Assembly (NCBI GenBank): GCA_963804815.1
Contig: CAWDRU010000002.1
Location: 5,187,122 to 5,251,121, forward strand
Length of the DNA: 64,000 nucleotides
DNA from: Blastocatellia bacterium
Lineage (GTDB): Bacteria > Acidobacteriota > Blastocatellia > UBA7656
Direction: 5' to 3'
Shown here: positions 1-64,000 of the stretch, one piece after another
Numbering within the stretch: the stretch's first letter is position 1
How the letters are laid out: every line of letters begins with the position of its first letter
The notes under the pieces: generated by a model
Told to the model about the DNA's origin: nothing
Databases searched by the model: none
What the model saw: only the letters and a program-made list of their open reading frames with translations
Translations under genes and position numbers: made by a program

Positions 1-1
1 T

Positions 2-130
2 CATCTGGGCGACCTCTACAAAAAGCAGGGCCAGGCGGATAAAGCGCGCGAGAAGTGGGAAGAGGCTTTGAAACTCGCCACCGAGCCTGACGAGATAAAG
101 AAGATCAAAGAAAAACTCGGTAAGAAATAG
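2..130 (+). CDS. 3' end of a TPR-like protein (5' part lies outside the window)
   Basis: Frame open from the window edge reads HLGDLYKKQGQADKAREKWEEALKLATEPDEIKKIKEKLGKK, then TAG at 128-130. TPR-like helical sequence, followed by a hairpin. Confidence 0.5.
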   Translation, partial: HLGDLYKKQGQADKAREKWEEALKLATEPDEIKKIKEKLGKK

Positions 131-142
131 GCAACGGGCAAA

Positions 143-197
143 GGGCGGAGGGCAGCCGATTGGAAAAGATCGAATTGCTGCCCTCCGCCTTTGTGTG
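143..197 (+). terminator. Rho-independent terminator-like hairpin
   Basis: GGCGGAGGGCAGC (144-156) pairs with GCTGCCCTCCGCC (177-189), followed by TTTGTGTG. Confidence 0.6.
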
Positions 198-224
198 AAA
201 ATCGCATCTTCAGGTGAAAGTCGT

Positions 225-827
225 ATGAGAAAGACATTGGGCCTCGCTGGTTTTATTGCGGTCGCGATTGTCGCGCTCATCTCTTCTGGCTACGCTCAGA
301 ACAGAAGCGGAGAGGTTGCAGGCTCTGCCAAAAACGAGCGCAGCAAGCGCGCTACGAGCATTCCGGACGCGGGCGTTATAACCGATGATGATTTATTGAA
401 GCCGCCGCCTGCCGATGAGATGCTTCAGGAGATCGAATCGCTCGAAGTGCAGTGTTTGAACGAGGTGAATCGTCTGCGCCAGTCGCGCAAGCTTGTGCCG
501 CTCACGTTCTCCGAAGACCTGTTGCAGGTGGCGCGCAGTTACAGCCGCCGCATGGCCGAAGAAAAATTCTTCTCTCATAACGACCCCGAAGGCCGAAGCG
601 TGCGGGAGCGTGTCAACGATGCAAACATCAAGTGGCGAATGGTCGGTGAAAACCTCGCTTTGTCGAACGGCTACATCAATCCTGTTGCCGTGAGCCTTCA
701 CGGCTGGATGGACAGCCCCGGCCACCGTCGCAACATTCTTGATCCCGATTGGCGACATACTGCGATAGGCGTCTGGATCGGCTCAACCGGCACGATCTAC
801 TTTACAGAGATATTTCTTACACAATAG
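225..827 (+). CDS. Secreted CAP/SCP (PR-1-like, YkwD-type) domain protein
   Basis: ORF 195-827; ATG at 225 gives MRKTLGLAGFIAVAIVALISSGYAQ, a signal-like N-terminus. The C-terminal half has CAP-type motifs (ARSYSRRMAEEKFFSHNDPEG, GENLA, WMDSPGHRRNIL). Confidence 0.8.
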   Translation: MRKTLGLAGFIAVAIVALISSGYAQNRSGEVAGSAKNERSKRATSIPDAGVITDDDLLKPPPADEMLQEIESLEVQCLNEVNRLRQSRKLVPLTFSEDLLQVARSYSRRMAEEKFFSHNDPEGRSVRERVNDANIKWRMVGENLALSNGYINPVAVSLHGWMDSPGHRRNILDPDWRHTAIGVWIGSTGTIYFTEIFLTQ

Positions 828-901
828 ATGAACAGTTGAATAGCGCAGAATTTCGTCGAATTCATAATCCTCGATTCTCAATTTTTAATTCTTAACTGAC
901 T

Positions 902-1777
902 ATGCTCCGGGTAAGATCATACGCCAAGATCAATTGGACGCTCGACGCGCTGTTCAAGCGCGAAGACGGTTATCACGAGCTTCGCACGATCTACCAGACC
1001 GTCTCTCTTCACGATCATTTGCGCATCAGCCAGACCCCCCACGCCATCGAAATCATATGCGATGACGAGCGTGTGCCCGAAGATGAAACAAATCTTGCGC
1101 ACAAGGCAGCCGTGTTGCTGCGCGAGGCCGCCAATGTAAAGACAGGGGCGCGTATAGAGATCGAAAAACGGATCCCGGTTGCCGCCGGACTTGGCGGAGG
1201 GTCATCGAATGCGGCAGCGACGCTTTTGGGGCTTGTCAGGCTATGGCGCGTCGAACTGGCCGAGCGCGAGATGATCGCTCTGGCCGCGAGCCTGGGGTCG
1301 GACGTGCCGTTTTTTCTGATTGGCGGTACGGCGCTGGGCGTCGGGCGGGGCGAAGAGGTTTACCCGATTGAAGAGACCGTATGCGAAAACCTGCTGCTCG
1401 TTAATCCCGGTTTCGCGGTCTCGACAGCCACGGCATACGGCAGGCTTTCGCGGTTGACAATGAAAGACGCCGCCCGTATCATACCCTTTACTTTATTAGC
1501 CGCGAAAGCCATCCGTGAGCTACCGCTTGCGGCAAGCAACGATCTGGAACAGACCGTTTCAGCCGCTCACCCAGAAATTGCGGAAGTCAAACGAAGGCTC
1601 CTGAGCCTGGGCGCACGGCACGCTTTGATGAGTGGCAGCGGGGCAACCGTCTTTGCGGTCTTTGACAATTCACAGATGAGCGAGCGAGCGCAATTTGAGA
1701 TGCGCGCAGCAGGCTACTGGTCAGAAAAAGCGAGCGCAATAAATCGTCAACAATATTGGAGCACTCTATTCGATTAA
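902..1777 (+). CDS. ispE: 4-diphosphocytidyl-2-C-methyl-D-erythritol kinase
   Basis: N-terminus YAKINWTLDALFKREDGYHEL and the GHMP kinase motif PVAAGLGGGSSNAAATLLGL. Sits in the classic ispE-prs-ctc-pth neighbourhood. Confidence 0.9.
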   Translation: MLRVRSYAKINWTLDALFKREDGYHELRTIYQTVSLHDHLRISQTPHAIEIICDDERVPEDETNLAHKAAVLLREAANVKTGARIEIEKRIPVAAGLGGGSSNAAATLLGLVRLWRVELAEREMIALAASLGSDVPFFLIGGTALGVGRGEEVYPIEETVCENLLLVNPGFAVSTATAYGRLSRLTMKDAARIIPFTLLAAKAIRELPLAASNDLEQTVSAAHPEIAEVKRRLLSLGARHALMSGSGATVFAVFDNSQMSERAQFEMRAAGYWSEKASAINRQQYWSTLFD

Positions 1778-1886
1778 GCTTTAAGCTTGATCGAACACGA
1801 TACCTGTAACGGCAATCGGGCAAAGGTTTAAACGAAATCGCGGGCGCACCGGACAATAGGATTCAAAAAAGTTTTCAAAAAAGCGA

Positions 1887-1961
1887 TGGGGAGTCGCCAA
1901 GCGGTAAGGCATCGGCCTTTGGAGCCGACATTCGGAGGTTCGAATCCTCCCTCCCCAGCCA
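1887..1961 (+). tRNA. tRNA-Gln (anticodon UUG), CCA encoded
   Basis: 75-nt cloverleaf folded by hand. Acceptor TGGGGAG/CTCCCCA, anticodon stem TCGGC/GCCGA with loop CTTTGGA (UUG), T arm GGAGG-TTCGAAT-CCTCC, discriminator G, then CCA. Confidence 0.9.
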
Positions 1962-1965
1962 GAAT

Positions 1966-2029
1966 GCAGTAGGCAGCAGGCAGCAGGCTGAAAGCAGTGA
2001 TCAGTTGCTTTCGGCCTTCTGCCTACTGC
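1966..2029 (+). terminator. Long imperfect hairpin downstream of tRNA-Gln
   Basis: GCAGTAGGCAG (1966-1976) pairs with CTGCCTACTGC (2019-2029); inner GGCTGAAAGCA pairs with TGCTTTCGGCC. The arm is built from GCAG-type short repeats. Confidence 0.45.
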
Positions 2030-2064
2030 TTTCTGTCTATCTTACTTTCTTTCGCGGAGGCAGT

Positions 2065-3003
2065 GTGAACGTAAAGGTCTTTTCAGGAAATGCGAACAGG
2101 CCGCTCGCTGAAGAGATCTGTCAGCACCTGGGGATGGAGATCGGCAAGGCCAACACCAGTCGGTTCTCGGACGGCGAGTTCAATTTCCAGATACTTGAGA
2201 ACGTGCGCGGCGAGGACTGTTTTCTGGTTCAACCCACATGCCCGCCGGTTGATCAGAATCTCATGGAGTTGCTCATCATGCTCGATGCGTTCCGGCGCTC
2301 GTCGGCCAAGCGCATCACAGCCGTGATCCCTTATTACGGCTACGCGCGCAAAGACCGCAAGGACCGGCCAAGGGTGCCGATCTCGTCGAAGCTGGTCGCC
2401 AATCTGATAACCGAAGCAGGCGCAGACCGCGTATTGTTGTTTGATCTGCACGCGGGTCAGATTCAAGGGTTCTTTGATATACCGGCTGATCACCTGTTTG
2501 CAGCGCCCGTGCTGGTCGGCTATTTTCAGGAATTGAAGCTTCCAAAGCTCACAGTCGTTGCGCCCGATGCGGGCGGCGTCGAGCGCGCGCGCGCTTATGC
2601 GAAGCGGTTGGGCGCAGAGCTTGCGATTATAGATAAGCGGCGCGATTACGAAAGGCTCGGCGAAGTGGAAGTGCTTCACGTCGTCGGTGAGGTCAAAGGG
2701 CGCACGGCGTTGATCATTGACGATATGATCGACACCGCCGGAACGCTTGTGAAGGCCGCCGAAGCGCTTGATGCAAAGGGCGCGGATGCTGTGCTGGCTT
2801 CGGCCACACACGCTGTGCTGAGCGGGCCAGCCGTTGAGAGAATTCAGGCTTCGCCGCTCAGAGAGGTGGTCGTGACCAACACTATTCCGACCGAGAATGC
2901 TTGCCGCTCTCAGAAGTTGAAATGCCTGAGCGTGGCGAAGATTCTGGCCGAAGCCATTTTGTCTATTCACGACGAGACATCTGTGAGTAAGCTGTTCATA
3001 TAG
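2065..3003 (+). CDS. prs: Ribose-phosphate pyrophosphokinase
   Basis: VNVKVFSGNANRPLAEEI N-terminus and PRPP-binding loop ALIIDDMIDTAGT. GTG start at 2065 preceded by GGAGG (2056-2060). The longer ORF-track start at 2005 would run through the hairpin. Confidence 0.9.
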   Translation: MNVKVFSGNANRPLAEEICQHLGMEIGKANTSRFSDGEFNFQILENVRGEDCFLVQPTCPPVDQNLMELLIMLDAFRRSSAKRITAVIPYYGYARKDRKDRPRVPISSKLVANLITEAGADRVLLFDLHAGQIQGFFDIPADHLFAAPVLVGYFQELKLPKLTVVAPDAGGVERARAYAKRLGAELAIIDKRRDYERLGEVEVLHVVGEVKGRTALIIDDMIDTAGTLVKAAEALDAKGADAVLASATHAVLSGPAVERIQASPLREVVVTNTIPTENACRSQKLKCLSVAKILAEAILSIHDETSVSKLFI

Positions 3004-3079
3004 ATTGATTCATTGAATCATTATAATCGATGAGCCGGTGACTGTTGAATCAATGGCTCAGTTTGAGGAGTGGTCAGAT

Positions 3080-3745
3080 ATGATTAAAGACTTAACGATC
3101 AACGCAGCCTCGCGCGAGGGGTTCGGAAAAAGCGAAGCCCGCCGATTGCGAAAGCAGGGGATGATCCCCGTAGCCGTTTACGGTGAAGGCAAAGCCGCAT
3201 CGGCAGTCGCGATCAACGCGAAAGAGATCGCCAACATACTGCGTTCGGACACGGGGCACAATACGATATTCAAGCTCGCTTTGCCAAACGGCGACGCCGA
3301 GCCTGCGACCGTAATCATCAAGGACTGGCAGGTTGATCCGGTAAAGGGTCGTCTGTTGCACGCAGACCTGCTGCGGCTCTCGATGACCGAAGTCACGCGC
3401 GTTAAAGTGGCGATAGAACCCATAGGCGAGCCTGTCGGCGTCAAACTCGAACTCGGCATACTCGATTTGCAGATGCGCGAAATCGAGGTTGAGTGCCTGC
3501 CCGGCGATATCCCCGAAGAACTGCAAATCGACGTGTCGAACCTTCATATAGGCGATCATCTGACGGTTGCAGATCTGATTTATGATCGCGAGAAGATCAA
3601 GGTCAGCGCCGATGAGAATCAACTGGTCGCAAGCGTGCTGGCTCCGCGCATGGCTGAAGAAGCCGCGCCTGCCGATGCCGAAGCCGATGCTGCTGCGGGT
3701 GGTGAGCCCGAAGTCATCAAGAAGGGCAAGACCGACGAGGAGTAG
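3080..3745 (+). CDS. rplY: 50S ribosomal protein L25 / general stress protein Ctc
   Basis: MIKDLTINAASREGFGKSEARRLRKQGMIPVAVYG is a typical L25/Ctc N-terminus; acidic or Ala-rich C-terminal tail; GAGGAG upstream of ATG 3080. Confidence 0.85.
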   Translation: MIKDLTINAASREGFGKSEARRLRKQGMIPVAVYGEGKAASAVAINAKEIANILRSDTGHNTIFKLALPNGDAEPATVIIKDWQVDPVKGRLLHADLLRLSMTEVTRVKVAIEPIGEPVGVKLELGILDLQMREIEVECLPGDIPEELQIDVSNLHIGDHLTVADLIYDREKIKVSADENQLVASVLAPRMAEEAAPADAEADAAAGGEPEVIKKGKTDEE

Positions 3746-3777
3746 TGGTCAGTCGCAACTGACCACCGCCTTCTGTT

Positions 3778-4371
3778 ATGAAGCTGATAGTCGGCCTTGG
3801 GAATCCGGGGAGAGAGTACGAGACGACTCGCCACAACCTCGGATTCATGCTCATTGATAGATTGTTTGAGCGCGCAGGGTGCAGGCGTTTCCGCGACGAA
3901 TCGAATGCCAAAGTTGCGGAGGCGACTCTGGCAGGCGAGCGCGTCCTGCTCGTAAAGCCGCAGACGTATATGAATCTGAGCGGCAATGCTGTTCGCCCTC
4001 TGCTTGAACGCTACGGCGAGGCGAAGGCGGCAAACCTGATTGCCGCCTCTGACGAAGCGGCGCTGCCGTTTGGCATGATTCGCGTTCGCGGGCGAGGCAG
4101 CGCGGGCGGGCAAAAAGGGCTGAAATCAATCATCGAGCGGATCGGGTCTCAGGAGTTTCCGCGCGTGCGACTGGGCGTAAAGCCGGATCATGCGGTGAGC
4201 GATCTTTCAAGCTTTGTGCTTTCGCCCATACCCAGGCGCGACCGCGAGACGCTTGACCATATGCTTGATCGCGCAGCCGACGCCGTTGAGGTGATCATAC
4301 GCGAAGGCATCGAGCGCGCGATGTCGCTCTTTAACGAGCGCGTGAAGCAGAGTTCGGAAGCCGTAGATTAG
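3778..4371 (+). CDS. pth: Peptidyl-tRNA hydrolase
   Basis: MKLIVGLGNPGREYETTRHNLGF and QTYMNLSG motifs. Confidence 0.9.
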   Translation: MKLIVGLGNPGREYETTRHNLGFMLIDRLFERAGCRRFRDESNAKVAEATLAGERVLLVKPQTYMNLSGNAVRPLLERYGEAKAANLIAASDEAALPFGMIRVRGRGSAGGQKGLKSIIERIGSQEFPRVRLGVKPDHAVSDLSSFVLSPIPRRDRETLDHMLDRAADAVEVIIREGIERAMSLFNERVKQSSEAVD

Positions 4372-4515
4372 ATGCCATCGTCTAATCTATGACAAAGTTC
4401 TTTCTCAAGAGGTTCTATAATGAATCTCCTTGCTCTGATCAGTAAGGTCAGGGCTTAACCGCAGCGTTTTGATGACGCTGGCGAAGTATAATCCAAAAGG
4501 AGGATGACTCTTAGG

Positions 4516-4935
4516 ATGAGAGTTTATGAAGTCTTGTTTATTGTCGCTCCCAACACGGAAGAGAGCGACACCGAAGCGCTTATCACTCAAATAAGCGATG
4601 TCATAACCAATCAGGGCGCGACGATCGCAAAGGTTGATCGCATAGGCCGTCGCCGCCTCGCCTACTCCATCGGAAAATTCAACGAAGGCTACTACGTGGT
4701 GCTTACTGTCGAAGGCACAGGCGCGGAGATTGCCGAAGTCGAACGTCGCATGCGCGTGACGGATGCTGTAATCCGCTACATCACTATTCGCATAGACGAA
4801 GACCTCAAACGCGCCGAAAAGTTCCGCGCTCGCCGCCAGGCGCACGCAGCGGCAGGCGGCGGGCCGCGCGGCAGACGGCGCTCTGAACCCGTGCTTCCGA
4901 TAGGAAACGATGACGACGAGGAGGATGAAGAGTAA
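4516..4935 (+). CDS. rpsF: 30S ribosomal protein S6
   Basis: [13 protein letters not shown]...RRLAY...GYYVV pattern; AAAGGAGG about 13 nt upstream of ATG 4516; acidic C-terminal tail. Confidence 0.9.
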
Positions 4936-5213
4936 TGAGCAGTGATAACAGAGATCAAGGTCGGCGCGAAGACAAAGGCGGGCGACAGGGGGGTCGTCGC
5001 TTCGTGCGCGCGCGCAAGTCGTGCAAATTCTGCGCGGACAAAGTGGACTATATAGATTACAAGGACTCGCGAACGCTGGGCGGCTACATACCTGAGCGCG
5101 GCAAGATTCTGCCTCGTCGAATATCGGGCACCTGCGCACCGCATCAGCGAATGCTTGCGACGGCGATCAAGCGCGCCCGCAATGCCGCTTTTTTGCCCTT
5201 CGCGGTAGATTAA
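4935..5213 (+). CDS. rpsR: 30S ribosomal protein S18
   Basis: [60 protein letters not shown]. The start overlaps the rpsF stop (TAATG). Confidence 0.9.
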
Positions 5214-5215
5214 CG

Positions 5216-5285
5216 ATTCTGGATTTTAGATTCTGAATTTTGGATCGAAGGCTTCGATCCAAAATCAGCAATCCAAAATCCAAAA
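5216..5285 (+). terminator. Long imperfect hairpin between rpsR and rplI
   Basis: TTTTGGATCGAAG (5237-5250) pairs with CTTCGATCCAAAA (5252-5264). The outer arms, made of GGATTTT/GAATTTT-type repeats, also pair imperfectly. Confidence 0.45.
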
Positions 5286-5303
5286 CCGAGTGAGGATTTA
5301 TCA

Positions 5304-5945
5304 ATGGCACACATGGATGTATTACTCAAAGAGGATGTAGACAATCTGGGGGATCGCGGGCAGGTCGTGCGCGTGCGTTCGGGCTACGGGCGGAACTATC
5401 TGCTCCCGCAGGGACTGGCGATTGAAGCCACCACAGGCAACAAACGCATGATCGAAGAACAGCGCCGGGTGCTGGCCAAACGCGAAGATCGCGAACGAAC
5501 AAGTGCTCAGAGCGAATCTGCCAAACTCGACGGGGTTGAACTGCGTTTCGAGCGCCGCGTCGGCGAGCACGGACTGCTTTACGGATCTGTGACCGCGCTC
5601 GACATAATCGAAGAACTGAAGAAACTCGGCTACACAGTCGAGCGCCGCAAAGTCAGCCTGCGCGATCACATCAAAGAGGTGGGCGATTATGATGTGACGA
5701 TCAAACTTCACCGCGATGTTATTCCAACGATCAAGGTTAAAGTGCGCAAGGAAGGGGCCGTAGACGAGCCTGTTCGATCAGAGGCTGTCGCCACGGAACC
5801 GGCTGTGGAAGCCAGTTCCAGCGCCGCCGAAGAATCGACGGAGACCGAAGCCGCAGAACCGACAGAAACTGCTGCTGACGAATCAGGCGCAGAGCCGGGA
5901 GCCTCGCTCGTCGCCTCAGATGAAGCCGAATCCGCTCAGGAATAA
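5304..5945 (+). CDS. rplI: 50S ribosomal protein L9 with acidic low-complexity C-terminal extension
   Basis: DVLLKEDVDNLGDRGQVVRVRSGYGRNYLLPQGLA is a typical L9 N-terminus. GAGGA lies 7 nt upstream. The tail is rich in E/A/T/S. Confidence 0.9.
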   Translation: MAHMDVLLKEDVDNLGDRGQVVRVRSGYGRNYLLPQGLAIEATTGNKRMIEEQRRVLAKREDRERTSAQSESAKLDGVELRFERRVGEHGLLYGSVTALDIIEELKKLGYTVERRKVSLRDHIKEVGDYDVTIKLHRDVIPTIKVKVRKEGAVDEPVRSEAVATEPAVEASSSAAEESTETEAAEPTETAADESGAEPGASLVASDEAESAQE

Positions 5946-5956
5946 ATCTACACAGG

Positions 5957-6050
5957 TCAGAGGCCGGAGGTTAGAGATCGGTAAAAAGTAATTCGATTTA
6001 TTGCTCTTGCCGGTCTCTAACCTCTAGCCTCTGATTCCCGTTTTTGCTAT
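5957..6050 (+). terminator. Long hairpin terminator after rplI
   Basis: TCAGAGGCCGGAGGTTAGAGATCGG (5957-5981) pairs imperfectly with CCGGTCTCTAACCTCTAGCCTCTGA (6010-6044), followed by TTCCCGTTTTTGC. Confidence 0.55.
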
Positions 6051-6060
6051 CATCACGCGC

Positions 6061-6097
6061 GAACGGCTGAGGGCGCAGCCGGTTCGCTTTTCTTTTC
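6061..6097 (+). terminator. Second rho-independent terminator-like hairpin
   Basis: GAACGGCTG / CAGCCGGTTC stem followed by GCTTTTCTTTTC. Confidence 0.55.
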
Positions 6098-6151
6098 TGA
6101 TGTCGTCTATTCGGTTGGGCAGCCTCCCGTAAATCAATTGGAATTCAGCTT

Positions 6152-8779
6152 ATGACGCGGCCAGCCTCAAGCGATCCTTTTTTCGAGAAAGGGCTTCCCT
6201 CCAACGTCGAAGCCGAACGCTCGATATTGGGCGCAATACTTTTAGACAACGCAGTCTGTAATCAGGCCATAGAGCTGCTGCGCCGCGAAGACTTCTTTCT
6301 GGATTCTCATCGTCGCATATTCGACAAGATGGTCGCTCTTACGGAACGCGGCTCGCCCATCGACTACATTACTTTGAGCGACGAACTGCGGCGCGCGGCT
6401 GAGTTCGAGCAGATAGGGGGCGCGACCTATATCGCGTCGCTCATTGACGGCGTGCCGCGCACGGATACAATCGAGCACTACGCAAAGATAGTCAAATCGA
6501 AGGCCCAGCTTCGCAAACTCATCACGGCTTCTAATCAGATAATCGCAAACTGCTTTGACGAAGAAGACGACCCCGACATCATCATCGACCGCGCGGAGCA
6601 GATGATCTTCCAGATAGCCGAAGACCGCGTGCGGCAGGGATTCCAGTACATCGGCGAAGTGGCCCAGCGCCGACTCGAACAGATCGAACAGATGGCCGGT
6701 CGCCCGGAGATGATTACGGGCGTGCCCACAGGGTTTACGGATTTCGATCAGATGACATCCGGCCTTCAGCGCCAGGACCTGATCATCATCGCCGCGCGCC
6801 CGTCAATGGGTAAGACTGCGTTAGCTCTTAACATGGCGCAGTACGCGGCGAAGAATGGGAACACGGTTGGTGTCTTCAGCCTTGAAATGTCTGCCGAACA
6901 GCTCGTATCCAGATTGCTTTGCTCGGAAGCGCGCGTTGACGCGCATCGTCTGCGAACCGGGTATCTAAACCGCGAAGAGTGGGCGCGCCTTGCCGACGCG
7001 CTCAGGCGGCTTTGCGAAACGCAGGTGTTTATAGACGACACGCCCGGCACAAACGTGCTTGAGATGCGCGCGAAATCGCGCCGGTTGAAGGCAGAACACG
7101 GCCTTGACCTGTTGATCATAGACTACCTGCAATTGATGTCCGGGCGGGGTCGCATAGAATCGCGCCAGCAGGAAGTATCGCAGATCTCGCGCGACCTCAA
7201 GGGGCTTGCGAAAGAACTGGACATGCCCGTAATCGCGCTCTCGCAGTTGTCGCGCGCGACCGAAACGCGAAGCGACCACCGCCCGCAACTGAGCGACTTA
7301 CGCGAAAGCGGCTGCCTTGCCGGTGAAGCCCGCGTGACGATGGCTGATACTGGTGCTGAGGTCCCAATTCGTGATCTGGTCGGACAATCAGAGTTTGCCG
7401 TGTGGGCGCTCAACGAAGAGACGCTGAAAATCGAGCGTGCTCTTGTGAGTCGGGCATTTTCAACCGGAATCAAACCCGTCTATTGTTTGACTACGCGATT
7501 AGGCCGATGCATTCGAGCCACAGGCAATCACAAATTCCGCACCTTTGAAGGTTGGAGGCGGCTCGACGAATTAAAGCCGGGCGAGCGTCTGGCTGTGCCG
7601 CGCGAGTTGAGCGGTTCATCATCTCAAAATATGAGCGATGCAGAACTGGCTTTACTGGGACATCTGATAGGAGACGGCTGTACACTTCCTCGCCATGTCA
7701 TTCAATACACAACGAGAGAGAAAGACCTGGCTGAACTCGTGGCATCTCTGGCAAGCGAGGTGTTTGGAGATGAAGTAAAGCCCCGAATCAATAATGAGCG
7801 TACCTGGTATCAGGTTTATCTGTCTTCGACGCGCCGCCACACTCATAATGTTCACAGTGCCGTAACGGAATGGTTGGAACACCTCGGCGTTTTCGGTTTG
7901 CGTTCTTACGAGAAGCGAGTTCCCGATAAAGTGTTTGAGCAACCTCAATCGGCAATCGCACTGTTTCTGCGCCATCTCTGGGCTACTGACGGCTGTATCG
8001 GAATGAAACCGGGATTTTGTTCCCCTGCTGTATACTACGCGTCGAGCAGCCAGCGGCTCGCGCGAGACGTTCAATCGTTACTGTTGCGGCTTGGCATCAA
8101 TGCGTGGCTGCGTCAGAGATCGCAGAATGGAAAAGGGCGAGATCAATTTCATGTTACTGTGACCGGGAAGCCTGATCTTGAGCGATTCATTAATTTGGTG
8201 GGGGCAGTGGGTAAATACAGGAACGACTCGCTTGAGGATGTCGCGCGATATATACAGAACCGCCTTGCTAACACGAACAGGGATATAATCCCGAACGTGA
8301 TTTGGAGAGAAATTGTTGTGCCTGCGATGCAAAAAGCAGATATCACTACTCGCCAGATGATGGCAGGCATACAAACGCATTACTGCGGCACACAGATCTA
8401 CAAGCAGAATGTAAGCCGCGAGCGAGCGGCCAGAATCGCAACGGCGGTCTCTTCTGATTATCTGAATAAACTATCGCGTAGCGACATATATTGGGATCAG
8501 ATCATAAGTATAGAAGCAGATGGAGAGGCGGAAGTTTATGACCTGACAGTGCCGGGCCAGCATAACTTTATCGCCAATTGTATGATTGCTCACAACAGCA
8601 TCGAGCAAGACGCAGACGTGGTCTGCTTCATCTATCGCGAAGAGGTTTATAATCAGAACGACGAAAATCGCGGCACTGCCGAACTGATAATCGGCAAGCA
8701 GCGCAACGGGCCGACAGGAACGGCGCAACTGGCTTTCCTGAAAGAGTTCACGCGGTTCGAGAATATGTGGCGGGAATAA
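6152..8779 (+). CDS. dnaB: Replicative DNA helicase DnaB, interrupted in frame by an intein
   Basis: DnaB N-terminal domain ([13 protein letters not shown]) and Walker A ([13 protein letters not shown]). The ...QLSDLRESG | intein | SIEQDADVV... junction matches the classic DnaB intein site. Exteins sum to 447 aa. Confidence 0.9.
7313..8596 (+). mobile_element. DnaB intein (428 aa) with LAGLIDADG homing-endonuclease domain
   Basis: Starts with Cys (CLAGEARV, codon 7313-7315). Block B is TGNHKF. Two LAGLIDADG-like motifs ([22 protein letters not shown]). Ends ...[21 protein letters not shown] (Asn codon 8594-8596) with +1 Ser. Confidence 0.85.
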
Positions 8780-8787
8780 GATACAAG

Positions 8788-8890
8788 GGATGAGGGATGA
8801 GGGATGAAGGATGAAAAAGAGCCTGCCGATAAAACTATAAATGCAGCCCACGATTCATCCCTCATCCCTCATCCTTCATCCTTCATCCTT
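8788..8890. repeat. GGATGAR-heptamer hairpin element, copy A
   Basis: Left arm GGGATGAGGGATGAGGGATGAAGGATGAA (8788-8815). Right arm TTCATCCCTCATCCCTCATCCTTCATCCTTCATCCTT (8855-8890). Lies between dnaB and alr. Confidence 0.8.
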
Positions 8891-10024
8891 CCGGGTCGCC
8901 CCACGTGGGCCGAGATCAATCTGGACAATCTCGTTCATAATTTCCGCCTGATAAAAAAGACGGTCGGCGCGGGCGTTGCCATCATGGCTGCGTTGAAAGC
9001 GGATGCTTATGGTCACGGCGCTGTCAGTTGCGCGCTCGCGCTTGAAGGCGAAGGCGCGGACTGGTTCGGAGTCGCGCTGCCCGAAGAAGGATTAAAGCTC
9101 CGCGATGCGGGCGTCACGCGGCCCGTGCTTTGTCTCGGCGGGTTTTGGGAAGGGCAGGAAGATACGGTCATCGCTCGTAGTCTTACGCCCGTATTGTTTC
9201 GGCTCGACCTCCTCGAACGCTTCAACAGCGCGGCGCGCGCGGCAGGCGTGACGGCTGATTATCATCTCAAGATAGACACGGGGATGAGGCGGCTTGGCGT
9301 GCTTTACGAAGAGCTTGAAGAGTTTCTTGCTGGTGCGGCAGGGTTTGAAAACGTCAGGCTCGATGGCTTGATGACACATTTTGCGGCGGCTGATGATCCG
9401 GAGAAAGCCGAGTTCACGCGCCATCAAATCACGCTTTTTGAAAGCGCCGTTCAAACAGTGCGCAACCAGGGGTACAACCCGACCTGGATTCACGAAGCCA
9501 ACAGCGCGGCAATACTCGCTTATGAGCAGGCGCACGGAAATCTGATCAGACCCGGCGGCCTGCTTTACGGTGTGTGGCGCGACGCGACCATCCCGACAGC
9601 CGCGCCGCTCGACTGGCGACCCGTGCTTTCGCTTCACTCGCGCATAGTGCTTTTGAAAGCGGTCGGGTCGGGCGTTCCAATCGGTTACGGCGGCACGTTT
9701 GTGACAAGCCGCCCCAGCCTTATAGCAACGCTTGCAATCGGATACGAGGACGGGATGAGTCGCGCGCTCTCCAACAAAGGCCGCGTCATCGTGCGCGGCC
9801 AGTTTGCGCCTATCGTAGGCCGCATCAGCATGGACTTAACCATAATTGATGTGACCGATGTTGCGGACGTTCGGACAGGCGACGAGGTTGTGATAATCGG
9901 AACGCAGGCAGCCAGTCACATAAGCGCAGAAGATATAGCTGGAACTCTTGGAACAATATCGTATGAAGTGACCTGCCGCATAAGCGAGCGAGTGCCGAAG
10001 GTAATAGTCGGCAGCAGGCAATAG
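8804..10024 (+). CDS. alr: Alanine racemase
   Basis: RPTWAEINLDNLVHNF, PLP-lysine context AALKADAYGHG, and a C-terminal ISYEV... motif. The only canonical in-frame start before RPTWAEI is ATG 8804, inside the hairpin element. Confidence 0.85.
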   Translation: MKDEKEPADKTINAAHDSSLIPHPSSFILPGRPTWAEINLDNLVHNFRLIKKTVGAGVAIMAALKADAYGHGAVSCALALEGEGADWFGVALPEEGLKLRDAGVTRPVLCLGGFWEGQEDTVIARSLTPVLFRLDLLERFNSAARAAGVTADYHLKIDTGMRRLGVLYEELEEFLAGAAGFENVRLDGLMTHFAAADDPEKAEFTRHQITLFESAVQTVRNQGYNPTWIHEANSAAILAYEQAHGNLIRPGGLLYGVWRDATIPTAAPLDWRPVLSLHSRIVLLKAVGSGVPIGYGGTFVTSRPSLIATLAIGYEDGMSRALSNKGRVIVRGQFAPIVGRISMDLTIIDVTDVADVRTGDEVVIIGTQAASHISAEDIAGTLGTISYEVTCRISERVPKVIVGSRQ

Positions 10025-10090
10025 AGAGGAAAAGTAGGGCTTGAGCGGCTTTCTGCCTTATGTTTATTGCCTTTTGCACACTTATTCAGC

Positions 10091-10118
10091 TTGCCCTAAC
10101 GTGATTTTTAGATATAAT
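10091..10118 (+). promoter_or_regulatory. Sigma-70-like promoter candidate upstream of the oxoamine synthase gene
   Basis: TTGCCC (10091-10096), 16-nt spacer, TATAAT (10113-10118). Confidence 0.35.
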
Positions 10119-10206
10119 TCTCCGCATTACAGGGAGCTTAGACTCGGCAGGGTCCCTCGTAGCTAAGCAGGTTTACAATTAATTCGGTCGAGTGAGGGTG
10201 TGCACT

Positions 10207-11439
10207 ATGCAACAGCCGTCGCGCATTGCCGCGAAAGACGTGTTCGAAAAAGCCATCGGCTACACAAAAGCGGACGAGTTTCGTCGCGCAGGGCTTTACC
10301 CATACTTCACGGAGTTTTCCGGGGCAGTGGATTCGGGCGAAGCCGAAGTGATGATGGGCGACCGTCGCATCCTCATGTTCGGCTCGAATAACTATCTGGG
10401 GCTTACGACCAACCCGGAAGTCAAAGCTGCGGCCATTGAGGCCATCGCGCGATACGGCACAGGCTGTTCGGGTTCGCGTATGCTCAACGGCACGATGGAC
10501 TTGCACGTGCAACTGGAAGCAGAGCTTGCCCGCTTTATGGGTCGCCAGTCTGCGCTCGTATTCGGGACAGGGTTTCAGACTAATCTCGGCGCTCTTTCGA
10601 CCATCGCTCAAAAAGGCGACGTGATAATCGCTGATCGCAATATTCACGCATCGCTGCTCGACGGCTGCCTCGCATCATTTGCGCGAACGACCCGGTTTCG
10701 CCATAACGATATGGCCGATTTGGAAAAAGTCCTTCAGGGCCTGCAACCCGACGAAGGCCGCCTGATCGTAGTCGATGGCGTATTTTCGATGGAGGGCGAT
10801 ACGGCCAACCTGCCCGAAATAGTGCGGCTCGCGAAAAAATATGACGCTCGATTGTATGTTGACGAAGCGCACGGCATAGGCGTGCTCGGACGACACGGGC
10901 GCGGCGCGACGGAGCATTACGGGGTTGAAAGCGATGTTGACGTGGTGATGGGGACGTTCTCAAAATCTTTTGCTTCCATCGGCGGATTCATAGCGGGGCG
11001 GCGCGAGGTGATAGAGTTCGTCAAGCATCATAGTCGCTCGTTCGTTTATTCGGCTTCGCTCGCGCCCGCAAACGCTGCCGCCGCGCTTAAAGCAATCGAG
11101 ATAATCGAGCGCGAGCCTGAATTGCGCGAAAGGCTGCTTCAAACCAGCGCGCATCTTCGCCGCGAACTGGTAGCCATGGGATTCCGCCTGATCGAAGCGA
11201 ATACGGGATTTGACGGGATCACTCCGGTAATACCTGTTGTAGTGGACGACGAGGTGCTGGTATGCAAATTCTTCTGGGAGTTGATGAGCGAGGGGATATA
11301 CACAAACCCCGTGCTGGCTCCCGCAGTAGCGCACAGCCTTCTGCGAATCAGTTGCATGGCTACGCACACGGACGAGCACGCGGAGCGATTGCTCGAAGCA
11401 ATGCATAGAATAGGAAAGAAGTCAGGGATCATTAATTAA
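10207..11439 (+). CDS. Alpha-oxoamine synthase family PLP enzyme, serine-palmitoyltransferase-like
   Basis: Class II aminotransferase fold: NNYLGL, DEAHGIGVLG, and the PLP-lysine motif GTFSKSFASIGG (the TFSKS form is typical of SPT-like members). ATG at 10207. Confidence 0.8.
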   Translation: MQQPSRIAAKDVFEKAIGYTKADEFRRAGLYPYFTEFSGAVDSGEAEVMMGDRRILMFGSNNYLGLTTNPEVKAAAIEAIARYGTGCSGSRMLNGTMDLHVQLEAELARFMGRQSALVFGTGFQTNLGALSTIAQKGDVIIADRNIHASLLDGCLASFARTTRFRHNDMADLEKVLQGLQPDEGRLIVVDGVFSMEGDTANLPEIVRLAKKYDARLYVDEAHGIGVLGRHGRGATEHYGVESDVDVVMGTFSKSFASIGGFIAGRREVIEFVKHHSRSFVYSASLAPANAAAALKAIEIIEREPELRERLLQTSAHLRRELVAMGFRLIEANTGFDGITPVIPVVVDDEVLVCKFFWELMSEGIYTNPVLAPAVAHSLLRISCMATHTDEHAERLLEAMHRIGKKSGIIN

Positions 11440-11440
11440 A

Positions 11441-11524
11441 GATGAGGGATGAAGGATGAAGGATGAGAAGAGCGCAAAAGCCGTTACTTTCATCTTCATC
11501 CCTCATCCTTCATCCCTCATCCCT
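11441..11524. repeat. GGATGAR-heptamer hairpin element, copy B
   Basis: Left arm GATGAGGGATGAAGGATGAAGGATGAGA (11441-11468). Right arm TTTCATCTTCATCCCTCATCCTTCATCCCTCATCCC (11488-11524). Lies between two co-directional genes. Confidence 0.8.
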
Positions 11525-11530
11525 TAAATT

Positions 11531-12775
11531 ATGCGGCGAGTTGTAATAACAGGAATCGGTATTATCGCGGCCACAGGGGTCGGGCGCGAGGTGTTCTGGT
11601 CTGCGCTCACCGAAGGACGCAGCGGCATCTCGCGCATAGAGGTCTTCGACACATCGAATCTGAAGACTAATATCGCAGGCGTATGCCGCGACTTCCACCC
11701 CGACGAGTTCTTTGACGAACGCGAAATGACGCGGCTTGATCGCGTGTCGCAAATGGCAATCGCCGCGACCCATCTGGCTACGCGCGAGGCAGGACTAACA
11801 AACGGCCAGCTCGACAGCTATGACGTGGGCGTCAGTCTGGGCACGGGTTTCGGCGGGCAGGGTTCGATTGAGGAGTTCTGTGGCGCGTTCTTTTCAAACG
11901 GAAAAGGAAGGCGCTCGGCCATCGCCATCCCGAAGTCGATGTATAACGCTTCGTCGTCCAACATTGCGATAAGGTTCAAGGCTCGCGGGCCGAACATCAC
12001 CGTCACCACTGCCTGTTCGTCGGGCGCAAATGCGATAGGACACGCATTTCATCTGATTCGCTACGGCCACGCCGAGCGTATGATAGCAGGCGGCGCGGAC
12101 GCCCCCGTAACGCCAGTCGTGATGGAGGCATGGAAAGAGATGCGCGTGCTTTCTACGAAAAACGATCCTCCCGAACGCGCGTGTAAACCGTTCAGCGCAA
12201 ATCGCGACGGGTTCGTGCTGTCGGAAGGCGCAGGGATAGTCGTCCTCGAAGCTTTAGAGCTTGCGCTTGAGCGCGGCGCACACATCTATGCGGAAGTTCT
12301 GGGCTACGGCTCGACAGCCGATGCAGCGCACATTACTTTCCCTGACCCCGAAGGCGAAGCCCACGCGATACTGCGCGCGCTTAAGGATGCAGGCGTAGCG
12401 CCTCAGGAGATCGATCACATAAACGCGCACGGAACGGCGACCAAGCTAAACGATGCTTCGGAGACGGAAGCCATTAAGCGCGTCTTTGGCAATCGTGCTT
12501 ACGAGATACCGATCAACTCGATCAAATCGATGCTCGGACATTCCATGGGGGCGGCTGGCGCGATTGAGTTCATAGGCACGATTCTCGCGATTGACAACAA
12601 AGTGATACCCCCAACGATCAACTACGAAGAGACGGACCCGCAATGCGACCTCGACTATGTGACAGAAGGCGCGCGCGCGGCGGGCGGCAATACGCCGCTC
12701 AGGACGGCTCTCTCGAATTCGTTTGGGTTCGGCGGCAACAACGCCGTGCTTGTTGTTCGCGAGTATGCGGAGTAA
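11531..12775 (+). CDS. Beta-ketoacyl-ACP synthase (KAS I/II, FabF-like)
   Basis: Active-site Cys in TACSSGANAIGHA, His in NAHGTATKLND and LGHSMGAAG, C-terminal NSFGFGGNNAVLVV. Confidence 0.85.
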   Translation: MRRVVITGIGIIAATGVGREVFWSALTEGRSGISRIEVFDTSNLKTNIAGVCRDFHPDEFFDEREMTRLDRVSQMAIAATHLATREAGLTNGQLDSYDVGVSLGTGFGGQGSIEEFCGAFFSNGKGRRSAIAIPKSMYNASSSNIAIRFKARGPNITVTTACSSGANAIGHAFHLIRYGHAERMIAGGADAPVTPVVMEAWKEMRVLSTKNDPPERACKPFSANRDGFVLSEGAGIVVLEALELALERGAHIYAEVLGYGSTADAAHITFPDPEGEAHAILRALKDAGVAPQEIDHINAHGTATKLNDASETEAIKRVFGNRAYEIPINSIKSMLGHSMGAAGAIEFIGTILAIDNKVIPPTINYEETDPQCDLDYVTEGARAAGGNTPLRTALSNSFGFGGNNAVLVVREYAE

Positions 12776-12859
12776 TATTAGACGCCTTGATGATCGATTT
12801 ATATTTACGCCCCTAACGCGAGTTTATCGGAAGCGTGTAATCTGAAGGAAAAACAGAAT

Positions 12860-13117
12860 ATGACTAGAGAGGTTGTTGAGTCTATAGAAGACGCCGTTAA
12901 AAACATCATTGTTGCAGAGCTGCGCGTGGACCGCGACCAACTGGGCCCGGCCACCCACCTGATGAAAGACCTGGGCGCAGACTCGCTCGACGCGCTCAAC
13001 ATAGCGCTGCGTTTGGAAGAAGCTTTCAAGATCAAGATACCGGATGATGCCATTCCAAGATTTCTGACCATTGGCGATATAGTTAAAGGAGTGAATGAAC
13101 ATCGGACGATTCAATAA
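12860..13117 (+). CDS. Acyl carrier protein
   Basis: 85 aa with the phosphopantetheine attachment motif LGADSLDAL. Confidence 0.8.
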   Translation: MTREVVESIEDAVKNIIVAELRVDRDQLGPATHLMKDLGADSLDALNIALRLEEAFKIKIPDDAIPRFLTIGDIVKGVNEHRTIQ

Positions 13118-13149
13118 CTGCGCAATCTCTCTATAACCCCATTCTTTGC

Positions 13150-15369
13150 ATGTCCAACCATGCTCCAAACTTTGAAACTGCACCCCGCGCTCGTTCATCT
13201 ATTTTCCGGTTAAGCCTTTCGCTGCTGGTGGCGGTGCCGCTTGTGTTCAGCCCGGCGGTTCACAGAATATTCCCGCTTCCAAAATTCGCAGTATTACTGG
13301 TCGGCTCATCCGTGCTTGTTCTCTTGCTGAGTCTGATGGCGTTAAACCCTGCGCAGCGTGACTGGCTGAGGACGAAACACGTTTTTCTTGTGAGTCTGTA
13401 TTTCGTCGCCGTTATTATCTCGACCGTTTTCGGTGTTGCTCCGGTTGCGTCGCTGTTTGGAAGCTTTGAAAACCAGATGGGCTTGATCACCCGGCTCTGT
13501 TTTCTGATCTTTTTTTTGAGCCTGATCGCAGGGATCGGCAACAGTCAGGCTCGCTTTCGACAAACCGTGTGGGCTATGACGATCACGGGACTCGCGGTCG
13601 CCATATACGCTTTTATGCAATTCTTCGGGAAGGACTTTTTTTTGTCGCCCGCGCTCTACACCTTCGACTCAGTGGCCGGGCCTGTCGTCCGAGTCATCGG
13701 AACGCTGGGGCACGCCGACTATCTTGGAAACTTCCTGCTTTACACCACGCTTCCGAGCATAGCGCTTGCGCTTGCAACGCGCGACCGTGTGCGGATGCTT
13801 GCGTTGATCGCAACAGCGGTTTCGATTGCCGCGATAATTTTCAGCGGGACGCGCGGCGCGGCGCTCGGACTTACGGCAGGCGCGGTCGTTTTTTCAGCCC
13901 TTCAGTTTCGGACTGCGCGCATATCGTTTAATCGCAGGACGCTCGGTCGCGCGGCAGTCGCCGCCGCAATCATTCTCGGCTCGATATTGTTGATTAGCCT
14001 GAACCCGGCATCGCGCAGCATAACGGCGCGCGCAGTCTCGGCGATCAAAGAAGGGAGAACGGGGGCCGGTCGCACGGTGCTGTGGCGCGACGCTGCGAAG
14101 ATGATACCGGCTTTCGCCATCACAGGATGCGGCCCCGAAGGTTTTCGCAAAGCGTTTCTGGCCTACAAGTCAAAAGAGATAGCGCAACTCGCGCCGGGAA
14201 CAAACGACGAAAACGCTCACAATTCGTATCTTGACGCGGCAATATCTTATGGACTGCCGGGCGCAATCTGCTATGTTGCGATCATTGCATCTTCGTTCTC
14301 TCTTTTAATGCGAGCGCGGCGAAGCGCCGGAAATCCAGAGACTAAGATAATAATCACCGGGCTTCTGTCGTCGCTTGTGGCTGTGGCTGTACATAATTTT
14401 TTCATCTTCGATCAGATTCCGACGGGGCTTTATTTCTTCGCGCTTGTGGCGCTCGCGCAATCTGCGTTGAGCGTCGCAACACCAGACACTCGAAACTCAA
14501 AAGTAAAATTGTCTCCGGGATGGCCGGGCAGGGCAATAATCGTTGTTGGGGTTGCGTTTGTGGGGGCAGCCGTGTGGTACGCGACTGCTCTGGCAAAAGC
14601 AGACTTCGAGATCAAAAAATCTTTCGCTTCAGCAGGCGCAGTGGATTATGAAGCCACGGTGAAACACGGCGAGCGCGCAGCCCGGAGCCTTGAACCGACA
14701 GGCGCATACAGGTTTCAATACGCAAGGGCGCTTACATTTTATGCAGACCTCGCGGGTACTGCCGATGCGGGAAAAAGAGCGTCGTCGATCAATATGGCCA
14801 TAACTCAAATCAGAGAATCACTCCCTCACACGCTCACGCCGGACGCGAGTTACATACTGCTTTCATATCTGGCGTTGCGCTCCGGCAACGCGGCTGAGCT
14901 TCGCACATGGGCAACCGAAGCGGTGAACTGCGATCCCTATTATTCCAACGCGCACTGGCTGATGGCAGAATCGTATCTGGCAGAAGGTAATCTTGAAGAA
15001 GCGAAGCGCGAGGCCAGGATAGCTCTTGAAATCAATCCGAACTCGAAGGAGGCTGTGTCTGCGCTCAAGCGTTCGCGAGGAGTGAAAGAGACGGCGCGAC
15101 AAACGGTTGAAGAGTTGCTGAATCGCGGACAGGATGATGCAGATCAGGGCAGGATGAAGAAGGCGCAAAAGAAGATTACTCACGCGCTCCGAAAGGCGCG
15201 AGGGCAGTGTGCCGAATGCCATCGCGCGCTTGCCGCAATCTATGAAACCACTCGCCAGTATGATAAAGCGTTAGCAGAATGGAGCAGCTTTCTTGAGCAA
15301 ACCTCTGATCGCGCGGCGCGCGAAAAAGCACAGTCGCGCATTGAATCGCTGAAACAGAAGAAGCCGTAG
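13150..15369 (+). CDS. O-antigen ligase (Wzy_C)-like polytopic membrane protein with C-terminal TPR domain
   Basis: About 10 hydrophobic segments; FSGTRGAALGL motif typical of O-antigen ligase-like proteins; TPR-like C-terminal third (WLMAESYLAEGNLEEAKREARIALEINPN). Confidence 0.7.
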   Translation: MSNHAPNFETAPRARSSIFRLSLSLLVAVPLVFSPAVHRIFPLPKFAVLLVGSSVLVLLLSLMALNPAQRDWLRTKHVFLVSLYFVAVIISTVFGVAPVASLFGSFENQMGLITRLCFLIFFLSLIAGIGNSQARFRQTVWAMTITGLAVAIYAFMQFFGKDFFLSPALYTFDSVAGPVVRVIGTLGHADYLGNFLLYTTLPSIALALATRDRVRMLALIATAVSIAAIIFSGTRGAALGLTAGAVVFSALQFRTARISFNRRTLGRAAVAAAIILGSILLISLNPASRSITARAVSAIKEGRTGAGRTVLWRDAAKMIPAFAITGCGPEGFRKAFLAYKSKEIAQLAPGTNDENAHNSYLDAAISYGLPGAICYVAIIASSFSLLMRARRSAGNPETKIIITGLLSSLVAVAVHNFFIFDQIPTGLYFFALVALAQSALSVATPDTRNSKVKLSPGWPGRAIIVVGVAFVGAAVWYATALAKADFEIKKSFASAGAVDYEATVKHGERAARSLEPTGAYRFQYARALTFYADLAGTADAGKRASSINMAITQIRESLPHTLTPDASYILLSYLALRSGNAAELRTWATEAVNCDPYYSNAHWLMAESYLAEGNLEEAKREARIALEINPNSKEAVSALKRSRGVKETARQTVEELLNRGQDDADQGRMKKAQKKITHALRKARGQCAECHRALAAIYETTRQYDKALAEWSSFLEQTSDRAAREKAQSRIESLKQKKP

Positions 15370-15384
15370 CGTTTCGTCCCCGGA

Positions 15385-15774
15385 TCAATGAGCCGTTTGC
15401 AGGCTGGTTCCGAATCGAAGCCCTATGCCGTCCGGCCCGGCTATTGTAAAGTCGCGCAAGCCATAATAACGGTCTTCGATTGAATGTATCACGCGCGCGC
15501 CCAGTTTTGTCGCCAGTTCCCAGTAGTAATCGACGTTTGGAACCATCACGCGTATATTGCCTGCGGGAGAGAGAGGGGGCGGCGGGCAATTTTCGATCTC
15601 TTCGAGAAACAACATGGAGTCTTTCCATCCAAGCACGATAAAATTGCTCTCTTCGCGAACGACTTCAAACCCGAATGCGAGATAAAATGCGCAGGATGCT
15701 TTTATGTCGCCTGTGTAAAGCTCGATTATGAGTTGTTCGTTAGCGGGTACGTATCTATCATTCGACATTGTCAT
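15385..15774 (-). CDS. VOC (glyoxalase / bleomycin-resistance) family protein
   Basis: 129 aa; ...SCAFYLAFGFEV... and YGLRDFTIAGPDGIGLRFG are typical of the family. Confidence 0.7.
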   Translation of the reverse strand: MTMSNDRYVPANEQLIIELYTGDIKASCAFYLAFGFEVVREESNFIVLGWKDSMLFLEEIENCPPPPLSPAGNIRVMVPNVDYYWELATKLGARVIHSIEDRYYGLRDFTIAGPDGIGLRFGTSLQTAH

Positions 15775-15814
15775 CGATGTTTGAATAACACGACCTTTAG
15801 TGGAGAATCAAGAG

Positions 15815-16348
15815 ATGGATCTGTTGCCTGTTTTTACCGAACGCCTGATTCTGAGAAGGCTTCACGAAAAAGATATACACGCGCTTATCGCATATCGGTC
15901 TGATCGTGAAGTTGCCCGCTATCAAAACTGGACGGAGATTACCGAAACCGAAGCCAGAGCTCTGGTTAAAGCGAAACGGCGAACGCCCTTCGCCCTTCCC
16001 GGAGTCTGGGTGCAGATTGCCATCGCGCTACGCGAGACGGATGCGCTTGTCGGCGATATCGGCGTGTGGGTCAACACGGACGGGCAAAGCGCCGAGATCG
16101 GCTTCACGCTGTCTGCGGGCTATCAGGGAAAAGGTTTCGCTACGGAAGCCGTGCGAAAAGTGATCGAATTGTTGTTCGACGAGACTGCGGTCAAGCTGGT
16201 TGAAGCCATAACAGACACGCGCAACAGGGCTTCCATAGCGTTGCTCGAACGACTGGGGATGAAACTCGAAAAGACAGAAGAAGCCTGGTTCAAAGGCGAA
16301 CTCTGTCACGAGCACAGGTTCGTAATAACGAGGGAGGGATTCAGTTAA
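15815..16348 (+). CDS. GNAT family N-acetyltransferase (RimJ/RimL-like)
   Basis: TERLILRRL..., acetyl-CoA motif GYQGKGFATEAVRKVIELLF. Start is ATG 15815 or GTG 15800. Confidence 0.75.
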   Translation: MDLLPVFTERLILRRLHEKDIHALIAYRSDREVARYQNWTEITETEARALVKAKRRTPFALPGVWVQIAIALRETDALVGDIGVWVNTDGQSAEIGFTLSAGYQGKGFATEAVRKVIELLFDETAVKLVEAITDTRNRASIALLERLGMKLEKTEEAWFKGELCHEHRFVITREGFS

Positions 16349-16382
16349 GCTCTACGGATAAGCTCTCTACAGTGAAGCCGCC

Positions 16383-16976
16383 TTATCCGCCGCTGCTTTT
16401 GCGAAGCTCCATCAGAACTTGTTTGGCGACGGCTTTGAGCGTATCGAAGACGCCTATGCCGCGATTGGCAACGCCTTCAAATACAGGCTCATCTTTGCGA
16501 ATGAGTTCTGCCTTGAGATCGGAAACAGAAACGACGTTGGGCAGGTCGCGTTTGTTGAGCTGCATGACGTAGGGAAGCTTCAACAGATCGTAACCATGCT
16601 GTTTGAGGTTGGCTTCGAGGTTGAACAGCGATTCGGCATTCGCATCCATTCGCTCGCGTTGCGAGTCTGCCACGAAGACCATGCCGTCTACGCCCTTCAG
16701 AATCAGTTTGCGGCTCGCGTCGTAAAAGACCTGGCCCGGAACAGTATATAGATGAAAGCGGGTTTTGAATCCGCGCACTGTGCCGAGGTCTAAAGGCAGA
16801 AAGTCGAAAAATAGAGTGCGGTCGGTTTCAGTTGCAAGACTGATCAATTTCCCCTTGGACTGCTGGGCCGTCGAATCGTATATGTATTGCAGGTTTGTCG
16901 TTTTGCCGCCAAGTCCCGGCCCATAATAAACAATCTTGCAGTTGATCTCGCGCGATGCGTAATTGATGAACGTCAA
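16383..16976 (-). CDS. mglA: Ras-like GTPase MglA (polarity / gliding motility)
   Basis: [58 protein letters not shown]. Closely matches the MglA pattern. Confidence 0.9.
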
Positions 16977-17068
16977 TGCTCGTATTCCTTATCACTATGC
17001 CGGTGAGGTTAGTGTGGCTCCCGGTCTGCTACGCTTTCATAGGGGCTTCAAACCAGATTCATTAATCA

Positions 17069-17560
17069 TCAACTGAAAAGCGCATCAATGTCTTCTTCGG
17101 TGATCTCGGCAAATGGTGAATCGATCTCAAACCCGACATCGCGCTCGCGGGTTACCTTCGTGTCTATGGCCTCGAATATCAGATTCATCTCGGCAGTCGC
17201 GCGCTTCACCCTTAAACGCACGAGTCCCAGGCTTGAGCGTTCGTCGAATATCACCACGAGTATCACGCGCCCGGCGACGATTGAAATATGAATGTTATCG
17301 CGTTCGCCTTCGTGCGAAAGCACCGGAAAGCCTTGCTCGCCGATCAGGTGCGCAAGCCCGTCCGTTGCTGCGACGTTCCCGGCGGTCAGGCTCGCCAGGC
17401 TGGTTATGTCGAGGTTGAGCATCTCTCCGTGCGCGGCTATCTGCTGGCCGTTCTTATCGACCAGAAAGACGAACTTGGAGTTCGCATCCGCGCACAATCG
17501 CGTGATGACATGCTTTAGCTGCCCATACTCCTCTTCATACATTACGACCGGAGCCGCCAT
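17069..17560 (-). CDS. mglB: MglB, roadblock/LC7-domain GAP partner of MglA
   Basis: Directly upstream of mglA on the same strand; roadblock-like sequence (FVFLVDKNGQQIAAHGE..., ...RVILVVIFDE...). Confidence 0.8.
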   Translation of the reverse strand: MAAPVVMYEEEYGQLKHVITRLCADANSKFVFLVDKNGQQIAAHGEMLNLDITSLASLTAGNVAATDGLAHLIGEQGFPVLSHEGERDNIHISIVAGRVILVVIFDERSSLGLVRLRVKRATAEMNLIFEAIDTKVTRERDVGFEIDSPFAEITEEDIDALFS

Positions 17561-17834
17561 TACTTCTCCTTACAATTTAAACGAGCTACGCCAGAAGTCC
17601 CGCGCTTGTTTTTCAAAAGTGACGTTCAGTATTTGCTATCACAAAACGTCTGGCAATTTGATTGAATCTGGCATCCTTAGCTGAGTGTTCCAGCAGGGGC
17701 ATTTGTGGGGTGAGGCTTTTATAACATGACGCTTGGGCCATCGCAAGAGTTTTCCTGGCTGCGAATTCAATTGCGCCCGCTTTCTTGCAGCGAAAAGCCA
17801 GTCTATACTAAAACGAGGCAAGGAGGTGGTAGCT

Positions 17835-18062
17835 ATGACAAGAGAAAACGTCACCGAAAGCGAGCCAGAAGATCGTCAGAAATCGGGGCCGAGCGCAGCG
17901 CAGCGCAGGCTGATGAAGCTGGCCGAAGAGCAGGGCGTGAAGCCGATGACACTTGAAGCTCTCAAAGCGATGAGCTGTGTTTGGCCGGAAGATGAAAGCA
18001 TAGACGACTTCATAGCTGCGGTACAGGAATGGCGCAGCGAAGGCGGGGCTGTAACAAAGTAA
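17835..18062 (+). CDS. Putative antitoxin of the downstream PIN toxin; 3' end rewritten by a MITE insertion
   Basis: AGGAGG (17821-17826) then ATG 17835; 75 aa. The last 4 codons (AVTK) and the stop are MITE sequence (the MITE starts in the third base of the preceding Gly codon). The ancestral reading frame continues on the far side of the MITE. Confidence 0.6.
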   Translation: MTRENVTESEPEDRQKSGPSAAQRRLMKLAEEQGVKPMTLEALKAMSCVWPEDESIDDFIAAVQEWRSEGGAVTK

Positions 18063-18189
18063 AAGTAGGGGCAGGGCTTGTCCCTGCCCGGATGGCCGAC
18101 AGGCCATGACAGTCATCGCCTTACAGCGATTCGGGCAGGGACAAGCCCTGCCCCTACCATGATTGTCAACCGACTTTGTTACAGCCGTG
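18044..18189. mobile_element. 146-bp MITE, copy 1
   Basis: 145/146 identical to 47752-47897. Terminal inverted repeats GGCTGTAACAAAGT / ACTTTGTTACAGCC. Internal 25-bp inverted repeat GTAGGGGCAGGGCTTGTCCCTGCCC / GGGCAGGGACAAGCCCTGCCCCTAC. Flanked by the direct repeat CAGCGAAGG (18035-18043, 18191-18199). Confidence 0.85.
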
Positions 18190-18220
18190 GCAGCGAAGGC
18201 GGAGAGAGAGAATTGCCTTG

Positions 18221-18622
18221 ATGCAAGGCATCGTAGTAGACACAGATGTCATATCATTCATTTTCAAAGGCGATACAAGAGCAGATTTGTATGATCCTCA
18301 TCTGGTTGGTAAATTGACGATAGCTTCTTTTATGACTGTTGCAGAGCTTGATCGCTGGGCCATTCAATACACTTGGGGAGAAGCGAAACGCAACGGACTG
18401 GAGACATTTCTACAGAAGTATTTCATCTCTTTCAGTGATCGAGCTTTGTGTCGCAAGTGGGCCGAAGCCGTATATAGCGCACGCCGAAACGGGCGACCCA
18501 TAAGAACTGCTGATGCCTGGATTGCTGCGACTGCTTTGCTGTACGAAGTCCCGCTCGTTACTCACAATTGCTCTAATTATGCCGGTGTTGCCGGGCTGGA
18601 TGTTATCTCAGAAGCCCCTTGA
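18221..18622 (+). CDS. vapC: PIN-domain ribonuclease toxin (VapC-like)
   Basis: MQGIVVDTDVISF..., MTVAEL, TADAWIAATAL and THN give PIN-type acidic residue spacing. Confidence 0.8.
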   Translation: MQGIVVDTDVISFIFKGDTRADLYDPHLVGKLTIASFMTVAELDRWAIQYTWGEAKRNGLETFLQKYFISFSDRALCRKWAEAVYSARRNGRPIRTADAWIAATALLYEVPLVTHNCSNYAGVAGLDVISEAP

Positions 18623-18702
18623 TGAAAGGTAAGGAGACGGCATGATGAGAAAGTGAAGCGGCGGTATACTCCGGCTACGCAGCTATGTGTATCTGGAGTA
18701 GA

Positions 18703-18867
18703 TAGGTTAGAGGCTGAATATTTGCCTGTGGCTTGTGACCACGTTAAGGAGACTACTCAACCTTCTATCCGAAGCGCCACCATAGGGCTACTAGACCCTG
18801 TATAGGAGGCTGGTGACCGCCGCAACACGAAGTCTACTCCAGAATATCTTTCAGGAGGAAACTAAAC
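18703..18867 (+). ncRNA. Candidate IS110 bridge (guide) RNA in the left non-coding end
   Basis: About 165-nt non-coding leader 5' of the recombinase. It contains TCTACTCCAGA (18833-18843), the exact complement of the flanking TCTGGAGTAGA (18692-18702). Confidence 0.35.
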
Positions 18868-19881
18868 ATGCGATTTATCGGAGTAGACCTGCACAGCAAC
18901 CAGATCACGGTTTGTTATTTGACTAAACAAGGCAAGGAGAAACTCGCAACTTTTGCCCTCAGCAAGCTCGCAGAATTTCAAAAGGGCTTGAGGCGCACGG
19001 ATCGACTGGCTGTAGAAGCCACCGGCAACACTCGCTGGTTCGTCGCTCAAGTCAAAGGGCTTGTAGAGCAGGTGGTCGTCGTAAACACGAATCAGTTCGA
19101 AGTGATTCGCAAGAGCGTCAAGAAGACCGACCAGAACGACGCGAGAGCACTGGCCTTGTTTTTAAGCAAGGAGATGTTACCGGAGGCGAGGATGAAGTCA
19201 GAGCAGGCATCGGAGATCAACTCGCTTGCGACTACGCGCGACAAGTTGGTGAAGCTTCGCACGACGCTCGTTAACAAGTTGCACGCGCTTATGCGAGGGC
19301 GAGGCGTAGCGAGTCGCAAGAGCCAGTTCCTGAGCAGGAAGGGGTTGCGAGGAGTGCTTGAGCAGGAGTGGAGCGCGACGCAGCGAGTTGAAGTGGAAGT
19401 CATAGCCAGTCAGATCCAATCGCTCAACGAAGGCATCCATCGACTCGACGAGCAGTTAGTCGAAAGCGGGGAGCAGATGCGAGGGCAGAAGAATCTGGTG
19501 TCGATCAAAGGGATAGGGCCGAGAGGTGCAGCGATCTTGCTGGGAGTGATAGGAGATGTCGCAGACTTCGAGAGCGCGGAGAAGTTGGGGAGCTATTTCG
19601 GGATAGTGCCGAGGGTGTCGAACTCGAATGAAACAGAACGGCACGGGCGGATAACGAAGAGGGGATCAAAGCTTGGACGGACGACGCTGGTGCAATGCAC
19701 TTTGGTTGCGAAGAAGTACAGCCCGTACCTGAGCCGGTTCTATGAACGGATAAAAGGAAAGAAAGGCGGAGGCAAAGCAATAATAGCCACCGCGCGGAAG
19801 TTTCTGGGAATAATCTATCGGACATTAAAGAATGATTGGGTGTTTGAGGATTTCCCTAATTTTGTCCTCGTCGAGGGCTGA
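18868..19881 (+). CDS. IS110 family transposase (DEDD recombinase)
   Basis: MRFIGVDLHSNQ N-terminus; C-terminal GIGPRGAAILLGVIGDVADFESAEKLGSYFGIVPRVSNSNETERHGRITKRGSKLGRTTL, typical of the IS110 family; GGAGG RBS. Confidence 0.9.
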   Translation: MRFIGVDLHSNQITVCYLTKQGKEKLATFALSKLAEFQKGLRRTDRLAVEATGNTRWFVAQVKGLVEQVVVVNTNQFEVIRKSVKKTDQNDARALALFLSKEMLPEARMKSEQASEINSLATTRDKLVKLRTTLVNKLHALMRGRGVASRKSQFLSRKGLRGVLEQEWSATQRVEVEVIASQIQSLNEGIHRLDEQLVESGEQMRGQKNLVSIKGIGPRGAAILLGVIGDVADFESAEKLGSYFGIVPRVSNSNETERHGRITKRGSKLGRTTLVQCTLVAKKYSPYLSRFYERIKGKKGGGKAIIATARKFLGIIYRTLKNDWVFEDFPNFVLVEG

Positions 19882-19924
19882 AATATCAACCTCGGAGTAG
19901 ACAACTCATCATAGGAGTTAATTT

Positions 19925-21091
19925 ATGGAATCGAAGTTTGCCAGATACGTCAACCGCGATGAAATCATTCAAATAGTATGCGACCTCGTGCGCCAGAACA
20001 CGGTCAACCCGCCGGGCAATGAATACCTCTGCAAGGAGATCGTCACCAGTTGCATGCAGCAACTCGGAATGGAGATCTCCTACTACGAAAAAGAACCCGG
20101 TCGCACGAACGTAGTGGGCCGAATGGGGAGCGGCGCGAAGTCAATCGGCTTCGTCTCGCACATGGACGTAGTGCCGCCGGGCGAGCTTGAGCAGTGGAAC
20201 ACGCCGCCCTTTGAACCGACCATCGAAGAAGGGCGCATATACGGGCGAGGCACGCTCGACGACAAAGGCTCTTTCGCCTGCGCCTATTCCGCGTGCAAAG
20301 CGTTTCTGGCAGAGCACGCGGACTTTGACGGCACTGTATATCTGATCGCCGCAGCCGACGAAGAGGTAGGCTCGGAGCTTGGCATCATATATCTGGTCGA
20401 AGAGTGCGGCTTGAAATTCGATGTTGCGATAATTCCTGACGGCGGGCGAATGGATCTTTCGATCTACGGCGAGAAGGGGATTCTCTGGGTCGAGCTTGAA
20501 AGTCACGGCATACAGGCGCACGGCTCGACGCCCGAACTTGGCCGCAACGCAATCATCCCGCTCGCGGAAGCGATTGCCGAAATCAAATCGCTCGATCTGG
20601 GCGCAAGCTATGACCGCGCGTTCGACGGCTGGACTATGAACGTCGGAACGATTCAGGGTGGCTCGTCAACCAATACAGTTCCGGCCATGGCTCGCGCGAC
20701 CATCGATTTCCGCCTGCCTGCCGGAATCAACAAAGAGCAGGTGCTTGCGAAGATAGAAGAGAAGGTCGCAGCCGTTCGCCATCGCTCTGCGGACGCCGAA
20801 CTGAGAGTGAAGGTGCTTCACGAAACAGAGCCGCACCTGTCGGATAAAAACTCTATCATCATTCGCAGCTTCGATGCGGCGGCGCGTCGTTTGGGGCTTC
20901 CGATGAGTTACGAGACATTCGGCGGCAACACGGTCGCAAAGAACCTCTATTTTGCAGGCATCACTTCGGTCGTGCATTATCCGGGCGACGACAAGCTGGC
21001 ACACGTGCCGAACGAATTCGTCATTATTGACGAGCTTGTGCTCGGCTCGGTGCTTTACGCCGAAACGCTCGAATCTTACTTTTTCGGTTGA
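19925..21091 (+). CDS. M20 family metallopeptidase (ArgE/DapE-like deacylase)
   Basis: SHMDVVPPG, GRGTLDDKG and AADEEVGS metal-ligand motifs. Confidence 0.8.
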   Translation: MESKFARYVNRDEIIQIVCDLVRQNTVNPPGNEYLCKEIVTSCMQQLGMEISYYEKEPGRTNVVGRMGSGAKSIGFVSHMDVVPPGELEQWNTPPFEPTIEEGRIYGRGTLDDKGSFACAYSACKAFLAEHADFDGTVYLIAAADEEVGSELGIIYLVEECGLKFDVAIIPDGGRMDLSIYGEKGILWVELESHGIQAHGSTPELGRNAIIPLAEAIAEIKSLDLGASYDRAFDGWTMNVGTIQGGSSTNTVPAMARATIDFRLPAGINKEQVLAKIEEKVAAVRHRSADAELRVKVLHETEPHLSDKNSIIIRSFDAAARRLGLPMSYETFGGNTVAKNLYFAGITSVVHYPGDDKLAHVPNEFVIIDELVLGSVLYAETLESYFFG

Positions 21092-21117
21092 TAGCTGAAC
21101 TCACAGGGTGAGGGTGC

Positions 21118-23670
21118 ATGGGAAAATCAGTAAATATAAGTGCGCAAATGACGATTCACCGCAGAGGACGCAGGATGGCCGATGTATGTGCTTCGCACGC
21201 AGGGATTACGCAGAGAAAATTTTCTCTGCGTATTTTCAAAACGAGCCACTTAATTCCGCAAGTCATCGCTGTGGTTCTCTTATTGCTGTTTGCAGCGTCG
21301 GCAAACGCGCAGAGCTTGCAATCAAGAGCGAACGAGATTCGCGCAGCGATGGACAGTCGCGCGTTTGATCGCGCAGAACGGCTGGCGCGAGAACTGCGCG
21401 CAAGCGACCCCGCCGCCTTCACTCGAAACAACTACGATTATCTGCTCGCCCGGCTCACCGAGCGGCGCGGCGCGCGGGCCGAAGCCTCGACTCTTTATTT
21501 AGGTTTGCTCAATCGAAATTCTAATCTGGCTCAATACTCGCTCTGGCACCTTGCCCTGATTGCTCGCGCGTCGGGCGATCTCGCGCTTGAGCGGCAATAC
21601 ATCACTCGAATGCTTGCCGTTTATCCATCGAGCGCGCTCGTCACAGGCGCGCGAAATCGGTTGATTGACAGCCATCTCGAAAGCAGAGATTACCGGGCAG
21701 CCGTAGCGATGCTTCGCCCCGCTGCTTCAACCTCAGGTGTGCGCGGGCGAAGCGCGATGGCGCGACTGGGCGAGGCTTACTCGAAGACCGGAGACAGTCA
21801 ATCAGCGCGCACTGTTTTTAATCAGCTCGTCGCTGGCGCGCGTGACGACTATGCGCTCGCGGCGTCGCTCGGACTCGACGAACTGGACCGCGCATCGGAC
21901 ATAAAACCGAACGAGTTTGACGCGCTTCGTCGAGCGCGAATATATCTGTTCAATCGCCATTGGGCGGAAGCGCGCGCGCGCCTTCTCGACATCGTAGACC
22001 GATTTCCTGAAAGCCAGAATCGCGCGGAAGCTCTTTATCAAACCGGATTTACTCTTTATCGCGAAGAGAAACAGGATGAAGCCATAAAATGGTTCGAGCG
22101 CGTCTATAACGAATTCCCCGCGAAAAAAGAGGGCGAGCAGGGGTATTACTGGGTCGCCACAGCGCTTCAGAAAGCCCGGCGTTATGAAGAAGCCGCGCGT
22201 CGTTACTCGGATTTCATCACTGCTTATCCGGCGAGCGATCTGATGGAAGGAGCATATCGCAACGTCGTTGACAGCTATCGCTACGCGGGCAAAGACGCGG
22301 AAGCTCTCGAATGGTCCAGACGAATCCAACAGCGTTTCGCCAGTCAACCACTGGCAACGGTCGGATTATTCAACGAAGCAAAGATCGAGCTTGTGCGCGG
22401 AAACTACGATGCTGCGATCAACCTGCTGATGCAGGTCCAGGCGCGGCCCGTGACTCCCAAGCTTCTGAGCGCGCCTATTCGCGGCGAAGCTGCCTTCATG
22501 CGAATCTACGCAATAGAGCAGGCTGGCCGACTCGGCGAAGCTGCGCGTATGTATCTTGCCGTACCCGACGAACGCGATAATTACTTTGGCCATCGCGCGA
22601 CTTGGCGATTGCAGGCAATGCTTGCGACGGACAAAGGCCGCGCGATAATCGAGCCGCTCGCTCGCGGTTTCAGAGAGCAGGCGCGTGCAGCGCTTAGAGC
22701 ATCGCGCTACAGTGAAGCGAAAGATGCCGCGACGCAAGCTCTGCGACTGACTACGGACGCTGCCGCGCAGAGCGATTTGATTTCGATTTTGCGCGCGAGC
22801 TACAGCCAGCTTCCGGGTTACAACGTAGGCGCGCGCTTTCGGTTGATTCCAGCTACGCGCTCCGCGATTGACGCGCAGCAGGGCGCACTTGACGCCTCGC
22901 ATCAATCGCTTGCGGCAGAGCTGATCTTTCTTGGATTGTACGACGAAGGCGCGACGGAATTGAGGCTGGGAGGATTCGGCGGCGCGCGCGTAGTCAATGA
23001 TTCGGAAGGGTCTGACGAAAACGCGGCACGCACGGTGTCGGTTGCTGCCAACGCGGATACGACCTATTCGCTCGCCGTCTACAGCAATCGCGGTGACCAG
23101 TCGTGGCACGCGATAGCTTTTGCCGAGCCGCTTGCGCGATCAATTCCGCAGGACTTCCGGATCGAACTTCTGCCGCGCGATTTTGCGGAGATGCTCTATC
23201 CCGCGCCTTATCGTGATCCGCTCAACCGATACGGGGTTGCGGCAGGCATTGACCCTCGACTGGTGCTTGCGCTCGCGCGGCAGGAGAGCCGCTTCAATCC
23301 ATCGGTGAAGAGCAATGCTGCGGCGCGCGGCCTCGTACAATTCATTCAGGAGACCGCGTTGAAGCTGGCGGCGGAAGAAGGCATACGCAATTTTGAGCTT
23401 GATGATGTCTACGAGCCTGAGATTGCGGTTCGACTCTCTGTGCGATATGTGGCCGATCTGCTCAAACTCTTCCCGAATAATCCATATGCCGTTGCGGCTT
23501 CCTATAACACGGGCGAGCAGAACGTGGAGCGATGGATATACCGCTCGCGGTCAAAAGATGTTGACCGGTTAACGGTTGAGATAGCAATACCGGAAACAAA
23601 AGACTACGTTGCAAAAGTGATGTGCAATTACTGGGCTTACCAGCAACTCTACAGCCGCGATCTGAAGTAA
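21118..23670 (+). CDS. Soluble lytic murein transglycosylase (Slt70-like), superhelical repeat domain plus SLT domain
   Basis: Signal-like VIAVVLLLLFAASANAQS; long TPR-like helical region; C-terminal SLT motifs ALARQESRFNPSVKSNAAARGLVQF and AASYNTGEQNV. Exact start uncertain (several Met codons from 21118 to 21172). Confidence 0.8.
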   Translation: MGKSVNISAQMTIHRRGRRMADVCASHAGITQRKFSLRIFKTSHLIPQVIAVVLLLLFAASANAQSLQSRANEIRAAMDSRAFDRAERLARELRASDPAAFTRNNYDYLLARLTERRGARAEASTLYLGLLNRNSNLAQYSLWHLALIARASGDLALERQYITRMLAVYPSSALVTGARNRLIDSHLESRDYRAAVAMLRPAASTSGVRGRSAMARLGEAYSKTGDSQSARTVFNQLVAGARDDYALAASLGLDELDRASDIKPNEFDALRRARIYLFNRHWAEARARLLDIVDRFPESQNRAEALYQTGFTLYREEKQDEAIKWFERVYNEFPAKKEGEQGYYWVATALQKARRYEEAARRYSDFITAYPASDLMEGAYRNVVDSYRYAGKDAEALEWSRRIQQRFASQPLATVGLFNEAKIELVRGNYDAAINLLMQVQARPVTPKLLSAPIRGEAAFMRIYAIEQAGRLGEAARMYLAVPDERDNYFGHRATWRLQAMLATDKGRAIIEPLARGFREQARAALRASRYSEAKDAATQALRLTTDAAAQSDLISILRASYSQLPGYNVGARFRLIPATRSAIDAQQGALDASHQSLAAELIFLGLYDEGATELRLGGFGGARVVNDSEGSDENAARTVSVAANADTTYSLAVYSNRGDQSWHAIAFAEPLARSIPQDFRIELLPRDFAEMLYPAPYRDPLNRYGVAAGIDPRLVLALARQESRFNPSVKSNAAARGLVQFIQETALKLAAEEGIRNFELDDVYEPEIAVRLSVRYVADLLKLFPNNPYAVAASYNTGEQNVERWIYRSRSKDVDRLTVEIAIPETKDYVAKVMCNYWAYQQLYSRDLK

Positions 23671-23906
23671 CAGATTCTTTTCGCAGATCACTGAATGTAA
23701 ACTTTATTGCGCACAACACAGTAGCTTGTAGTACAATCTTGCCGCGATATTCAGGAAGCTTTTCGCATTTAGTCGAGCTTGACTGCGGATTTAAGCTATG
23801 TTTCAATGCGTCTCAGCTTACATCCGTCATTTGTCCACACTTCACCTCAACCGCCAGAGGCGGACGTTCAAGAGGATTAGCTGAAACGGTCAGAGAATGC
23901 GGCGGA

Positions 23907-24236
23907 TTAGAACCGCACTCTCAAGCCTAACAACAGCGCGAGTGTAACAAGCAGCGCGCTGGCACCAGCATCAAATTCAGTAGCCGCGCCTGATAATGCC
24001 TTGCCATTCGCGGAAGGCTTTTTTGAAGTCTGACTATGTATGTTGGTTTCGCCCGGATCACAAATGCAGTATTCGGAAGAACCGCACTGACACCATGCGC
24101 CGGTTACGGTCGAATGACCTGCAAAGGCAACGGTTGCAAACGGGGTCGAGTTGATCGCGGTTTTATTCGGGGCAAGCGAAAACCACATTGGGAGGGTGAA
24201 AATGCAAATCACAGCTAATAACAATCTTAGTTTCAT
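23907..24236 (-). CDS. Small secreted Cys-rich protein with C-terminal hydrophobic anchor or sorting-like tail
   Basis: AAGGAG RBS 8 nt before ATG 24236. Signal peptide MKLRLLLAVICIFTLPMWFSLA, CQCGSSEYCICDPGE motif, tail TEFDAGASALLVTLALLLGLRVRF. Confidence 0.45.
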   Translation of the reverse strand: MKLRLLLAVICIFTLPMWFSLAPNKTAINSTPFATVAFAGHSTVTGAWCQCGSSEYCICDPGETNIHSQTSKKPSANGKALSGAATEFDAGASALLVTLALLLGLRVRF

Positions 24237-25560
24237 GAGGCTTTTCTCCTTTGGCAAGTTCGGTGAGACATCCCAAGCGATTGAGCAGAAAAAATTGTAT
24301 CAGCACTTAGTTTCGATACTCATCAGAGGCGCTTATGAAAAGCAGTTCGGCAATATTGGGACTCAACTCATCATATTGGCCGATCATGCTCTGGCAATGC
24401 GCAATACTGATGTGGCCGAACAGGCAAGTGAGATACTGGTAAATACCCCCTTGCCGCACAGCTATCATGGCATAGGCCATTACTATAAAGCGATGTCTGT
24501 TTTTCATCGAGGCGAATATATCATTGCTCGTGCTATGCTCGAACGCGTCGCGGAGTCAGAAGCTACTCCAATCAAATACAGGGCGCGAGCATTGGAATCT
24601 ATTGGAGCCGTTTATCATGATACTGGTAATGACGATGAAGCTTTGCACTATTTCTTACAAGCGGCCTATGCGGCATCGCCAAGATATGGTCGCGATTTAG
24701 TCACGGTCACGTTATCACAATGGATGTTATCTGTGATCCAGAGCATAGATGGTGATCATAACGGAGCTTTGCGGAACCTGGAAAAGCTGTTTCCCTTTGT
24801 ACGATTGATGACTTCGGATTGCCCGCACTATTATTACCTCTATGCCAACGCCCTTGCAGTTGAGTTGGGAGAATTAGGTCGTATCGAGGAAGCCCGGCAT
24901 ACTTCCCGCCTCGCTCTGGCTTCACCTTTTGCCCGCGTACATCCTGAATGGCACGAAACGGCAAAGGATATTTCGCGCAAAGCCCGCCGCGCTTCTCGCT
25001 CAGTCGTGGCAATAAGCAGGAAGCGAAAAGCGAAAGCCCATCACGAAACATCAATTCAACAAGCTCCGCCCGCAATCCACGAACAGGTGGTCGAGCCGGA
25101 CAGCAATCTGCTTCTATTCAGAAGACGACCCTCGTTCAAACCTCAACCCACGCTCTACAGCCATATCGAAGCTACTCAAAATCAACTCACCCTTCCTCAA
25201 AAACGCTCCCTCATCGTAGACATCGTCTGCAACCTCAAAGAAGATTCTTTAGACCGCCTGCTCGCTTTTGCAACCGAGCTTGACGACCAGCCTCCACAAT
25301 CTCGAAGGCCCAGACAGATCAACCTTGAAGAGAAAGGCGCTCTTGAAATGCTGATGAGCCTCTGGACCAGCGGCGATCTCAATATCAACGACCACGTCGC
25401 AGTCCTGTCTGCGCTCAGAGATTGCGACAATGATCTCCGCCTGAAAAACATCATCAATGAAATGATCACATACATATTCCGGTTCACGCAGGAACGCATG
25501 CAGAGCGAAGCATTATGGCGCAAGCGAGTCGAAGCGCAGCTCACGCCTGAAACTGATTAA
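24202..25560 (+). CDS. Hypothetical protein with TPR-like helical repeats
   Basis: GGGAGGG RBS then ATG 24202. Helical repeat sequence (GIGHYYKAMSVFHRGEYIIARAMLERV, GAVYHDTGNDDEALHYFLQAA). No catalytic motif recognised. Confidence 0.55.
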   Translation: MQITANNNLSFMRLFSFGKFGETSQAIEQKKLYQHLVSILIRGAYEKQFGNIGTQLIILADHALAMRNTDVAEQASEILVNTPLPHSYHGIGHYYKAMSVFHRGEYIIARAMLERVAESEATPIKYRARALESIGAVYHDTGNDDEALHYFLQAAYAASPRYGRDLVTVTLSQWMLSVIQSIDGDHNGALRNLEKLFPFVRLMTSDCPHYYYLYANALAVELGELGRIEEARHTSRLALASPFARVHPEWHETAKDISRKARRASRSVVAISRKRKAKAHHETSIQQAPPAIHEQVVEPDSNLLLFRRRPSFKPQPTLYSHIEATQNQLTLPQKRSLIVDIVCNLKEDSLDRLLAFATELDDQPPQSRRPRQINLEEKGALEMLMSLWTSGDLNINDHVAVLSALRDCDNDLRLKNIINEMITYIFRFTQERMQSEALWRKRVEAQLTPETD

Positions 25561-26012
25561 TCTTTGGGCTTCGGTTTTTTAATGGATTCGGTGTTCTGCA
25601 TGGATTCGATGCTCTTCCACACCGCCAGCCGGTCCTTAAATGACATTAGCAGTAACGCCTGCAATATCTTCGTCAAGTCGGGACTGGCTACGATTCTCTC
25701 CATCGCTTTTGCAAGGACGGCTCCCGGCCATGGGTCATAGCTGACTCCTTCCTGGTAATTCAGAGGCAACCCTCGCGCGACTTTGAATACATCGTCTTCC
25801 GGTTCGTCCAGTCCGATTGCCAGCGCCTTGAGTTTATCAACCGAAGGATTATTTGCCGAGCCGTTTATGATGCTGCCGACATAGGCGTCGGTAATCCGTT
25901 TCTCGCTTCGCTCCTCGACGCTCTTGTGTGTGAACTGTTTTTCAATGAGAATGCGTTTTACGTACTGGCTGAGCGTTTCGATTTTATACTTGTCGATCCT
26001 GTCTTTAGCCAT
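25557..26012 (-). CDS. XRE-like helix-turn-helix protein with C-terminal extension
   Basis: ITDAYVGSIINGSANNPSVDKLKALAIGLD resembles the HTH_3 recognition region. Paralogous to 47245-47571. Confidence 0.6.
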   Translation of the reverse strand: MAKDRIDKYKIETLSQYVKRILIEKQFTHKSVEERSEKRITDAYVGSIINGSANNPSVDKLKALAIGLDEPEDDVFKVARGLPLNYQEGVSYDPWPGAVLAKAMERIVASPDLTKILQALLLMSFKDRLAVWKSIESMQNTESIKKPKPKD

Positions 26013-26370
26013 AGTTTGTCACTTCAGGACGCACTCTCTAATTGCGAAAGGATACAGTGCAATGCGGCTAGATCGCGCGTTGTTGAATACAGTTATGCGC
26101 AAGATAACTTCTCGCGCCACATCTAAACGATGCCTGTACGGCGATTGTTAATCCCCGCAGGCGAGTTTTGTATCACAGGCTGGGTTAGACTCTCAATAGT
26201 GGATTGATGCGGAAAATGCAAAAAGCCGCCGCTGTATGTTTCGGGCCTTGCTCATCGAGGCGAAATGAACTGTCTACTCCGTCTGTTGAAACCACCGGTG
26301 ACTTGCGAGCCGCCGAGAAGGTCTAAGGCCATCCACGCCGCGTCATAAAGCGCCGTTCGTCAAGCTACGA

Positions 26371-26901
26371 TCAATTCCAGCCCATGCGCTCGCGCAATCG
26401 GGTGATATGCGCGACGTGATGGCGACCGTGCCATGCATAAAGCCCCAGATTTTTATCGAGCGAAAGCACGCCGATGTCCGGGTGCCTGAACGTGCGCGCA
26501 AAATCCTCGCTCTTGAGCGATTTCAACAGATGAACCCAACGCTCGTGTAAGGATTCCAGCAGCACGAGCGAAACTTCAAGCGGCGCGGTTCGGGCGTCAT
26601 CTAGCTCTGCCCAGCGGTCTTCGTGATAAGGCTTGATGGTCGGCTCGTCTTCGGTCAGCGCGAGCCGGAATCTGATGTAGCTGTTGAGATGACTGTCGGC
26701 AACGTGGTGGACTACCTGCCGGACAGTCCATCCTCCCGGACGATACGGCGTATCAAGCTGTTCTGCCGACAAGCCTTCAACCGCAGCGCGAATCGAAGCC
26801 GGAGTCCCGGCTATCTCGTCAATAAACTGTTGCCGCTGTTCGTTTGTTGCATCGCCTTCCCAGTTGAACTTTCCTATCGGGTAACTGAGTTCCGTCGTCA
26901 T
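26371..26901 (-). CDS. DinB/YfiT-family metal-dependent hydrolase or thiol transferase
   Basis: YPIGKF..., [47 protein letters not shown]. Resembles the Bacillus YfiT family as I recall it. Confidence 0.85.
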
Positions 26902-26932
26902 TGATGCCTCCTGTTAAAAATGTTGAAGCCTG

Positions 26933-27928
26933 TTAATCGTCTGCTTCCAGCCGATCACATCTCGCAAAACGAGTCGCCTCTTTTTTTGCGCTTTTCAGTG
27001 CAGCCGGAGTCTTTTCCTGTTCTTTGTGAGATGTGATGATTATCACTGCCCCTACGATTACGGCAGTTGCTATCATCGTGCGCATGGTTAGCGGTTCGCC
27101 AGCCACGGCCCAGCCCAGTATCACAGCCACTACGGGGTTTACGTAAGCGTATGTCGATGCAAGCGACGGCGGCGTTACTTTTAACAACCAGCTGTAACAG
27201 GTGAAGGCTATGATCGCGCCAAAGATTATCAGGTAAAAATAAGCGACCGCCGAACGAAGCGATACCTGAGTGATTTGAAAACCTGCGGTCTCGCCTCTTG
27301 CAAGCCCTACGACGAGCAGCAACGCTCCGCCTGCGAGCATCTGCATCCCTGCTGCAAGCACAGGTGAAGGGGCGGTCTTCGCTTTCACAGCGTAGAAAGA
27401 CCCTACGGCCCACGATGTAGTCGCCAGCATCATCAAACCTGCCCCGAATAGATCGACCTCCCCCTGACCCGCCAGGTTCGCAGGACCTATGAGCAGGAAC
27501 ATTCCGACAAGCCCTAACGCGAGACCAAGCGATACCCTTGCGCCTGGCCTTTCGCCTCCGGGCCGCGCCCAGTTGAGCAGCACGATCATCAACGGCTCAG
27601 TCGCAATTAACAATGCCGTGAGCCCGGAAGGCACGCTCTGTTCGGCCATAACAACCAGACCATTGCCCCCCAGCAGTAACAAAGCGCCGATGATGATTGC
27701 CGCCCGCCAGTTCACCCAGTCAGGGCTTTGAGCGCCGCGCGCGCGCGCCCATAGATAAAGAACCGTGCCCGCAATCAGAAAACGAGTGCCCGCGAATAGA
27801 AACAGTGGAATGGTTTCGATGGCATATCGAATCCCAAGATAGGTCGAACCCCAAATCAGGTAGACCGCTGCAAACGCCAGCACAAGCTTTACAGTCGATG
27901 GTTTCTCTTGTGTCTGTACATCAGTCAT
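26933..27928 (-). CDS. EamA/DMT family transporter
   Basis: About 10 TM segments; LIWGSTYLGIRYA N-terminal EamA motif; duplicated EamA halves. Confidence 0.8.
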   Translation of the reverse strand: MTDVQTQEKPSTVKLVLAFAAVYLIWGSTYLGIRYAIETIPLFLFAGTRFLIAGTVLYLWARARGAQSPDWVNWRAAIIIGALLLLGGNGLVVMAEQSVPSGLTALLIATEPLMIVLLNWARPGGERPGARVSLGLALGLVGMFLLIGPANLAGQGEVDLFGAGLMMLATTSWAVGSFYAVKAKTAPSPVLAAGMQMLAGGALLLVVGLARGETAGFQITQVSLRSAVAYFYLIIFGAIIAFTCYSWLLKVTPPSLASTYAYVNPVVAVILGWAVAGEPLTMRTMIATAVIVGAVIIITSHKEQEKTPAALKSAKKEATRFARCDRLEADD

Positions 27929-28400
27929 CTGGATTCCCCTCACCTTCCTGCTCTAAAGGAAGCGCTGTCGTCTCTTTAGAAGTATTCAGCACGATGGTCG
28001 TTCGCGTGGCGCGGACGCCTTTGATCGTTCCGACCTTTTCTCTGAGCAATCGCCCAAGCATCTCTGTGTTTGCCGCCCGCACCTTCACAAGAAAACAGTC
28101 TTCCCCGGCAACGTGATGCAGTTCGAGAACTTCGGGAAGCCGCGCAAGCTCGCGCGTGACCTTGTCCTCGCCCGCCATCTCTTCTGTTCGCACAAAGACA
28201 AAAGCCAGCAATCCCAGTCCTACGGATTGCCCGTCGAGTTGAACGCCGTATCCTTTGATCACTCCGCGTTCTTCCAGTTTGCGTATTCGTTCGAGCGTCG
28301 CCGATTGCACAAGCCCCACCTGGCGCGCTATTTCGGCATTTGAGGTCCGGGAGTTCTTTTGAAGAATATTCAGTATTTGTTTGTCTATTTCGTTGATCAT
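27921..28400 (-). CDS. Lrp/AsnC family transcriptional regulator
   Basis: MINEIDKQILNILQKNSRTSNAEIARQVGLVQSATLERIRKLEERGVIKGY followed by a RAM-like domain. Overlaps the EamA start by 8 nt. Confidence 0.85.
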   Translation of the reverse strand: MINEIDKQILNILQKNSRTSNAEIARQVGLVQSATLERIRKLEERGVIKGYGVQLDGQSVGLGLLAFVFVRTEEMAGEDKVTRELARLPEVLELHHVAGEDCFLVKVRAANTEMLGRLLREKVGTIKGVRATRTTIVLNTSKETTALPLEQEGEGNPDD

Positions 28401-28661
28401 ACGGTTATAACTCGTATAAACGAATATAATTCTCAAATGTTTCAGATGTCAAGAAGGTCGGATGGGGAAGGATTTCAGCGGGAAAATGAGATCGAAGCGA
28501 TTGGCAGATGGCACTCAATGAAAAGGCGATGTATTATTATTTGCGCATTGAGATTTGAGACTGACGGGTACTGTGCGAGCACTTGACACCTGACTGTTAA
28601 ACAGACCGTGAAAGTCGTTCTCAAATTGCGAAGAATCCCCGGATTGGAAAGGATACTAAAG

Positions 28662-29312
28662 ATGGCTGTTAGATTAGGCGATACCGCACCGGACTTTTCT
28701 GTAGAGACGACGGAAGGCCCGATCAATTTTCACGAATGGATAGGCGATAACTGGGCTGTGTTGTTCTCTCACCCGAAAGATTTCACTCCCGTATGCACAA
28801 CAGAGTTGGGCGAGGTTGCGCGAATCAAACCTGAGTTTGATAAGCGCGGCGTCAAGGTCATCGGCCTCAGCGTCGATCCGGCAGACTCCCACTCGAAGTG
28901 GGCCAAAGATATAGAAGAGACGCAGGGCACGGCCTTGAACTTTCCTCTGATCGCCGACCCTGACCGCAAAGTGTCCGAGCTTTATGACATGATTCATCCG
29001 AACGCAAGCGAAACCTTTACCGTGCGCTCGGTCTATGTGATAGGCCCGGATAAAAAGGTGAAACTGACGCTCACTTATCCGGCGAGCACTGGCCGCAATT
29101 TCGACGAGATACTGCGCGTCATTGATTCGCTTCAACTCACCTCCAAATACAGCGTGGCGACGCCTGTGAACTGGAAAGAAGGCGATGACTGCATAATCGT
29201 TCCTGCCGTGACCGACGAGCAGGCCAAAGAGAAATTCCCCGAAGGGTGGAAGACGCTCAAGCCCTATTTGCGCATCGTCGGGCAGCCCGGCAAGAAAGCC
29301 TCGAACGCTTGA
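28662..29312 (+). CDS. 1-Cys peroxiredoxin (Prx6 type)
   Basis: MAVRLGDTAPDFSVETTEGPINFHEWIGDNWAVLFSHPKDFTPVCTTELG. Confidence 0.9.
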   Translation: MAVRLGDTAPDFSVETTEGPINFHEWIGDNWAVLFSHPKDFTPVCTTELGEVARIKPEFDKRGVKVIGLSVDPADSHSKWAKDIEETQGTALNFPLIADPDRKVSELYDMIHPNASETFTVRSVYVIGPDKKVKLTLTYPASTGRNFDEILRVIDSLQLTSKYSVATPVNWKEGDDCIIVPAVTDEQAKEKFPEGWKTLKPYLRIVGQPGKKASNA

Positions 29313-29449
29313 TTTCATGGCGTCCCGGTTAAAGACGCCCGTACCCTTATACTGTGTTACACGGCTGCGTAGATGTCGCTTTCAGTCAATGAAGGCGACA
29401 TCTACGCATTTCTCTTTACGCATAACAATCGCTCACAAGGAATACCGCC

Positions 29450-30160
29450 TTGACAGGTTTGATCGAAAAACTCGACCTGAGCCGCGAGCCTGAGATGGTC
29501 GTTATCCCCGAAGGCGAATTCCTGATGGGCTGTGAACAGGGCGCTGCGGGCGAGCGCCCCGTTCACAGTGTATGGGTTGATCGCTTCGCCCTTGCCCGCA
29601 CGGCGGTGACGAATCGCCTCTACCGCTTCTTTCTCGAAGAGACACAGCGCGTGAGCATAAACGACGAGCGATTCAATCATCCCGATCAACCTGTGACGAG
29701 CGTAAGCTGGTTTGACGCTACGGATTATTGCGCGTGGCTCAGCCGTCGAACGCAAAAGGCTTATCGCCTGCCGACCGAAGCTGAATGGGAGCGCGCGGCG
29801 CGCGGGCTTCTTGAAGGAAAGTTGTATACGTGGGGCGACGAGCCGCCGACTTGTCAACCGCGATACACTGAATTGTGGCTCACAGGGCCGGAGCGCGTCG
29901 CCCGCCGCTTGCCGAATGGCTTCGGGCTTTACGATATTTCAGAGAACGTTCACGAGTGGTGCGCCGACTGGTTTGACGAGCGTTATTATGAACGCTCGCC
30001 CGCGCGCAACCCTCAAGGCCCGGAGTCTGGAACTCGGCGAGCGTCGCGCGGCGGCTCATGGCGTCACCAGATCAAGATCACGCGCGTCGCTGCGCGCAGC
30101 CGGTTAGCGCCTGAGTTTCGTTACAGCGATTATGGATTTCGACCTGCTATCAGTTTGTAA
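29450..30160 (+). CDS. Formylglycine-generating enzyme (SUMF1/FGE-sulfatase) family protein
   Basis: HSVWVDRFALARTAVTN, PVTSVSWFDATDYCAWL, YRLPTEAEWERAARG, VHEWCADW, RGGSW. Start uncertain (TTG 29450 or ATG 29495). Confidence 0.8.
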   Translation: MTGLIEKLDLSREPEMVVIPEGEFLMGCEQGAAGERPVHSVWVDRFALARTAVTNRLYRFFLEETQRVSINDERFNHPDQPVTSVSWFDATDYCAWLSRRTQKAYRLPTEAEWERAARGLLEGKLYTWGDEPPTCQPRYTELWLTGPERVARRLPNGFGLYDISENVHEWCADWFDERYYERSPARNPQGPESGTRRASRGGSWRHQIKITRVAARSRLAPEFRYSDYGFRPAISL

Positions 30161-30175
30161 AAGGAGAATCGACAG

Positions 30176-30970
30176 ATGCCTTATGTGGAAAGCGATGGCG
30201 CGAAGATTTACTGGGAAGAACATGGAAGCGGCCCGCCGTTGCTGCTGATAATGGGGCTTGGCTACACGCTCGATATGTGGAACCGCGCGCTGCCCGCAAT
30301 GGCCGAGCGGTTCCGAACGATTGTTTTCGATAATCGAGGCGTAGGCCGCAGCGATGTTCCTCCCGGCCCTTACTCGATACAATTGATGGCCGCAGACGCT
30401 CGCGCCGTGATCGACCATGCGGGAATAGATAAGGCGCATGTGTTCGGCGTGTCGATGGGCGGAATGATCGCGCAGGAATTCGCGCTTCAATACCCGGAGC
30501 GCGTGAAGTCGCTCGTTTTAGGCTGCACGGCCTGCGGGGGGCCGAAAGCAGTACCGGCAGCGCCCGGAGTCTTTGCGACGTTGATGGCGCGCGCCCGGAT
30601 GACCCCCGAAGAGGCGATACGAGCTATGATCCCGTTCATCTATGATGAAGCGACGCCGCGCGAGCGAATCGAAGAAGATCTGGAGATCAGGCGGCGGACG
30701 CTTGCTTCGGTCGAAGGCTATACGGCGCAGGTTCAAGCCATCATCGCCTGGCAGTCTTATAACAGGCTTTCGCAGATAGCTGCCCCGACGCTCGTCATCC
30801 ACGGCGAAACAGACAAACTCGTGCCGCCTGAGAACGGCAGGCTCATAGCGGAGATGATTCCCGGAGCCAGACTCATGATGCTGCCAGCAGCGAGCCACAT
30901 ATTTGTCACAGATCAGCCGGAAGCCTCTATCGAAGCCACGCTCGCATTCCTGAGCGGCAACTCGCTTTAA
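30176..30970 (+). CDS. Alpha/beta hydrolase
   Basis: PLLLIMGLG..., nucleophile elbow GVSMGG, C-terminal His context. Confidence 0.8.
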   Translation: MPYVESDGAKIYWEEHGSGPPLLLIMGLGYTLDMWNRALPAMAERFRTIVFDNRGVGRSDVPPGPYSIQLMAADARAVIDHAGIDKAHVFGVSMGGMIAQEFALQYPERVKSLVLGCTACGGPKAVPAAPGVFATLMARARMTPEEAIRAMIPFIYDEATPRERIEEDLEIRRRTLASVEGYTAQVQAIIAWQSYNRLSQIAAPTLVIHGETDKLVPPENGRLIAEMIPGARLMMLPAASHIFVTDQPEASIEATLAFLSGNSL

Positions 30971-31419
30971 AAAGAGAAGCAGGGCACTCGCGCGCCCTGA
31001 TTTCCCTTTGTTGATTGTGTGATTCGTTTAGAGTGCCGATGCACAGCCCGGATGGCCGCAGTTGCAGGCAAGCTCCATCGAGTCGCCTGCCGCCTGGCAA
31101 TAGGGGCTGCAATAATCGCTGCTGTCATCTGTTGCAGCGCAATTACAAATACTGTGCTCGCATGTCTTTGTTTCGTCTGCCATCGCTCGTTTCTCCTGTT
31201 GAAGTTCAAACGTCCCGTCTGTCTTTCATCTTAACAAGTTTCAAGCCGCCGCGCCTCCTCGTAGACGATTCTGCGTCCTGATAAAACCAGAATGGCGCTC
31301 GCGCTCGTAGCAATTCTGGTACTGGCTGATGTAATTGGAAGCGAGATTGAGCGCACCAACCTCACACAACTAAGCCCCGCTTTTAGTTACATCAGATAAA
31401 TAGAGAAGGAGTTAAGCAG

Positions 31420-32181
31420 ATGACGAAACAATTTGAAGGGAAAGTAGCGCTTGTCACGGGCGCAAGCTCTGGCATCGGTCAGGCTGCGGCGCTTGCGTTT
31501 GCGAGAGAAGGCGCAAAGGTTGTCGTTGCCGCGCGCCGCGTTCAACAGGGCGAAGAGACAGTCGATATGATAAAACGCAACGGCGGCGAGGCCGTCTTTG
31601 TCAAAGCAGACATCGCGAGCGCGGCGGAAGTCGAGTCGCTGATGCGCGCAACTATGGAAGTATACGGGAGACTGGATTGCGCCCTGAATAATGCGGGAAC
31701 TTCGGGCCAGTTGATGCCTGCCGTCGATGTGAGCGAGCAGGAGTGGGATTTTGTGATCAATACCAATTTGAAAGGCGCGTGGTTATGCCTCAAGCATGAG
31801 ATTGCGCTTATGGTTAAACAGGGGAGCGGTTCGATTGTCAATATGTCATCGGTGCTGGGACTTGGGGGCACACAGATCGGCGCATCGGCCTACGTTGCCA
31901 GCAAGCACGCACTGGTCGGGCTGACCAAAGCGACCGCAGTGGAGTATGCCAGACAGGGCGTGCGAGTCAATGCCGTATGTCCGGGCTTTATCGAGACCGC
32001 TTTGATCGAAGTGGCAACAACCAGCCCCGAAGCCAAAGACCAGTTGATTGCGTTGCATCCGATTGGCCGACTTGGAAACCCGGAAGAGGTCGCGGAAGCC
32101 GTCGTCTGGTTGTGCTCGGATGCCGCTTCGTTTGTAACAGGACATTCCATGGTTGTAGATGGCGGATATATTGCGCAGTAG
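31420..32181 (+). CDS. SDR family oxidoreductase
   Basis: TGASSGIG Rossmann motif, NNAG, and catalytic YVASK. Confidence 0.85.
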   Translation: MTKQFEGKVALVTGASSGIGQAAALAFAREGAKVVVAARRVQQGEETVDMIKRNGGEAVFVKADIASAAEVESLMRATMEVYGRLDCALNNAGTSGQLMPAVDVSEQEWDFVINTNLKGAWLCLKHEIALMVKQGSGSIVNMSSVLGLGGTQIGASAYVASKHALVGLTKATAVEYARQGVRVNAVCPGFIETALIEVATTSPEAKDQLIALHPIGRLGNPEEVAEAVVWLCSDAASFVTGHSMVVDGGYIAQ

Positions 32182-32244
32182 GGGCTTGCTCTGGCCGGAA
32201 GTCGTCCGGGCAAGCCGCGCGTTGCAAGTTCATGGGTTGCAAAT

Positions 32245-33426
32245 TCATGGCTTGATTGTCGCTTCGATTATCTCGACGCGCACGCGCGGAGTTTCGCCGT
32301 CGCGCGGAAGTTTTTCTATCTGATCTATAACCTCGAAGCCATCCAGCACCCTTCCAAATATCGAGTATTTGTCGTCGAGATGAGGAGCCGGACCAAGCAC
32401 GATGAAGAATGAGGTGCTTGCCGAATCGGGGTCGCTCGCCCTCGCCATCGAGAGCACGCCGCGAATATGCTTCTCATGAGAGAACTCGCCTTTGAGATTA
32501 TGCACCCAGCGGTCTGCGCTGTGGCCTGCGCCGCCCCTGCGCGTCGCGCCGAGGCCCGCTTGTATGACAAAGCCGGGCGCGATACGGTGAAATGCGGTGT
32601 GATCGTACCAGCCGGACTGAACCAGCTTCAGAAAATTGCGCACGTGTTCGGGCGCAAGGTCCGGGTCCATAGTCAGCGTTATATCGCCGAGGGTCGTGCG
32701 CAGCAAAACATCTTTTCGCATCTGATCGACCGAAGCATTTTTGAACGGCTCTTCCTTCTTTGGCTCGATCTTTATGCTCGTGATCTTTACGGGACCGACT
32801 GTTCGTTGCTGAGCGTCCGAGGCGACCATCGAAATTTTATCGACAACCTCGATGCCTTCCGTTACCTGCCCGAAGGCCGAGAATTGACTGTCGAGTTGCG
32901 GCTGCGGCGAAGCGCAGATGAAGAATTGCGCGCCGCCGCTGTTTGCCTTGCCCGGCACACGCACAGCCGAAACCGTGCCGCGAACATGATGAACGTCGCT
33001 GAACTCGTCAGGCATCAGCGAGAGCGCGCCCGTGCCCCAGGTGTCGCGGGATTTCTGAGGGTCTTTGAGGTTTGGGTCACCGCCCTGAATGATTGCGCGC
33101 GCTATCACGCGGAAGAAAGCCGAGCCGTCATAAAAACCTTCGCGCGAGCGTTTGACGAATTGCTGAACATGGCGGGGCGCTTTGTCTGCGAGAAACTCGA
33201 AGCGAATCACCCCGGCATCCGTCGTGATGACGGCTTCGAGGCGCGCGGCTTCTTCGCTGGTTATTAACGCTTCGGTCTTCGCAGGCTGCGCGGCTCTCTT
33301 CTTCTCCTGCGCCAAAGACACGCGCACTGCTGAAAACACAATTAACGCAAAGACGATCAGATGAATTGCTGAGGGTCGCGAAATGTTTATGACGGTCGGT
33401 GCGGTCATCTTTTTTGGCAAAAGCAT
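32245..33426 (-). CDS. Tandem cyclophilin-type peptidyl-prolyl isomerase, secreted
   Basis: N-terminal hydrophobic signal, then two cyclophilin domains (FHRIAPGFVIQAG..., SMARASDPDSASTSFFI; and FFRVIARAIIQGGDP...). Confidence 0.8.
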   Translation of the reverse strand: MLLPKKMTAPTVINISRPSAIHLIVFALIVFSAVRVSLAQEKKRAAQPAKTEALITSEEAARLEAVITTDAGVIRFEFLADKAPRHVQQFVKRSREGFYDGSAFFRVIARAIIQGGDPNLKDPQKSRDTWGTGALSLMPDEFSDVHHVRGTVSAVRVPGKANSGGAQFFICASPQPQLDSQFSAFGQVTEGIEVVDKISMVASDAQQRTVGPVKITSIKIEPKKEEPFKNASVDQMRKDVLLRTTLGDITLTMDPDLAPEHVRNFLKLVQSGWYDHTAFHRIAPGFVIQAGLGATRRGGAGHSADRWVHNLKGEFSHEKHIRGVLSMARASDPDSASTSFFIVLGPAPHLDDKYSIFGRVLDGFEVIDQIEKLPRDGETPRVRVEIIEATIKP

Positions 33427-33450
33427 TCGGCGTTCTCCTGAAGTATATGA

Positions 33451-33699
33451 TTATGCCTGAAGGTTTTCTTCGACTCCATACCTGAAACGCGCGATCTCGA
33501 CGTTACCAGAGTTGTCGAAGACCTGAGCAATGCCGTGTCGCCTGGAGTAATACAGGGCTTCGCCGAGAGCCAGCGCGCGGTCTTCGGTATCGATTTTCAT
33601 GACTTCCTGATCGATTATAGGGTTTCTGATTCTAACTGTGTATATGGTCACTTCGATGCTCTTATCGTCGGGATAAATCATAAATAAATGATTCCACAT
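33451..33699 (-). CDS. Hypothetical protein (82 aa)
   Basis: ORF only; no motif recognised. Confidence 0.3.
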   Translation of the reverse strand: MWNHLFMIYPDDKSIEVTIYTVRIRNPIIDQEVMKIDTEDRALALGEALYYSRRHGIAQVFDNSGNVEIARFRYGVEENLQA

Positions 33700-33774
33700 T
33701 GAAGCGCAAGATGAAAACCGGAAAGCAACCTGTCGCAGATTATCAAACAGCAGGTAAAATACGGTAGAGGCAGA

Positions 33775-34242
33775 ATGTCATCAGACAAAATCGCCATTTA
33801 CACCATCGGTCACGGTCGCCATCCGTTCGACTACTTTCTTGATCTGCTCAGAAAACACGAAATCGCTTTCGTGTGCGACGTGCGAAGCTCTGCGCGTTCG
33901 CGCTGGCCGCAGTTCAACGGGCGCGCGCTGGCCGACGCTCTCCGGCAAAACAAAATCGGCTACGAGCATTTGCCCGAATGCGGGGGCAAGGTGATTGCTC
34001 CGCCCGATGAACTGGCGCGCGGACTTGATCGAATCATCGAGCTTGCCTCAGAGATGCGCGTTGGAGTGATGTGCTCCGAGTCGCAGCCCGTAACCTCTCA
34101 CGCGCGCGAGCCACGAGCCAATTGCCATCGCGTCGGGATGCTTGCGATTCCGCTGCGCGCGCGCGGCGCGCGAATAATTCACATCCTGCCCGACGGCGAG
34201 ACGCTCGAACTGGATGAATCGCTATTGCCTTCGGTCTGGTGA
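33775..34242 (+). CDS. DUF488 family protein
   Basis: IYTIGHGRHPFDYFLDLLRKHEIAFVCDVRS is a typical DUF488 N-terminus. Confidence 0.7.
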   Translation: MSSDKIAIYTIGHGRHPFDYFLDLLRKHEIAFVCDVRSSARSRWPQFNGRALADALRQNKIGYEHLPECGGKVIAPPDELARGLDRIIELASEMRVGVMCSESQPVTSHAREPRANCHRVGMLAIPLRARGARIIHILPDGETLELDESLLPSVW

Positions 34243-35261
34243 GAGCGTTTCAGCTTGTCGTTAAAGAACCGAGTGAGCCGCTCGCTGTATTCCTGTTTTG
34301 CATAACGGGCTGAGCGGGCGTGACGCGCGCCTTCGACAAACCATAACTCTTTTTCGCCGCCGAGCGCATCAAAGATATTCTGCGAGTGCAGGGTGGCTAT
34401 CAATTCATCAGCCGTTCCGTGCACCAGCGCCACAGGGCATTTGATTCGAGCGGCAAGCGCGAGCGGGTCCACAGCCCTGACATCGAAACTGCCTCGATAG
34501 TTTGCGACCTGCAGGGTTGTCCAGACAACAGGGTTTAAAACAGCGCCCGGCAAGTGTGTAATACGGCGCAGAAACTCTTCGCTTACGCGGCGGAGGCTTG
34601 CAAACGGGCTATCGGCCCACACAGCGCGTATCCAGTCGTTATGCGCGGCGACTTGCAGCGCGATTGCCGCGCCCATGGATTCACCGGCCAGGCCAATGCT
34701 GGTTCTATCAACCTTTTTTTCCGTAACCAGCCATTCAATCGCCGCTTCTACGTCGCGCCGCTCAAAAAATCCATACGTGACGTATCGGCCTTCGCTGCTG
34801 CCGTGCGCGCGCCCGTCAAAGATAAGCACGTTGAATCCAGCCTGCCTGAGCGTAAGTCCCGCGCGCAATACGTCCGTGCGATTCTTCTTCACACCGTGAA
34901 GCACTACTATTGTTGGCGCATCAGGGGATGCAGCCATCCACCATCCATATAATTTGGTGGCGTCGAATGACGAGATGATGATGTCTTCAAACTCTATTTT
35001 GCGGCGTTTGATGAGGTGGCGCAGGTGCGGGCTTTTCAGTTGCGATAGCCGCTTCAGTCGAGGCCGAATGAGCAACCCCGACAGCGGATAACTCGTAGCG
35101 CCGATGGCAAGCCCGATCGACCCTGCCGCGCCAAGCCCCAGCAACCCCGCCAGTCGCAGCCATCTCTTCTGACGCGCGACGGCTGTTAAGTCCGAAGGAA
35201 TCGCCGGTTGTTTTTCGTCGTTAACTTCTCCTGTCACATGCGCCTCCCGCCTCTGAATCAA
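34179..35261 (-). CDS. Membrane-anchored alpha/beta hydrolase
   Basis: N-terminal TM segment, HG oxyanion region VVLHGVKKNR, nucleophile elbow GESMGAA. The 3' end overlaps the convergent DUF488 gene by 64 nt. Confidence 0.75.
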   Translation of the reverse strand: MIQRREAHVTGEVNDEKQPAIPSDLTAVARQKRWLRLAGLLGLGAAGSIGLAIGATSYPLSGLLIRPRLKRLSQLKSPHLRHLIKRRKIEFEDIIISSFDATKLYGWWMAASPDAPTIVVLHGVKKNRTDVLRAGLTLRQAGFNVLIFDGRAHGSSEGRYVTYGFFERRDVEAAIEWLVTEKKVDRTSIGLAGESMGAAIALQVAAHNDWIRAVWADSPFASLRRVSEEFLRRITHLPGAVLNPVVWTTLQVANYRGSFDVRAVDPLALAARIKCPVALVHGTADELIATLHSQNIFDALGGEKELWFVEGARHARSARYAKQEYSERLTRFFNDKLKRSHQTEGNSDSSSSSVSPSGRM

Positions 35262-35428
35262 GCCATACAGGTCAATTATAGGATGATACGCAAACGCAGG
35301 CGAGTTGTTCAGGCGGATGGTTCTTATCCGGCTGCCGTCAGATGTGCTAGAATTTTAAGTGGACTGGCGACAATGCCTGCAAATGGCTATGCCGGTCGGC
35401 CCTGAATGAACGCTGGTGGGTGACGATT

Positions 35429-36106
35429 ATGTATTGTAATAAATGCGGGGAGGTGCTTCCTCCGTCGAGCCGGTTCTGCAATGTTTGCGGCTCGGCAGTC
35501 GTGGGCAGCCGTAAAGGTAACGTCGAGAAAGATGACATCGAGCGCGGCCCGGCATCAAAAGGCAATTACGCCGAGATGGATGCGGCGGCGCACCGCGCTC
35601 AAAAGCGGGATGTGCATAAAAGCGCAAGCGATGTGTCGAGATTTGCGCCGAATGAAGAAGTGATCTTCACACTGCGCCCGACTCTGGTCTTTGTTTTCCT
35701 TCGCTACATCGTGGCGGCGCTTGTCGTCATTGCGACGGCAGCCGCGATGGGGCTATTGAGCAGCATGGTGAGTGGAATGGTCGCGCTGTTGATTACGACG
35801 ATAGTCGCGCTCGTGGCGTTTGCAATCCCGGTTTACAAACACATACTGAGAAGGCGCGAAGTCTATACTCTCACCAATCATAAGCTTGAGATGCGCTACG
35901 GGCTGCTTGCGAAGATAGTGCGTAACATACCGCTTCGCAACATACAGGACGTTACCGTTACAGCTTCCGCGTGGCAGCGGCTCATCAACATCGGCGACAT
36001 AGAGATAGACAGCGCCTCGGAAGGAGGCAAAATAGTTCTTGACGACATACACTACCCGGAGCGTTATGCCAGCATCATACTTGGCGAACTTCGTCACCGG
36101 AACTAA
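35429..36106 (+). CDS. Zinc-ribbon plus membrane-flanked bacterial PH (DUF304/YdbS-like) domain protein
   Basis: MYCNKCGEVLPPSSRFCNVCGS zinc ribbon, two TM helices, then LTNHKLEMRYGLLAKIVRNIPLRNIQDV. Confidence 0.7.
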   Translation: MYCNKCGEVLPPSSRFCNVCGSAVVGSRKGNVEKDDIERGPASKGNYAEMDAAAHRAQKRDVHKSASDVSRFAPNEEVIFTLRPTLVFVFLRYIVAALVVIATAAAMGLLSSMVSGMVALLITTIVALVAFAIPVYKHILRRREVYTLTNHKLEMRYGLLAKIVRNIPLRNIQDVTVTASAWQRLINIGDIEIDSASEGGKIVLDDIHYPERYASIILGELRHRN

Positions 36107-36166
36107 AACGCGCGGCGCGGGGTCTAATAGAAGGGGTTGTTAAATCTTCAACAGGGAATCAAACGA

Positions 36167-37384
36167 ATGCTGTACAGAAAAGAGATTTCATTTATTGCGG
36201 CGATTCTATTACTGATCGCATCAGGGGTTATTGTTAAAGCGCAACAGCCGGACAAGCAGCAGGTTGTCGCTGTAGCAACCCATCGACCGCTCGCGGATCT
36301 GTTGCCTGACAAGCTTGCAGGCTTAAAGGCGACCGGCGACATCAAACAATACTCCGGCGACGACATCGGGCAGTTACTCGCGGAGAAAGCAACAATCTAT
36401 CAGGAATACACGGTCGAGCGCGCGGCATCGCGCCAGTACGGCTCGACTCGCATTGATGTCTTTGAGACGCAGACTCCGTTGGCGGCATTCGGACTGCTGA
36501 CTTACACTTCGGGTGAAAGCAAAAGCCACGCGACAGTCGAAGCGATTGGCTCAGGCGGCGCGCGCGTAGACGACGCGCTGGTCTTCTGGAAAGATAATTA
36601 TTTCGTGCGCCTGACTCAGGCAAACGCAGGACTCGCAAACGCGGGACTCGCCCGCGCAGTCGCCGAGGCTATCATTCCAGTCGATCCGCCAACTCGCCCG
36701 CGCCTTCTCGACGATTTGCCGCAGCAAACGATCATCGCAGGAAGCCAGCGTTACTTTCTCGGCCCCGAATCGCTGAACGCTTATATAGAGCACGGTCGGG
36801 AAATGTTTGGATTTGAAGGCGCTGCCGAAGCCGTTACTGCCGAATACCACACAAGAGCGCAGGGCCACGCATCCGCAACGGGTTCGCACGCGTCAGCCGT
36901 GCAGCCTGCGCCGATGAAGATCGTCATTATCGAATACAAGACGCCGCAGTTTGCTTATGACGCTACAGCGCGCGTGACCGGTTACGTCAACTCGCTCAGC
37001 GAAACCGAGCAGTGCCGCATCATCGTCAAGCGCGAAGGGAACTTCATCATCGAAGCCTTAAACTTTCATGATCGCGACGCGACTCAGGCGCTCGTGGATT
37101 CGATCAAGTACCCTTACAGCGTCAAATGGCTCCACGACCCGCGACGGCCCCTGCGCGACCCGTTTCGCATGCAGAAGGCGGCGCAGATGCTGATTTCGAC
37201 ATTCGGACTGCTCGGCGTTTTGATACTTACAGTGCTTGGCCTGGGCTCGGTCTTCGGCACCATAGTCTTTTTGAAACGGCGCAAACGACAGCAGGAAACC
37301 TTCTCTGACGCGGGCGGCATGCTCAGGCTCGATCTCGATCCGTTTGAAGCCAACCTGCTGGGACTGCCACCCAAAAGGGATTAG
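36167..37384 (+). CDS. Hypothetical exported protein with C-terminal TM helix
   Basis: Signal-like MLYRKEISFIAAILLLIASGVIVKAQQ; C-terminal TM LISTFGLLGVLILTVLGLGSVFGTIVFL followed by KRRKR. Confidence 0.5.
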   Translation: MLYRKEISFIAAILLLIASGVIVKAQQPDKQQVVAVATHRPLADLLPDKLAGLKATGDIKQYSGDDIGQLLAEKATIYQEYTVERAASRQYGSTRIDVFETQTPLAAFGLLTYTSGESKSHATVEAIGSGGARVDDALVFWKDNYFVRLTQANAGLANAGLARAVAEAIIPVDPPTRPRLLDDLPQQTIIAGSQRYFLGPESLNAYIEHGREMFGFEGAAEAVTAEYHTRAQGHASATGSHASAVQPAPMKIVIIEYKTPQFAYDATARVTGYVNSLSETEQCRIIVKREGNFIIEALNFHDRDATQALVDSIKYPYSVKWLHDPRRPLRDPFRMQKAAQMLISTFGLLGVLILTVLGLGSVFGTIVFLKRRKRQQETFSDAGGMLRLDLDPFEANLLGLPPKRD

Positions 37385-37460
37385 GGATGAAGGATGAAGG
37401 ATGAATAGAAAATCATGTTTTCCGTTCATCCTTCACCCCTCACCCCTCATCCTTCATCCT
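37384..37460. repeat. GGATGAR-heptamer hairpin element, copy C
   Basis: Left arm GGGATGAAGGATGAAGGATGAAT (37384-37406). Right arm TTCATCCTTCACCCCTCACCCCTCATCCTTCATCCTT (37425-37460). Starts at the last base of the upstream gene's stop codon (TAG 37382-37384). Confidence 0.8.
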
Positions 37461-37468
37461 TATATTTT

Positions 37469-38821
37469 ATGCCCAACTCTGTACTTGTTGTAGATGACGA
37501 AGAAGGAATAAGGCAGACGCTTTCAGGCGTGCTCGAAGACGAGGGGCTGTCGGTCGAGACGGCGGCGACGGGCGAAGACTGCCTGAAAGCATTCGAGCGG
37601 CGCGTCTTCAGTTGCGTTCTGCTGGATGTGTGGCTTCCGGGCATGGACGGCATCGAGACTCTTGAAAGACTGAAAACCGCTTATCCTGAAACAGCCGTGA
37701 TAATGATAAGCGGGCACGGCAGCATCGAAACTGCCGTGCGCGCCACGCGACTGGGCGCGCACGACTTCATCGAAAAGCCTTTGCAGATTGAACGCACCGT
37801 TCTGGCCATTCGCAATGCGCTGAGGCAGAGGCAGCTTGAAGCAGACAACCAGCGGCTGCGCCAGCAACTCGACGATTGCGTGATGATAGGCGAAAGCGTC
37901 CCCATGCGCGCGCTCCGCCAGCAGATAGCAGTTGCCGCGCCGACCAACGGGCGCATCCTGATCTATGGCGAATCGGGAACAGGCAAGGAACTGGTTGCGC
38001 GCTCCATTCACCACAGCTCAGCTCGCGCCTCGATGCCTTTTGTCGCGCTCAACTGCGCTGCCATTCCCGAAGAGTTGATCGAATCAGAACTGTTCGGCCA
38101 CACGAAGGGAGCGTTCACAGGCGCGACTCAATCCAAGCACGGCAAGTTCGAGCAGGCCGACGGCGGCACGCTTCTTTTGGATGAAGTCAGCGACATGAGT
38201 TTGAAGGTGCAGGCAAAAGTGCTGCGCGTTCTGGAAGAACAGAAATTCGAGCCTGTCGGAGCAAACACGACTGTTAAAGTCGATGTCAGGATCATAGCCG
38301 CCACCAACAAGCGATTGGACGAAGAGATAGAACGAAACTCCTTTCGGGCCGATCTGTTTTATCGCCTCAACGTGATTCCGTTCGAGGTGCCTCCGCTCAG
38401 GGAGCGGCGCGAAGACATACCGCTGCTGATAGACTATTTCAATCGAAAATATTCTGCGGAATATAATCGCGCGCCCAAGACTTTCGCAGACGGCGCAATC
38501 GAGCAGATGGCGGCACATGACTGGCCCGGCAATGTACGCGAATTGAGGAATACCGTCGAGCGCGTTGTGATAATGACGGCCAGAGAAACGATTGCCGCTC
38601 AGGACCTTCCGCTGCTCGGTTCACTTGAAGGGGTGAAGATGCCTGCAAGGTATAATTTCACTTCGTACCGCGAAGGGCGCGAAGCTTATGAACGCAACTA
38701 TATAATCCGCAAAATCGCCGAGTGCGATGGCAACATCACACGCACAGCCGAAGCCTTAGACATTGACCGCTCGCACCTCTACCGCCGAATGAAGGCGCTC
38801 GGCATCAGCGATAAACGCTGA
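37469..38821 (+). CDS. Sigma-54-dependent response regulator (NtrC family)
   Basis: Receiver domain (VLVVDDEEGIR, DVWLPGMDG), AAA+ (GESGTGKE, GAFTGA, RADLFYRLNV), C-terminal Fis-type HTH. Confidence 0.9.
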   Translation: MPNSVLVVDDEEGIRQTLSGVLEDEGLSVETAATGEDCLKAFERRVFSCVLLDVWLPGMDGIETLERLKTAYPETAVIMISGHGSIETAVRATRLGAHDFIEKPLQIERTVLAIRNALRQRQLEADNQRLRQQLDDCVMIGESVPMRALRQQIAVAAPTNGRILIYGESGTGKELVARSIHHSSARASMPFVALNCAAIPEELIESELFGHTKGAFTGATQSKHGKFEQADGGTLLLDEVSDMSLKVQAKVLRVLEEQKFEPVGANTTVKVDVRIIAATNKRLDEEIERNSFRADLFYRLNVIPFEVPPLRERREDIPLLIDYFNRKYSAEYNRAPKTFADGAIEQMAAHDWPGNVRELRNTVERVVIMTARETIAAQDLPLLGSLEGVKMPARYNFTSYREGREAYERNYIIRKIAECDGNITRTAEALDIDRSHLYRRMKALGISDKR

Positions 38822-38840
38822 TACTCACATTGGCTGATAC

Positions 38841-39206
38841 TCACCGGGATGGTCCTACGGCTCCCAGCGCCATCACTACGTCTTCGTGACCCCCCAGTCG
38901 GGCAAGGATCAAAGCAGTCTGGCCGTCATCATTTGTTATTTTCGAGTCTGCGCCAGCGGCCAGCAGCGTCCGCACAACATCGTCGTGGCCGTTGCGCGCC
39001 GCTTCGATCAAAGGGGTGTTTCCGTGCTCGTCTTTCACGTTCACGTTTGCGCCGGAAGTTATCATGTCTCTCACCGTTCCCGCGTGCCCTGTCCGCGCTG
39101 CGGCTATCAACCCCGCGTCTTCGGTTTTTAAAGGCTTAACCGGCTGGCTGCACGCCATCAATGCAATCATCGTGAACATTAACAATCCAGTTATTGGTCT
39201 TAACAT
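38841..39206 (-). CDS. Secreted ankyrin-repeat protein
   Basis: Signal or lipobox-like MFTMIALMACSQ. Ankyrin repeats (GNTPLIEAARNGHDDVVRTLLAAGAD, GQTALILARLGGHEDVV). Confidence 0.8.
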   Translation of the reverse strand: MLRPITGLLMFTMIALMACSQPVKPLKTEDAGLIAAARTGHAGTVRDMITSGANVNVKDEHGNTPLIEAARNGHDDVVRTLLAAGADSKITNDDGQTALILARLGGHEDVVMALGAVGPSR

Positions 39207-39325
39207 AGCTCTCCCCTGCTCAAATCACATTTCGAGTTCTTATCAGGGCAATGCCTGTGCCAGTACATAATGAGGAGGCGCAGAGTCGTTAATCTCTGCG
39301 CCTCCTCTGTGTTTTCTGCGGTGAG

Positions 39326-41758
39326 CTATTCGTAGCGCAATGCAATGAGCGGATCGACTTTTGTCGCCTTGCGCGCAGGGACGTAGCAGGCCGTCATCGA
39401 GACCACGATCAACCCGAAAGCTACGGCGATAAAAATCACAGGGTCGGTCGTGCTCACTCCGAACAGCAGGCTTGCAATGAATCGCATGAAGATGAAGCAT
39501 GCGCCAATGCCTATGACAAGCCCCGTTGCCGACAACACCAACCCTTGCCTGAGTATCAGCGAACGCACCTGGCCGGGCCGTGCGCCCAGCGCCATGCGAA
39601 TGCCGATCTCGCGCGTTCTTTGCGCGACCGCATAATTCATCACGCCGTAGACTCCGACAACGGTCAGCAGTATCGCGATAATCGCAATCAGTCCGAGCAG
39701 AAACATGTTGAACCTGAACGGCGCGACCGAATCCTGAATGATTGTCTCCATCGTTTTGACATTCGAGACGGGCAGCGTCGAGTTGAGATCCCTGAACACG
39801 CTTCGCGCAGGCGCAACCATGCCGGTCGCATCAATTTGAGACCGAATGATGAAAGTCATCGAGCGACCCAGATTCAATGCCAGAAATGGAGTCTGAGATA
39901 CAGGATGATACATCTGCATGCCTGTCTCGCCTGCAATCGCAGTGTGCTTTACATTGCCGACTACTGCAATAACGGTAGCCCAGTCGGGCTGTTCATTGGG
40001 CAGCGGCACGCCAACGGTCATTCGCTTGCCTACGGCATCTTCGCCCGGCCAGATCAGGTCGGCCATGTTCTGATTGATGATGACCACCTGCAAAGCGTTC
40101 TGGTCGTCCGAATCCGTAAAGGCGCGTCCCTTGATAAAAGGGATGTTCATGGTTTGAAAGTAATTTGGCATGACGATTCGATAGCTGGCAATGGGCGCTT
40201 CCGATGGTGTAGGCAATGGGCGGCCTTCGACCGCAAAGACAAACTGCGGGCCGCCTCCGGCGAGCGGCGCTTGTGATATTGCCGAAGCCGACGTGACGCC
40301 GGGGAGAGCCGAGAGGCGGTCAATCGCTTCTTTATAAAAACCGTTTATCTCGTTGTCTCGCGGATACTGAGCCGGGGGCAGAGAGATTTGCATTGTGAGC
40401 AATCGCTCGCGGTTGAACCCCACATCGACCTGCTGAAGCTCGGAAAAGCTCTTGATCAAAAGCCCCGCGCCGATCAGCAGCACGAACGCGAGCGCAACCT
40501 GTACGACGACCAGAGTGCTGCGAACAAGATGTCCGCGCCCGTTGCCGGACGAGGATTTGCCGCTCTCTTTCAATGTCTCGTTGAGATTTGGGTTTGACGC
40601 CTGCAACGCCGGAACCAACCCAAACACGATTCCCGCGACGACAGAAACCAGCAGCGCAAAGCCGAGCACGCGGCCATCAACACCAATTTCGGCAGCGCGC
40701 GGAATGCCCTGCTGATTCAAACTGACCAGAGCCTCTGTACCCCACAGGGCGATCAGCACGCCGATAGCGCCTCCGATCACAGAGATCAAAACGCTTTCAG
40801 TAAGCACCTGTCTTATCAAACGGCCCCGGCTCGCGCCGACTGCAAGTCGAATGGCAATCTCTTTTTCGCGTGATGCCGCGCGCGCAAGCAACAGGTTCGC
40901 TACGTTTGCGCAGGCGATCAGCAGCACCAACCCGACAGCCCCAAGCAACAGCATCAAAGCCGGGCGTATATTGAATGTAACCAGTTCATTGAACGGCACA
41001 AGCGCAACGCCCCAGCCTGCATTCGAGTCGGGGTATTGTTCGATAAGCCCCGTTGCAATCGCTGACATCTCTGACTGCGCCTGCTGCCGGGTTACGCCCG
41101 GCCCAAGACGGCCTATCACCTGTATGTTATGCAGGTTTCTGTCTGCGTTCTGATAAGTGATTGCCATAGGAGCCCAGAACTCTATGTTAGGGCGATAATC
41201 GTTCGGCATTATTCCGATGACGGTCGCGCTCTGGCCATTAAAGGGGATTGCCTGCCCGATTGTGTTCAGGTCTCCGCCGAACCTGCGCTGCCACAACCCC
41301 TTCGATAAAAGGATAACGGGCGTGCTGCCGGGTTTGTCTTCCGCTTCCGTGAATGTGCGCCCGGCAATCGGTGTTACGCCAAGCGTAGGAAAATAGTCCC
41401 ACGTCACCTTTTCGCCTTGAATTTTTTCAGGCTGGTCGCTGCTCGTCAGGTTGCCCGTAAAGCCCTGGCGCGCGCTCAGGGACTCGAATGCACGCGACTG
41501 CTCTTTCCAGTCGCGGTAGTTGAGAGTCGATGCGGAAACGCCCGGAGACGGAAACTTGGCATTGGTTTCGAGTGAAAAGAATAATCTGTCCGGCTCTGTG
41601 AAGGGCAGCGATTTGAGCATCACGCCGTTGACCACGCTGAACAGAGCGGTGTTTGCGCCGATGCCTAAAGCCATAGTTATTACTGCGACAACCGTAAAGG
41701 CCGGATTCTTTACAAGCATTCGCAATCCGTAACGCAGATCTTGAAATATAGTCTCCAT
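39326..41758 (-). CDS. ADOP-type duplicated MacB/FtsX permease (no adjacent ATPase)
   Basis: METIFQDLRYGLRMLVKNPAFTVVAVITMALGIGANTALFSV is a typical N-terminus. Two MacB-periplasmic plus FtsX modules. C-terminus ATKVDPLIALRYE. ATG 41758 preceded by GGAG. Confidence 0.85.
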   Translation of the reverse strand: METIFQDLRYGLRMLVKNPAFTVVAVITMALGIGANTALFSVVNGVMLKSLPFTEPDRLFFSLETNAKFPSPGVSASTLNYRDWKEQSRAFESLSARQGFTGNLTSSDQPEKIQGEKVTWDYFPTLGVTPIAGRTFTEAEDKPGSTPVILLSKGLWQRRFGGDLNTIGQAIPFNGQSATVIGIMPNDYRPNIEFWAPMAITYQNADRNLHNIQVIGRLGPGVTRQQAQSEMSAIATGLIEQYPDSNAGWGVALVPFNELVTFNIRPALMLLLGAVGLVLLIACANVANLLLARAASREKEIAIRLAVGASRGRLIRQVLTESVLISVIGGAIGVLIALWGTEALVSLNQQGIPRAAEIGVDGRVLGFALLVSVVAGIVFGLVPALQASNPNLNETLKESGKSSSGNGRGHLVRSTLVVVQVALAFVLLIGAGLLIKSFSELQQVDVGFNRERLLTMQISLPPAQYPRDNEINGFYKEAIDRLSALPGVTSASAISQAPLAGGGPQFVFAVEGRPLPTPSEAPIASYRIVMPNYFQTMNIPFIKGRAFTDSDDQNALQVVIINQNMADLIWPGEDAVGKRMTVGVPLPNEQPDWATVIAVVGNVKHTAIAGETGMQMYHPVSQTPFLALNLGRSMTFIIRSQIDATGMVAPARSVFRDLNSTLPVSNVKTMETIIQDSVAPFRFNMFLLGLIAIIAILLTVVGVYGVMNYAVAQRTREIGIRMALGARPGQVRSLILRQGLVLSATGLVIGIGACFIFMRFIASLLFGVSTTDPVIFIAVAFGLIVVSMTACYVPARKATKVDPLIALRYE

Positions 41759-42080
41759 CCTGAGTCTCCGATTGAATGAAAATAAGCGGGCACGCTTCTT
41801 ATTATTATTAGAAACGCAGATGGCGGCTGGTTGCAAGCGCTTTATCAACGCATTCGTCTTGTCTGATGGGGAATGAAGTAGTGAAGTTGATTGATTGCTC
41901 CAAACGGGTGCTGAGTATGTATGCCCGGATGCGCGTTCAAAATAGTGAAATGTTTTATTAATTTTCTCATTTCGGTATGTAGCGTATTTACAAACCCGGC
42001 TCGATAGCAAAAAGCAATTAAGTAATTATCCGAGTCTTTCGGCCCGTACTCTGAAACATTTCTGAGACAGGAGATAAATC

Positions 42081-45000
42081 ATGAAGAATCTGCATCACCG
42101 TCCTCACCATAGCCTGCGCAGTTTTCCATACAAGCCTCTGGTATTTTGCCTGTTCACCGCTTTCGTCATCCTATACGTGAATATAGTTCGCGGAGAAGAC
42201 GACAAAAAATTGATTTTCACACCAGCTGCCGTAACTATTGAGGCCGGAAAACCCGTCCCGCTGCCGGTGGCCAAACTGGGGAGTGACACTGTAGACCAGA
42301 AAAAGCTTGCGCTTGATGATAAACAGCTGACACTGGACTCCAACAAACTGGAACTGAAAGTTAAGGACACGGCCCTCCCCATCTTTGCGGATACAACGAA
42401 AGAAATAAAGATCACTTATCAGAAAGACGCGGCATCGGCGATTGTCAGCGGCTCGATCAATGTCACGATCAAAGCCACCAGAAATACGCTTTTCACTTCC
42501 TCTGAGGCGTCTCTTGAGGTCGGGAAACCGGCAACGCTAAAACTGAGTGATAATACAGACAAGAATAAGCTCCAGTCTTTTGATGATAAGGTGTTGAAAT
42601 TTGATCCTGACAAACTGGAACTGAGCGTCAGTTCGGATTATGTGGCCTTCAGCAGTGCAACAAGGAAGATAAATATCCAGTATAAGCAAGATGATACGCT
42701 CGTCCCCAGTGAGCCGATCACTGTCACGATCAAAGCCACCAGGAAACCCATTTTTAACTCCGATAAAGTAACCATTGAGGTCGGAAAATCTGCAACGCTG
42801 GAACTGTCCAAGTTGGAAGGTGATAAGATAGATCAAAGCAAACTCCAGCCTTTAAATGAGGCCCCGCTGAAATTTGATCCTGCCAAACTGGAACTGAGCG
42901 TCAGTTCGGATTATGTGGCCTTAAGCGATGTAACAAAGAAGATAAATATCCAGTATAAGCAAGATGAAAAGACTACCATTCCCAGTGAGCCGATCACGGT
43001 TACGATCAAAGCCAACAGGGTTTTGATCGTGAAGGTGGAGGGCGAAATTATCAGCAAGGATCAGGTAGTAGAGTTATATAAGGAAGATAATAAATCAGTT
43101 AAATTGGTTTATTCTGATGGCAAGGCCGAGACTCAAGACAAACCTCCTGCTTTTGTCTTGATAAGCGAGCAACCAAATTTCGTAAAGATAGGAGACAATA
43201 ATAACACCATAATCGGACAAGATGCGGTGAATGGTTCCCGGTCCAAAATTACCGTAAAGATTGGTGATAAGGAACAGCCAGAACTGAGCTTTACAGGCAA
43301 AATTCTGGAATCCATTGACAAAATCGAAGTTACGGATTTGTCCGCGAATGTGGTTGCCGAAGAGGAACACGTAACAGGCAAACTAAAGATTACTGGCTCC
43401 AAAGGGACTATTCTTACTTTTAAAGAGAGGATGATCCCGGTTGATAAAGAGATTATAGACAAAGACCTTGCATCATCTACTAGAGATAATTTAGCTCCTG
43501 CAAGTCAATTGGCTAATGTCACCATAACGGGTGATGTAGTTGAAGTGCGAACGCTATCGTTGCTATTGCCAAATAATCCACGGCTGGCACCAAGTATTCC
43601 ACATCCAGCAGGCTCGGTGAGAAACATAATTATCAAATTTAAAATCAAATCGAAGCCATCGAAAGGCGAAGACAAATATGCTGAGATGGGTTTAAGGATC
43701 ACAGCCAAAGCTGGCTCTATAACTTTTGTGCCTCCTCCGCGAGGATTCCTGATGCCAAGTGGCAGTCTGTCATTTACGGCCTTTGTTATAAGCAAAGAGG
43801 GCGCGACGTTACCAACTCCTTTGACTTTTGATTTTGCGGATCAGTCGCAAAAGCAATGGCTGACTCTGGCTCCCGAAGGAAACAAGATCAATATTTATTG
43901 GAATGAGCCGCCGAAACCTGCACCCGGCAGCCCAAGCAAAGATGTCGTGCGGCCCAGTCAGATAATAATTGTTGCCAAAACAGACGTTGGCGATTCACCC
44001 ATTGTAGGCAGAATTTATATCAGCATGGGAGAGATAACGAAATTCGCTCCGTTGAAAGTGAAACTCAATCCGATGGATGAGCGAATGGCCAGCGACCTTT
44101 ATGGCTCGGTCACGAGCAAAGAATATCACATACTGACGGTTCGCCTGTTCAACAACCTCAAGGATGAAGAGAGCAACCAGTATTTTGGCTCATCCATTCT
44201 CGCCTACAGCGCATCTATAGAAATGGCCGTCGGACTGGAGAAAAAATTCGACGCCAAATCCGGGAGCGATTTCCCAAATGTGATTAGTAAGAAAGCTGCC
44301 GAGGCAATCTCCAGGCAGCAATCTGAGGCCGCCGAGCAGATAGCCCGGGAAAATGCCGTCGAATATGGGAAGCAGGCAGCAGCAGATCAGAAGAAATTGA
44401 AAGACGCAATCAACGTGCTATCCGGGTTGGAGAGCAAGGCAAGCCAGCTTGAGCGCACTGTGCAAATATTGGAGTACGAGATACGGCTCAGGGGAACTAC
44501 CGGCACTGAGCTTCAGAAGAGATTCGAGCAGAAAAGAGAAGAAGCAGCTCAGGCCAGAGAAGAGTCTAATCTGAAGCTTGCCGAAGTGATCGGCCTTAGA
44601 GATTCTATCAATCTGGCGCTTGGAGGCTCAGCCTTTATTCCTCAAAACCCGATGGATGCTATTTTCAGTGAAGCTGTTGTTGACGACGGGAAATGGCACC
44701 CTCTTACTCAAACAGATATGTACCGTATAAGTAATCAGCAGAATACATGGGACGAAGCGATCAGGAAGCGAATCGGGGAGTATAAGCCGGAAGATGAGCC
44801 GACCTGCGTAGGCGTACTGAAGTACAGGCCGTTCACCTTTGAAATGATTGTTAATACGGTTGACAGGCGCGACGACAGAAGCATTCGCTCAAGGGTCTTT
44901 AAAGCGTTTGATCTTTTTGGGACAGGCGTTTCATTTATCACCTCTGTAGCCGTGCCCGGTAAAAACAGCGATCTGCCCCTCGGCCTGGAGAAATATTCCA

Positions 45001-45272
45001 ACCTGCTGTTACCCGGATTAGACACGCTCTTTCCAAGTTTGAAAGAACAGCAGCGACAGAACATAGTCTCCCAGGTAATGAAACCCATAGAAGAGATACC
45101 GTTTGGGTCTGACATTACTCGCGTGCTTTTTATCCCCAAAAAGACTATCAAGGGATTAATTCGGGGACACGATGTCCGAATCAGTGAGATCTGTCCTTAC
45201 TTCTTCAGCATCGAAGTCGCGATTATCAAAAAAGGAGGAGTCGTGCAGGTGGGTTCAACTCCTGCGCCCTGA
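42081..45272 (+). CDS. Large (1063 aa) hypothetical surface or secreted protein: N-terminal TM/signal, three ~90-aa tandem repeats, coiled coil, unknown C-terminal domain
   Basis: LVFCLFTAFVILYVNIV anchor. Repeats end ...INVTIKATR, ...ITVTIKATR, ...ITVTIKANR. Coiled coil around QSEAAEQIARENAVEYGKQAAADQKKLKD. Visibly AT-richer than its neighbours. Confidence 0.6.
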   Translation: MKNLHHRPHHSLRSFPYKPLVFCLFTAFVILYVNIVRGEDDKKLIFTPAAVTIEAGKPVPLPVAKLGSDTVDQKKLALDDKQLTLDSNKLELKVKDTALPIFADTTKEIKITYQKDAASAIVSGSINVTIKATRNTLFTSSEASLEVGKPATLKLSDNTDKNKLQSFDDKVLKFDPDKLELSVSSDYVAFSSATRKINIQYKQDDTLVPSEPITVTIKATRKPIFNSDKVTIEVGKSATLELSKLEGDKIDQSKLQPLNEAPLKFDPAKLELSVSSDYVALSDVTKKINIQYKQDEKTTIPSEPITVTIKANRVLIVKVEGEIISKDQVVELYKEDNKSVKLVYSDGKAETQDKPPAFVLISEQPNFVKIGDNNNTIIGQDAVNGSRSKITVKIGDKEQPELSFTGKILESIDKIEVTDLSANVVAEEEHVTGKLKITGSKGTILTFKERMIPVDKEIIDKDLASSTRDNLAPASQLANVTITGDVVEVRTLSLLLPNNPRLAPSIPHPAGSVRNIIIKFKIKSKPSKGEDKYAEMGLRITAKAGSITFVPPPRGFLMPSGSLSFTAFVISKEGATLPTPLTFDFADQSQKQWLTLAPEGNKINIYWNEPPKPAPGSPSKDVVRPSQIIIVAKTDVGDSPIVGRIYISMGEITKFAPLKVKLNPMDERMASDLYGSVTSKEYHILTVRLFNNLKDEESNQYFGSSILAYSASIEMAVGLEKKFDAKSGSDFPNVISKKAAEAISRQQSEAAEQIARENAVEYGKQAAADQKKLKDAINVLSGLESKASQLERTVQILEYEIRLRGTTGTELQKRFEQKREEAAQAREESNLKLAEVIGLRDSINLALGGSAFIPQNPMDAIFSEAVVDDGKWHPLTQTDMYRISNQQNTWDEAIRKRIGEYKPEDEPTCVGVLKYRPFTFEMIVNTVDRRDDRSIRSRVFKAFDLFGTGVSFITSVAVPGKNSDLPLGLEKYSNLLLPGLDTLFPSLKEQQRQNIVSQVMKPIEEIPFGSDITRVLFIPKKTIKGLIRGHDVRISEICPYFFSIEVAIIKKGGVVQVGSTPAP
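42210..43020 (+). repeat. Three tandem coding repeats (~270 bp each) inside the 1063-aa ORF
   Basis: CTGGAACTGAGCGTCAGTTCGGATTATGTGGCCT recurs at about 42616 and 42889. The GAGCCGATCAC.GT.ACGATCAAAGCCA motif recurs at about 42709 and 42988. Confidence 0.75.
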
Positions 45273-45322
45273 GCTTTCTTAAATCAGGATTAGCGGCAGG
45301 AATTCAGATGCTCCTGCCGCTT

Positions 45323-45784
45323 TCATTCCGGCTTGCCCGGCAGGTAATAGAATCGCACGATGATGAGTCCTGAAAGCGCCGTCGCGCCCAACAATAGATC
45401 GAGCGCGGAAACGTCGGGGCTGACCATCTTTCTGGCGATGATGAATATGACCACCTCGATTGCCGCGCTGGTCCTGTGAAACAGAAGCAGCAGTGCAAGC
45501 TCGGCAGCAATCCCGACCAGCAGGATGTTCTGGATTATGCCCTGCAACGCGCTGTACTCATCCGTTGGATGCCAGAGTTTCGGAAATTCGCGAACCACTG
45601 TATCGTATGCTGTGATTGCGGCTGCGACGAGCATTACTATTGAAAGCGCCGACAGGAATAGAAGAATCGTATTCCCGACATAGCGATTTACCACTCGCTC
45701 GATGAACGGGTCCTGCTTGACTCCCGTTTCATCCCTTCCTTTTTCTTCATTTTCAGCCAAAGTCTTTCCCCTTTGATCCGGCAA
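45323..45784 (-). CDS. Small polytopic membrane protein, PsiE-like
   Basis: Four hydrophobic segments. Resembles the phosphate-starvation-inducible PsiE family (...IEVVIFIIARKMV...). Weak call. Confidence 0.4.
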   Translation of the reverse strand: MPDQRGKTLAENEEKGRDETGVKQDPFIERVVNRYVGNTILLFLSALSIVMLVAAAITAYDTVVREFPKLWHPTDEYSALQGIIQNILLVGIAAELALLLLFHRTSAAIEVVIFIIARKMVSPDVSALDLLLGATALSGLIIVRFYYLPGKPE

Positions 45785-45844
45785 TAATATCTATTCCACT
45801 CGCGCGAAAAGTCAAGCGAGGCTGAATTATCGAGTATTGATGGA

Positions 45845-46258
45845 TTAAGAACCGACCGGAAGGCGTTTATGGATCTGAGCGTCTGAACACAAAAGGCGCA
45901 GACTCGGTTCCATCCGCGCGAGCAGTCTCATTTTTACTGTGGAAGATTGAATATCGGCTGGTGCAGGCTGGACCGAACGTGAAACCACTTCGTCGCGGAG
46001 CGGCTCAGGAAGCTTATGAACCGCACTCGGCGATCCCGCATTCCGTGGCGATCCCAAGGCCGCGCCGCGACTAAGTCGATTCACGTCCGGTCCAGCCTGC
46101 AACTGAAACACGGCTTCGGTTGATTCAAACGCGCCTGCCAAAGCTGAAACGATCACGGAGAGAGCCATTGCAAACCAGATTGCAAGCCCGGCTGCCATCA
46201 TCACACGAGTCACGCGCTTAATAAGTCTCACTGCCGCCATTATTAAAGTTGCCTTCAA
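45845..46258 (-). CDS. Hypothetical protein with N-terminal TM segment
   Basis: ORF only; no motif recognised. Confidence 0.3.
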   Translation of the reverse strand: MKATLIMAAVRLIKRVTRVMMAAGLAIWFAMALSVIVSALAGAFESTEAVFQLQAGPDVNRLSRGAALGSPRNAGSPSAVHKLPEPLRDEVVSRSVQPAPADIQSSTVKMRLLARMEPSLRLLCSDAQIHKRLPVGS

Positions 46259-46537
46259 TTCCCAACGCCTGCTCGTTGAAGCGGCGTAGAAACTTGTGAA
46301 TCGAAGTGCACACGCTATGCCAAGTGTCCGGCGCGCGTCACGCGATGAATCTAAGTTGTGTTTTTAAGACGAGTTCATCTGTTATGAGATCAATATTGCG
46401 AGGCGCGGCTGATTAGATTTGGTAACAAGTGTGCCGGGAATAAAGTACCGGCTATGGGAAATCTCTATACAGAACTGGATAGGTTTCTGTATCTCATTGT
46501 AATAAAGAATTTACAGGAACACATAATCTGATGACTT

Positions 46538-46780
46538 TCATCTTGTGTGCGGGTTGTGTGCCACTTTCGCAAACACGAGATTTTCGAGCTTCTCCGAGGC
46601 TGCCTGCTGCATTGAAGGCAGAACATGCGAATAAGTATCGAGCGTCAGCGAGATATTAGCGTGTCCTAAACGCTCGCTTACCACCTTTGGATTCTCATTC
46701 GCTGCCAGTAAGAGTGTTGCATAAAGCCTTAGAGCTTCGTTGAGTCCCGCCCGACGCAGTATAGGCTTGAAGTGAAGCCG
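46538..46780 (-). pseudogene. C-terminal fragment of a tyrosine recombinase/integrase
   Basis: Minus-strand frame reads RLHFKPILRRAGLNEALRLYATLLLAANENPKVVSERLGHANISLTLDTYSHVLPSMQQAASEKLENLVF... It has the integrase C-terminal box with the catalytic Tyr (DTYSHV). The usual HDLRHT box is degraded (LRLY), and an upstream in-frame TGA truncates the frame. Confidence 0.7.
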
Positions 46781-46820
46781 TCAGGTGCAGTTCAGCAAAA
46801 CAAACAAGGTTCTCCGCAGC

Positions 46821-47030
46821 GCGCCAGCCGATCTTACATGCTGCACAGATGACTTTAGCAGTGCGCCAGATCGGTTTAGCAGCGCGCAGGCTGACTTCAG
46901 CAATGCGCCAGATCAATTTAGCAGCGCGACGAATGACCCCGGCCCCGTGCCAGCGCGCTTTAACAATGCGCCAGCCGGGTTTAACAGCCGTACAGATGAC
47001 TATAACAGCGGTACAGATGGTTTCAGCAGG
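46821..47030. repeat. 10 x 21-bp degenerate tandem repeat array
   Basis: In-phase units: GCGCCAGCCGATCTTACATGC, TGCACAGATGACTTTAGCAGT, GCGCCAGATCGGTTTAGCAGC, GCGCAGGCTGACTTCAGCAAT, GCGCCAGATCAATTTAGCAGC, and so on to GGTACAGATGGTTTCAGCAGG. Confidence 0.8.
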
Positions 47031-47244
47031 CATACAAACCGTAGAAAAATCAACAGTTGCCCGATTTCGAGCGCGAGCCTGAGGCTCGCTCCATAGCTTA
47101 AAAGGAGGAAGCATAAGCTGACGGCGGCGCGAGCATTTCTGGTTGATGCCACTATCCGAGTCACGTACTCAGATAGTGTCTCCATGCACGCTCCTATGGT
47201 ATCTCGGTCAGTCATTTGAGCTAAACGCTAAAGAAAATCAATAA

Positions 47245-47571
47245 CTATTCAACCTTGAGCATCTTCTTAATCTTCTTTATCTCAGCCGGTTTCAAGTTGA
47301 CTATTTTCCTAATGACAGTAATCAGGCTTTCGGCAGTCCAGGAATCTTCCGGTTCGCCCACCTCGGCAGCAGCCTTTAATACTTCAATCGGCTCAACGTC
47401 CAATCCCTTAGCCAATGCAAGCAGAGTTTTGAGCTTCGGGTTATCGGCATTTCCAGCGAGGATGGTGGCAACATGAGCATCGGTAATCGTATATCCGCTG
47501 TTGCGTTCAATATCCAGCCTGGAAAGATTCTTTTCTTCCATCCGTAAACGGACGAACTCAGCTAGGTTCAT
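47245..47571 (-). CDS. XRE-family HTH protein
   Basis: MNLAEFVRLRMEEKNLSRLDIERNSGYTITDAHVATILAGNADNPKLKTLLALAKGLD. Confidence 0.7.
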   Translation of the reverse strand: MNLAEFVRLRMEEKNLSRLDIERNSGYTITDAHVATILAGNADNPKLKTLLALAKGLDVEPIEVLKAAAEVGEPEDSWTAESLITVIRKIVNLKPAEIKKIKKMLKVE

Positions 47572-47751
47572 TTGCCCCTTTGGGCGACAAGAAAGTGATT
47601 GATAATACTGATGCTGTCAAGGTACTATCTTGCCATTCTATTATAGTAAACAATTTCCAGCCTGTCAGGATGTTGTTTTACCGACTGCATCCTGACAGAC
47701 CTTTTTATTATCATATGCGAAGCATTTGACGCAAATGTACGCTCTGTAACG

Positions 47752-47897
47752 CAGGGCTGTAACAAAGTAAAAGTAGGGGCAGGGCTTGTCCCTGCCCGGA
47801 TGGCCGACAGGCCATGACAGTCATCGCCTTACAGCGATTCGGGCAGGGACAAGCCCTGCCCCTACCATGATTGTCAACCGACTTTGTTACAGCCGTG
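47752..47897. mobile_element. 146-bp MITE, copy 2
   Basis: 145/146 identical to 18044-18189. Flanked by the direct repeat TCTGTAACG (47743-47751 and 47898-47906). Confidence 0.85.
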
Positions 47898-48030
47898 TCT
47901 GTAACGGATCAGGAATCATTGCGAAGCTAACAGAGATTTATCCTTTTGAAGTTGGTGTGATGAAGGGGATGTACGTTTTGGGAAGATCCTCAGAGTTGCA
48001 ATCAATGTGCATACCTCCCTCTTTTTTATG

Positions 48031-48276
48031 TCTAAACAAATAGAAGCTGCTCGCTATATTACAAATCTTCTCGCCCGCAGAAATATACACATAGAATCGG
48101 GCATATTGCTTATCGGGGAGTGTGATTGGCAGGTATTCGACTATAAAAGAAAGTGTCTTGCTATAGACCCCAATGCTGGCTTATGGATTGGAATGTCGGG
48201 CGGTAAATGGAACCCGCTCGGAACCTGTACGGTGAGTACGGCCCTTCAAGCTGTGGAGTTTTTTACCAGAGATTAG
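48031..48276 (+). CDS. Hypothetical protein (81 aa)
   Basis: ORF only, in a lower-GC remnant region. Confidence 0.25.
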   Translation, partial: SKQIEAARYITNLLARRNIHIESGILLIGECDWQVFDYKRKCLAIDPNAGLWIGMSGGKWNPLGTCTVSTALQAVEFFTRD

Positions 48277-48521
48277 CTTTAGTAGTAAGTATAGCAAATC
48301 CAGTTTGGCGGGGCTGTGGATAAGTCAGTAAGGTTCGATGTAGAATTGTTCTCTGTTATTACAAGTACAGGAGACAATTTACAATCGCCGCCGCCACCGA
48401 CTGTACCTTGACTTTTGCTGTAGATCGTAATAGAAACTACACCCTATAGCCCGCCTCTGAATTGAGCAGAGGGAGAGCAAACTTCAATTTGGCATGTATT
48501 ATTGCTCGGAGGTATTCCGAC

Positions 48522-50930
48522 GTGTTGCACGATTGCAGGAACGCCATACGCCTGATCTCTAAAAACTGGGGATTCGCAGCTATAGTCGCGCTTACGCTTG
48601 GTCTGGGCATAGGCGCAAACACTGCTATCTTCACTGTAATAAACAAGGTCCTCTTACAGCCTTTGCCTTACCATCATCCTTCGCAACTGGTGATGTTACA
48701 GGCGGTAAGAACCGGAGGCGATTTTGGCACGCTCGGCATGTCGGTGCCCGACTTTTTAGATTACAGAGATCAAAACAGGTCATTCGATTATCTGGCTGCG
48801 ATATCCTCAATAGGCATGAATTTGTCAGGCGCGGTTGAACCTGTCAGGGTGCAGGGAACCCGCGTATCGTCCGGCTTCTTCTCCATGCTCGGTGTGAACC
48901 CGCTGAAAGGCAGACTCTTTTTGCCGGAAGACGAGAAAGCCGGGGCAGAGCGTATCGTCATGCTGAGCTTTGGCTTATGGTCAACCAGTTTTGGCTCTGA
49001 TGAGAAGATATTTGAAAAGAAGGTTCTGCTCGATGGTGAAAGCTATAGCGTAGCGGGCGTGATGCCTCCTGATTTCCGCCCTCCCTTTGCGCGAGCCGAT
49101 ATCTGGGTGCCTTTCAGCGTAGACCTGTCAAAGACGACACGCGACACGCGCCACATCAGAGTTATAGGCAGGCTGAAGCCGGATGTGAGTCTTCCGGCGG
49201 CAGAATCCGAACTGACTTCGCTGGCAGCACGCCTCGAACAGGAATACCCTCAAACAAATGCGAAAATCGGAGTGAAGGTATCAAGCCTTCACAGTTTTCT
49301 TGTAAGAAACGCCAGAACAACAATCCCCGTTTTATTAGGCGCAGTCGCCTTCGTCCTGCTCATAGCCTGCGCAAACGTCACAAATCTACTTCTGGCCAGA
49401 GGCGGCGCGCGCAGAAAGGAGATGCTAATCAGGACTGCGCTCGGAGCCAGCCGCGCGCGCATCATAAGGCAGTTGCTGACGGAAAGTCTTTTTCTGTCGT
49501 TTGCGGGCGCAATCATCGGGATACTGCTGGCGCATTGGGGGACGCGAATGCTCGCCACCTCGTTGCCCAATTTCATAAGCGACTCTATCCCGGCGCTCAA
49601 GGATTTGAGTTTAGACTGGACAGTGCTGCTTGCGACAATCTTCCTGTCGGTGCTCGCAGCCGTGATTTTCGGGCTGACTCCTGCGCTCAGAATATCGGCC
49701 CCTAACCTCAGCCGTCTTGTCAGAGAAAGCGGCGTGGTTTCAGACAGAGGCGGAATGAAGCTTGGCGGATTGCTCGTAGTTTTAGAGATAACTCTGACTC
49801 TGGTGCTGCTGACGGGAGCAGGGCTAATGATCAAGAGCTTTTACAAGCTTGTGGGCGGAGATCAGGGATTCAATCCCGAAGGCTTAATAACCATGCGGCT
49901 GTCGCTTCCCGTGTCAAAGTACAAAGAGGCGGCTCAGGTCAAGAGTTTCATCGATAACTTAATCGAGAAGTCCCGCTCGACTCCGCTTGTGCAGTCGGCT
50001 GCCGTTATAAGCGAAGTCCCCTTCTCTAACAGTAATTCCTCTGACATATTCGCCATAGAAGACTGGCCCAGCAGTTCAACTGCCGACCGCCCCATTATCA
50101 AATATCACAGCGCCGGAGAGGGCTTTTTTAAAGTCTTCGGGCTTCCGTTACTGGAAGGCGTGGATTTTTCAGATGTAGACAGGGAAGATTCGCAGCGCGT
50201 CGTCATAATAAACCGCCGCGCGGCTGATCGCATCTGGCCGGGCGAATCACCTATCGGAAAGCGCATAAGGTTCGACCGCAGATCTTTTCCCTGGTGCACG
50301 ATTGTCGGAGTCGTGGGAAATGTCAAGCATTCGGGTCAGGATAACAATGAAGAACCGGAAGCATATTTCCCGATCAGCCAGTTGCCCGTCCGCAACCTCA
50401 CGCTGGTAGTCAGAACGGCATCCGATACCAGCAGCGTGGCAAACGCCATTCGGGAGGTCGTCGTGGCCGAAGACCCGGATCAGCCTTTATACGATATACA
50501 GACAATGGAACAGGCAATCTCGGACTGGGCAGTATCTCAGCGATTGACGAGCTGGCTGCTCGGAGTGTTCGCCTGTATAGCTATGGTTTTGGCCGCGACA
50601 GGCGTATACGGCGTCATGTCTTATTCGGTCGCGCAAAGAACGAAAGAGATAGGGCTGAGGATGGCGCTTGGCGCGGGAAGGATACGCATGCTTCAGATGT
50701 TCCTTTATCGAGGCGCTCGCATCACTTTAGTAGGGATAGCAGTCGGAGCAGCCGGGGCCATTGCCTGTACAAAAGCCATGTCAGCCCTGCTTTATGACGT
50801 GCAGGCGTTTGATCTACAGGTCTTCGTAACCGTTTCACTGGTGATCGCGCTTATCTCTGTGATAGCGATTCTTATTCCTGCTTACAGGGCCACCAGAGTA
50901 GACCCTATGGAAGCGCTCAGACAGGATTGA
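48522..50930 (+). CDS. ADOP-type duplicated MacB/FtsX permease (no adjacent ATPase)
   Basis: GGAGG (48508-48512) then GTG 48522. VLHDCRNAIRLISKNWGFAAIVALTLGLGIGANTAIFTV N-terminus. Two FtsX modules. C-terminus ATRVDPMEALRQD. Confidence 0.8.
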   Translation: MLHDCRNAIRLISKNWGFAAIVALTLGLGIGANTAIFTVINKVLLQPLPYHHPSQLVMLQAVRTGGDFGTLGMSVPDFLDYRDQNRSFDYLAAISSIGMNLSGAVEPVRVQGTRVSSGFFSMLGVNPLKGRLFLPEDEKAGAERIVMLSFGLWSTSFGSDEKIFEKKVLLDGESYSVAGVMPPDFRPPFARADIWVPFSVDLSKTTRDTRHIRVIGRLKPDVSLPAAESELTSLAARLEQEYPQTNAKIGVKVSSLHSFLVRNARTTIPVLLGAVAFVLLIACANVTNLLLARGGARRKEMLIRTALGASRARIIRQLLTESLFLSFAGAIIGILLAHWGTRMLATSLPNFISDSIPALKDLSLDWTVLLATIFLSVLAAVIFGLTPALRISAPNLSRLVRESGVVSDRGGMKLGGLLVVLEITLTLVLLTGAGLMIKSFYKLVGGDQGFNPEGLITMRLSLPVSKYKEAAQVKSFIDNLIEKSRSTPLVQSAAVISEVPFSNSNSSDIFAIEDWPSSSTADRPIIKYHSAGEGFFKVFGLPLLEGVDFSDVDREDSQRVVIINRRAADRIWPGESPIGKRIRFDRRSFPWCTIVGVVGNVKHSGQDNNEEPEAYFPISQLPVRNLTLVVRTASDTSSVANAIREVVVAEDPDQPLYDIQTMEQAISDWAVSQRLTSWLLGVFACIAMVLAATGVYGVMSYSVAQRTKEIGLRMALGAGRIRMLQMFLYRGARITLVGIAVGAAGAIACTKAMSALLYDVQAFDLQVFVTVSLVIALISVIAILIPAYRATRVDPMEALRQD

Positions 50931-52109
50931 TCAGGTAAGAGCGCAGTCGGATGCAATAGTCTGCTCTATAAGCTCAGCGGCGCGGCGCGCGCCGCCCGCC
51001 CGCTCGAATCCGTGTTTCAATCTTTGCGCGCGTTCCCTCAGGTCAGAGCTTGTCAAAAGTTTATCTACGCTGCTTTCGATCAATCCGGCATCTACAGTCG
51101 TTGCATAAACGCGCAAGGCCGCCCCGGCCTTTTCACAACGCTCGGCTATGTCGTCAGACCCGCTGCCGGAAGGAAAGAATAAACTTGGAAGACCATGTAT
51201 CAACGCTCCCAGAACCGAAGTTGTATGCGCGGTGCTTATTACGGCTGAGCAATAAGGTAAGACCTTGCCCAGAGGCACATGTTCGCGTATGAAAAAATTT
51301 CCGGGCGTGCTGCCTACCTCTTCGTCCATCCGCCCCACATCGGCCACCACTCGGATGGGTTTATCTCTTAAAGCATCGCACAGTTTCGCCCAGAATCCCT
51401 GCATGGTAAAAGACCGGCCCTGCTGCACGTAGATGACAGGTTCGGCGGCAGCTTTCGCCTCTTCAAGCCACGCCGATAATTCCGGGTCCGAAGATGCCGG
51501 TTCCCAGCCGCAGCTTCCAACAAAATGTAGATTCGATGGAAAGTCGTATCGGCTCTGTTCCAGTTCCGGGACGCTCTGGAGTAAGTAGAGATCGCCAAGC
51601 ATTGGGTTCGATAGATGATCCGCGTCGCTCGCCGAAAGGCCGAGCGCGCGGCGGGCGTTATTGTAATGAGACATCATATCCCCGTATCGCCATTGTGTCT
51701 CTTTCTCGATGCGGGTTTCAGGCTCGTAATCCAACGGCCAGAGCGGCCATAAATAAGCGGCCAATCCTAAAACGACAACCGGCAACCGGGTGATCTCGCC
51801 CGCTATGAGCGGGCCGAGCGTAAGCTGCGTTGTTACGAGCGCGTCAGCCTGAAACCGCTCAAGCGCATACTGAATATGTTTAACCTGAATGGCAACGGCT
51901 AACGGCTTGGTCCAGTTCCTGACCTCAAAGCTGGTCAGGTCTTTTGTGCCACACGGAATGCGGGAAAACTCCACCTGATTGAGGGTCTCGGAAAAAGCGG
52001 AGTCGGTGACAAAGCTGACTTCGTGCCCCTGCAACCGCGCAGCCTCGGCCAGCCCGATAAGCGGGTAAACAAAACCGTGGCTGGCAAGTGGGCAGAATAG
52101 ATATCTCAT
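50931..52109 (-). CDS. GT1-family (GT-B, MGT/UDP-glycosyltransferase-like) glycosyltransferase
   Basis: MRYLFCPLASHGFVYPLIGLAEAARLQGHEVSFVT is a typical MGT-type N-terminus. The C-terminal nucleotide-sugar region is TTSVLGALIHGLPSLFFPSGSGSDDIAERCEKAGAA. Starts 5 nt after the upstream gene's stop. Confidence 0.75.
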   Translation of the reverse strand: MRYLFCPLASHGFVYPLIGLAEAARLQGHEVSFVTDSAFSETLNQVEFSRIPCGTKDLTSFEVRNWTKPLAVAIQVKHIQYALERFQADALVTTQLTLGPLIAGEITRLPVVVLGLAAYLWPLWPLDYEPETRIEKETQWRYGDMMSHYNNARRALGLSASDADHLSNPMLGDLYLLQSVPELEQSRYDFPSNLHFVGSCGWEPASSDPELSAWLEEAKAAAEPVIYVQQGRSFTMQGFWAKLCDALRDKPIRVVADVGRMDEEVGSTPGNFFIREHVPLGKVLPYCSAVISTAHTTSVLGALIHGLPSLFFPSGSGSDDIAERCEKAGAALRVYATTVDAGLIESSVDKLLTSSDLRERAQRLKHGFERAGGARRAAELIEQTIASDCALT

Positions 52110-52113
52110 GATT

Positions 52114-54213
52114 TTATGCTTTCAGCGCAACGAGCCTTTGATTACTCTCTGTCAGCAGGAAATCTGTCAGCGCGCCAAGCGCCGTAGCGGTTGTGAAATA
52201 ACTGTTATGATCGGCAACCAGCACGCCAAGCCCCGTGCCCGAACCTTGCGACCACTGTTTGTTCTCCCACGGATTCAGGTCGCCTGCATTCGGTATGCGA
52301 AGCATCGGTCGGGAATCGAAGCTGCCGTTGCGGTTCTGAAAGTTGAGCAACCAGACGATGCCGCGCGCAACGGCCTGCTTTACATCAGGAGTTCTGACCC
52401 TGATGAGCATAAGCGTTCTGAGCGCCAGCGCGGTTTCAAAGGCGAGATTTTTGCCCGTCGTATCAAGTCCCCAACACCCCTCGGCTGACTGCTTTTGCAG
52501 TATGCTTTCCGACATCCCTTTAACATCGGACTCCGTCAGCCGATAGCCTGTCTTTATCAGCGCGCGCGTGCTGTAGAAAGTGGCGTACATCTGCCCGTCC
52601 CACCAGAAAGCCTCCCAGATGCGATCATCTCCCCATACCTTTTTTATGAAGTCAGTGGCTCGGATGACCGATTCATCCGACGGCGCGACGCCGAGCTTTA
52701 ATAGAGTATCTACCGCAACGGCAGTTACCTCGACGTGGCTCATCCCGTATGACTGAAAGCCGCTTCTTCCCTGCGCGGGGATGGTGAAAAACCCGCCGTC
52801 TTCCTGCTGAAACCCCGATACGAGCGCGATAAGTTCCTGCTTTTCCTTCTCGCTGATCTGGCAGGTAGAGACCATGAAGTTCACTACCCACGCAGTCGTG
52901 TCTGCGTCTTCGGGCACGTTCCTCAGACACGGCCATCCTATCGCCTGTTTTTCACTGATGAGCCAGTCGCGCATTCTCTCCAGCAAAGCGGGCAGGCCGC
53001 GCGTCTTTCTTATGCCTTTTATTTTAGAACCCGGCATCTGCCATTCTCTGAGCGCCGCGCCTACATACGCGCTCACCCAGATCGGCAAGGTCTCGCCAAA
53101 CGCCATGAAATCTTCATAGAAGCCCTTCGCCTTGACGAGAAAATCGCAGGCGTCTGCGGCTGCATCCGAAATCCGTCTGGGCGTTTTCCAGACCGGATGA
53201 GCGCAACTGTTCGAGCCGTTGCCGTTCGATGACAGGGTGTATTCGTGAGTGCGGGTTTGCAGCAATGCTTCGCGCGAATGCATGGATACTTCGGAGCGCA
53301 CGCTGTGGACGCCCATCAACAGCGAATCTATAAGGTCTTTCCAGTGGGGACAGTTTATGCCTTCGACCTTCTTTTTTGCCTCCGTACAGTAGCGCGCAAG
53401 CTTGCGAAGATAATCTTCCGCAAATCCCGAAAGGTACAGATATTTTCCTATCAGGCTGATGCGGTCTTCGGGGCTGAGAGAAGCCAGTTTGCCCTGTAAG
53501 TTGCAGGTGGTGATCGTCTGCGTGAGCAGGTAGGTGTATCTCTCGGCTTTAAGGTCTTCCTTCCAATCCTTGAAATCGTCAAACAATTGTTCGGCGGCAT
53601 AGTATAGGTCGAGCGAGTCTTCGAGAGGCTTGCGCAGTTCTTCCTGCCCGGACACAAGGCACAGCGAGACGACTATGATCTTGGCCATGGCGGATTTGCG
53701 CGAAAGGACTCTGATTATGTCCCGGCTCGAATACTGTTCTATCTGACCTTTGTGAACCCCGTTTTCAAGCAGGATAGCCTGACTGTACTGGCGGAAGAGT
53801 CTATCTAAATCTTTCCATGGCAGCGGCTGCCCGTCGAAGACTTCCGAGAGCGTAGCAAAGGCGGCCATTTGAAATGAGTTGCTCGCAATAACTCCTGCCG
53901 CGCAATGCGCGCCCGCCTCGTCGATCATCTCGTCATTGATGAGCAGTTGATAAAGCATCAACAGCCCAGTGAGCGCCAGTTTCTGTTTCTTTTCGCGCGC
54001 TGTGTCCGGGAAAGCATCAGAAAACAGGAACGGGAAATAGGCGTAAAAACTGTTTCCCACTTCTGCTCCGCGCAACTCACGAATGTGTTTGGAGAGGATC
54101 GGGTCATCAAGACCGGGAATGGTCTTTCTTATCTTGTTGAATTCATCCCATGCACGCTTGCCTTCGACCCGCAGGCCCGCAGTGGATATCTCTCTGATAA
54201 TTCTGCCAGTCAT
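52114..54213 (-). CDS. Fusion protein: N-terminal isoprenoid-synthase-fold (polyprenyl synthase / ComQ-like) domain plus C-terminal squalene-hopene-cyclase-like (prenyltransferase/SQHop repeat) domain
   Basis: N-terminal Asp-rich motifs LINDEMIDE (53917-53937) and LFDDFKD (53566-53580). C-terminal VPEDADTTAWVV (DADTTA at 52891-52908) aligns with the SHC motif DxDDTA. QW-like repeats QQEDGGF, QSAEGCWG, QNRNGSF. Confidence 0.65.
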   Translation of the reverse strand: MTGRIIREISTAGLRVEGKRAWDEFNKIRKTIPGLDDPILSKHIRELRGAEVGNSFYAYFPFLFSDAFPDTAREKKQKLALTGLLMLYQLLINDEMIDEAGAHCAAGVIASNSFQMAAFATLSEVFDGQPLPWKDLDRLFRQYSQAILLENGVHKGQIEQYSSRDIIRVLSRKSAMAKIIVVSLCLVSGQEELRKPLEDSLDLYYAAEQLFDDFKDWKEDLKAERYTYLLTQTITTCNLQGKLASLSPEDRISLIGKYLYLSGFAEDYLRKLARYCTEAKKKVEGINCPHWKDLIDSLLMGVHSVRSEVSMHSREALLQTRTHEYTLSSNGNGSNSCAHPVWKTPRRISDAAADACDFLVKAKGFYEDFMAFGETLPIWVSAYVGAALREWQMPGSKIKGIRKTRGLPALLERMRDWLISEKQAIGWPCLRNVPEDADTTAWVVNFMVSTCQISEKEKQELIALVSGFQQEDGGFFTIPAQGRSGFQSYGMSHVEVTAVAVDTLLKLGVAPSDESVIRATDFIKKVWGDDRIWEAFWWDGQMYATFYSTRALIKTGYRLTESDVKGMSESILQKQSAEGCWGLDTTGKNLAFETALALRTLMLIRVRTPDVKQAVARGIVWLLNFQNRNGSFDSRPMLRIPNAGDLNPWENKQWSQGSGTGLGVLVADHNSYFTTATALGALTDFLLTESNQRLVALKA

Positions 54214-54223
54214 AAAGCTCTTG

Positions 54224-55657
54224 CTATTCCAGATCGAGCCGCGCGGTTACAGGCGCTTTAGAAAAAGGCGTGTTCATCCATTGCAGGAGCTTGTTGTCGG
54301 CTCGTAAGCGCATCGGAGACGTAGACGAAGGGTCCATATTGACCTTCTTAATCCGCAGCCCGTTTTTTACCTTCACCTCTGTATAGTCGATGTAGCCGAT
54401 CCCTCTGACTCCCCAGAAATCAACCAGCTTCAACGTACGATCTCCGCCATCCTCATCCGCCTTCACAAGCGAAGAGACCGGTGCCAGCGCCTCGATCACC
54501 CTTGCGCCTGCTCCCCACTCTCCGTTGAAGAACTTCGTAGAGCGATCAGCATATTTATCGACGATCTCGAAATCATCCGTGCCCAGAAGCACTCGAAGAT
54601 TCTTTGTGGCAAATTCTTCGTAATACTTCCATTCCGCCGGGTCGTAGCTGTTTGCTTTGTCCCACAAAAAATTGTGAGTCTGGTTGAAGGGCCGCATCAA
54701 CAATTGCACACGCACTTTATCGTCGTTTTCAAGCGTTACGACTACGTTGCAGGCTTCGATGTTTACCTCTGGCAGCTGTCTGGTCAGAAAGAGTCCCTTG
54801 GGATTGAGCCTGTCGTTGCCGAAGACGACCGGCTGCAAACTCGCGATTGCGACAGCCGCTATGCCCCAGCCCAGGATCTGTCTGCCTGTGATGGCAAAGC
54901 TTGCCTGCTTATCGGATTTAGTCGATGTGATGACAAAAGGCATCGCTAGAAAGACCACTACTAACAAAATCATATGCGGCAGGTGCCTGTTGGGGTTGAT
55001 CACCCCTTCTCCAAAACCCGCGCTGAGCATGATGATGCTCTGGAAGCTCATGATGATTACACAGGGAAAGATCAGGACCGCAGTGACCAGCGCAAGACGC
55101 TGGCGGTATGTGACGGTTGGAAAATCGAACGAGACCTGACGAAAGATAAGCCGGAAGAAACTTATGATCAATATTACGTTGAAGACCAGCCATAAACATT
55201 TTACAGTGACCTGAAAAGCGAACGGAAATCCCAGCATCGCGAGCGCCTGACCCGTCTCTTTATAATTCCTGCGCCACGGCGGAAAGACCCCTGTCATGTT
55301 TATAACCATCAATGCCGAAACGCCGCCCACAAGCGCCCAGATTAAGCGCGCCCTGTTCCCCTTTACACCCACGGCTATGATTACCAGAGCAAGGACCGCG
55401 ACCAGAAAATTGAAGACAGGCCCGGCAAGCAACACCAGCGCCTCTTTCCACGACTGGGAGCCAAGAGGGAAGTAAAAAATGCTTCTTCCGCCATCGGCAT
55501 CTACGGCTATAAAGGGGAAATAGCCTCCAAGTGAGACTGCCGTCAGGCCGTGCGCCATCTCGTGAAAGAAGGTGAGAACCTGAAAGACGCCGTAAAGCAG
55601 AAAGGTCATCAAAATTGCTAAGGCAAGGTATTTTTTATTTATCTCTGTGATCCTCAT
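54224..55657 (-). CDS. M50-like integral membrane zinc metalloprotease with C-terminal soluble domain
   Basis: HEMAHGLTAV (HExxH) in the first TM region, about 8 TM segments, and a soluble C-terminal domain of about 200 aa. The start overlaps the upstream gene's stop (ATGA). Confidence 0.6.
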   Translation of the reverse strand: MRITEINKKYLALAILMTFLLYGVFQVLTFFHEMAHGLTAVSLGGYFPFIAVDADGGRSIFYFPLGSQSWKEALVLLAGPVFNFLVAVLALVIIAVGVKGNRARLIWALVGGVSALMVINMTGVFPPWRRNYKETGQALAMLGFPFAFQVTVKCLWLVFNVILIISFFRLIFRQVSFDFPTVTYRQRLALVTAVLIFPCVIIMSFQSIIMLSAGFGEGVINPNRHLPHMILLVVVFLAMPFVITSTKSDKQASFAITGRQILGWGIAAVAIASLQPVVFGNDRLNPKGLFLTRQLPEVNIEACNVVVTLENDDKVRVQLLMRPFNQTHNFLWDKANSYDPAEWKYYEEFATKNLRVLLGTDDFEIVDKYADRSTKFFNGEWGAGARVIEALAPVSSLVKADEDGGDRTLKLVDFWGVRGIGYIDYTEVKVKNGLRIKKVNMDPSSTSPMRLRADNKLLQWMNTPFSKAPVTARLDLE

Positions 55658-56955
55658 ATGGCCCTTCTCTGGAATGTTTTCTTCAACAGCTTGAACAGAG
55701 TATTTTTCAGGATGGCGAACACAAACAAGAGGAAAAACAGGTTCATAAAGAGCTTGAGAACGCTTATGAGAAAAGGCGCAGTCCCTCTGTTGCCCACCAG
55801 ATCACGCGCGCTTGCCACGGTCGCAAAAACCTTGTCCGGGGTAAATATGAGCAGCAGCACTATGAATGTGGAAAAGAAGGCGATGCTCAGGAAAGAGTAG
55901 GTCGCCAGGACAAATTTACGCCCCTGACCTTTCACCTCTTTGAATGTGGGCATATCCTCTGCGAACCCAAGGCTCCAGAGAACCATCTCTTTGACAACTT
56001 TCCATGATCTTTTTTTAAGATTAATCAATCCCGTGAGATCGACCAGTAACCAGTAGCCATCGAATTTCAAGAGCGGGTTGAGCGACAGCAGCGCCAGTGC
56101 GTCTACTGAATAGATGGCGGCAGCGCAATAATTGCTTCCGGTGATGGCGAATACCAGAAACAGCGGTATGACAGTAATCAGTTGAAAATATATCCCTCCA
56201 ATATCGATCACTGCGCGCTGACGCCCGGAAAGCCTCCAGGCATCGGAAAGATTCACATAGAAAGCCGGGAAGATGATATAGAGGAGCAGCCCTATGCCGC
56301 CAGTCGTACACTTGTAGTTTCTACACGCGGCTGCGTGCCCGATTTCATGAAAGAGTGCAGTCAAAAGCACGAGCCCGTAACAGAACAGATATTGCCAGGC
56401 GCTCAGATTTGTAGTCTGCCGTGGCCGCAGCCAGCCTCCGTAGAATGCAAAATGCGCGAGGATAAACCCCACGATGGCGATTGCGCAAATCCCCGGTTTG
56501 TATAGCCACGTGAATCTGTCTGCCATCCGCATCGCAAGCTGCGGTTTTATCAGTACGATCTTGAAGATAAAGTCGAGCGGCTTTATCACCACCGATTTCG
56601 CATCCGCAACGCGCGGTTTCACGCTTTCACAGCTTGCGGCTTGCTGAACCGTCTCTACCAACCCGTAGGGCAATAGATAAGTATCTATCACATTCCTGAT
56701 CTTTTCAGGGGTTACCAGAGCGTTTTCGAGTCGGGATACTTCAAGAGCAATCTGCTCCAGATCGCGCGCTCCATCGAGCATCAGGAGAATGTCTCTCAAT
56801 CTCTCGGAGAGCATTAAAGACCGTCCCTGCTCAGTTTTTGCTACGTATTGAGGGCTTGAAGCGCATGAGTCGAGCGGCAGAACCTGAAGGCCAGGAACCA
56901 TTTTGAAGACTATCTGCACATCGGCTGGGGCCAGTGTGTTTGTTACCGCAGACAT
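55654..56955 (-). CDS. M50-like integral membrane zinc metalloprotease with N-terminal cytoplasmic winged-helix/RRE-like region
   Basis: LFHEIGHAAACRNYKC (HExxH) within a polytopic membrane domain. The N-terminal ~120 aa are soluble (RLRDILLMLDGARDLEQIALEV...). Confidence 0.6.
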   Translation of the reverse strand: MSAVTNTLAPADVQIVFKMVPGLQVLPLDSCASSPQYVAKTEQGRSLMLSERLRDILLMLDGARDLEQIALEVSRLENALVTPEKIRNVIDTYLLPYGLVETVQQAASCESVKPRVADAKSVVIKPLDFIFKIVLIKPQLAMRMADRFTWLYKPGICAIAIVGFILAHFAFYGGWLRPRQTTNLSAWQYLFCYGLVLLTALFHEIGHAAACRNYKCTTGGIGLLLYIIFPAFYVNLSDAWRLSGRQRAVIDIGGIYFQLITVIPLFLVFAITGSNYCAAAIYSVDALALLSLNPLLKFDGYWLLVDLTGLINLKKRSWKVVKEMVLWSLGFAEDMPTFKEVKGQGRKFVLATYSFLSIAFFSTFIVLLLIFTPDKVFATVASARDLVGNRGTAPFLISVLKLFMNLFFLLFVFAILKNTLFKLLKKTFQRRAI

Positions 56956-56979
56956 TATTTCACCCCTGGATGTTGACCG

Positions 56980-57033
56980 GGAAAAATCAGGGATACCTCT
57001 CTGGGGGAGATGTTACAAGCCAGAGAGGTATCC
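56980..57033 (-). terminator. Intercistronic hairpin with U-tract between the precursor gene and downstream enzymes (attenuator-like)
   Basis: Perfect 14-bp stem GGATACCTCTCTGG (56991-57004) / CCAGAGAGGTATCC (57020-57033). On the minus strand it is followed by CTGATTTTTCCC. A second 9-bp hairpin lies at 57065-57089. Confidence 0.55.
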
Positions 57034-57097
57034 GCAATTAATTAGTCAAGGAAAGGAGTATCCCGGTTCATTGGGAAAAACAATGAACCAACTACAC

Positions 57098-57349
57098 CTA
57101 ATTTTCTACCACATCCGGCAGTTCAGGATTACGCCCGCCACCGCCACCGCCGCCACCCGGTCCAACCGGCTGAGGATTAGTTGGAGAAGCGAACGTGCCG
57201 CATTCTGCACCGCAATCCCAGCAGCCTTGCGCTTCGGTCACATGCAGAAGCTGGAGCTCAAGTCTCTCTTCAAGGTCTTCTATGCTGAGGTTGGCCAATA
57301 CATCATCATTCAGCGGCTGAATCTCAAGATTCTCTGCTTTCTTTTTCAT
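57098..57349 (-). CDS. Candidate RiPP precursor peptide (83 aa)
   Basis: GGAGG RBS 8 nt before the ATG. Leader-like MKKKAENLEIQPLNDDVLANLSIEDLEERLELQ. Core-like LLHVTEAQGCWDCGAECGTFASPTNPQPVGPGGGGGGGGRNPELPDVVEN. Lies directly downstream of the rSAM/SPASM gene. Confidence 0.65.
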   Translation of the reverse strand: MKKKAENLEIQPLNDDVLANLSIEDLEERLELQLLHVTEAQGCWDCGAECGTFASPTNPQPVGPGGGGGGGGRNPELPDVVEN

Positions 57350-57466
57350 TAGTTTACCTCCATTGGGTTTTTTTCATATTGTTAGAGGTTGATGATTGGG
57401 CGCTGTCATAAAACTGGTTGAATGCCCCCGCCAATAGCGCATTCACCACAAAGATGCTGTATCGGA

Positions 57467-59038
57467 TTAATGGCCAAAGCTGGCTTCAACCGATGGCGCA
57501 TCCCGGTCGAGACCTCCCTGCAAAGCCTGATCAATGCCTTTCTTGAAGAAAGCCTGACCCGCGTACAGAAAGTTGTCTTGGAATTCGTAGCATGCGGGGC
57601 CGAATATCGTCCCCTTAACCCCTATCGGCAAAGAGGCGCAGCCGCCAAAGTGGAAGAAGGCGTACTTGCAGTTCTTACATTCGTCGATGGTTGCCGGAGA
57701 CCGCGTAAGCCAGTCGTCATTCCTGCCGTTTAAGGCAGGCCCGGCAGGCGAGTATGTGCCGGTCTCATGCCCGACCATCCCTACTGTGTCCCAGCACGTA
57801 TAAATCTTCCAGAACGGGTCGAAGATATACAGGCCCGTCGTAGCCGCGCATGGCTCGATGCCCTTGGCATAAAGGCCCGGCAGCTTATCTTTTACATAGG
57901 CTTTCAGCTTCATTTCGATGCCTTCATCAGAAGCCAGCACTTTCAACTCTCTGCCGCGCGCGATCTGTTCGCCTTGAGCGTAGATGGGCAACGAGCGGGC
58001 CTCGATCATCGGTTCCAGTTCCCTTTGCATATGGTGAATTGCCATCAGCGGGTAGTCAGGGTTTGCCTGCCCCTTATGAAAGTTATGCACGGGATAGGTG
58101 TAGACTTCAAAGTTGTCGTGTTCGTGAAAACCTTCGCTCTCAAGGTCATCTATGAGCGTTTTCACCTGCGATATGTTTTTGAAGTCTACATGGAAACGTA
58201 TCGAAACATGTGCCCCGGTCGGAAGCGCCTTCTTTATATTGCTGATGATCATGTCGTAAGTGCCCTGTTTGTACCGGGGGCCGACACGCTTTTTATTGTG
58301 GATTTCGCGCGGGCCATCAAGCGTGATCTGAAGGAAGCCTATCTTGTCCGGGCCTAGAAGGTGGATATAGCGGTCCAGGTCAACGGCATTTGTGATAGCG
58401 CCGAATTTGTAACCCTGCTTTAATCCTTTATCAATTATATACTCCACTATCGGCACAGTTTCGGCCATAAGCGGTTCGCCGCCATACAGAGTTATGTACT
58501 TCGTGTTATCACTGAGAGCCTCGCTTTTGGCTCCGAGCCGCTGCTTGACGAGGTTGTCCATACTGTCGAAAGCGGCGTCCACCATCGTCTCTGTCATCAC
58601 CTTCTGGAGCACTTTGAGCTTTCCCAGCTCTATACGCGTATCCGTCTCGAAACAGTAAGGGCAACGCAGATTACACTCATAGCTGGGGACCATCATGAAT
58701 CTGGGACGGAACCCCTTCACGTTTCTGTCGTGCAGGAAGCCCGCAATATGTTCAACGTAGTTCAATTCTTCCGCCGAAGACATGGTCGTCAGGTAACCCC
58801 GGCTTTTCAGCATGCCGATCGTGTCATCCGACACCTCGCCGAGTTCTCTGCCACAGAGCGCTTCTCTGACAATCTCCTGGTCTTTTATGTGCCAGGTGTG
58901 GTCAGGATCAACGCGCTCCAACAGATAATTGGCAACTTCGGCTGACACCAGGTCAACGGCTCCCGTATAGCCATGAACCAGATAGAATTCGTCGTTTTCA
59001 GAAACGTGAAAAAAGATGATGTAGTTACTCGTCTTCAT
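57467..59038 (-). CDS. Radical SAM / SPASM-domain peptide maturase with N-terminal RRE-like domain
   Basis: CNLRCPYC (CxxxCxxC, 58652-58675). GGEPL motif. C-terminal Cys-rich SPASM-like region (CAATTG..., YTCWD, CKNCKYAFFHFGGC, GPACYEF). About 110 aa lie ahead of the rSAM core. Confidence 0.85.
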   Translation of the reverse strand: MKTSNYIIFFHVSENDEFYLVHGYTGAVDLVSAEVANYLLERVDPDHTWHIKDQEIVREALCGRELGEVSDDTIGMLKSRGYLTTMSSAEELNYVEHIAGFLHDRNVKGFRPRFMMVPSYECNLRCPYCFETDTRIELGKLKVLQKVMTETMVDAAFDSMDNLVKQRLGAKSEALSDNTKYITLYGGEPLMAETVPIVEYIIDKGLKQGYKFGAITNAVDLDRYIHLLGPDKIGFLQITLDGPREIHNKKRVGPRYKQGTYDMIISNIKKALPTGAHVSIRFHVDFKNISQVKTLIDDLESEGFHEHDNFEVYTYPVHNFHKGQANPDYPLMAIHHMQRELEPMIEARSLPIYAQGEQIARGRELKVLASDEGIEMKLKAYVKDKLPGLYAKGIEPCAATTGLYIFDPFWKIYTCWDTVGMVGHETGTYSPAGPALNGRNDDWLTRSPATIDECKNCKYAFFHFGGCASLPIGVKGTIFGPACYEFQDNFLYAGQAFFKKGIDQALQGGLDRDAPSVEASFGH

Positions 59039-59483
59039 GCCGCATCTCCTGTCATCCGCATCCGGAATATTCCCTATGTAAGCGTAGACACACTGAGACC
59101 TACAGCCTCAGGAGGCTTTATGCCATTTATAATCAACAAAACAGGTTTTGGCTCAGGGCTTTAAGAAATGTACAGCACTGCTTTTATGTCGAACCGACTG
59201 AATCCAAAGACCTTACACAGACACTAAACTGCCAAACACAGTATTGCAGAATAAGAAAACGCACCTATGAGTGAATATAGAACGAATTGTGACGCGGCCT
59301 ACTTAAGAGGACGTGACTTATATCACACGCTAATTTCCGTGTCAATGAAATTCGATGAAAAGGGCGATTTAATCTCCGGAGGCATGTGAAGTAGATCACC
59401 TGTCGGAGTTTTTAGACGGTGATGAGAATACGAATGAAGTTTTTGAGTCTAAATGTTCGCGTCAGTCAGTTTATGAGTTGTGA

Positions 59484-62396
59484 TTACTGTGTCGAAACGG
59501 CGGTGACGCGCACGTTATCGAGATAGAAGCCTTCAAACTTATTGCGCTTCACATCTGCTGAAGATGTTATGAAGGTGAAGCTGAAATATGCCCGCTTCCT
59601 GCCGATATATTGAAGGTCAACTTTCGCCGGGCGAAACGCCGCGTCTGTGTTCGGTCGCACGTCGAACGCCAGCGGAAGCGTAGGCTCGTCCGGGCCAGTC
59701 GAGGCTCCGCTAAACGGAAAATTTCTGACCGTCAGGCTCATCAAATCGCTTGGCGTTTCGAGTCCGCTGAAGTAGTAATCAAACTCAAGCTGCGGTTTTG
59801 CCATGTTTTGCAAGTCTATGACGGGCGAGTAAGCCACGCCTGAGCTACCGGCTTTCGTGTAAGACTTGCGATCATTCGAGCCTTTTTTCTTTGAGAAGTA
59901 GAGCGAATGAATTCCGCCCGCCGCCCGCCGCTTCGTCAAATGCCAGTAGCCCTGCAACAGCCATTCCGGCGCATCCTGCTCGAAGTCCATCGAGTAAAGC
60001 GTGATGCGGCGGCCCGCCACCACGCGCATTTCAGTTGTTTCAAACGCGCCCGATTCGTTGCGCTCGTTCGCGTAGCTGATGACGAACTCGTCGCCCGGTT
60101 GAGCCTGTATGCCTGCGCCCGGCCCGCCGTCGGCCAGCAGGCTGAATGTGTTCGTGAAGCGGCCCGGAATGCTTTGCGGAAGATTTAATATTGTGTCCGC
60201 GCCTGTGCGCGAATTCCTGATATGCACATCAATTGAAGGCGCGGACAGCAGGTCGCGATCAACGACAACGATTGCGATCTGCTCGCCAATCACTATGGGA
60301 GAGCCCGGCCTGTCATTGATCACAATTTCGCCTGCTGAAACTTCGGGTGGCATCTCGTAGCTTTCAATCGCAGAAATTCTGTATCCGGTGCGAACAGATG
60401 ACAGAGAAGTCGCAGCGGTCTTGCCCAGACCGCGACGAGCGAACGCTCGCCATATTAAATCCTGATTCGCGCCGTTATTGGTTGTTCGGTCGGCAAGCAA
60501 TATCGCGTCGCGCGCGTCTATAAAGGTCGGAACAATCGGCGTAACTTTCAATCCGTTGATGACGAGTCGCTCGGCTGCCTGTCGTCCCGCGTCGAATCCA
60601 TAACGCTCGATAAACGACTGCCGCATCTCCCAAAGCATCGTGCACCAGACGGTTCCCTGCGCGTGAACTTCCGAGTTGGCTTGTATGTCGGCAAACGTGA
60701 GCGGGTCTGTGTCCATTCTGGTGCTGTAGGGATAGGCTCGCACGCCGCGCGCGCGCTGAGTGATGTAGCTTCCAGTCGTGACTGATGCGTCGAGGGGTTT
60801 GTCGCTGCCCGCGAGAAAAGACATGGCGAAAAAGTCGGACCAGCCTTCGCCCATACCGCTGCCCTGATTCGACCGCAGCCCGATTGTATTGTCCGTTCCC
60901 GCCAGTCGCGTCGAGACGCCGTGCGTGTATTCGTGAATTATCACGCTCGCGTCGTAGGAACTGTCGAGTTCTACGGCCTGCCCGTTTACGGTCTGGTTCC
61001 ACAGAAGCATCGCAAGCAGGGGCGGCGTACCCTCAAGGGTCGGGGTGAAGTAGGCGTTATTACGAACAAGCTGGTTTGTTTTCGATGGATTGATGTCAGC
61101 CCCGCGCAACGTATCTGCCCGCACAGGGTCCCCTCCCGCGCCTTTGCCGAAATTGTCAGCCTGAAAGTTGCGCGACAGTTCGTTGAAGCCGAGCGCGTAA
61201 AAGCGGTCGTGCGCGACGTTGACCCAGTAAAAGAGATTTGCAGCCGAAGCTTCGCCCGAACTTAATGGAGAATGTCCCAATGTAAGATCGAGCGCAAAAT
61301 CGAAATTGCCGTCGGCGTTCGCCTGTACGATATTACCGCCGCTTAGAGTTGGATTTAGAAAGACTCGCGCGTTATTGCCTTCTGTGCGGTTCGCGCCAAC
61401 CCAGCCTTGCGGCGAAGCGGTCTGGTCTCCGGCAAACGATATCATCTCTCGGTCGCTCAGGGCAGGGCTCTCTTTTGCAAAGACTCTTCCCTGCGGCCCG
61501 TCCACGGCAAGCGTGAGCGAGTCGCGTCTAAGCGCTTCGCCCGTCTTTGCGTCTATCAGTATCAGGTAGGAATCAAGCGCAGTAGGCACGCCGTAGAGCA
61601 GGACTTGAAAGGCAAGCCTCACATCATCGCGCGTGATCGGGTAATAAACCAGACTCGCCTCCGAGCGGCTATCCACTTCATCAGACGAAAAGACGACGCG
61701 CTCGCGCGCAGGCAACGATTCCCTTGTGGCCGTGAGCGGAGCCGCGAGCCGCACCCCGCAAATTTGAGCCGCCCGCGAAAGCGCCTGTTCCGCAGTCATC
61801 AAAGGCGACGGCGCGGGCGCTCGATGTTCGATCTGCGGAATGAAGCTACCGGATACCGAAAGAACGCGGCCCTCGCGGTCGAGTATAAACAGCATTTCAG
61901 AATCGAAGACTCGAATTCGATTCACCCTTTGTTCGAGCGCGAGCCGGGTCAGTCCCTCCCGCTCGTCGATTGTATGAGCCGAGACGCGGGAAGAATCGAT
62001 CTGATTCCGGCTTGCGGCAAACAGAGCGCGGTTGTCTCGAATAAAGCGATGGGCGATTGTCACAGCCGTATCGTTTGACCGGGGCGTAAGCGGAGTTGCG
62101 AGCGAGAGCAGCGCGTGAGGCAGGTCCATCTCGTCATTCCATCTGAGAATGGCTTTATCATTCAAAGCCAGCGCGCGTTGCTTCTGTTCGACGTTTGAAA
62201 CCTCAATAGGGCGCGCGCGCAGTTGCCGAGCGTCGAAATCGGGCAACGGTTCAAACTCTTTTGTAACCCCGACTTCATTTGAAGACGCGGGCAGTAATAC
62301 CTGCGCCGCAATCGGAAACTGCGAAACGAATACAAAAATAGTTATGAAGAGAAAAATGCTGTAGCGGCTGCTGGAACTGAATGAATTGAAGAACAC
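59484..62396 (-). CDS. Secreted M36 (fungalysin-like) zinc metalloprotease with propeptide and C-terminal extension
   Basis: Signal-like N-terminus, VIIHEYTHGVSTRL (HExxH), and GEGWSDFFA, characteristic of M36. Long C-terminal non-catalytic domains. Confidence 0.8.
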   Translation of the reverse strand: MFFNSFSSSSRYSIFLFITIFVFVSQFPIAAQVLLPASSNEVGVTKEFEPLPDFDARQLRARPIEVSNVEQKQRALALNDKAILRWNDEMDLPHALLSLATPLTPRSNDTAVTIAHRFIRDNRALFAASRNQIDSSRVSAHTIDEREGLTRLALEQRVNRIRVFDSEMLFILDREGRVLSVSGSFIPQIEHRAPAPSPLMTAEQALSRAAQICGVRLAAPLTATRESLPARERVVFSSDEVDSRSEASLVYYPITRDDVRLAFQVLLYGVPTALDSYLILIDAKTGEALRRDSLTLAVDGPQGRVFAKESPALSDREMISFAGDQTASPQGWVGANRTEGNNARVFLNPTLSGGNIVQANADGNFDFALDLTLGHSPLSSGEASAANLFYWVNVAHDRFYALGFNELSRNFQADNFGKGAGGDPVRADTLRGADINPSKTNQLVRNNAYFTPTLEGTPPLLAMLLWNQTVNGQAVELDSSYDASVIIHEYTHGVSTRLAGTDNTIGLRSNQGSGMGEGWSDFFAMSFLAGSDKPLDASVTTGSYITQRARGVRAYPYSTRMDTDPLTFADIQANSEVHAQGTVWCTMLWEMRQSFIERYGFDAGRQAAERLVINGLKVTPIVPTFIDARDAILLADRTTNNGANQDLIWRAFARRGLGKTAATSLSSVRTGYRISAIESYEMPPEVSAGEIVINDRPGSPIVIGEQIAIVVVDRDLLSAPSIDVHIRNSRTGADTILNLPQSIPGRFTNTFSLLADGGPGAGIQAQPGDEFVISYANERNESGAFETTEMRVVAGRRITLYSMDFEQDAPEWLLQGYWHLTKRRAAGGIHSLYFSKKKGSNDRKSYTKAGSSGVAYSPVIDLQNMAKPQLEFDYYFSGLETPSDLMSLTVRNFPFSGASTGPDEPTLPLAFDVRPNTDAAFRPAKVDLQYIGRKRAYFSFTFITSSADVKRNKFEGFYLDNVRVTAVSTQ

Positions 62397-62636
62397 CGAA
62401 ACACCTCTTTCAACAACTCTCCCGTCAGTCGCCGGGAGATGCTCAACCCTTTTATGCTCGTTTTATATAAAGTCTGAATGGCCGATAAATTATATCAGAG
62501 TCCGGCTGGAAGGTAATCTAAAATGGACAACCAGGGCTATTGCAAAGTAAATGTAGCGGTGATGGCGCAGTATGCGCTTCGCGCGGCGCGGGTAAGCCCA
62601 CGGCCCGGATGGCTGAAACCTTCGCCTTTGACTATG

Positions 62637-62985
62637 GAAATCTCAACGAAGCAGTTCTGATCTGCAACGAAGCAGTTCTGATCTCCGATGATGCAGATCA
62701 GAACTCAAACGTTTGAGTTCTGATCCTCAATAATTACAGATCGGAACTCAAACATTTGAGTTCTGAACCTCAATAGTTATAGATCGGAGCTCAAACTTTT
62801 GAGTTCTGAACCTCAACGAAGCAGCTCCGAATCTCCAACATTGGAGATCAGAACTGCGACGAAGCAGTTCTGAACCTCAATAGTTATAGATCGGAACTCA
62901 AACATTTGAGTTCGGAATCTCAACGAAGCAGTTCTGATCTGCAATATTGGAGATCAGAGCCTCACCGATGAAGCTCTGATCTCCA
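62637..62985. repeat. Array of about 16 phased (21-22 bp) copies of AGTTCTGATC / GATCAGAACT-like motifs in alternating orientation
   Basis: Includes a perfect 30-bp palindrome GATCAGAACTCAAACGTTTGAGTTCTGATC (62696-62725). GAACTCAAACATTTGAGTTC recurs, as do GATCTCCAACATTGGAGATC and CAGAACTGCGACGAAGCAGTTCTG. 11 GATC sites. No ORF. Confidence 0.8.
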
Positions 62986-63027
62986 AACGCTAAATGATGC
63001 TGTGCATCATCCTTAGAATCTCCTTAC

Positions 63028-64000
63028 TTATTCGAGGGCGTACAATGTTCCGGTTGATCCGAAGTTGGTGGCGAAATAGATCGCGCCATCGCCGATGGCC
63101 GCCGAAGCGATCACTCTGCCGTCGGCTTGAAATTTCCAAAGTTCCTCTCCCGTCCGTGCATCCACAGCATAAAAAGGGCGCGGCGTGGGCGTATCCTGTA
63201 AATTGACTACTCCGAAATAAACCACCCCGCCCGCTACGATTGGATCGGCCATCACCGCCGCTTCCGCCTTGAACTTCCACAGCAACTCGCCTGTCGTGCT
63301 GTTGAGCGCGTGCAGATACTGGTCCTGGTTTCCTATATAAACGACGCCGTTGGCTACAGCCGGGCGAGACCAGCCGGAAGCGCCGCCTTGATAGCTCCAA
63401 ACGACATCGCGCGTCTCGATGTTTATTCCGTAGAGGCGGCCATCGTTGCTTGCGATGTACAGCAGACCCTCGCTTATGGCAATGCCATTCGCCCACGCGA
63501 TTGAGGCAGGTCGCTGGATTCGCCATCTCTCCTGCCCCGTCTCGCTGTCCACTGCCAGCAGATTGCTCTGATTTGATGCGGAGTCAAGCGAAGATACATA
63601 AACGATGCCGTTATCATAAACCGGAGGCGTGTCTGAATCCCCGATATCGAGCTTCCATCTCTTTTTGCCTGTGCTTGTGTTTACGGCGTACAGATTGTTA
63701 TCAAAACAACAGAAATAGATTGTAGAGCCGACGACCAGAGGACCGGGCAGGGCAAGGTCTTTGGTCTTGAACTTCCACAGTTTCTCTCCTGTTTGAGCGT
63801 TCAGCGCGTAAAGGCGTTTGTACTGCGCGACGTAAACCACGCCCTCGGCGACAGCCACGGAAGAGAAGAGCGGCGTCGCGGGTTTGGCTTTAAATGACCA
63901 GATGGTGCTCCCTGTCGCGCTGTCGATTGCCGCAAGCCGACCGTTACTGCTCATCAGATAAATGATACCGTTGGCAAATACCGGCGGGGCATGAGTAATC
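63028..64000 (-). CDS. PQQ-like beta-propeller repeat protein (BamB-like fold); 5' end outside the window
   Basis: Repeated ...G.VY.....G.LYA.....G...W.F... blades (LYALNAQTGEKLWKF, LYAVNTSTGKKRWKL, LLAVDSETGQERWRI, LYGINIETRDVVWSY, LHALNSTTGELLWKF, FYAVDARTGEELWKF). The frame stays open to position 64000. Confidence 0.8.
   Translation of the reverse strand, partial: ITHAPPVFANGIIYLMSSNGRLAAIDSATGSTIWSFKAKPATPLFSSVAVAEGVVYVAQYKRLYALNAQTGEKLWKFKTKDLALPGPLVVGSTIYFCCFDNNLYAVNTSTGKKRWKLDIGDSDTPPVYDNGIVYVSSLDSASNQSNLLAVDSETGQERWRIQRPASIAWANGIAISEGLLYIASNDGRLYGINIETRDVVWSYQGGASGWSRPAVANGVVYIGNQDQYLHALNSTTGELLWKFKAEAAVMADPIVAGGVVYFGVVNLQDTPTPRPFYAVDARTGEELWKFQADGRVIASAAIGDGAIYFATNFGSTGTLYALE

Follow-up and report, generated by a model that had tools for sequence, protein, structure and literature searches.

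The 64,000-nucleotide stretch of Blastocatellia DNA analyzed here (the window, whose numbering is used throughout) contains an intact, recently active insertion sequence of the IS110 family at 18637-19917. With considerable confidence, we interpret it as an element that carries a bridge RNA and inserts into ribosome-binding sites by way of an AG core, the helices formed by its repeated GGAGTAGA motif being a likely switch. The evidence comprises the ends of the element, its core and insertion sites, the conserved structure of its leader, and covariation between guides and junctions. It is a variant of the known RNA-guided IS110 type, with the guide order reversed relative to IS621. The coordinates of all features are listed in Table 1.

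Ends, core, and copies of the element

Comparison of copies and an empty site give the element a length of 1281 bp, counting the right copy of the core. In addition to one relative at 74% identity, the genome holds six copies at 100% identity, and the block common to these runs from 18630 to 19917 between unrelated flanks that diverge at 18629 and 19918. Loose ends of metagenome contigs fall at 18629-18635 and at 19917, and in the contig of the L007 copy (relatives are denoted by L numbers) the alignment begins at 18635. A contig from another soil metagenome preserves the empty site, where one copy of TAAGGAG joins the flanks seen here; all six genome insertions lie within this sequence. In L007, L009, and L010, AG is the only sequence common to the left (..AAA-AG-A..) and right (..AGG-AG) junctions, which puts the core at 18635-36 and 19916-17. 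The insertion pattern is that of the IS110 family: the site is specific, a short core is repeated at either junction, and neither classical terminal inverted repeats nor a long duplication of the target accompany it. No transposase-less (solo or empty) copies of the end pieces were found in the genome, which ruled out an 89-bp host repeat (18630-18702 plus 19902-19917) invaded by a smaller element.

The family assignment made in the first-pass annotation was confirmed by Pfam and NCBIfam. The transposase contains DEDD_Tnp_IS110 (PF01548; E 8.7e-15) followed by Transposase_20 (PF02371; E 7.2e-21), and it scored 231.5 bits against NF033542 (IS110-family RNA-guided transposase), for which the cut-off is 140. 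Its catalytic residues D7, E50, D88, D91, and S253 align with D11, E60, D102, D105, and S241 of IS621, a comparison in which the 8wt6 chain numbering is offset by +2.

Table 1. Features of the IS110-family element, in window coordinates
Feature	Position	Strand	Basis or remark
Left target (LT) TAAGG	18630-18634	+	Host DNA; in all six copies; flanks differ upstream of 18630
AG core dinucleotide, left copy	18635-18636	+	Junction comparison in L007, L009, L010
Insertion sequence	18637-19917	+	Six identical copies, no solo ends, contig loose ends
Left sub-terminal inverted repeat ATGATGAG	18642-18649	+	Reverse complement of 19905-19912; overlaps -10-like CATGAT 18641-18646
Predicted bridge RNA	18653-18841	+	Start placed from candidate junction promoter; 3' end provisional
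Helix P-A	18658-64 with 18817-23	+	Own pair counts
5' hairpin P0	18667-74 with 18693-700	+	Folds in 16/16 relatives despite sequence divergence
Motif copy 1, segment X	18692-18702	+	3' strand of P0 and 5' strand of P1
Helix P1	18694-702 with 18833-41	+	RNAalifold compensatory pairs
Helix P2	18705-16 with 18758-70	+	RNAalifold compensatory pairs
First (target) loop, 5' strand	18717-18726	+	Variable, U-rich; candidate right-target guide
Helix P3	18727-31 with 18739-43	+	RNAalifold compensatory pairs
Target guide TAAGGAGAC	18745-18753	+	3' strand of first loop; identical to 18630-18638
Donor-region 5' strand GCCACCA	18776-18782	+	Partly complementary to core and left-end top strand AGACGGC
Helix P5	18783-88 with 18794-800	+	RNAalifold compensatory pairs
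Donor guide ATAGGAG	18802-18808	+	Identical to 19911-19917 (right end and core), same sense
Motif copy 2, reverse complement, segment X''	18833-18843	+	3' strand of P1; alternative partner of 18853-18858; complementary to right-end copy
Transposase Shine-Dalgarno region CAGGAGG	18852-18858	+	10 nt upstream of ATG 18868
Transposase (recombinase) gene, intact	18868-19881	+	337 aa; Pfam, NCBIfam, catalytic-residue alignment
Motif copy 3	18880-18887	+	Encodes Gly-Val-Asp, including catalytic D7
Motif copy 4 in right end GGAGTAGAC	19894-19902	+	Overlaps -35-like TAGACA 19898-19903; complementary to X'' plus its preceding base
Right sub-terminal inverted repeat CTCATCAT	19905-19912	+	Reverse complement of 18642-18649
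Right terminus AGGAG (last 2 bases are right core copy)	19913-19917	+	Shine-Dalgarno box now serving M20 peptidase (ATG 19925)
Predicted circle junction of joined ends	...CATAGG-AG-ACGGCATG	n/a	In silico

Predicted bridge RNA

The non-coding ends of the element are 231 nt (left) and 36 nt (right) long. The left end would encode a bridge RNA of roughly 170-190 nt, consisting of a 5' hairpin and two stem-loop modules. An RNAalifold consensus of 16 relatives contained 35 pairs, and compensatory changes were seen at 15 of these. Helix P-A crosses P1, so that both cannot be drawn in one nested fold; P-A and P0 are supported by separate pair counts among relatives. A further helix, P4 (CACC/GGUG), was dropped, since its changes were one-sided and yielded no compensatory pairs. 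The unconstrained minimum-energy fold proposed another structure for 18703-18760 and was set aside because the relatives do not support it. Scanning 18300-20300 against Rfam 15 (E<=10), a library without a bridge-RNA family, returned only two chance snoRNA matches, with an E value of 1.9.

No promoter was found in the integrated copy. A candidate promoter, TAGACA-18 nt-CATGAT (9/12), appeared only across the junction of right and left ends joined in silico; L007 and L017 have similar joined-end sites, and other relatives fail the strict rule. Expression of the bridge RNA, the position of its ends, and its binding by the recombinase are predictions from sequence.

Guide segments covary with target and element ends

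The target guide, TAAGGAGAC, equals the left target, the core, and the first two bases of the element. Being of the same sense as the left junction, it would pair with the bottom strand. Guide and junction change together among the relatives, with ATAAAAGAT in both places in L007, TCAGGAGAT in L012, and GAAGGAGCT in L057. The two element bases after the core occur in AC, AT, AA, and CT states that are matched in guide and junction, and target positions -4 and -5 covary as well. Cognate pairs of guide and junction agreed at 8.62 of 9 positions on average, compared to 7.24 for non-cognate pairs (permutation p<2e-5).

The AUAGGAG segment of the second region would read the right end of the element together with the core, and the GCCACCA strand before it would read, imperfectly, the top strand of the core and left end. 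The donor guide is TGGGAG in L019, L020, and L022, whose right end is CATGGGAG; the shift between TAGGAG and TGGGAG thus tracks the right end. Compensatory changes in the GCCACCA region were seen in L015, L017/18, L021, L025, and L057. Complementarity to the left end was 4.94 of 8 positions for cognate and 4.57 for non-cognate combinations (p=0.001), and in the present element only 4/8 positions pair. Overall, covariation links the loops to the left target, the core, and both ends of the element, the left end being weak in the present copy.

For the other half of the target, the 5' strand of the first loop is the candidate. In L010 it contains a 9-nt complement to the right flank. Significant complementarity was found neither with the six flanks of this genome nor with seven L008-type flanks. 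The longest cognate matches averaged 5.0 nt versus 4.0 nt for non-cognate ones, a difference driven by L010 (9 nt) and the low-complexity L014. Recognition of the right target by the RNA is putative.

The first-pass annotation had proposed that the leader is a bridge RNA matching DNA. This part stood, in that the 5' arm is structured and its loops match target and element ends, but the guides lie at 18745-18753 and 18802-18808 and not at 18833-18843.

Motif copies, helix P1, and a probable RNA switch

Copies of GGAGTAGA were located on the plus strand at 18695-18702, 18880-18887, and 19894-19901 and on the minus strand at 18833-18840; an unrelated fifth copy lies at 26273-26280 (-). The window thus contains 5 copies versus 0.82 expected, a count that 0/100 shuffles reached. 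The four copies reported earlier for the element are therefore real and non-random, as is the 11-nt inverted repeat composed of TCTGGAGTAGA (18692-18702) and its exact reverse complement TCTACTCCAGA (18833-18843).

Two of the copies form helix P1 (GGAGTAGA/TCTACTCC), for which relatives show the compensatory forms GAGGCGGA/TCCGCCTC, AAGTAGA/TCTACTT, and GGAGCAG/CTGCTCC. P0 and P1 overlap by at least 6 nt of segment X in 17/18 relatives. In addition, the minimum-energy fold joins X'' to the Shine-Dalgarno region of the transposase, a pairing that most relatives can form as well. Three helices, X':X (P0), X:X'' (P1), and X'' with the transposase Shine-Dalgarno box, would be mutually exclusive, and two conformers of near-equal energy were calculated (-65.6 versus -66.9 kcal/mol). 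The X''/Shine-Dalgarno duplexes show compensatory extensions, with a modest mean z of -1.4, and the strand overlaps of the alternative helices are conserved in relatives. Since CUCC-GGAG pairing is expected for any Shine-Dalgarno box, it is these extensions and overlaps that argue for a switch. A four-segment switch linking bridge-RNA folding to transposase translation is probable.

Motif copy 3 was considered as a regulated partner of X'' and rejected as a conserved feature, since relatives use other Gly-Val-Asp codons (e.g., GGTGTTGAT and GGTGTCGAC) that do not covary with X''. For the right-end copy, most relatives keep GAGTAGA at a distance of 13-23 nt from the element's right end, and duplexes between the RNA tail and the right end were more stable for cognate (-13.9 kcal/mol) than for non-cognate combinations (-11.5 kcal/mol; p<5e-5), with complementarity of up to 14 nt in L009 and L025. 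A role of TCTACTCC as a discontiguous left-end guide (GTCT..CTCC versus GGAGAC) was discarded because the preceding base stays independent of whether the left end has C or T.

Targeting of ribosome-binding sites

Before insertion, the left target TAAGG belonged to the Shine-Dalgarno box of the M20 peptidase gene that lies downstream. The element would have entered this box, TAAGG-AG, by RNA-guided site-specific recombination, with AG as the crossover core. As AGGAG is the element's own right terminus, each insertion rebuilds the ribosome-binding site of the gene behind it. About 44/47 right junctions of relatives from many phyla end in CAT(A/G)GGAG, followed within approximately 3-13 nt by a start codon. 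Hosts of the clade belong to Acidobacteriota, Planctomycetota, Omnitrophota, Pseudomonadota, and other phyla. Host ribosome-binding sites are thus what the element is steered to, and its guide RNA is the predicted agent of this steering.

Alternative explanations

According to the model originally drawn for this locus, the element spans 18703-19893 and is bordered by an 8-bp GGAGTAGA duplication or target, and 18833-18843 is a bridge-RNA loop pairing with flanking DNA. The motif copies are indeed real and over-represented, and the 11-nt complementarity is exact. However, identity among the six copies continues beyond the outer motifs, for 65 nt on the left and 16 nt on the right, the end pieces were never seen without the element in the genome, and the empty site holds TAAGGAG rather than GGAGTAGA. 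Given the extent of the shared block, all four motif copies are internal, and the outer two, described as lying just outside the element, are its own sequence and not insertion-site DNA. Similarly, 18833-18843, which had been expected in an internal loop, proved to be the 3' strand of helix P1, with 18833-18841 in covarying pairs. That model had itself named true ends mapping elsewhere as evidence against it, and the six copies together with the empty site put them at 18637 and 19917 with an AG core. We consider it practically untenable.

A leader that is a mere structured 5' untranslated region controlling transposase translation would account for the plausible anti-Shine-Dalgarno helix. The junction matches would then derive from common AAGGAG strings, in a leader rich in GGAG/CUCC, and the protein would pick the target, in line with a right target without clear RNA complementarity. 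This is very improbable. The covariation extends to positions outside the Shine-Dalgarno consensus (the AC/AT/AA/CT states and positions -4 and -5), the donor guide shifts along with the right end, and the two-module architecture and enzyme family fit the proven IS621 system (PMC11208160, PMC11208158). It is also conceivable, and would be compatible with the bridge-RNA reading, that the TCTACTCC tail (X'') acts mainly as a DNA guide, the third of the element. Covariation of tail and right end includes positions outside P1 (the base preceding X'' forms G:C, U:A, or C:G), and the match amounts to 12-14 nt in L018, L009, and L025. On the other hand, it is absent in L021, L027, and probably L057/L015, though P1 and the guides are kept there, X'' covaries also with the Shine-Dalgarno box and with segment X of the leader, and the match could equally represent pairing of 5' and 3' untranslated regions across the transposase message. 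We therefore regard a chiefly guiding role of the tail as unlikely.

Comparison with known systems

The bridge RNA system of the IS110 group has been proven experimentally for IS621 of Escherichia coli (Durrant et al. 2024, PMC11208160; Hiraizumi et al. 2024, PMC11208158). The recombinase of the present element is likewise of DEDD/Ser type, falls into the same Pfam and NCBIfam family, and has aligned catalytic residues. In both systems the left non-coding end is long and the right one short, the guide RNA lies upstream of the gene, and the RNA is made of a 5' hairpin and two stem-loop modules whose guides include the 2-nt core. Two extra guide bases that match the other DNA partner, like the 'handshake' bases, are a further likeness, and the candidate promoter formed in silico across the right-end/left-end junction may correspond to the one that IS621 rebuilds there. 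In contrast, protein identity is low, with only the C-terminal domain aligning significantly (E 1.6e-10), and the guide order is reversed, the same-sense guides (18745-53 and 18802-08) standing 3' of the distal hairpins here and on the 5' side in IS621. The donor-reading strands apparently lie in a junction closed by P-A and not in a plain internal loop, the sub-terminal inverted repeat measures 8 bp versus 2-3 bp, the right target half is not detectably read, and the alternative helices (P0, P1, and anti-Shine-Dalgarno) and the tail/right-end match are additional to the IS621 scheme.

The order of guides, top-strand complement followed by bottom-strand match, is that of the IS1111-group seekRNA elements ISEc11, ISKpn4, and ISPa11 described by Siddiquee et al. 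in 2024 (PMC11187229), and donor-binding bases in a multiloop were reported for many IS1111 members by Durrant et al. (PMC11208160). The sub-terminal inverted repeats also fall within the IS1111 range of 7-17 bp. Unlike the present element, with its RNA upstream, IS1111 elements have their non-coding region and RNA downstream of the transposase gene.

Mycobacterial IS110-family elements of the IS900/IS901 type have been reported, in literature of the 1990s, to insert between the ribosome-binding site and the start codon of a gene. The transposase of IS900 is antisense to the target gene, whereas here the two are co-directional. Both insert in a fixed orientation at the signals for translation initiation of host genes. 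The hed/RBS context of IS900/IS901-type elements has been described (PMC8141618).

In its architecture the clade may tentatively be viewed as a third type among the bridge systems of the IS110 family, a proposal to which we give slightly less than even chances. Such a type would combine an upstream RNA, IS1111-like guide order and repeats, a 7-nt half-site (Shine-Dalgarno box plus core), a four-segment switch (X':X and X'':Shine-Dalgarno versus X:X'') tying guide-RNA folding or recombinase binding to translation, and a covarying pairing of RNA tail and right end.

Implications

Bridge recombinases are under development as programmable genome-writing tools, and their mechanism is known almost wholly from IS621 and a few relatives. 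The clade described here follows their logic but reverses the order of the guides; it has an apparent half-site target and a terminus that mends the ribosome-binding site destroyed by insertion, and segments of the guide RNA may control translation of the element's own transposase. Nature thus offers a way of testing which guide contacts are needed, as well as an example of limiting harm to the host. For genome annotation, AGGAG-bounded IS110 copies situated before genes supply the ribosome-binding sites of those genes.

Element boundaries and transposase

The 337-aa transposase scored 231 bits against the NCBIfam model "IS110 family RNA-guided transposase" (cut-off, 140), and its residues D7, E50, D88, D91, and S253 aligned with the IS621 catalytic residues D11, E60, D102, D105, and S241, bearing out the family assignment made in the first-pass annotation. 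The 8.59-Mb genome contains six copies of the element at 100% identity and one decayed relative, L007 (74%; contig 2, 5952236-5953500), in which the transposase ORF is broken into two parts. When an internal anchor was used to align the six copies, they matched completely between 18630 and 19917 and bore no relation to one another beyond these positions. In a genome-wide search, the pieces 18630-18702 and 19902-19917 were never found without the element, and therefore a host repeat was ruled out. Metagenome contigs from four soil or rhizosphere sets diverged or broke at 18629-18635 and 19917. An empty site was found on a contig of another soil metagenome, which maps to window 19922-20044 and is approximately 89% identical to the element's flanks: here the vapC-side flank leads through a single TAAGGAG into the 5' end of the M20 peptidase gene. 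This contig represents the uninserted locus of a related organism. Its spacer before the ATG is AG, versus TTAA in this genome.

At the junctions of L007 and two further relatives, L009 and L010, the left side reads ..AAA-AG-A.. and the right side ..AGG-AG. AG alone is common to both and is thus the core. The element spans 18637-19917 (1281 bp), with noncoding ends of 231 nt on the left and 36 nt on the right. The first-pass annotation had placed the ends just inside copies of GGAGTAGA, read these as flanking DNA targeted by an 11-nt leader sequence, and named ends mapping elsewhere as grounds for rejection. Since all four copies lie inside the ends established by the six copies, the contig breaks, and the empty site, this detailed model is refuted on its own terms.

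Features of the element and its leader (helices and guides are predicted)
Feature	Position	Strand	Remarks
Transposase ORF	18868-19881	+	337 aa; DEDD_Tnp_IS110 + Transposase_20
Subterminal inverted repeat	18642-49 / 19905-12		8 bp
P-A, long-range helix	18658-64 with 18817-23		GC-to-UA exchanges
P0, 5' hairpin	18667-74 with 18693-700		Folds in 16/16 sequences despite sequence differences
P1	18694-702 with 18833-41		RNAalifold consensus
P2	18705-16 with 18758-70		RNAalifold consensus
P3	18727-31 with 18739-43		RNAalifold consensus
P5	18783-88 with 18794-800		RNAalifold consensus
Right-target candidate	18717-26		5' strand, first module; variable, U-rich
Target guide TAAGGAGAC	18745-53		3' strand, first module; same sense as left junction 18630-38
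Left-end complement GCCACCA	18776-82		Strand before P5; partly complementary to top strand, core + left end
Donor guide ATAGGAG	18802-08		After P5; equals right end + core
GGAGTAGA copies 1, 3, 4	18695, 18880, 19894	+
GGAGTAGA copy 2	18833-40	-

Predicted leader RNA and its guides

The 260 nt 5' of the transposase gene could be aligned across relatives sharing just 50-80% protein identity, and the RNAalifold consensus of 16 relatives contained 35 pairs, 15 of them with compensatory changes. The predicted bridge RNA, with inferred ends at ~18653 and ~18825, would be closed by P-A, which crosses P1. The leader RNA that had been proposed is upheld as a covarying structured RNA with guides, but these lie at 18745-53 and 18802-08 and not at 18833-18843.

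In the left junction, the AG core is preceded by five target bases and followed by the element's first two bases. L007 carries ATAAAAGAT in target guide and left junction alike, versus TAAGGAGAC in this element; from the sequences, this looks like natural retargeting, or co-drift, within one genome. Guide and junction likewise share TCAGGAGAT in L012, AGAGGAG in L021, and GAAGGAGCT in the Tardibacter plasmid copy (L057), and the two element bases after the core (AC, AT, AA, or CT) change in step. Cognate guides matched the left junction at 8.62/9 positions versus 7.24 for noncognate pairs (permutation P < 2e-5, uncorrected for phylogeny). Mismatches in L009 and L010 (guide G, target A) would fit G-T wobble pairing with the bottom strand. 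At the donor-guide position, the three relatives with the right end CATGGGAG carry TGGGAG. Only 4/8 positions of the left-end complement pair in this element; compensatory changes occur in L015, L017/18, L021, L025, and L057 (P = 0.001 by permutation, ignoring phylogeny). The right-target candidate has a 9-nt match to the right flank in L010. No match was found to multiple right flanks of this element and of L008. Right-half recognition is therefore putative, and the 7-nt left half, together with the core, may be all that targeting depends on.

Insertion into Shine-Dalgarno boxes

All six genomic copies are inserted at TAAGGAG, and five of the six have an ATG 3-8 nt past the right-end AGGAG; the genome holds 454 TAAGGAG sites, 35% with an ATG 4-11 nt downstream. 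The search for relatives yielded 49 loci (identity, 41-97% across the best aligned segment; 50-80% for full-length ones) in Acidobacteriota, Planctomycetota, Omnitrophota, Pseudomonadota, and further phyla, and the plasmid copy was examined as well. Because ~44 of 47 readable right junctions show a CAT(A/G)GGAG terminus followed after ~3-13 nt by a start codon, we conclude that Shine-Dalgarno boxes are the insertion sites of the clade, that element and host gene point the same way, and that the element terminus rebuilds the box. Selection against intragenic insertions may in part contribute to the enrichment for true ribosome-binding sites. In the window, a PIN-domain (VapC-like) gene (18176-18622) has its stop codon 8 nt before the element, and the ATG of the M20 peptidase gene (19925-21091) lies 7 nt beyond the element. 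For ribosome binding, the peptidase gene now relies on the AGGAG that ends the element; its transcription depends on read-through or some other promoter.

Motif copies and a proposed RNA switch

As first reported, GGAGTAGA is present at the claimed sites (5 in the window versus 0.82 expected), and the 11-nt inverted repeat 18692-18702 / 18833-18843 has no mismatch. The fifth copy (26273-26280, minus strand) lies outside the element with no visible link to it. Copies 1 (X) and 2 (X'') are predicted to form helix P1 and not the internal loop suggested for X''. The helix is kept by double changes in relatives: GAGGCGGA/TCCGCCTC in L015, AAGTAGA/TCTACTT in L021, TAAGAGTAAA/TTTACTCTTA in L027, and GGAGCAG/CTGCTCC in L009, L010, and L020; in L057, it reaches 12 bp.

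X doubles as the 3' strand of P0, and P0 and P1 overlap by at least 6 nt in 17/18 relatives. The transposase Shine-Dalgarno box is predicted to pair with the 3' half of X'' and the next bases, and the extensions of this pairing covary (CUCCAG/CUGGAG, CUCCGGAA/UUUCGGAG, ACUCCGCUUGG/CCAAGAGGAGU, CUCCACC/GGUGGAG, and CUCUU/AAGAG). With covariation-supported helices held fixed, the conformer combining P-A, P0, and X'':Shine-Dalgarno reached -65.6 kcal/mol versus -66.9 for that with P1, a gap of ~1. We infer that these leader segments could form a four-segment switch, in which the folded bridge RNA would mask the transposase ribosome-binding site and formation of P1 would free it.

Copy 3 codes for a Gly-Val-Asp that contains catalytic D7; the codons differ among relatives, and copy 3 was thus rejected as a conserved nucleotide element. 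Copy 4 overlaps a -35-like TAGACA. Joining right end to left end in silico yielded TAGACA-18 nt-CATGAT; no promoter-like site was found in the integrated copy. Copy 4 is more than a -35 box: copy 4 and its following bases form a complement to X'' and the bases preceding X''. This complementarity covaries (the first position beyond P1 is G:C, U:A, or C:G). L018, L009, and L025 extend it to 12-14 nt, and it is missing from L021 and L027. Cognate duplexes scored -13.9 versus -11.5 kcal/mol for noncognate ones (P < 5e-5 by permutation, ignoring phylogeny). It could serve as extra donor recognition on DNA or as 5'UTR-3'UTR pairing across the transposase message. Omnitrophota-type right ends (L017, L018, L031, L052-L056) carry GAGTAGA and, a few bases on, a consensus TTGACT -35 box; motif and -35 box are separate elements in these lineages.

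Relation to known systems

The element is predicted to operate in the manner of the IS621 bridge system and has the enzyme, core, structured RNA, and guide covariation of the IS110 family. Its RNA follows the general plan of IS621, a 5' hairpin and then two stem-loop modules (PMC11208160). However, the IS621 guide order is reversed: the 5' side of the module reads the bottom strand in IS621 (PMC11208160), whereas here each module carries its same-sense guide on the 3' side. This order agrees with that of IS1111 seekRNAs (Siddiquee et al., PMC11187229), and the subterminal inverted repeat is IS1111-like, but the RNA lies 5' of the transposase gene, as in IS110 and not at the IS1111 position. 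According to a 2026 preprint, many bridge-RNA models deviate from IS621. A full-text literature search found no published account of an IS110 bridge-RNA clade targeting Shine-Dalgarno boxes. That IS900-type relatives insert at translation-initiation signals has long been known.

L057 (NZ_CP018225.1, bases 1-2258; 54% protein identity) resides on the conjugative plasmid pHSL4 of Tardibacter chloracetimidivorans, adjoining a strawberry-notch-like gene. Besides its own guide, it has a 6-nt stretch perfectly complementary to its left end. This clade member from a cultured organism could be an experimental model.

Follow-up and report, generated by a model that had tools for sequence, protein, structure and literature searches.

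We consider it fairly likely that the product of the six-gene operon described here is a RiPP that is cross-linked by a radical SAM (rSAM) enzyme, receives a cyclised terpene from a fused peptide prenyltransferase-terpene cyclase (PC) and a sugar from a GT1 glycosyltransferase, is freed of its leader by HExxH proteins, and is exported or protected against by an ADOP permease. Here, we build on gene content, synteny, the conservation of the precursor and, for both PC domains, fold and catalytic motifs. The initial annotation had proposed a co-transcribed RiPP operon in which an rSAM/SPASM enzyme and a peptide with leader and core stand together with two M50-like (HExxH) proteins, a fusion of terpene type and a GT1, which is supported. 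Overall, its observations are confirmed and its interpretation is partly supported.

Concerning the chemical steps and their order, the acceptor residues, the prenyl chain length and the cleavage site, we infer the following route. The conserved helical leader (LSIEDLEERLELQ...EAQ) of the 83-aa precursor would act as recognition element. The core cysteines (GCWDCGAEC) would then be cross-linked by the rSAM/SPASM enzyme, most likely via thioethers of the sacti/ranthipeptide type. Subsequently, the N-terminal (P) domain of PC may put a C10-C20 prenyl chain, probably geranylgeranyl, on the aromatic residue beside the first Cys, i.e., Trp44, and the DADTT Asp of the C-terminal (C) domain would protonate the distal double bond such that the chain is folded into a polycyclic terpenoid. 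GT1 probably adds a sugar to the peptide; the putative acceptor is the terpenoid or, within the Ser/Thr/Pro-rich tail, a Ser/Thr. Finally, the two HExxH proteins (HEx1, HEx2) would jointly cut the leader after EAQ at the membrane, and the ADOP permease would serve product export or producer protection.

Genomic organization

The window, i.e., the whole 64,000-nt stretch of DNA that was analysed, carries six intact ORFs on the minus strand, followed by a convergent permease gene. Coordinates and junction lengths of the six agree with the initial annotation.

57467-59038, minus strand: radical SAM/SPASM peptide maturase gene, 523 aa
57098-57349, minus strand: precursor peptide gene, 83 aa
55654-56955, minus strand: HEx1 (HExxH membrane metalloprotease 1) gene, 433 aa
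54224-55657, minus strand: HEx2 (HExxH membrane protein 2) gene, 477 aa
52114-54213, minus strand: PC gene (fused peptide prenyltransferase-terpene cyclase), 699 aa
50931-52109, minus strand: GT1 (GT-B) nucleotide-sugar glycosyltransferase gene, 392 aa, last in the operon
48462-50930, plus strand: ADOP-family duplicated MacB/FtsX-type permease gene

The HEx1 stop and the HEx2 start codon overlap by 4 nt, and the gaps between HEx2 and PC and between PC and GT1 measure 10 nt and 4 nt, respectively. The peptide gene is surrounded by spacers of 117 nt and 142 nt. Also the domain calls made initially largely hold (Radical_SAM with SPASM-type Cys, two HExxH proteins, SQHop_cyclase_C/Prenyltrans, GT1). 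The supposedly lower GC content of the cluster does not stand out, i.e., 52.3% compared to 53.6% in the remaining window, with 28% of equal-sized windows being lower. The operon host is a soil Acidobacterium of the Blastocatellia type.

Conservation of the gene cluster

The gene order of the operon recurs in 15 other distinct loci, whose PC identities range from 91% to 23%; chance falls far short of explaining the arrangement. Adjacent rSAM, precursor(s), HEx1 (plus HEx2) and PC genes are found in L001, L004, L006, L009 and L011-L018. Among these, L014 belongs to Melioribacteraceae and L018 to Ktedonosporobacter rubrisoli, a cultured Chloroflexota, while L001, L004, L006, L009, L011, L012, L013, L015, L016 and L017 are Acidobacteriota or unassigned metagenomic contigs. 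Synteny and precursor conservation thus span three phyla. Where a locus reaches upstream of the precursor (12/12), radical SAM, short peptide, HExxH protein and PC follow each other in this order. That is, wherever the region is covered (again 12/12), the conserved short peptide(s) directly follow the rSAM gene, the association on which the initial proposal depended. Likewise, the fusion enzyme occurs in a peptide context in 15/15 loci and in none of them in a hopanoid or carotenoid one. Neither of the two genomic refutation criteria of the initial annotation thus speaks against its proposal. The genes around the related loci change completely, while the PC-precursor-rSAM-HEx1 linkage stays in all 15.

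This linkage also bears on the reading that two unrelated pathways happen to be neighbours, i.e., an rSAM-modified peptide with its HExxH proteases on the one hand, and a terpenoid glycoside built by PC and GT1 on a small molecule (MstE-like) on the other. MstE as well as the myxobacterial proteins 8pak/8paj are not known as peptide enzymes, and the closest solved relatives of GT1 glycosylate small molecules. Still, we regard such a coincidence as very improbable: the PC gene lies 10 nt downstream of HEx2 within one operon, the same rSAM, HEx1 and leader-bearing precursor accompany PC in 15 loci from three phyla, and no cluster contains a UbiA-type prenyltransferase gene or genes that would provide an aromatic small-molecule acceptor. 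Furthermore, ChrPC is described as a precedent for a peptide substrate (PMC13290415).

A single scan of a genome collection for PC-type loci returned only Acidobacteriota. The "Chr" of ChrPC we take to stand for Chryseobacterium, such that the published source organism is presumably different from Acidobacteriota; none of 30 representative fusions was named as being of Chryseobacterium origin.

The fused prenyltransferase-cyclase

PC matches SQHop_cyclase_C and Prenyltrans and comprises the following elements.

~53254-54213, minus strand: P domain (N-terminal)
53920-53937, minus strand: P-domain motif NDEMID
53566-53589, minus strand: P-domain motif QLFDDFKD
52117-53175, minus strand: C domain (C-terminal)
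52894-52908, minus strand: C-domain acid motif DADTT

In profile searches against the PDB, the C domain hits 8pak (3.6e-54), 8paj (1.5e-52) and MstE (2.5e-36), all over full length, and its DADTT is aligned with the DADTT of MstE. Foldseek reports target-normalised TM scores of 0.82-0.84. This identifies the C domain as a class II terpene cyclase of the single-domain, MstE-like kind. It has the alpha/alpha-toroid class II fold in common with the Scytonema merosterolic acid synthase MstE and with 8PAK/8PAJ, single-domain cyclases from myxobacteria (TM about 0.82), and shares the DADTT-type acid motif with MstE. All of 13 sequences have D436, D438, T439 and T440, and D438 most probably corresponds to MstE D109, which is mutated in the PDB entries 6sbd and 6sbe. 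In contrast to the C domain, which is fused to a prenyltransferase and encoded in a peptide operon, MstE is a stand-alone enzyme with a geranylgeranylated small aromatic acid as substrate.

For the P domain, sequence searches against Pfam and PDB families gave no significant match. We thus assign its trans-type isoprenyl-diphosphate synthase (trans-IDS) fold from motifs and a structural prediction. When residues 1-335 were modelled with AlphaFold2 (pLDDT 83.7) and compared to the PDB via Foldseek, only trans-IDS-fold proteins came up (TM 0.6-0.75). The second-ranked one is Ord1 (9v4g), an indole prenyltransferase, and further relatives include GGPP, hexaprenyl and octaprenyl synthases. D94, D98, Q209, D212, D213 and D216 do not vary, even in P0014 and P0015, which are distant relatives with a P domain only; W217 is invariant, too. 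Descriptions of trans-IDS-like prenyltransferases (PMC13290415, PMC12510300) name Asp-rich motifs, the second of which has a conserved Gln just upstream, and Q209/D212 show the same Q-x-x-D spacing as Q216/D219 of Ord1. Gln-x-x-DDxxD is also typical of genuine chain-elongating synthases. Predicted fold, Asp-rich motifs and the Gln three residues before the second motif are common to the P domain and the ComQ/ComX, PalQ and Ord1 systems, as is, probably, a peptide Trp as acceptor. Unlike PC, these enzymes have no fused cyclase; they show no significant sequence similarity to the P domain, and its first Asp-rich motif, [N/D/Q/A]DxxxD, differs from theirs.

P and C domains are commonly joined, i.e., most of the best 150 representatives are full-length fusions of 640-740 aa. 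The initial annotation knew of no described RiPP class that joins a class II terpene-cyclase-like domain and a GT-B glycosyltransferase to an rSAM/SPASM-peptide pair. As regards the cyclase-like domain, this is not supported given ChrPC and NctPC, which a 2026 review (PMC13290415, citing Hubrich et al. 2024, Chem 10:3224) presents as fused peptide prenyltransferase-cyclase maturases. According to this source, ChrPC consists of a trans-IDS-like P domain and an MstE-like C domain, attaches a C10-C20 prenyl to a Trp inside a ribosomal peptide, and cyclises this chain afterwards; the pathway product is termed "steromaze" (PMC13290415, PMC13647313). With ChrPC, RiPP pathways that employ a terpene enzyme are thus already on record.

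When compared by its published description, ChrPC shares with our PC the N-terminal trans-IDS-like P domain and the C-terminal MstE-like cyclase, and both genes stand beside a ribosomal precursor with an internal Trp. The predicted PC chemistry is alike, too, i.e., Trp prenylation (C10-C20) followed by proton-initiated cyclisation. Most likely, the operon thus represents an uncharacterised variant of an enzyme type first described in 2024, and no new class. What appears to be uncharacterised is the conserved pairing of PC with a SPASM maturase, two HExxH proteins, a recurrent GT1 and an ADOP permease.

Precursor peptide and proposed prenyl acceptor

57227-57349, minus strand: precursor leader M1-Q41, ...LNDDVLANLSIEDLEERLELQLLHVTEAQ
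57101-57226, minus strand: predicted core GCWDCGAECGTFASPTNPQPVGPGGGGGGGGRNPELPDVVEN
57218-57220, minus strand: W44, sole Trp of the peptide, two residues into the predicted core
56986-57091, minus strand: two stable RNA hairpins directly 3' of the precursor stop, within the 142-nt spacer

The leader LSIEELEERLE..EAQ is common to the precursors of every related locus, and a profile search finds it in 124 protein clusters. Cleavage would take place after EAQ. Invariant residues are D16, A19, L21-I23, L26, E27, L30, E31, E39, Q41, C43 and C46, of which C43 and C46 are the only ones within the core, immediately after the leader. The Cys-rich cores start with C[W/Y]DC or W/F-C, and CxxxC repeats bring the Cys number of some family cores up to about 20. 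The first core Cys is flanked by an aromatic residue in every core; the position itself holds W, Y or L, or a W or F has moved to the other side of the Cys. In L003, L011, L016 and one L018 paralogue, the proposed acceptor is Tyr instead of Trp. Since the position is W or Y, an internal Trp acceptor is not universal in the family. This distinguishes some family precursors from the ChrPC system; according to PMC13290415, Trp is required by all characterised trans-IDS-like prenyltransferases.

The variable aromatic position could also mean that PC does not target the Trp44 indole. Instead, it might prenylate an invariant Cys (S-prenylation) or a site independent of Tyr/Trp, with the cyclase acting on that adduct and the remaining pathway unchanged. 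This would fit C43 and C46 being the only invariant core residues, as well as the weak matches of the C domain to protein geranylgeranyltransferase beta subunits and Pfam Prenyltrans. We nevertheless rate this alternative as quite unlikely. The toroid domain's real relatives are cyclases (1e-54), with prenyltransferase beta subunits reaching only 0.02, an aromatic residue is always present beside the first Cys, and the Cys are the expected rSAM substrates. Furthermore, indole is the reported target of every characterised trans-IDS-like peptide prenyltransferase (ComQ, PalQ, the ChrPC P domain) and of Ord1 (PMC13290415).

Keeping the aromatic residue as acceptor, we tentatively suggest a three-way hybrid of a kind undescribed so far, i.e., a thioether-cross-linked peptide with a polycyclic diterpenoid on the aromatic residue and a GT1 sugar, where Tyr is prenylated in the Tyr-bearing paralogues. 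We give this full combination somewhat less than even weight. If true, the hybrid carries a sterol-glycoside-like lipid anchor on a peptide, and Tyr prenylation breaks the Trp-only rule of trans-IDS-like prenyltransferases.

The hairpin region of the spacer shows an MFE of -51.2 kcal/mol compared to -35.3 +/- 3.3 for shuffled sequences (z = -4.84), and 0/200 shuffles fold as well. The hairpins are thus a candidate attenuator or transcript-stabilising element, which would set the precursor-to-enzyme ratio.

Radical SAM/SPASM maturase

58652-58675, minus strand: CX3CX2C motif CNLRCPYC (C122/C126/C129)
57590-57850, minus strand: SPASM region

The maturase matches Pfam Radical_SAM (5.4e-12). An alignment of 10 orthologues shows 6/7 SPASM Cys to be invariant (C397, C415, C454, C457, C467, C483). 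At the fifth position (CX2CX5C), all acidobacterial-type members have His463, and only L014 has a Cys. The best NCBIfam relatives, i.e., TIGR04463, CefB, Clo7bot, FlmE/OhkG, PapB and SCIFF, are thioether maturases of Cys-rich peptides. The top curated-family score is 112.5 bits at a cut-off of 525, and every named family is far below its cut-off. Judged by sequence, the enzyme is thus a relative of the named thioether-maturase families and a member of none. Its only sequence match in the PDB is CteB (5wgg). For residues 1-111, where an RRE/PqqD-like domain was sought, Pfam and NCBIfam yielded only a marginal match to the FlmE/OhkG N-terminus (E = 0.047). With the sacti/ranthipeptide maturases (CteB/SCIFF, PapB, CefB, TIGR04463), the operon shares the radical SAM core with SPASM extension and a Cys-rich substrate gene immediately downstream of the enzyme gene. 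It differs from these systems by His463 in place of one SPASM Cys and by the joining with terpenoid and sugar tailoring.

These scores far under the cut-off of every thioether-maturase family, the unusual His in the SPASM CX2CX5CX3C, and cores that, with as many as roughly 20 Cys in CxxxC repeats, resemble metal-binding peptides would be in accordance with another radical reaction. That is, the enzyme might form a C-C or C-O cross-link with an aromatic residue or the terpene, or epimerise, and the Cys would be disulfides or metal ligands. We think this unlikely, given that the six best curated relatives all act on Cys-rich peptides, with S-C bonds made by the characterised ones, that two invariant Cys follow right behind the leader, and that Cys-rich cores co-vary with the rSAM over three phyla. 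Thioether formation is thus our preferred assignment.

Membrane proteins, glycosyltransferase and flanking genes

56335-56349, minus strand: HEx1 HEIGH motif, residue 203
55550-55564, minus strand: HEx2 HEMAH motif

Both HExxH proteins had been annotated as M50-like proteases. For HEx1, which is found in 15/15 related loci, the HExxH assignment stands, and the M50 likeness is to be replaced by that to daptide/YydH-LiaK-type HExxH membrane metalloproteases. It matches the NCBIfam model daptide_HExxH (NF041824) with 3.8e-31 and 108.6 bits (cut-off 300) over 343 aligned model residues, and YydH/LiaK (NF058609) with 9.9e-14 and 51.6 bits (cut-off 225). From these sub-threshold scores, HEx1 is a homologue of both types of RiPP leader protease and not a member; Pfam and PDB sequence searches gave no match. 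Hydropathy indicates that the N-terminal ~140 aa are soluble and are followed by about 5 hydrophobic segments. Like the daptide MpaP-type and the YydH/LiaK epipeptide proteases, HEx1 is a polytopic membrane HExxH protein in a RiPP operon. Unlike them, it is always paired, and once fused, with an M50-like HExxH protein bearing an extra soluble domain.

This partner, HEx2, also has its HExxH motif, and its M50 likeness is weak, with matches below cut-off for Peptidase_M50 and M50B and weak PDB matches to RseP-type site-2 proteases. About 7 hydrophobic segments precede a soluble domain, which makes up the C-terminal ~200 aa and gave no match in a family search. The fusion of HEx1 and HEx2 is observed in L017 as a single protein of 908 aa.

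GT1 exceeds the Pfam cut-offs for EryCIII-like_C (46.9 bits, cut-off 31.7) and Glyco_transf_28 (28.8 bits, cut-off 26.2), and matches NCBIfam MGT with 1e-31 and 110 bits, under the cut-off of 260. PDB relatives are CalG1, CalG4, CalG2, OleD/OleI and YjiC. Orthologues are located within or beside the cluster in L001, L004, L006, L009, L012, L016 (38% identity) and L017 (34%) at differing positions, and GT1 is absent from the family loci L003, L011, L013 and L014. Within the wider family, GT1 orthologues, GT4 genes or both recur at varying positions.

As noted initially, the operon is bracketed by a MacB-type permease, which is a duplicated one of the ADOP/MacB type, and by an M36 protease (fungalysin). 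Both had been considered for export or processing. Among the related loci, the M36 protease is adjacent only in the near-identical L009, which does not support a role in the pathway. The permease is convergent with the operon, and its stop codon abuts that of GT1. Its MacB-type assignment can be refined to ADOP (TIGR03434, 925 bits, cut-off 622). An ADOP gene directly adjoins the cluster in 8 other loci, with varying position and orientation; orthology of these neighbours is unsupported outside the close clade. The ADOP permease probably serves export or immunity; in the source genome, genes of this family are frequent.

Operon Layout and Surroundings

The genes under study comprise six ORFs on the minus strand:

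57467-59038 (-): radical SAM/SPASM peptide maturase (rSAM), 523 aa
57098-57349 (-): precursor peptide, 83 aa
55654-56955 (-): HExxH membrane protein 1 (HEx1), 433 aa
54224-55657 (-): HExxH membrane protein 2 (HEx2), 477 aa
52114-54213 (-): fusion enzyme, 699 aa
50931-52109 (-): GT1 glycosyltransferase (GT), 392 aa

Their coordinates and spacings are exactly those of the initial annotation, i.e., there is a 4-nt overlap between the end of HEx1 and the start of HEx2, and gaps of 10 and 4 nt separate HEx2 from the fusion gene and the fusion gene from the GT; its domain calls are upheld by Pfam and NCBIfam. The lower GC content it had ascribed to the cluster does not hold up, given 52.3% vs 53.6% elsewhere, with 28% of equal-sized windows lying even lower. 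That is, the GC depression is not real, and horizontal transfer on this ground was rejected. The closest genome match, a Blastocatellia MAG with 91% identity, has the same flanking genes.

A scan for promoters and terminators gave counts not above shuffled expectation. Directly 3' of the precursor stop, two very stable hairpins with stems of 11 and 14 bp occupy 56986-57091 (-) of the 142-nt spacer (MFE -51.2 kcal/mol, z = -4.84). They may serve as an attenuator or stabiliser that raises the precursor transcript relative to those of the enzymes.

Outside the operon, a 1063-aa ORF without Pfam match (42081-45272, +) lies where GC is lowest in the window, at about 45-46% vs an average of 53%; a small HTH_3 gene is close by at 47245-47571. 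This region may be foreign DNA.

Conservation of the Gene Set

We gathered loci from the neighbourhoods of fusion-enzyme homologues and precursor homologues, which yielded 15 further distinct loci, and compared them by tblastn with the window's proteins.

Loci with related clusters
L001, L003, L004, L006, L007, L009-L013, L015-L017: Blastocatellia, Pyrinomonadaceae and Terriglobia MAGs and unassigned metagenomic contigs
L014: Melioribacteraceae MAG
L018: Ktedonosporobacter rubrisoli, a cultured Chloroflexota species

Wherever a locus covers it, the order of rSAM, precursor(s), HEx1 (usually with HEx2) and fusion enzyme is kept. Across these loci, identity to the window's fusion enzyme goes from 91% down to 23%, and the outer flanks are wholly different. 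The short peptide noticed beside the rSAM in the window recurs as such a pair in all 12 loci that cover it. The hybrid RiPP pathway proposed initially is supported, and comparative genomics makes a much stronger case for it than the window alone allowed. There is very little doubt, in our judgement, that the six-gene set is a RiPP operon.

Several loci show peculiarities of their own. The Ktedonosporobacter cluster (CP035758.1, about 3,944,300-3,951,060) holds an rSAM, six precursors, a fusion enzyme of 741 aa and a HExxH protein of 454 aa, with a gene for a Pyr4-type membrane terpene cyclase nearby. Its host is cultured and fully sequenced, and the chemistry is therefore directly testable. 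In L015 (17801-19880), the ADOP permease gene is followed by an additional cyclase of the single-domain SQHop type (322 aa, stand-alone) and by a GT4, which suggests further terpene tailoring. In L013, the Terriglobia locus, an inserted IS-type transposase ORF (integrase core, 6052-6774) separates the precursor gene from HEx1 and may disrupt operon expression. In L009, the 91%-identical MAG, the precursor frame shifts within the GGN repeat behind its poly-Gly tail (6786-7165), and HEx1 and the fusion gene each align in separate pieces; these breaks probably reflect long-read errors at homopolymers or repeats and not real pseudogenes.

Precursor Family

The precursor has no match in the Pfam and NCBIfam copies used. 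All precursors nevertheless have a common leader, ...LNDDVLANLSIEELEERLE[L/M]Q[I/L]LH..EAQ, in which D16, A19, L21-I23, L26, E27, L30, E31, E39 and Q41 are invariant. A Cys-containing core with invariant C43 and C46 follows directly.

Core starts of the precursors
Window and its clade: GCWDCG..
L013: ACWDC
L003: ACYDC
L011: FCYDC
L010, L012: WCL..
L014: CWIVIC
L018: LWDCGC; LYDCDC in one paralogue

Given these core starts, the first core Cys is always flanked by an aromatic residue, usually Trp and sometimes Tyr. The number of Cys per core ranges from three in the window to about 20 in CxxxC repeats. In the subfamily of the window, which includes the protein matches P0180, P0187 and P0191, a short Cys region is followed by a Ser/Thr/Pro stretch and then a poly-Gly run. 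Some clusters encode several precursors, i.e., two in L011, four in L016 and six in L018, the latter carrying ...PLWDCGCDSDC...

Tyr replaces Trp beside the first Cys in L003 (1-252), L011 (6200-6937), L016 (5263-6370) and L018 (9749-9904), and this swap is also seen among paralogues of one cluster. The characterised trans-IDS-like peptide prenyltransferases are all reported as Trp-specific in the account of PMC13290415. Such natural Trp-to-Tyr variants could serve to probe acceptor specificity.

rSAM and HExxH Proteins

The rSAM has a CX3CX2C motif and a SPASM region with six Cys of the usual seven. The fifth (third in CX2CX5CX3C) is His463, encoded at 57650-57652 of the window. His is found here in every acidobacterial-type orthologue (L001, L004, L011-L013, L015-L017), and Cys in the Melioribacteraceae locus L014 only; His463 may coordinate an auxiliary cluster as an unusual ligand. 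The rSAM scores far under the cut-off of every curated family. Those nearest to it (TIGR04463, CefB, Clo7bot, FlmE/OhkG, PapB, SCIFF) all mature Cys-rich peptides, and CteB is its only PDB sequence match. Given these relatives, Cys thioether formation would be the likeliest chemistry, a prediction we hold with moderate confidence. The N-terminal parts of the rSAM and HEx1 gave no RRE match.

HEx1 is homologous, under the cut-off, to daptide and YydH/LiaK RiPP proteases, while HEx2 is weakly M50/RseP-like with an unassigned C-terminal domain. In L017 (11659-14385), the two are a single protein of 908 aa, a 'Rosetta stone' fusion that argues for joint action and suggests that HEx1 and HEx2 work as a complex. 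We somewhat favour the view that the pair removes the leader after EAQ, the predicted cleavage site. By eye, residues of about 50-100 of HEx1 resemble a PqqD-like winged helix, a likeness that is otherwise unsupported.

Glycosyltransferase and Flanking Genes

The GT belongs to GT1, and its solved relatives are the natural-product glycosyltransferases CalG1/2/4, OleD/OleI and YjiC. Orthologues of this GT1 are found within the cluster or next to it in L001, L004, L006, L009, L012, L016 (38% identity) and L017 (34%), at positions that differ between loci, and GT4 genes occur in L015-L017. This varied recurrence points to glycosylation as a recurrent yet optional tailoring step, as judged from gene content. 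The GT probably acts on the peptide product of the cluster. In GT1-bearing loci, the Cys region tends to be short with a polar tail after it; in the window's own clade this tail is Ser/Thr/Pro-rich, which hints at the precursor tail as sugar acceptor. Alternatively, the sugar could be placed on the sterol-like terpenoid.

The initial annotation had considered both flanking genes, a MacB-type permease and an M36 protease, as possible parts of the system. For the permease, an ADOP-family duplicated MacB/FtsX protein (925 bits), this gains support, since it is directly adjacent to the cluster in nine loci (window included). The ADOP match also suggests that the host is acidobacterial. The M36 fungalysin on the other flank adjoins the cluster only in the near-identical L009 and was therefore rejected as a member. 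We hold it about as likely as not that the permease is an exporter or immunity factor for the product. Its stop codon and that of the GT abut at 50930/50931 with zero intergenic bases.

ADOP genes are common here; the window contains two of them within 12 kb, the cluster-linked one (48462-50930, +) and a second one at 39326-42010 (-). Orthology of the former with the ADOPs of distant loci was rejected, as identities to them are 29-39% vs 37% to its unlinked paralogue. That is, the distant cluster-linked ADOPs are no closer than the paralogue, and the link to the cluster is one of recurrent adjacency only.

Fusion Enzyme

Residues 347-688 of the fusion enzyme match single-domain class II terpene cyclases by sequence. 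For this C domain, a single-sequence search finds 8pak (5.7e-31) and MstE (5e-22), and a 13-sequence profile matches both over the full length (3.6e-54 and 2.5e-36). An invariant P-x-D-A-D-T-T-x-W aligns to the DADTT motif of MstE, for which D109 mutants are available as PDB entries 6sbd and 6sbe. The AlphaFold2 model of the whole protein (pLDDT 83.7) gives a target-normalised TM of 0.82 against 8pak, 8paj and MstE. A LanC-like or protein-prenyltransferase beta-subunit toroid was rejected, given 1e-54 for the cyclases vs 0.02 for GGTase-II beta.

For the N-terminal 330 residues, Pfam gives no match even at E = 10, and PDB profiles give only non-significant hits (E about 0.85) in which Asp motifs align to a polyprenyl synthase. 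A separate model of this domain (pLDDT 83.7) matches only proteins of the trans-isoprenyl-diphosphate-synthase fold, i.e., GGPP, hexaprenyl and octaprenyl synthases with TM up to 0.75 and, at rank 2, the all-alpha indole farnesyltransferase Ord1. The first Asp-rich motif, NDEMID, is degenerate with D94 and D98 invariant; Q209-x-x-D212-D213-x-x-D216 is invariant as well. Its Q-x-x-D spacing equals that of Q216/D219 in Ord1, for which a role in holding the indole N-H has been proposed (as described in PMC12510300 and PMC13290415).

A HMMER scan of 1.84 billion representatives with the fusion profile returned 595 proteins below 1e-30, stand-alone cyclases as well as fusions. Among the best 150 of these, most have 640-740 aa and span both domains. 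The representatives belong to several phyla; Melioribacteraceae, Marinimicrobia and Ktedonosporobacter are among the taxa of the 30 looked up by name. These 30 include no Chryseobacterium homologue, and the genome scan reached only Acidobacteriota.

Relation to Published Prenyltransferase-Cyclase Enzymes

Cyclised terpenes on ribosomal peptides were first reported in 2024 (Hubrich et al., via PMC13290415). For peptide-terpene cyclisation, the 2026 review PMC13290415 cites two characterised enzymes, ChrPC and NctPC, bifunctional RiPP maturases that combine a prenyltransferase (P) domain and an MstE-like cyclase (C) domain in one fusion. According to the same review, the trans-IDS-like P domain of ChrPC uses C10-C20 donors to prenylate an internal Trp, after which cyclisation of the chain falls to the C domain; the product name steromaze is used in PMC13647313. 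Compared with the review's description, the architecture of ChrPC is that of the window's fusion enzyme. The central novelty claim of the initial annotation, i.e., that no described RiPP class includes a class II cyclase-like domain, is therefore out of date, and an 'undescribed class' is unsupported because the defining enzyme type has been published. We consider it quite likely that the fusion enzyme acts on the peptide, with Trp44 as a plausible and mildly preferred prenyl acceptor.

As far as checked, the new elements appear to be a family built on leader, rSAM/SPASM, paired HExxH proteins and fusion enzyme, its occurrence in three phyla, the repeated presence of glycosyltransferases, precursors with Tyr in place of Trp, and the acidobacterial clade with poly-Gly tails. 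The locus helps to define a coherent family that spans at least three phyla and is easy to mine via these components, with the leader found in 124 protein clusters by profile search. Such a family would offer genetically encodable steroid-like, possibly glycosylated, lipid anchors on peptides. Acidobacteriota are a dominant soil phylum from which, to our knowledge, few natural products have been characterised, and the locus is a concrete specialised-metabolite pathway in this phylum.

Finally, the protein matches P0014 and P0015 (870-910 aa) share the P domain alone (26-29% identity, FDDLxDWxED conserved), which in their case is fused to another C-terminal region (about 500 aa, unassigned). 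They may represent another kind of prenyltransferase fusion.

Follow-up and report, generated by a model that had tools for sequence, protein, structure and literature searches.

A probable fused prenyltransferase-cyclase peptide maturase in a conserved acidobacterial radical SAM operon

To our knowledge, peptides with cyclised terpene units are very recent in natural-product chemistry, and just two enzymes that install such units have been characterised. The fused prenyltransferase-cyclase RiPP maturases ChrPC and NctPC were first described by Hubrich et al. (Chem 2024), as summarised in PMC13290415. [quoted passage not shown] In NctPC, an ABBA-fold prenyltransferase is joined to an MstE-like cyclase, Trp is geranylgeranylated, and the chain is then cyclised; in the literature, this enzyme is cited alongside the terpene-RiPP hybrid steromaze.

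The window analysed here is the whole 64,000-nt stretch of DNA from a Blastocatellia bacterium (GenBank assembly GCA_963804815.1, contig CAWDRU010000002.1). The gene at 52114..54213(-), referred to below as PC, encodes 699 aa from an ATG start. Start and length are common to 12 full-length homologues (identity 37-90%), and the full-length AF2 model has a pLDDT of 83.7 and a pTM of 0.79. The initial annotation had read this stretch as a fusion of two domains; the gene is genuine, with a trans-IDS-like fold model for its N-terminal part and cyclase matches for its C-terminal part. PC resembles ChrPC in domain order and domain types (trans-IDS-like P, monodomain class II cyclase), the two being likened by description and not by sequence, as well as in being encoded with a Trp-bearing ribosomal precursor and in having a P domain without a Pfam or InterPro family. 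The host lineage is Acidobacteriota, unlike that of ChrPC, and whereas ChrPC is reported to work on a lanthipeptide that is macrocyclised before prenylation, PC is accompanied by a radical SAM (rSAM)/SPASM protein, a pair of membrane HExxH proteases, and a GT1 glycosyltransferase. NctPC shares the P-C fusion, but its P domain has the ABBA fold and that of PC is all-helical and trans-IDS-like. PC is a further fused prenyltransferase-cyclase in an operon context that is new, acidobacterial, previously unstudied, and peptide-antibiotic-like; which domains it has, and how well its motifs and its operon are conserved, is shown by computation. It is probably a bifunctional RiPP maturase that would prenylate a peptide and then cyclise the attached chain. 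This sequence of prenyl transfer to a peptide and protonation-initiated cyclisation, already suggested in the initial annotation, is well supported by the fold, the cyclase family, motif conservation, and the operon. The idea is sound but not novel, because the chemistry is experimentally established for ChrPC and NctPC.

The C domain (residues ~340-699, 52117..53196(-)) was assigned as a monodomain (beta-only) MstE-type class II terpene cyclase using phmmer against the PDB, Foldseek, Pfam, and QW-like repeats. The phmmer matches included 8PAK (E = 5.7e-31), 8PAJ (3.2e-27), and MstE (4.8e-22), with the similarity to 8PAK/MstE spanning residues 347-688, and Pfam returned SQHop_cyclase_C (E = 1.4e-8) and Prenyltrans (E = 7.8e-8), both exceeding the gathering score. 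Foldseek superposed the domain on MstE-type cyclases with a target-normalised TM of 0.79-0.84 and an rmsd of ~3 A. MstE (the Scytonema merosterolic acid synthase, PDB 6SBB-6SBG), 8PAK, 8PAJ, and 6IJ1 have the same beta-only fold, DxDTT/ST motif, and QW-like repeats, and identity of the C domain to MstE and its relatives is 24-31%. All of these matches are class II cyclases bearing the acid motif. That the C domain might be LanC-like or a protein prenyltransferase beta subunit, named beforehand as the grouping that would speak against a cyclase, was rejected, because both by sequence and by fold it matches acid-motif-bearing cyclases best. The QW-like repeats noted earlier in the C-terminal half were recovered as three distinct Qx(2-5)Gx[WFY] repeats starting at 469, 573, and 626; the pattern gave 5 overlapping matches vs 0.5 expected in shuffles, and a fraction of 0.0002 of the shuffles reached 5.

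The acid-motif segment VPEDADTTAWVV was found in this domain. Its D436-A-D438-T-T general-acid motif (52894..52908(-), translation checked) occupies the same alignment columns as GDADTTGW in MstE and ADADSTAN in 8PAK, and a conservation check that had been proposed for D436 and D438 found the motif invariant in 13/13 orthologues. The initial annotation had described it as DADT in place of the DxDD of squalene-hopene cyclase (SHC); the motif is present, but as the normal DxD(T/S)T of the MstE family and not as an altered SHC motif. Judged from the alignment, DADTT is the standard motif of this monodomain family and no degraded DxDD. For MstE, a DxD motif is reported in PMC12324236. We infer that D438, which corresponds to the middle Asp of DxDD, is the likely general acid. 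SHC and oxidosqualene cyclases resemble the C domain in the alpha/alpha-toroid beta domain, the QW repeats, and the Asp at the DxDD general-acid position, but the PC cyclase has no gamma domain, one toroid only, and DxDTT instead of DxDD. Against the SHC/oxidosqualene NCBIfam models it scored 19-36 bits vs cut-offs of 323-851 (TIGR01507, 18.8 bits vs 431; TIGR01787, 35.9 vs 323), and the target-normalised TM to SHC/oxidosqualene cyclases in Foldseek was only 0.33-0.38. MstE is a stand-alone protein of 350 aa whose substrate is the small molecule geranylgeranyl-dihydroxybenzoate, whereas the PC cyclase follows a prenyltransferase in one polypeptide and presumably works on a chain attached to a peptide.

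The P domain (residues ~1-320, 53254..54213(-)) was delimited using the AF2 model, Foldseek, and a profile search as an all-helical, trans-IDS-like prenyltransferase domain. Pfam gave no match for residues 1-340 even at E <= 0.1, polyprenyl_synt (PF00348) included, and sequence similarity to the Ord1 chain was undetectable. The fold was taken from structure prediction because the P-domain profile gave only a chance match among PDB sequences (E = 0.58). The AF2 model of the domain (pLDDT 81.6, pTM 0.82) was all-helical, and its top 50 Foldseek matches in the PDB comprised Ord1, a Trp prenyltransferase, and trans-isoprenyl diphosphate synthases; the target-normalised TM reached 0.74, at a probability of 1.00. 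Individual values were 0.73 for 4jyx and 0.57-0.68 (probability 1.00) for Ord1 9v4g/9v4h. The domain thus models as a trans-isoprenyl-diphosphate-synthase fold with 13-18% identity to the structural matches, and the possibility raised beforehand that AF2 and Foldseek might place it outside the isoprenoid synthase fold was not borne out. A squalene/phytoene synthase reading of two DxxxD motifs was also considered and rejected; the top 50 folds included no such structure and there was no PF00494 match.

Both Asp-rich motifs reported earlier, LINDEMIDE (D94...D98) and LFDDFKD (D212, D213, D216), are there, with 118 aa from D94 to D212. The first is D94-E-M-I-D98 (53920..53934(-)) and the second belongs to the block Q209-LF-DD-FK-D-W-KE-D220 (QxxDDxxDWxxD, 53554..53589(-)); both were defined by conservation, and the translations were checked. 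The presence of the first motif held up but a DDxxD form did not, the motif being DxxxD with position 93 variable. Residues D94, D98, Q209, D212, D213, D216, and D220 were invariant in the alignment of 13 sequences, and the same seven were near-invariant in the wider P-domain family (140-163 of 164 representatives), where D94 was kept in 160/164, D98 in 161/164, and Gln at position 209 in 140/164; E150 and K173/K178 were likewise invariant family-wide. ComQ, PalQ, and Ord1 have the same all-helical isoprenoid synthase fold, two Asp-rich motifs, and a Gln three residues ahead of the first Asp of the second motif, but they differ from PC in the first motif, which is DxxxD in PC, and are stand-alone Trp prenyltransferases without a cyclase domain. 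The Q-x-x-D spacing of PC (Q209/D212) equals that of Ord1 Q216/D219, a comparison of spacing and not of structure residue by residue. These two Ord1 residues are the ones mutated in PDB entries 9v4h and 9v4i, and they are tied to indole recognition in the review PMC13290415.

The nearest folds are polyprenyl, GGPP, and octaprenyl synthases, and the motifs KxxxxK and QxxDDxxD are like trans-IDS regions V and VI, which is what would be expected if the N domain were a true isoprenyl diphosphate synthase that supplies a donor such as GGPP to the cyclase or to another transferase and does not alkylate the peptide. That reading is highly improbable. The P domain has neither of the canonical trans-IDS features, a PF00348 match (the absent Pfam polyprenyl_synt match above, to which the lack of a PDB sequence match adds) and a DDx(2-4)D first motif, its own motif being DxxxD after a variable residue; there is no RRG-type IPP-binding segment after the first motif; and searches with Pfam, NCBIfam, and synteny found no second candidate peptide prenyltransferase in the conserved operon.

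The genes around PC point to peptide maturation. An rSAM/SPASM peptide maturase related to Cys-rich-peptide maturases (57467..59038(-)) was assigned by Pfam Radical_SAM, NCBIfam, and synteny, with TIGR04463, CefB, and Clo7bot-type NCBIfam matches at E ~1e-30. It is followed by the precursor gene and by a 433-aa polytopic HExxH metalloprotease of the daptide/YydH-LiaK-like kind (55654..56955(-)), for which the NCBIfam matches NF041824 (E = 3.8e-31) and NF058609 (E = 1e-13) were both under cut-off. A second membrane HExxH/M50-like protein of 477 aa (54224..55657(-)) matched Pfam Peptidase_M50 (E = 1.7e-5) as well as M50B, and the start of its gene overlaps the stop of the gene upstream by 4 nt; both protease genes were syntenic in all loci. 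On the other side of PC lies a 392-aa GT1 (MGT/EryCIII-like) glycosyltransferase gene (50931..52109(-); Pfam EryCIII-like_C, NCBIfam MGT E = 1e-31). A MacB/FtsX-type ABC transporter permease gene (48462..50930(+); Pfam MacB_PCD + FtsX) is convergent with the operon and adjoins it in most related loci. The order rSAM-precursor-HExxH-M50-PC recurs in 14 loci of Blastocatellia, Pyrinomonadaceae, and Terriglobia, even where PC identity falls to 36%; the peptide-maturation context claimed for PC proved genuine and conserved across these acidobacterial loci. The genes of the operon are separated by 4-10 nt gaps or overlap. The GT1 gene was limited to loci with a PC at least 60% identical and was missing from distant loci. 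In Acidobacteriota, a phylum whose chemistry has been little characterised, the fusion has been recruited into a radical SAM pathway for a Cys-rich peptide. The PC locus is a good genome-mining and biocatalysis lead, although conceptually no surprise.

GT1/MGT-type glycosyltransferases usually have small molecules as substrates, which counts against a peptide pathway. It would suit a bifunctional terpene synthase that is independent of the peptide, in which free GGPP or FPP would first be cyclised by the C domain, the diphosphate then ionised by the N domain, and the terpene alcohol glycosylated by the GT1 enzyme, with the RiPP adjacency incidental; such a pairing of class II and class I domains is familiar from diterpene synthases, and DDxxDWxxD could represent a metal site of the DDxxD or NSE/DTE-like kind. 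We consider this very unlikely, since no class I cyclase was among the top 50 folds of the N domain, the best of which were chain-elongating prenyl synthases and Ord1, and PC stays linked to the precursor, the rSAM gene, and both proteases to 36% identity while the GT gene is lost in distant loci. The 4-10 nt intergenic gaps further indicate that PC is co-translated with the protease and GT genes. The characterised relative ChrPC has a peptide substrate, as stated in PMC13290415.

As a fused peptide prenyltransferase-cyclase, PC would act as follows, judging from homology and synteny. The P domain would bind a C10-C20 prenyl diphosphate through Mg2+ on D94/D98 and D212/D213/D216, ionise this donor, and alkylate an aromatic residue of the co-encoded precursor, most likely Trp44 in the conserved EAQ-G-C-W-D-C segment right after the leader. 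Q209/D212 are assumed to be the acceptor-recognition pair, as assigned to Q216/D219 of Ord1. The MstE-type cyclase, with D438 of DADTT as the acid, would then set off a cationic polycyclisation by protonating the distal double bond of the chain now attached to the peptide. From their family assignments, the rSAM/SPASM enzyme would cross-link the Cys-rich core, the GT1 enzyme would attach a sugar, the two membrane HExxH proteases would remove the leader, and the MacB transporter would export the product.

The precursor (57098..57349(-)) is a peptide of 83 aa with a leader ending in ...LANLSIEDLEERLELQLLHVTEAQ, a core GCW44DCGAECGTF..., and then a Gly/Pro-rich tail. In 12/14 loci a precursor gene lies at the same position, flanked by the rSAM gene and the protease gene, and its leader is near-identical; the other two loci, L003 and L008, end before that point. 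The window's precursor has one Trp, W44, at core position 3. Across loci, the core start bears an aromatic residue, reading G-C-W, A-C-W, A-C-Y, F-C-Y, or W-C-L, and core position 2 is always Cys. The visible cores of the distant loci L004 and L012 are without any Trp, with Tyr at the equivalent position, which hints at a different acceptor residue in some relatives. With no Trp in these cores and with Cys2 constant, some members of the clade may use an acceptor other than Trp.

With the architecture unchanged, the acceptor of the clade could then be the invariant Cys2, by S-prenylation, or the aromatic residue (Tyr/Trp) at position 1/3, as might be expected from core starts in which the Cys is invariant and Trp is swapped for Tyr, up to the Trp-free visible cores of L004 and L012. 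We regard this as unlikely. The characterised trans-IDS-like peptide prenyltransferases all use Trp, according to PMC13290415; Q209, linked to indole recognition, is invariant with the Trp-free loci included; the Cys residues are the expected rSAM/SPASM substrates; and the window's own precursor has Trp44. Natural variation of the precursor (Trp, Tyr, position shifts) is a ready test of acceptor specificity. Keeping prenylation of Trp44 by PC as the preferred reading for the window, we put forward tentatively that the operon represents an undescribed acidobacterial RiPP class, in which a Cys-rich core would be cross-linked by rSAM/SPASM, carry a cyclised terpenoid near its N-terminus, be glycosylated in one sub-clade, and be processed by an intramembrane HExxH protease pair, with the P-domain acceptor broadened or switched from Trp to Tyr (or Cys). 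If true, this acceptor switch would be the first non-Trp acceptor for the trans-IDS-like prenyltransferase fold.

The homologue search with the N-domain alignment returned one fragment, and the P-domain profile search gave 1561 cluster representatives (50% identity). Among the best P-domain matches, 83 of 100 long proteins also had the MstE-type cyclase domain, and DxD was kept at the motif in most. The P-C fusion is a recurrent architecture, and the trans-IDS-like P/MstE-like C fusion belongs to a large family lacking a Pfam assignment. Cluster members of the P-domain relatives are named generically, for instance as "sporulenol synthase".

The fused prenyltransferase-cyclase gene (PC) was borne out as an ORF of 699 aa with an ATG start (52114-54213, minus strand), and its start, length, and domain layout are common to 12 full-length homologues at 37-90% identity. 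[quoted passage not shown] The QW-like repeats claimed for the C-terminal half were also found, as three Qx(2-5)Gx[W/F] repeats (five overlapping matches versus 0.5 expected; as many in 0.02% of shuffles). The acid-motif segment is V-P-E-D436-A-D438-T-T-A-W-V-V, with motif coordinates confirmed by translation. D94, D98, Q209, D212, D213, D216, W217, D220, and D436-A-D-T-T440, the last holding the Asp pair singled out in the initial annotation, were invariant in 13/13 aligned PC sequences.

PC residues 447-635 were matched by Pfam SQHop_cyclase_C and Prenyltrans, each above the gathering score, and NCBIfam cyclase models matched the C-terminal (C) domain only far below cut-offs. Searching PDB sequences, residues ~347-688 matched three groups of single-domain enzymes, 8PAK from Cystobacter fuscus (E = 5.7e-31), 8PAJ from Archangium gephyra (E = 3.2e-27), and MstE from Scytonema (E = 4.8e-22), with EDADTTAW of PC aligned onto GDADTTGW of MstE and ADADSTAN of 8PAK. 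The AlphaFold model of full-length PC (pLDDT 83.7, pTM 0.79) had the same three proteins plus 6IJ1 as best structural matches (target-normalised TM 0.79-0.84, rmsd ~3 A, identity 24-31%), and two-domain squalene-hopene cyclases (SHC), OSC, and diterpene cyclases scored lower (TM 0.33-0.49). The proposed class II cyclase identity of the C domain therefore stands, with MstE-type single-domain cyclases as best matches by both sequence and structure. The founding member of the monodomain (beta-only) class II cyclases, MstE, has a DxD motif, not DxDD (PMC12324236). Since MstE-type cyclases use DxD and the DADTT of PC aligns on that of MstE, DADT is the normal signature of this family; the initial annotation was right that DADT is present instead of DxDD, but the departure from the SHC motif is the family standard and not decay. 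In DxDD class II cyclases the central Asp is the general acid, and by analogy D438 is likely the proton donor of PC; D109N and D109A variants of MstE exist in the PDB. The closest solved structures, 8PAK and 8PAJ, are stand-alone myxobacterial proteins of ~360 aa with a DADST motif, released in 2024 and termed 'squalene-hopene cyclases', for which a literature search found no describing paper.

PC residues 1-340 had no match in Pfam or NCBIfam, and a 12-sequence profile of the N-terminal (P) domain had no sequence-level match among PDB sequences. The AlphaFold model of residues 1-335 was confident (pLDDT 81.6, pTM 0.82) and all-helical, and its best 50 PDB structural matches (TM ≤0.74, probability 1.00) were all either Ord1, a tryptophan farnesyltransferase, or trans-IDS (polyprenyl, C45, octaprenyl, GGPP, and FPP synthases); these 50 included neither class I terpene cyclases nor squalene/phytoene synthases. 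The predicted model thus falls inside the isoprenoid synthase fold, as anticipated. Profile searching of 1.84 billion cluster representatives yielded 1561 P-domain relatives (105 at E ≤ 1e-30) in three size classes: stand-alone proteins of ~300-340 aa, proteins of ~650-720 aa, and proteins of ~900 aa. Near-invariant in 164 relatives were D94xxxD98 ... E150 ... K173xxxxK178 ... Q209xxDDxxDWxxD220. The residue preceding D94 varies among them, so the first motif is DxxxD and departs from the DDx(2-4)D that chain-elongating synthases carry; this motif and the missing PF00348 match argue against a bona fide IDS, and that reading is disfavoured. The Q-x-x-D spacing in PC is the same as for Ord1 Q216/D219 (residues known from PDB variants), and residues of this type are tied to indole NH recognition in trans-IDS-like peptide prenyltransferases (PMC13290415).

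The P-C fusion is a recurrent architecture, with an MstE-like domain in 83 of the 100 collected P-domain relatives of at least 550 aa. Acid-motif columns of these fusions read DADTT (19), DADDL (13), DADST (11), or, in most of the remainder, further DxD variants. The second Asp is replaced in a few (DCCTT, DAETT, DAMTT, DAYST, DALTT, DSLTT, DTITT; proteins P0019, P0021, P0023, P0024, P0029, P0033, P0069, and P0082), whose cyclase domains may be inactive or use another acid. Relatives P0014, P0015, P0037, P0055, and others (~870-945 aa) have a P domain and a remainder without Pfam match, and in P0032 and P0047 the P-C fusion carries an additional GldB_lipo/DUF2268 (putative Zn-protease) domain.

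PC is the fifth gene of a tight minus-strand operon (gaps of 4-10 nt, one 4-nt overlap), after genes for a radical SAM (rSAM)/SPASM maturase (57467-59038), a precursor peptide of 83 aa (57098-57349), a polytopic HExxH protease akin to the daptide and YydH/LiaK proteases (55654-56955), and a second, M50-like HExxH membrane protein (54224-55657). It is followed by a GT1/MGT glycosyltransferase (GT) gene (50931-52109, minus strand), beyond which lies a convergent MacB/FtsX permease gene (48462-50930, plus strand). Fourteen loci from Blastocatellia, Pyrinomonadaceae, and Terriglobia MAGs and from metagenomes were compared. The order rSAM-precursor-HExxH-M50-PC was kept in the 14 loci, down to 36% PC identity, and the GT was confined to those with PC at least 60% identical; the closest PC gene, from a Blastocatellia MAG (locus L010), is 91% identical. 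PC thus stays linked to peptide genes, and distant loci have lost the GT; together with the N-domain fold matches, this speaks against PC as a class II/class I terpene synthase that acts independently of a peptide and is served by a terpene-glycosylating GT, a reading that is disfavoured.

The precursor leader (...QPLNDDVLANLSIEELEERLE-Q-LH-TEAQ) is nearly unchanged among loci. The core starts with G-C-W-D-C in the window, L001/L002/L009, L005/L006, L007, and L010, A-C-W-D-C in L014, A-C-Y-D-C in L004, F-C-Y-D-C in both tandem precursors of L012, and W-C-L in L011 and L013, and Cys-rich repeats follow. Position 2 is Cys without exception, and an aromatic residue is always at position 1 or 3. 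With this variation, and with Trp absent from the visible Cys-rich cores of the distant loci L004 (1-252) and L012 (4158-4937), some or all members of the clade may use an acceptor other than Trp. In the window core there is a G8 run, which is unusual, and a long Gly/Pro tail, which the 60-64% relatives lack. A 1-nt indel immediately behind ...GCWDCG-ECGT separates the L010 precursor (4940-5085) from window 57098-57200 (minus strand), so the annotated L010 tail (SILLLLLL...AAAV...) is in another frame; in the window's frame the tail is similarly Pro/Gly-rich and ends ...LPDV. The indel is probably an assembly error within GC-rich sequence made up of triplet repeats (GGC/GGT and CCT units).

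With domain identities, motif conservation, and synteny computed, and every chemical step drawn from homology and precedent, prenylation followed by cyclisation is the best-supported pathway. Asp-bound Mg2+ in the P domain would ionise a C10-C20 prenyl diphosphate, and the domain would alkylate the aromatic residue at the core start (Trp44 in the window), after which D438 of the C domain would protonate the tethered chain at its distal double bond to give a polycyclic isoprenoid. The rSAM/SPASM enzyme would cross-link the Cys-rich core, the GT would attach a sugar, and the two membrane proteases and MacB transporter would provide leader removal and product export. Prenyl transfer to the peptide and then protonation-initiated cyclisation, the proposal of the initial annotation, is thus supported in all essentials by homology and precedent, and this chemistry is already anticipated by published work. 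Two fused maturases, NctPC and ChrPC, were reportedly characterised by Hubrich et al. (Chem 2024). As summarised in later literature, NctPC (ABBA-fold P domain, MstE-like C domain) geranylgeranylates Trp and then cyclises (PMC13290415, PMC13647313), and ChrPC (trans-IDS-like P domain, MstE-like C domain) modifies an internal Trp with C10-C20 donors before the chain is cyclised (PMC13290415); lanthipeptide prenylation comes after macrocyclisation (PMC12715784). Judged by published description, the window PC has the architecture and domain types of ChrPC. It differs from the known fused maturases in phylum, in the presumed acceptor, which varies between Trp and Tyr, and in its partners, which are rSAM/SPASM, two HExxH membrane proteases, and GT1 instead of lanthipeptide or proteusin enzymes. 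A new RiPP class, or a new acceptor specificity, is a modest possibility for this operon.

A secreted M36 (fungalysin-type) metallopeptidase of 970 aa (59484-62396, minus strand) is encoded immediately upstream of the rSAM gene; among the related loci, only L010 likewise has it next to the operon. MacB_PCD/FtsX-type permeases are encoded by two distinct genes within 10 kb (39326-42010, minus strand, and 48462-50930, plus strand), of which only the latter shows synteny with the operon across related loci. The region 42081-48300 has a low GC content (0.45-0.50 versus ~0.55 elsewhere) and holds a repetitive protein of 1063 aa without Pfam match, an HTH_3 regulator (47245-47571), and a 48-aa ORF (46538-46684; GHANISLTLDTYSHVLP) that resembles a tyrosine recombinase C-terminus and is also without Pfam match; it may be a mobile-element remnant bordering the operon.

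Follow-up and report, generated by a model that had tools for sequence, protein, structure and literature searches.

A gene-less copy of a 21-bp repeat array next to an M36 protease gene in a Blastocatellia genome, related to arrays that follow genes of a small protein family

The closest described counterpart of the array reported here is sopC of the F plasmid, a row of 12 repeats of 43 bp that each contain an inverted repeat, located directly behind sopB. Other parallels of a protein paired with an array are ParR-parC of R1 and pSK41 and the omega-protein heptad arrays of pSM19035. Plasmid iterons and their Rep initiators are represented by P1 incA/incC, R6K, RK2 and pPS10. Extragenic palindromes have been grouped into REP super-families (PMC3733652), and a survey of guide-RNA arrays (CRISPR, TIGR and VIPR) lists arrays with periods of 60-79, 18 and 5 nt but no class of 21 nt (bioRxiv 10.64898/2026.10.21.760802). 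No paper on 21-bp arrays in Acidobacteria was found in the literature. The fam4-type 21-bp array defined below is an undescribed class.

The window is the whole 64,000-nucleotide stretch of the Blastocatellia genome that was analyzed, and the target array occupies its positions 62637-62985 (no strand assigned). It is 349 bp of non-coding DNA made of about 16 units of 21-22 bp, each with one 10-mer in either orientation (AGTTCTGATC or GATCAGAACT; half-sites GAGTTC/GAACTC). The first-pass annotation had counted about 16 phased inverted 10-mers, and this number holds: 14 copies have at most two mismatches (8 forward, 6 reverse), and two more are degenerate (AGCTCCGAAT at 62823 and AGTTCGGAAT at 62909). 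The start-to-start spacing of the 10-mers is 21 bp for forward-forward, 20 bp for reverse-forward and 22-23 bp for forward-reverse pairs, which we read as the expectation if whole 21-bp units (5 nt, 10-mer, 6 nt) can point either way. The perfect 30-bp palindrome noted previously (GATCAGAACTCAAAC/GTTTGAGTTCTGATC; 62696-62725, unstranded) is present and arises where a reverse unit meets a forward one. Tandem Repeats Finder (TRF), which had been proposed for defining the units, returned periods of 21, 22, 43, 86, 107 and 150 bp, with higher-order identity of up to 90-91%. A higher-order duplication spans 62759-62958 (unstranded; 107-bp period at 90% matches, 43-bp units at 91%), and the 90%-alike internal blocks are a sign of recent block-wise expansion of the array.

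The G+C content of the target array is 42.7%, against 53.4% for the genome. The excess of GATC that had been pointed out is real (11 sites versus 1.72 expected from the genome-wide GATC density); it does not represent 11 independent events because GATC belongs to the repeated 10-mer. D12-class adenine methyltransferase genes occur in the genome. The array had been described as free of open reading frames, and only trivial ones of 43 and 58 aa cross it. The view that it is not a CRISPR array is borne out as well. CRISPR was taken to mean 23-50-bp repeats with unique spacers of similar length and cas genes nearby, whereas the 10-mer cores of the target are separated by linkers of 10-13 nt that are of only four to five kinds, and the real CRISPR array of this genome lies at C2:6577117-6584871. 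A search of the target array against Rfam gave no match reaching the gathering score, with only generic microRNA hairpin models below threshold.

Both genes flanking the target array are on the minus strand. On one side lies the 3' part of a PQQ beta-propeller gene (63028-64000, minus strand; PF13360/PF01011; 434 aa in the genome), whose stop codon at 63028 is separated from the array by a 42-bp spacer (62986-63027, minus strand) with a 7-bp hairpin, ATGATGC-TGT-GCATCAT, at about 62995-63011. A scan for consensus promoters and terminators around the array found none, hence no consensus terminator lies between the PQQ gene and the array. By eye, the PQQ gene looks like the last gene of an ECF-sigma / anti-sigma / PQQ operon. 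The block spans C2:5250149-5254235 (minus strand); a 719-aa zf-HC2/FecR-like anti-sigma gene is overlapped at its stop by the PQQ gene and also overlaps a gene for a 209-aa ECF sigma factor, the anti-sigma and sigma calls having been made by eye. Gene calls outside the window are open reading frame calls made in this analysis. The ECF-sigma / anti-sigma / PQQ block is absent from both same-genus genomes, and with the PQQ gene missing there the target array sits at a synteny break. On the other side follow a unique spacer of 109 bp (62528-62636, unstranded), which is not alignable to the same-genus genome and holds no remnant of an Acido-Lenti-1 doublet or a small-protein gene, then an upstream block conserved in the same-genus genome (62397-62527, minus strand; L002 4417-4545), which is likely the seat of the M36 promoter, and the gene of a 970-aa M36 (fungalysin) metallopeptidase (59484-62396, minus strand; PF02128, E = 1.8e-97).

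The DNA of the target array was absent from all 30 relatives in which it was sought, and blastn against its own genome found no other copy. A genome-wide search for the 10-mer, one of the checks suggested at the outset, showed that the array is not a common dispersed repeat: outside the target the 10-mer occurs at chance frequency, the target is its sole cluster, and the genome has no second site for the inverted 10-mer pair. Elsewhere, the pattern GATCRGAACT-N8-14-AGTTCYGAWC was met as isolated single sites only, 70 in metagenomes, two in viral contigs and 35 in GTDB representative genomes, the last number being close to the chance expectation of about 30 that we estimate. The nearest Acido-Lenti-1 doublet is 51.6 kb away, and the flank of the array on the M36 side (left) aligned to this element with a score of 19-20, compared with 17 +/- 2.2 for shuffled sequences, i.e. 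no remnant was detected. No transposase remnant was found beside the array, nor, by tblastn, a remnant of a fam4 or other small-protein gene.

Tandem-heptamer hairpins occur in the window at 8786-8891, 11441-11524 and 37385-37461, for example (AGGGATG)x4 facing (TTCATCC)x5, and nonamers of the same style, CGCAGAGGA x3 facing TCTCTGCG x3, lie at L002 4558-4641 upstream of the same-genus M36 gene; these facing-repeat hairpins differ in style from the arrays and may be terminators. Two D12 methyltransferase copies on the 666-kb contig C1 (4305-4976, minus strand, and 661419-662090, plus strand) are arranged mirror-symmetrically about 4.3 kb from the ends, and a second homologous pair is located near 14.5 kb and 650.3 kb. 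These mirror pairs could be long terminal inverted repeats of a linear replicon or an assembly artefact.

The period of the target array is common in this genome. Self-similarity at a lag of 21 bp was detected in 32 regions of the 8.6-Mb genome, compared with none at lags of 19, 20, 22 or 23 bp. Removal of coding repeats left 33 non-coding arrays, to which one found later was added (about 34 in total). They are 170-375 bp long, have a G+C content of 31-57%, and contain 8-14 units of exactly 21 bp each; the units hold a palindromic or invertible core, and inversions that keep the register are frequent. The arrays fall into 13 blastn clusters scattered over the chromosome. In our reading of the open reading frame map, roughly two thirds start within about 130 bp past a stop codon, and convergent genes flank about ten. 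About ten arrays are upstream of a gene from one of three families of small helical proteins (fam1-fam3). All eight multi-copy clusters include at least one gene-linked copy (p about 0.007 by simulation, 0.046 under a stricter count), where the gene-linked modules are paralogs, so that counts across modules are not independent.

Between 15 and 17 of the 33 arrays lie within about 300 bp of a palindromic doublet of about 250 bp that matches Acido-Lenti-1 (RF01687), a motif with 146 hits genome-wide. Comparison of an empty array end, TTTACATTAAAGTAAT (C2:139100 and C2:585700), with the filled end at C2:4847978 suggests that the doublet inserted with a TACATTA duplication, and hence that doublets may target array edges. 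Doublets at C2:4847978-4848240 and about 100 other loci, none of them in the window, carry CGTGAATTCGACATAA as terminal inverted repeats. Tandem repeats of about 75 bp adjoin two family-A arrays (C2:139100-140400 and C2:585720-587000) and give rise to spurious open reading frames with the recurring peptide VSIRYKSRLRFK.

A second 21-bp array is present in the window at 46802-47055 (unstranded). It belongs to another sequence family and shares 88.75% identity over 160 bp with the array at C2:6589105, which lies upstream of the fam2 gene at C2:6589414. It is followed at 47118-47153 by a perfect 36-bp fragment of the fam2 gene and is for that reason considered a decayed copy of the fam2 module, which shows how orphan arrays can arise. 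The target motif had been thought to recur in this second array. The match, CAGATCGG, is single and trivial, yet both arrays do belong to the same architectural class.

The significant relatives of the target are arrays of a fourth family. fam4 comprises proteins of about 157 aa with the motifs MPYQNI...LPFLVNLT...DDTRLAVGGEAM...GLKPVAEQLGERF. Its module consists of the gene, an interval of about 45-190 bp and, on the same strand, 8-16 units of exactly 21 bp with GAACTC/GAGTTC half-sites and CTCAACG-like linkers. The genome encodes four fam4 paralogs, one of them at C2:6037341-6037817, and each of them is followed 70-190 bp downstream by such an array on the same strand. When the target was searched against the 8.6-Mb genome with nhmmer, the only significant non-self matches (E < 0.05) were three of the fam4 arrays (E = 1.9e-6, 0.003 and 0.018). 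The fourth fam4 array (E = 0.12) and a relic of three units at C2:101806-101877 (E = 0.4) scored below significance. Reciprocal searches with fam4 arrays as query recovered the target (E = 3.8e-4 and 0.0023).

The module extends beyond this genome. There are 474 fam4 homologs; the best 120 of these are 65-88% identical and come from Blastocatellia, Pyrinomonadaceae and the gammaproteobacterial symbionts Ca. Thiosymbion (oneisti) and Ca. Kentrum. At all four foreign fam4 loci inspected, in other Acidobacteria and in gammaproteobacterial symbionts, a 21-bp array begins about 45-75 bp past the stop codon. Three of the four foreign arrays share words of 11-13 nt with the target, namely CAGATCGGAACTC and GCAGTTCTGAAC in Kentrum, TCTGATCCTCAA and GAACCTCAACG in array L148, and GAATCTCAACG in array L147. 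The number of distinct 9-mers shared with the target is 8-17 in three of the four and 2 in the Thiosymbion array, whereas non-fam4 arrays in the target's genome share 0-3 and shuffled sequences no more than 6. The word set of the target is confined to about six loci, and the retention of the same half-site words across phyla argues for sequence-specific recognition.

The target thus has the non-coding 21-bp tandem unit of a fam4-type array and is related to such arrays in sequence; unlike them, it does not follow a fam4 gene of the same strand at a distance of up to about 200 bp, the nearest fam4 gene being 109 kb away. Because its upstream neighbor is the PQQ propeller gene and tblastn found no fam4 remnant, it was classified as an orphan. 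Judged from its sequence, the target is a gene-less, lineage-specific copy of the fam4-type array.

Analogous modules are formed by the other three families, with the array upstream of the gene's putative -10 element. fam1 is a 121-aa family with six paralogs, five of which have an array 145-220 bp upstream. In fam2 (about 230 aa) an array is found upstream of two of three paralogs, and in fam3, which combines a helical N-terminus with an FN3 domain, upstream of both. A same-genus genome retains the fam3 gene with its array at the orthologous position, the array being about 75% identical, and a fam2 ortholog of that genome also has an array directly upstream. Homologs of fam1 were found in other Blastocatellia, in a Bacteroidota bin and in a Verrucomicrobium; TRF detected an upstream array with a period of 21 or 63 bp at two of four foreign fam1 loci, and inspection by eye added one degenerate and one weak array at the other two. 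In another same-genus genome the fam3 ortholog (about 85% identical by our estimate) is accompanied by the palindrome AAAGTGAATTCACTTT instead of AAACCGAGTCGGTTT, which indicates that the array sequence turns over rapidly while palindrome and period stay. The arms of these two fam3 arrays read AAGTGAA/TTCACTT at L056 (G002:C149) 1480-1760 and AACCGA/TCGGTT at C2:6085794-6086134, with the 21-bp period kept. In the gene-linked fam1-fam3 arrays a G-U asymmetry favors the gene-antisense strand in 9 of 9 cases, which are not independent modules, but it tracks the G+T skew. Beside a fam2-linked array, C2:6588344-6588871 (minus strand) encodes a Cas4-like PD-(D/E)XK protein with a C-terminal Cys cluster, a few kb from the large CRISPR array mentioned above, whose repeat is GTTTCAATTCCACATTGGTTCGATTCAAGG.

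AlphaFold2 models of fam1 (pLDDT 88.9) and fam4 (pLDDT 86.4) are all-helical, with a helix of about 53 residues and a basic tail. Foldseek searches of both models against the PDB gave no significant match, no recognizable DNA-binding motif was seen in either protein, and neither was assigned to a family in Pfam, PHROG or NCBIfam. Comparison of fam1 with fam4 by hhalign revealed no relationship beyond the basic tail, and jackhmmer found no link between any of the partner families.

The reading we prefer, with a probability of about 0.45, is that fam4 proteins dock in trans on the target, in an arrangement like that of sopB-sopC of the F plasmid. Each 21-bp unit would be one binding site, and the spacing of two helical turns would place all sites on one face of the duplex. 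The fam4 proteins encoded elsewhere in the genome by the four paralogs would coat the array co-operatively as double-stranded DNA, and the coated array, situated between the PQQ operon and the M36 gene, might serve for docking or as an insulator. Sequence-specific sites on one duplex face are favored because the two-turn period is invariant across unrelated sequences, because unit inversion is tolerated, and because half-site words are retained beside a highly conserved protein across phyla. The proposal of the first-pass annotation that the array offers phased sites to a DNA-binding protein accordingly remains the leading model and has gained from the strict genome-wide 21-bp period and the recurrent partner gene; its suggestion of an iteron or plasmid centromere fails for want of rep and par genes. 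Counting against the docking reading are the predicted helical fam4 and fam1 structures, which match no PDB fold, DNA-binding motif or known family, the lack of a fam4 gene beside the target and of a copy in relatives or public collections, and the rapid array turnover seen with the fam3 ortholog of another species.

A role for the target as a dedicated operator, enhancer or 5'-UTR structure of the M36 gene, as first suggested, is very improbable. The array does lie 240 bp upstream of the M36 start codon (62396) and on the same strand. Against this, the M36 ortholog of the same genus, which is 86% identical, shares only the proximal 130 bp: upstream homology ends at window position 62527, 130 bp before the start codon, and beyond it the same-genus locus has a different neighbor and a short nonamer hairpin, and no array. 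TRF likewise detected no array within 1.5 kb on each side of two more distant M36 orthologs (L004 and L005), and the related arrays adjoin unrelated genes. The array is therefore not supported as an M36-linked element, and the alternative of RNA hairpins in the 5' UTR of the protease gene is unlikely because the array is missing from the same-genus M36 locus, from the 30 relatives and from the L004 and L005 flanks. As the secreted M36 protease illustrates, a gene of interest is not necessarily regulated by a striking repeat block beside it. Least probable of all is descent from an integrated plasmid, with the array as what remains of its iteron origin or partition centromere; the 21-22-bp period, the mixed unit orientation and the 43-bp super-period do recall P1 incA iterons and F sopC, but no rep, parA or parB-like gene was recognized by eye in the open reading frame translations within 12 kb on the PQQ side, some 34 such arrays are scattered over the chromosome, and the partner genes encode small helical proteins of no known family.

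Two further explanations carry more weight. The array may act as RNA, namely as a 3' tail transcribed with the preceding gene (fam4 in the full module, the PQQ operon here), with a row of hairpins that stops or protects the transcript, or with fam4 binding RNA. This is rather unlikely on balance, although the position of the fam4 arrays is that of a 3' UTR: they begin 45-190 bp past the stop codon on the same strand at 8 of 8 loci, the interval between the PQQ gene and the target has no consensus terminator, and the prevalence of arrays soon after stop codons or between convergent genes in our reading of the map points the same way. The would-be transcribed strand also folds slightly better in seven of the eight fam4 arrays, by 12 kcal/mol in the target, a weak tendency that fits an RNA role and speaks against the docking reading; half of the folding-energy asymmetries are, however, slight, and the asymmetries track G+T composition, and G-T and A-C mismatches in the palindromes of the target are balanced, hence uninformative. 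Hairpins moreover leave the exact period of 21 unexplained, which over a dozen unrelated sequence families have in common and which is never 19, 20, 22 or 23; half-site words are conserved as sequence and not by covariation; and the fam1-fam3 arrays lie outside the transcript of their gene. Less probable still is inert satellite or selfish DNA without present function. In that case the array would derive from a fam4 module, as a duplicated and now dead piece of it, or would be a hairpin cluster of the REP/BIME kind, and slippage together with template switching at hairpins would have enlarged it at a junction prone to recombination. The target could be a dead copy because it has no adjacent fam4 gene and was found in no relative or public collection, and its restriction to the source genome, its location at a synteny break, the 90% likeness of its internal blocks, the decay of a module into an orphan next to a fam2 remnant at 46.8 kb, and the abutment of 15-17 of 33 arrays on Acido-Lenti-1 doublets all agree with such an origin. 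It is opposed by the strict 21-bp register, retained even through unit inversions, and by the cross-phylum half-site words; the target itself has no neighboring doublet or transposase remnant and is not a high-copy identical repeat.

Beyond the target itself, this genome contains several paralogous pairs of protein and array that differ from one another in array sequence. It is tentatively proposed that fam4 and its array, together with the analogous fam1-fam3 modules, form an undescribed family of protein-array systems that lack an NTPase. Each gene would have one home array, and several orphans would serve as trans landing pads that insulate or organize chromosome regions, the target being such a pad between the ECF-sigma operon and the secreted protease gene. 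If fam4-type proteins do bind the arrays, they would represent a widespread unannotated protein-DNA (or protein-RNA) module in soil Acidobacteria and some symbiotic Gammaproteobacteria, with centromere-like geometry, no motor protein, and multiple pairs of differing array sequence per genome. This would offer a new handle on chromosome organization or transcriptional insulation in a poorly studied phylum.

Compared with the described systems, the target resembles tandem guide-RNA arrays in that periodic non-coding arrays of its class stand beside a conserved partner gene and conserved segments alternate with variable ones in some of the arrays of this genome; it differs in its few, repeated linkers in place of diverse spacers and in a partner that is not nuclease-like. 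With REP/BIME clusters and REPINs it shares extragenic palindromes of alternating orientation that could form hairpins on either strand, and a usual place just 3' of genes or between convergent genes. REPs are high-copy elements with near-identical units and no fixed helical period, whereas the period of the target is strictly 21 bp, its words occur at about six loci and many near-identical dispersed copies are lacking; unlike REPINs with their RAYT transposases, it has no RAYT or Y1 transposase, cognate repeat or Acido-Lenti-1 doublet in its vicinity. Iterons are similar in having 17-22-bp repeats about two helical turns apart, in both orientations in the case of P1 incA, and the GATC-rich sites of the target recall the Dam-dependent RctB sites of Vibrio chromosome 2. 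In contrast to iteron origins, no rep gene (by eye within the same 12 kb on the PQQ side, or among the downstream genes of the window), DnaA boxes or AT-rich unwinding element were seen, and the arrays are dispersed along the chromosome. The arrangement of sopB-sopC differs in that a partition centromere lies beside the genes of its binding protein and of a ParA-type NTPase, while the neighbors of the target are the M36 gene, the PQQ gene and, by eye, the ECF sigma/anti-sigma pair; the arrays are chromosomal and multi-copy (about 34 in 13 blastn clusters), fam4 is a predicted helical protein of 157 aa without similarity to ParB, RHH or any PDB fold, and the target copy lacks an adjacent partner gene, its binding by a partner being putative. 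As in sopB-sopC, short inverted-repeat sites, phased and in tandem, come directly after the fam4 gene. As in sopC and systems of its type, the target has phased tandem repeats with internal inverted repeats, its period corresponds to whole helical turns (21 bp, with a 43-bp period as well), either orientation of the units is tolerated, and the array is AT-richer than its surroundings.
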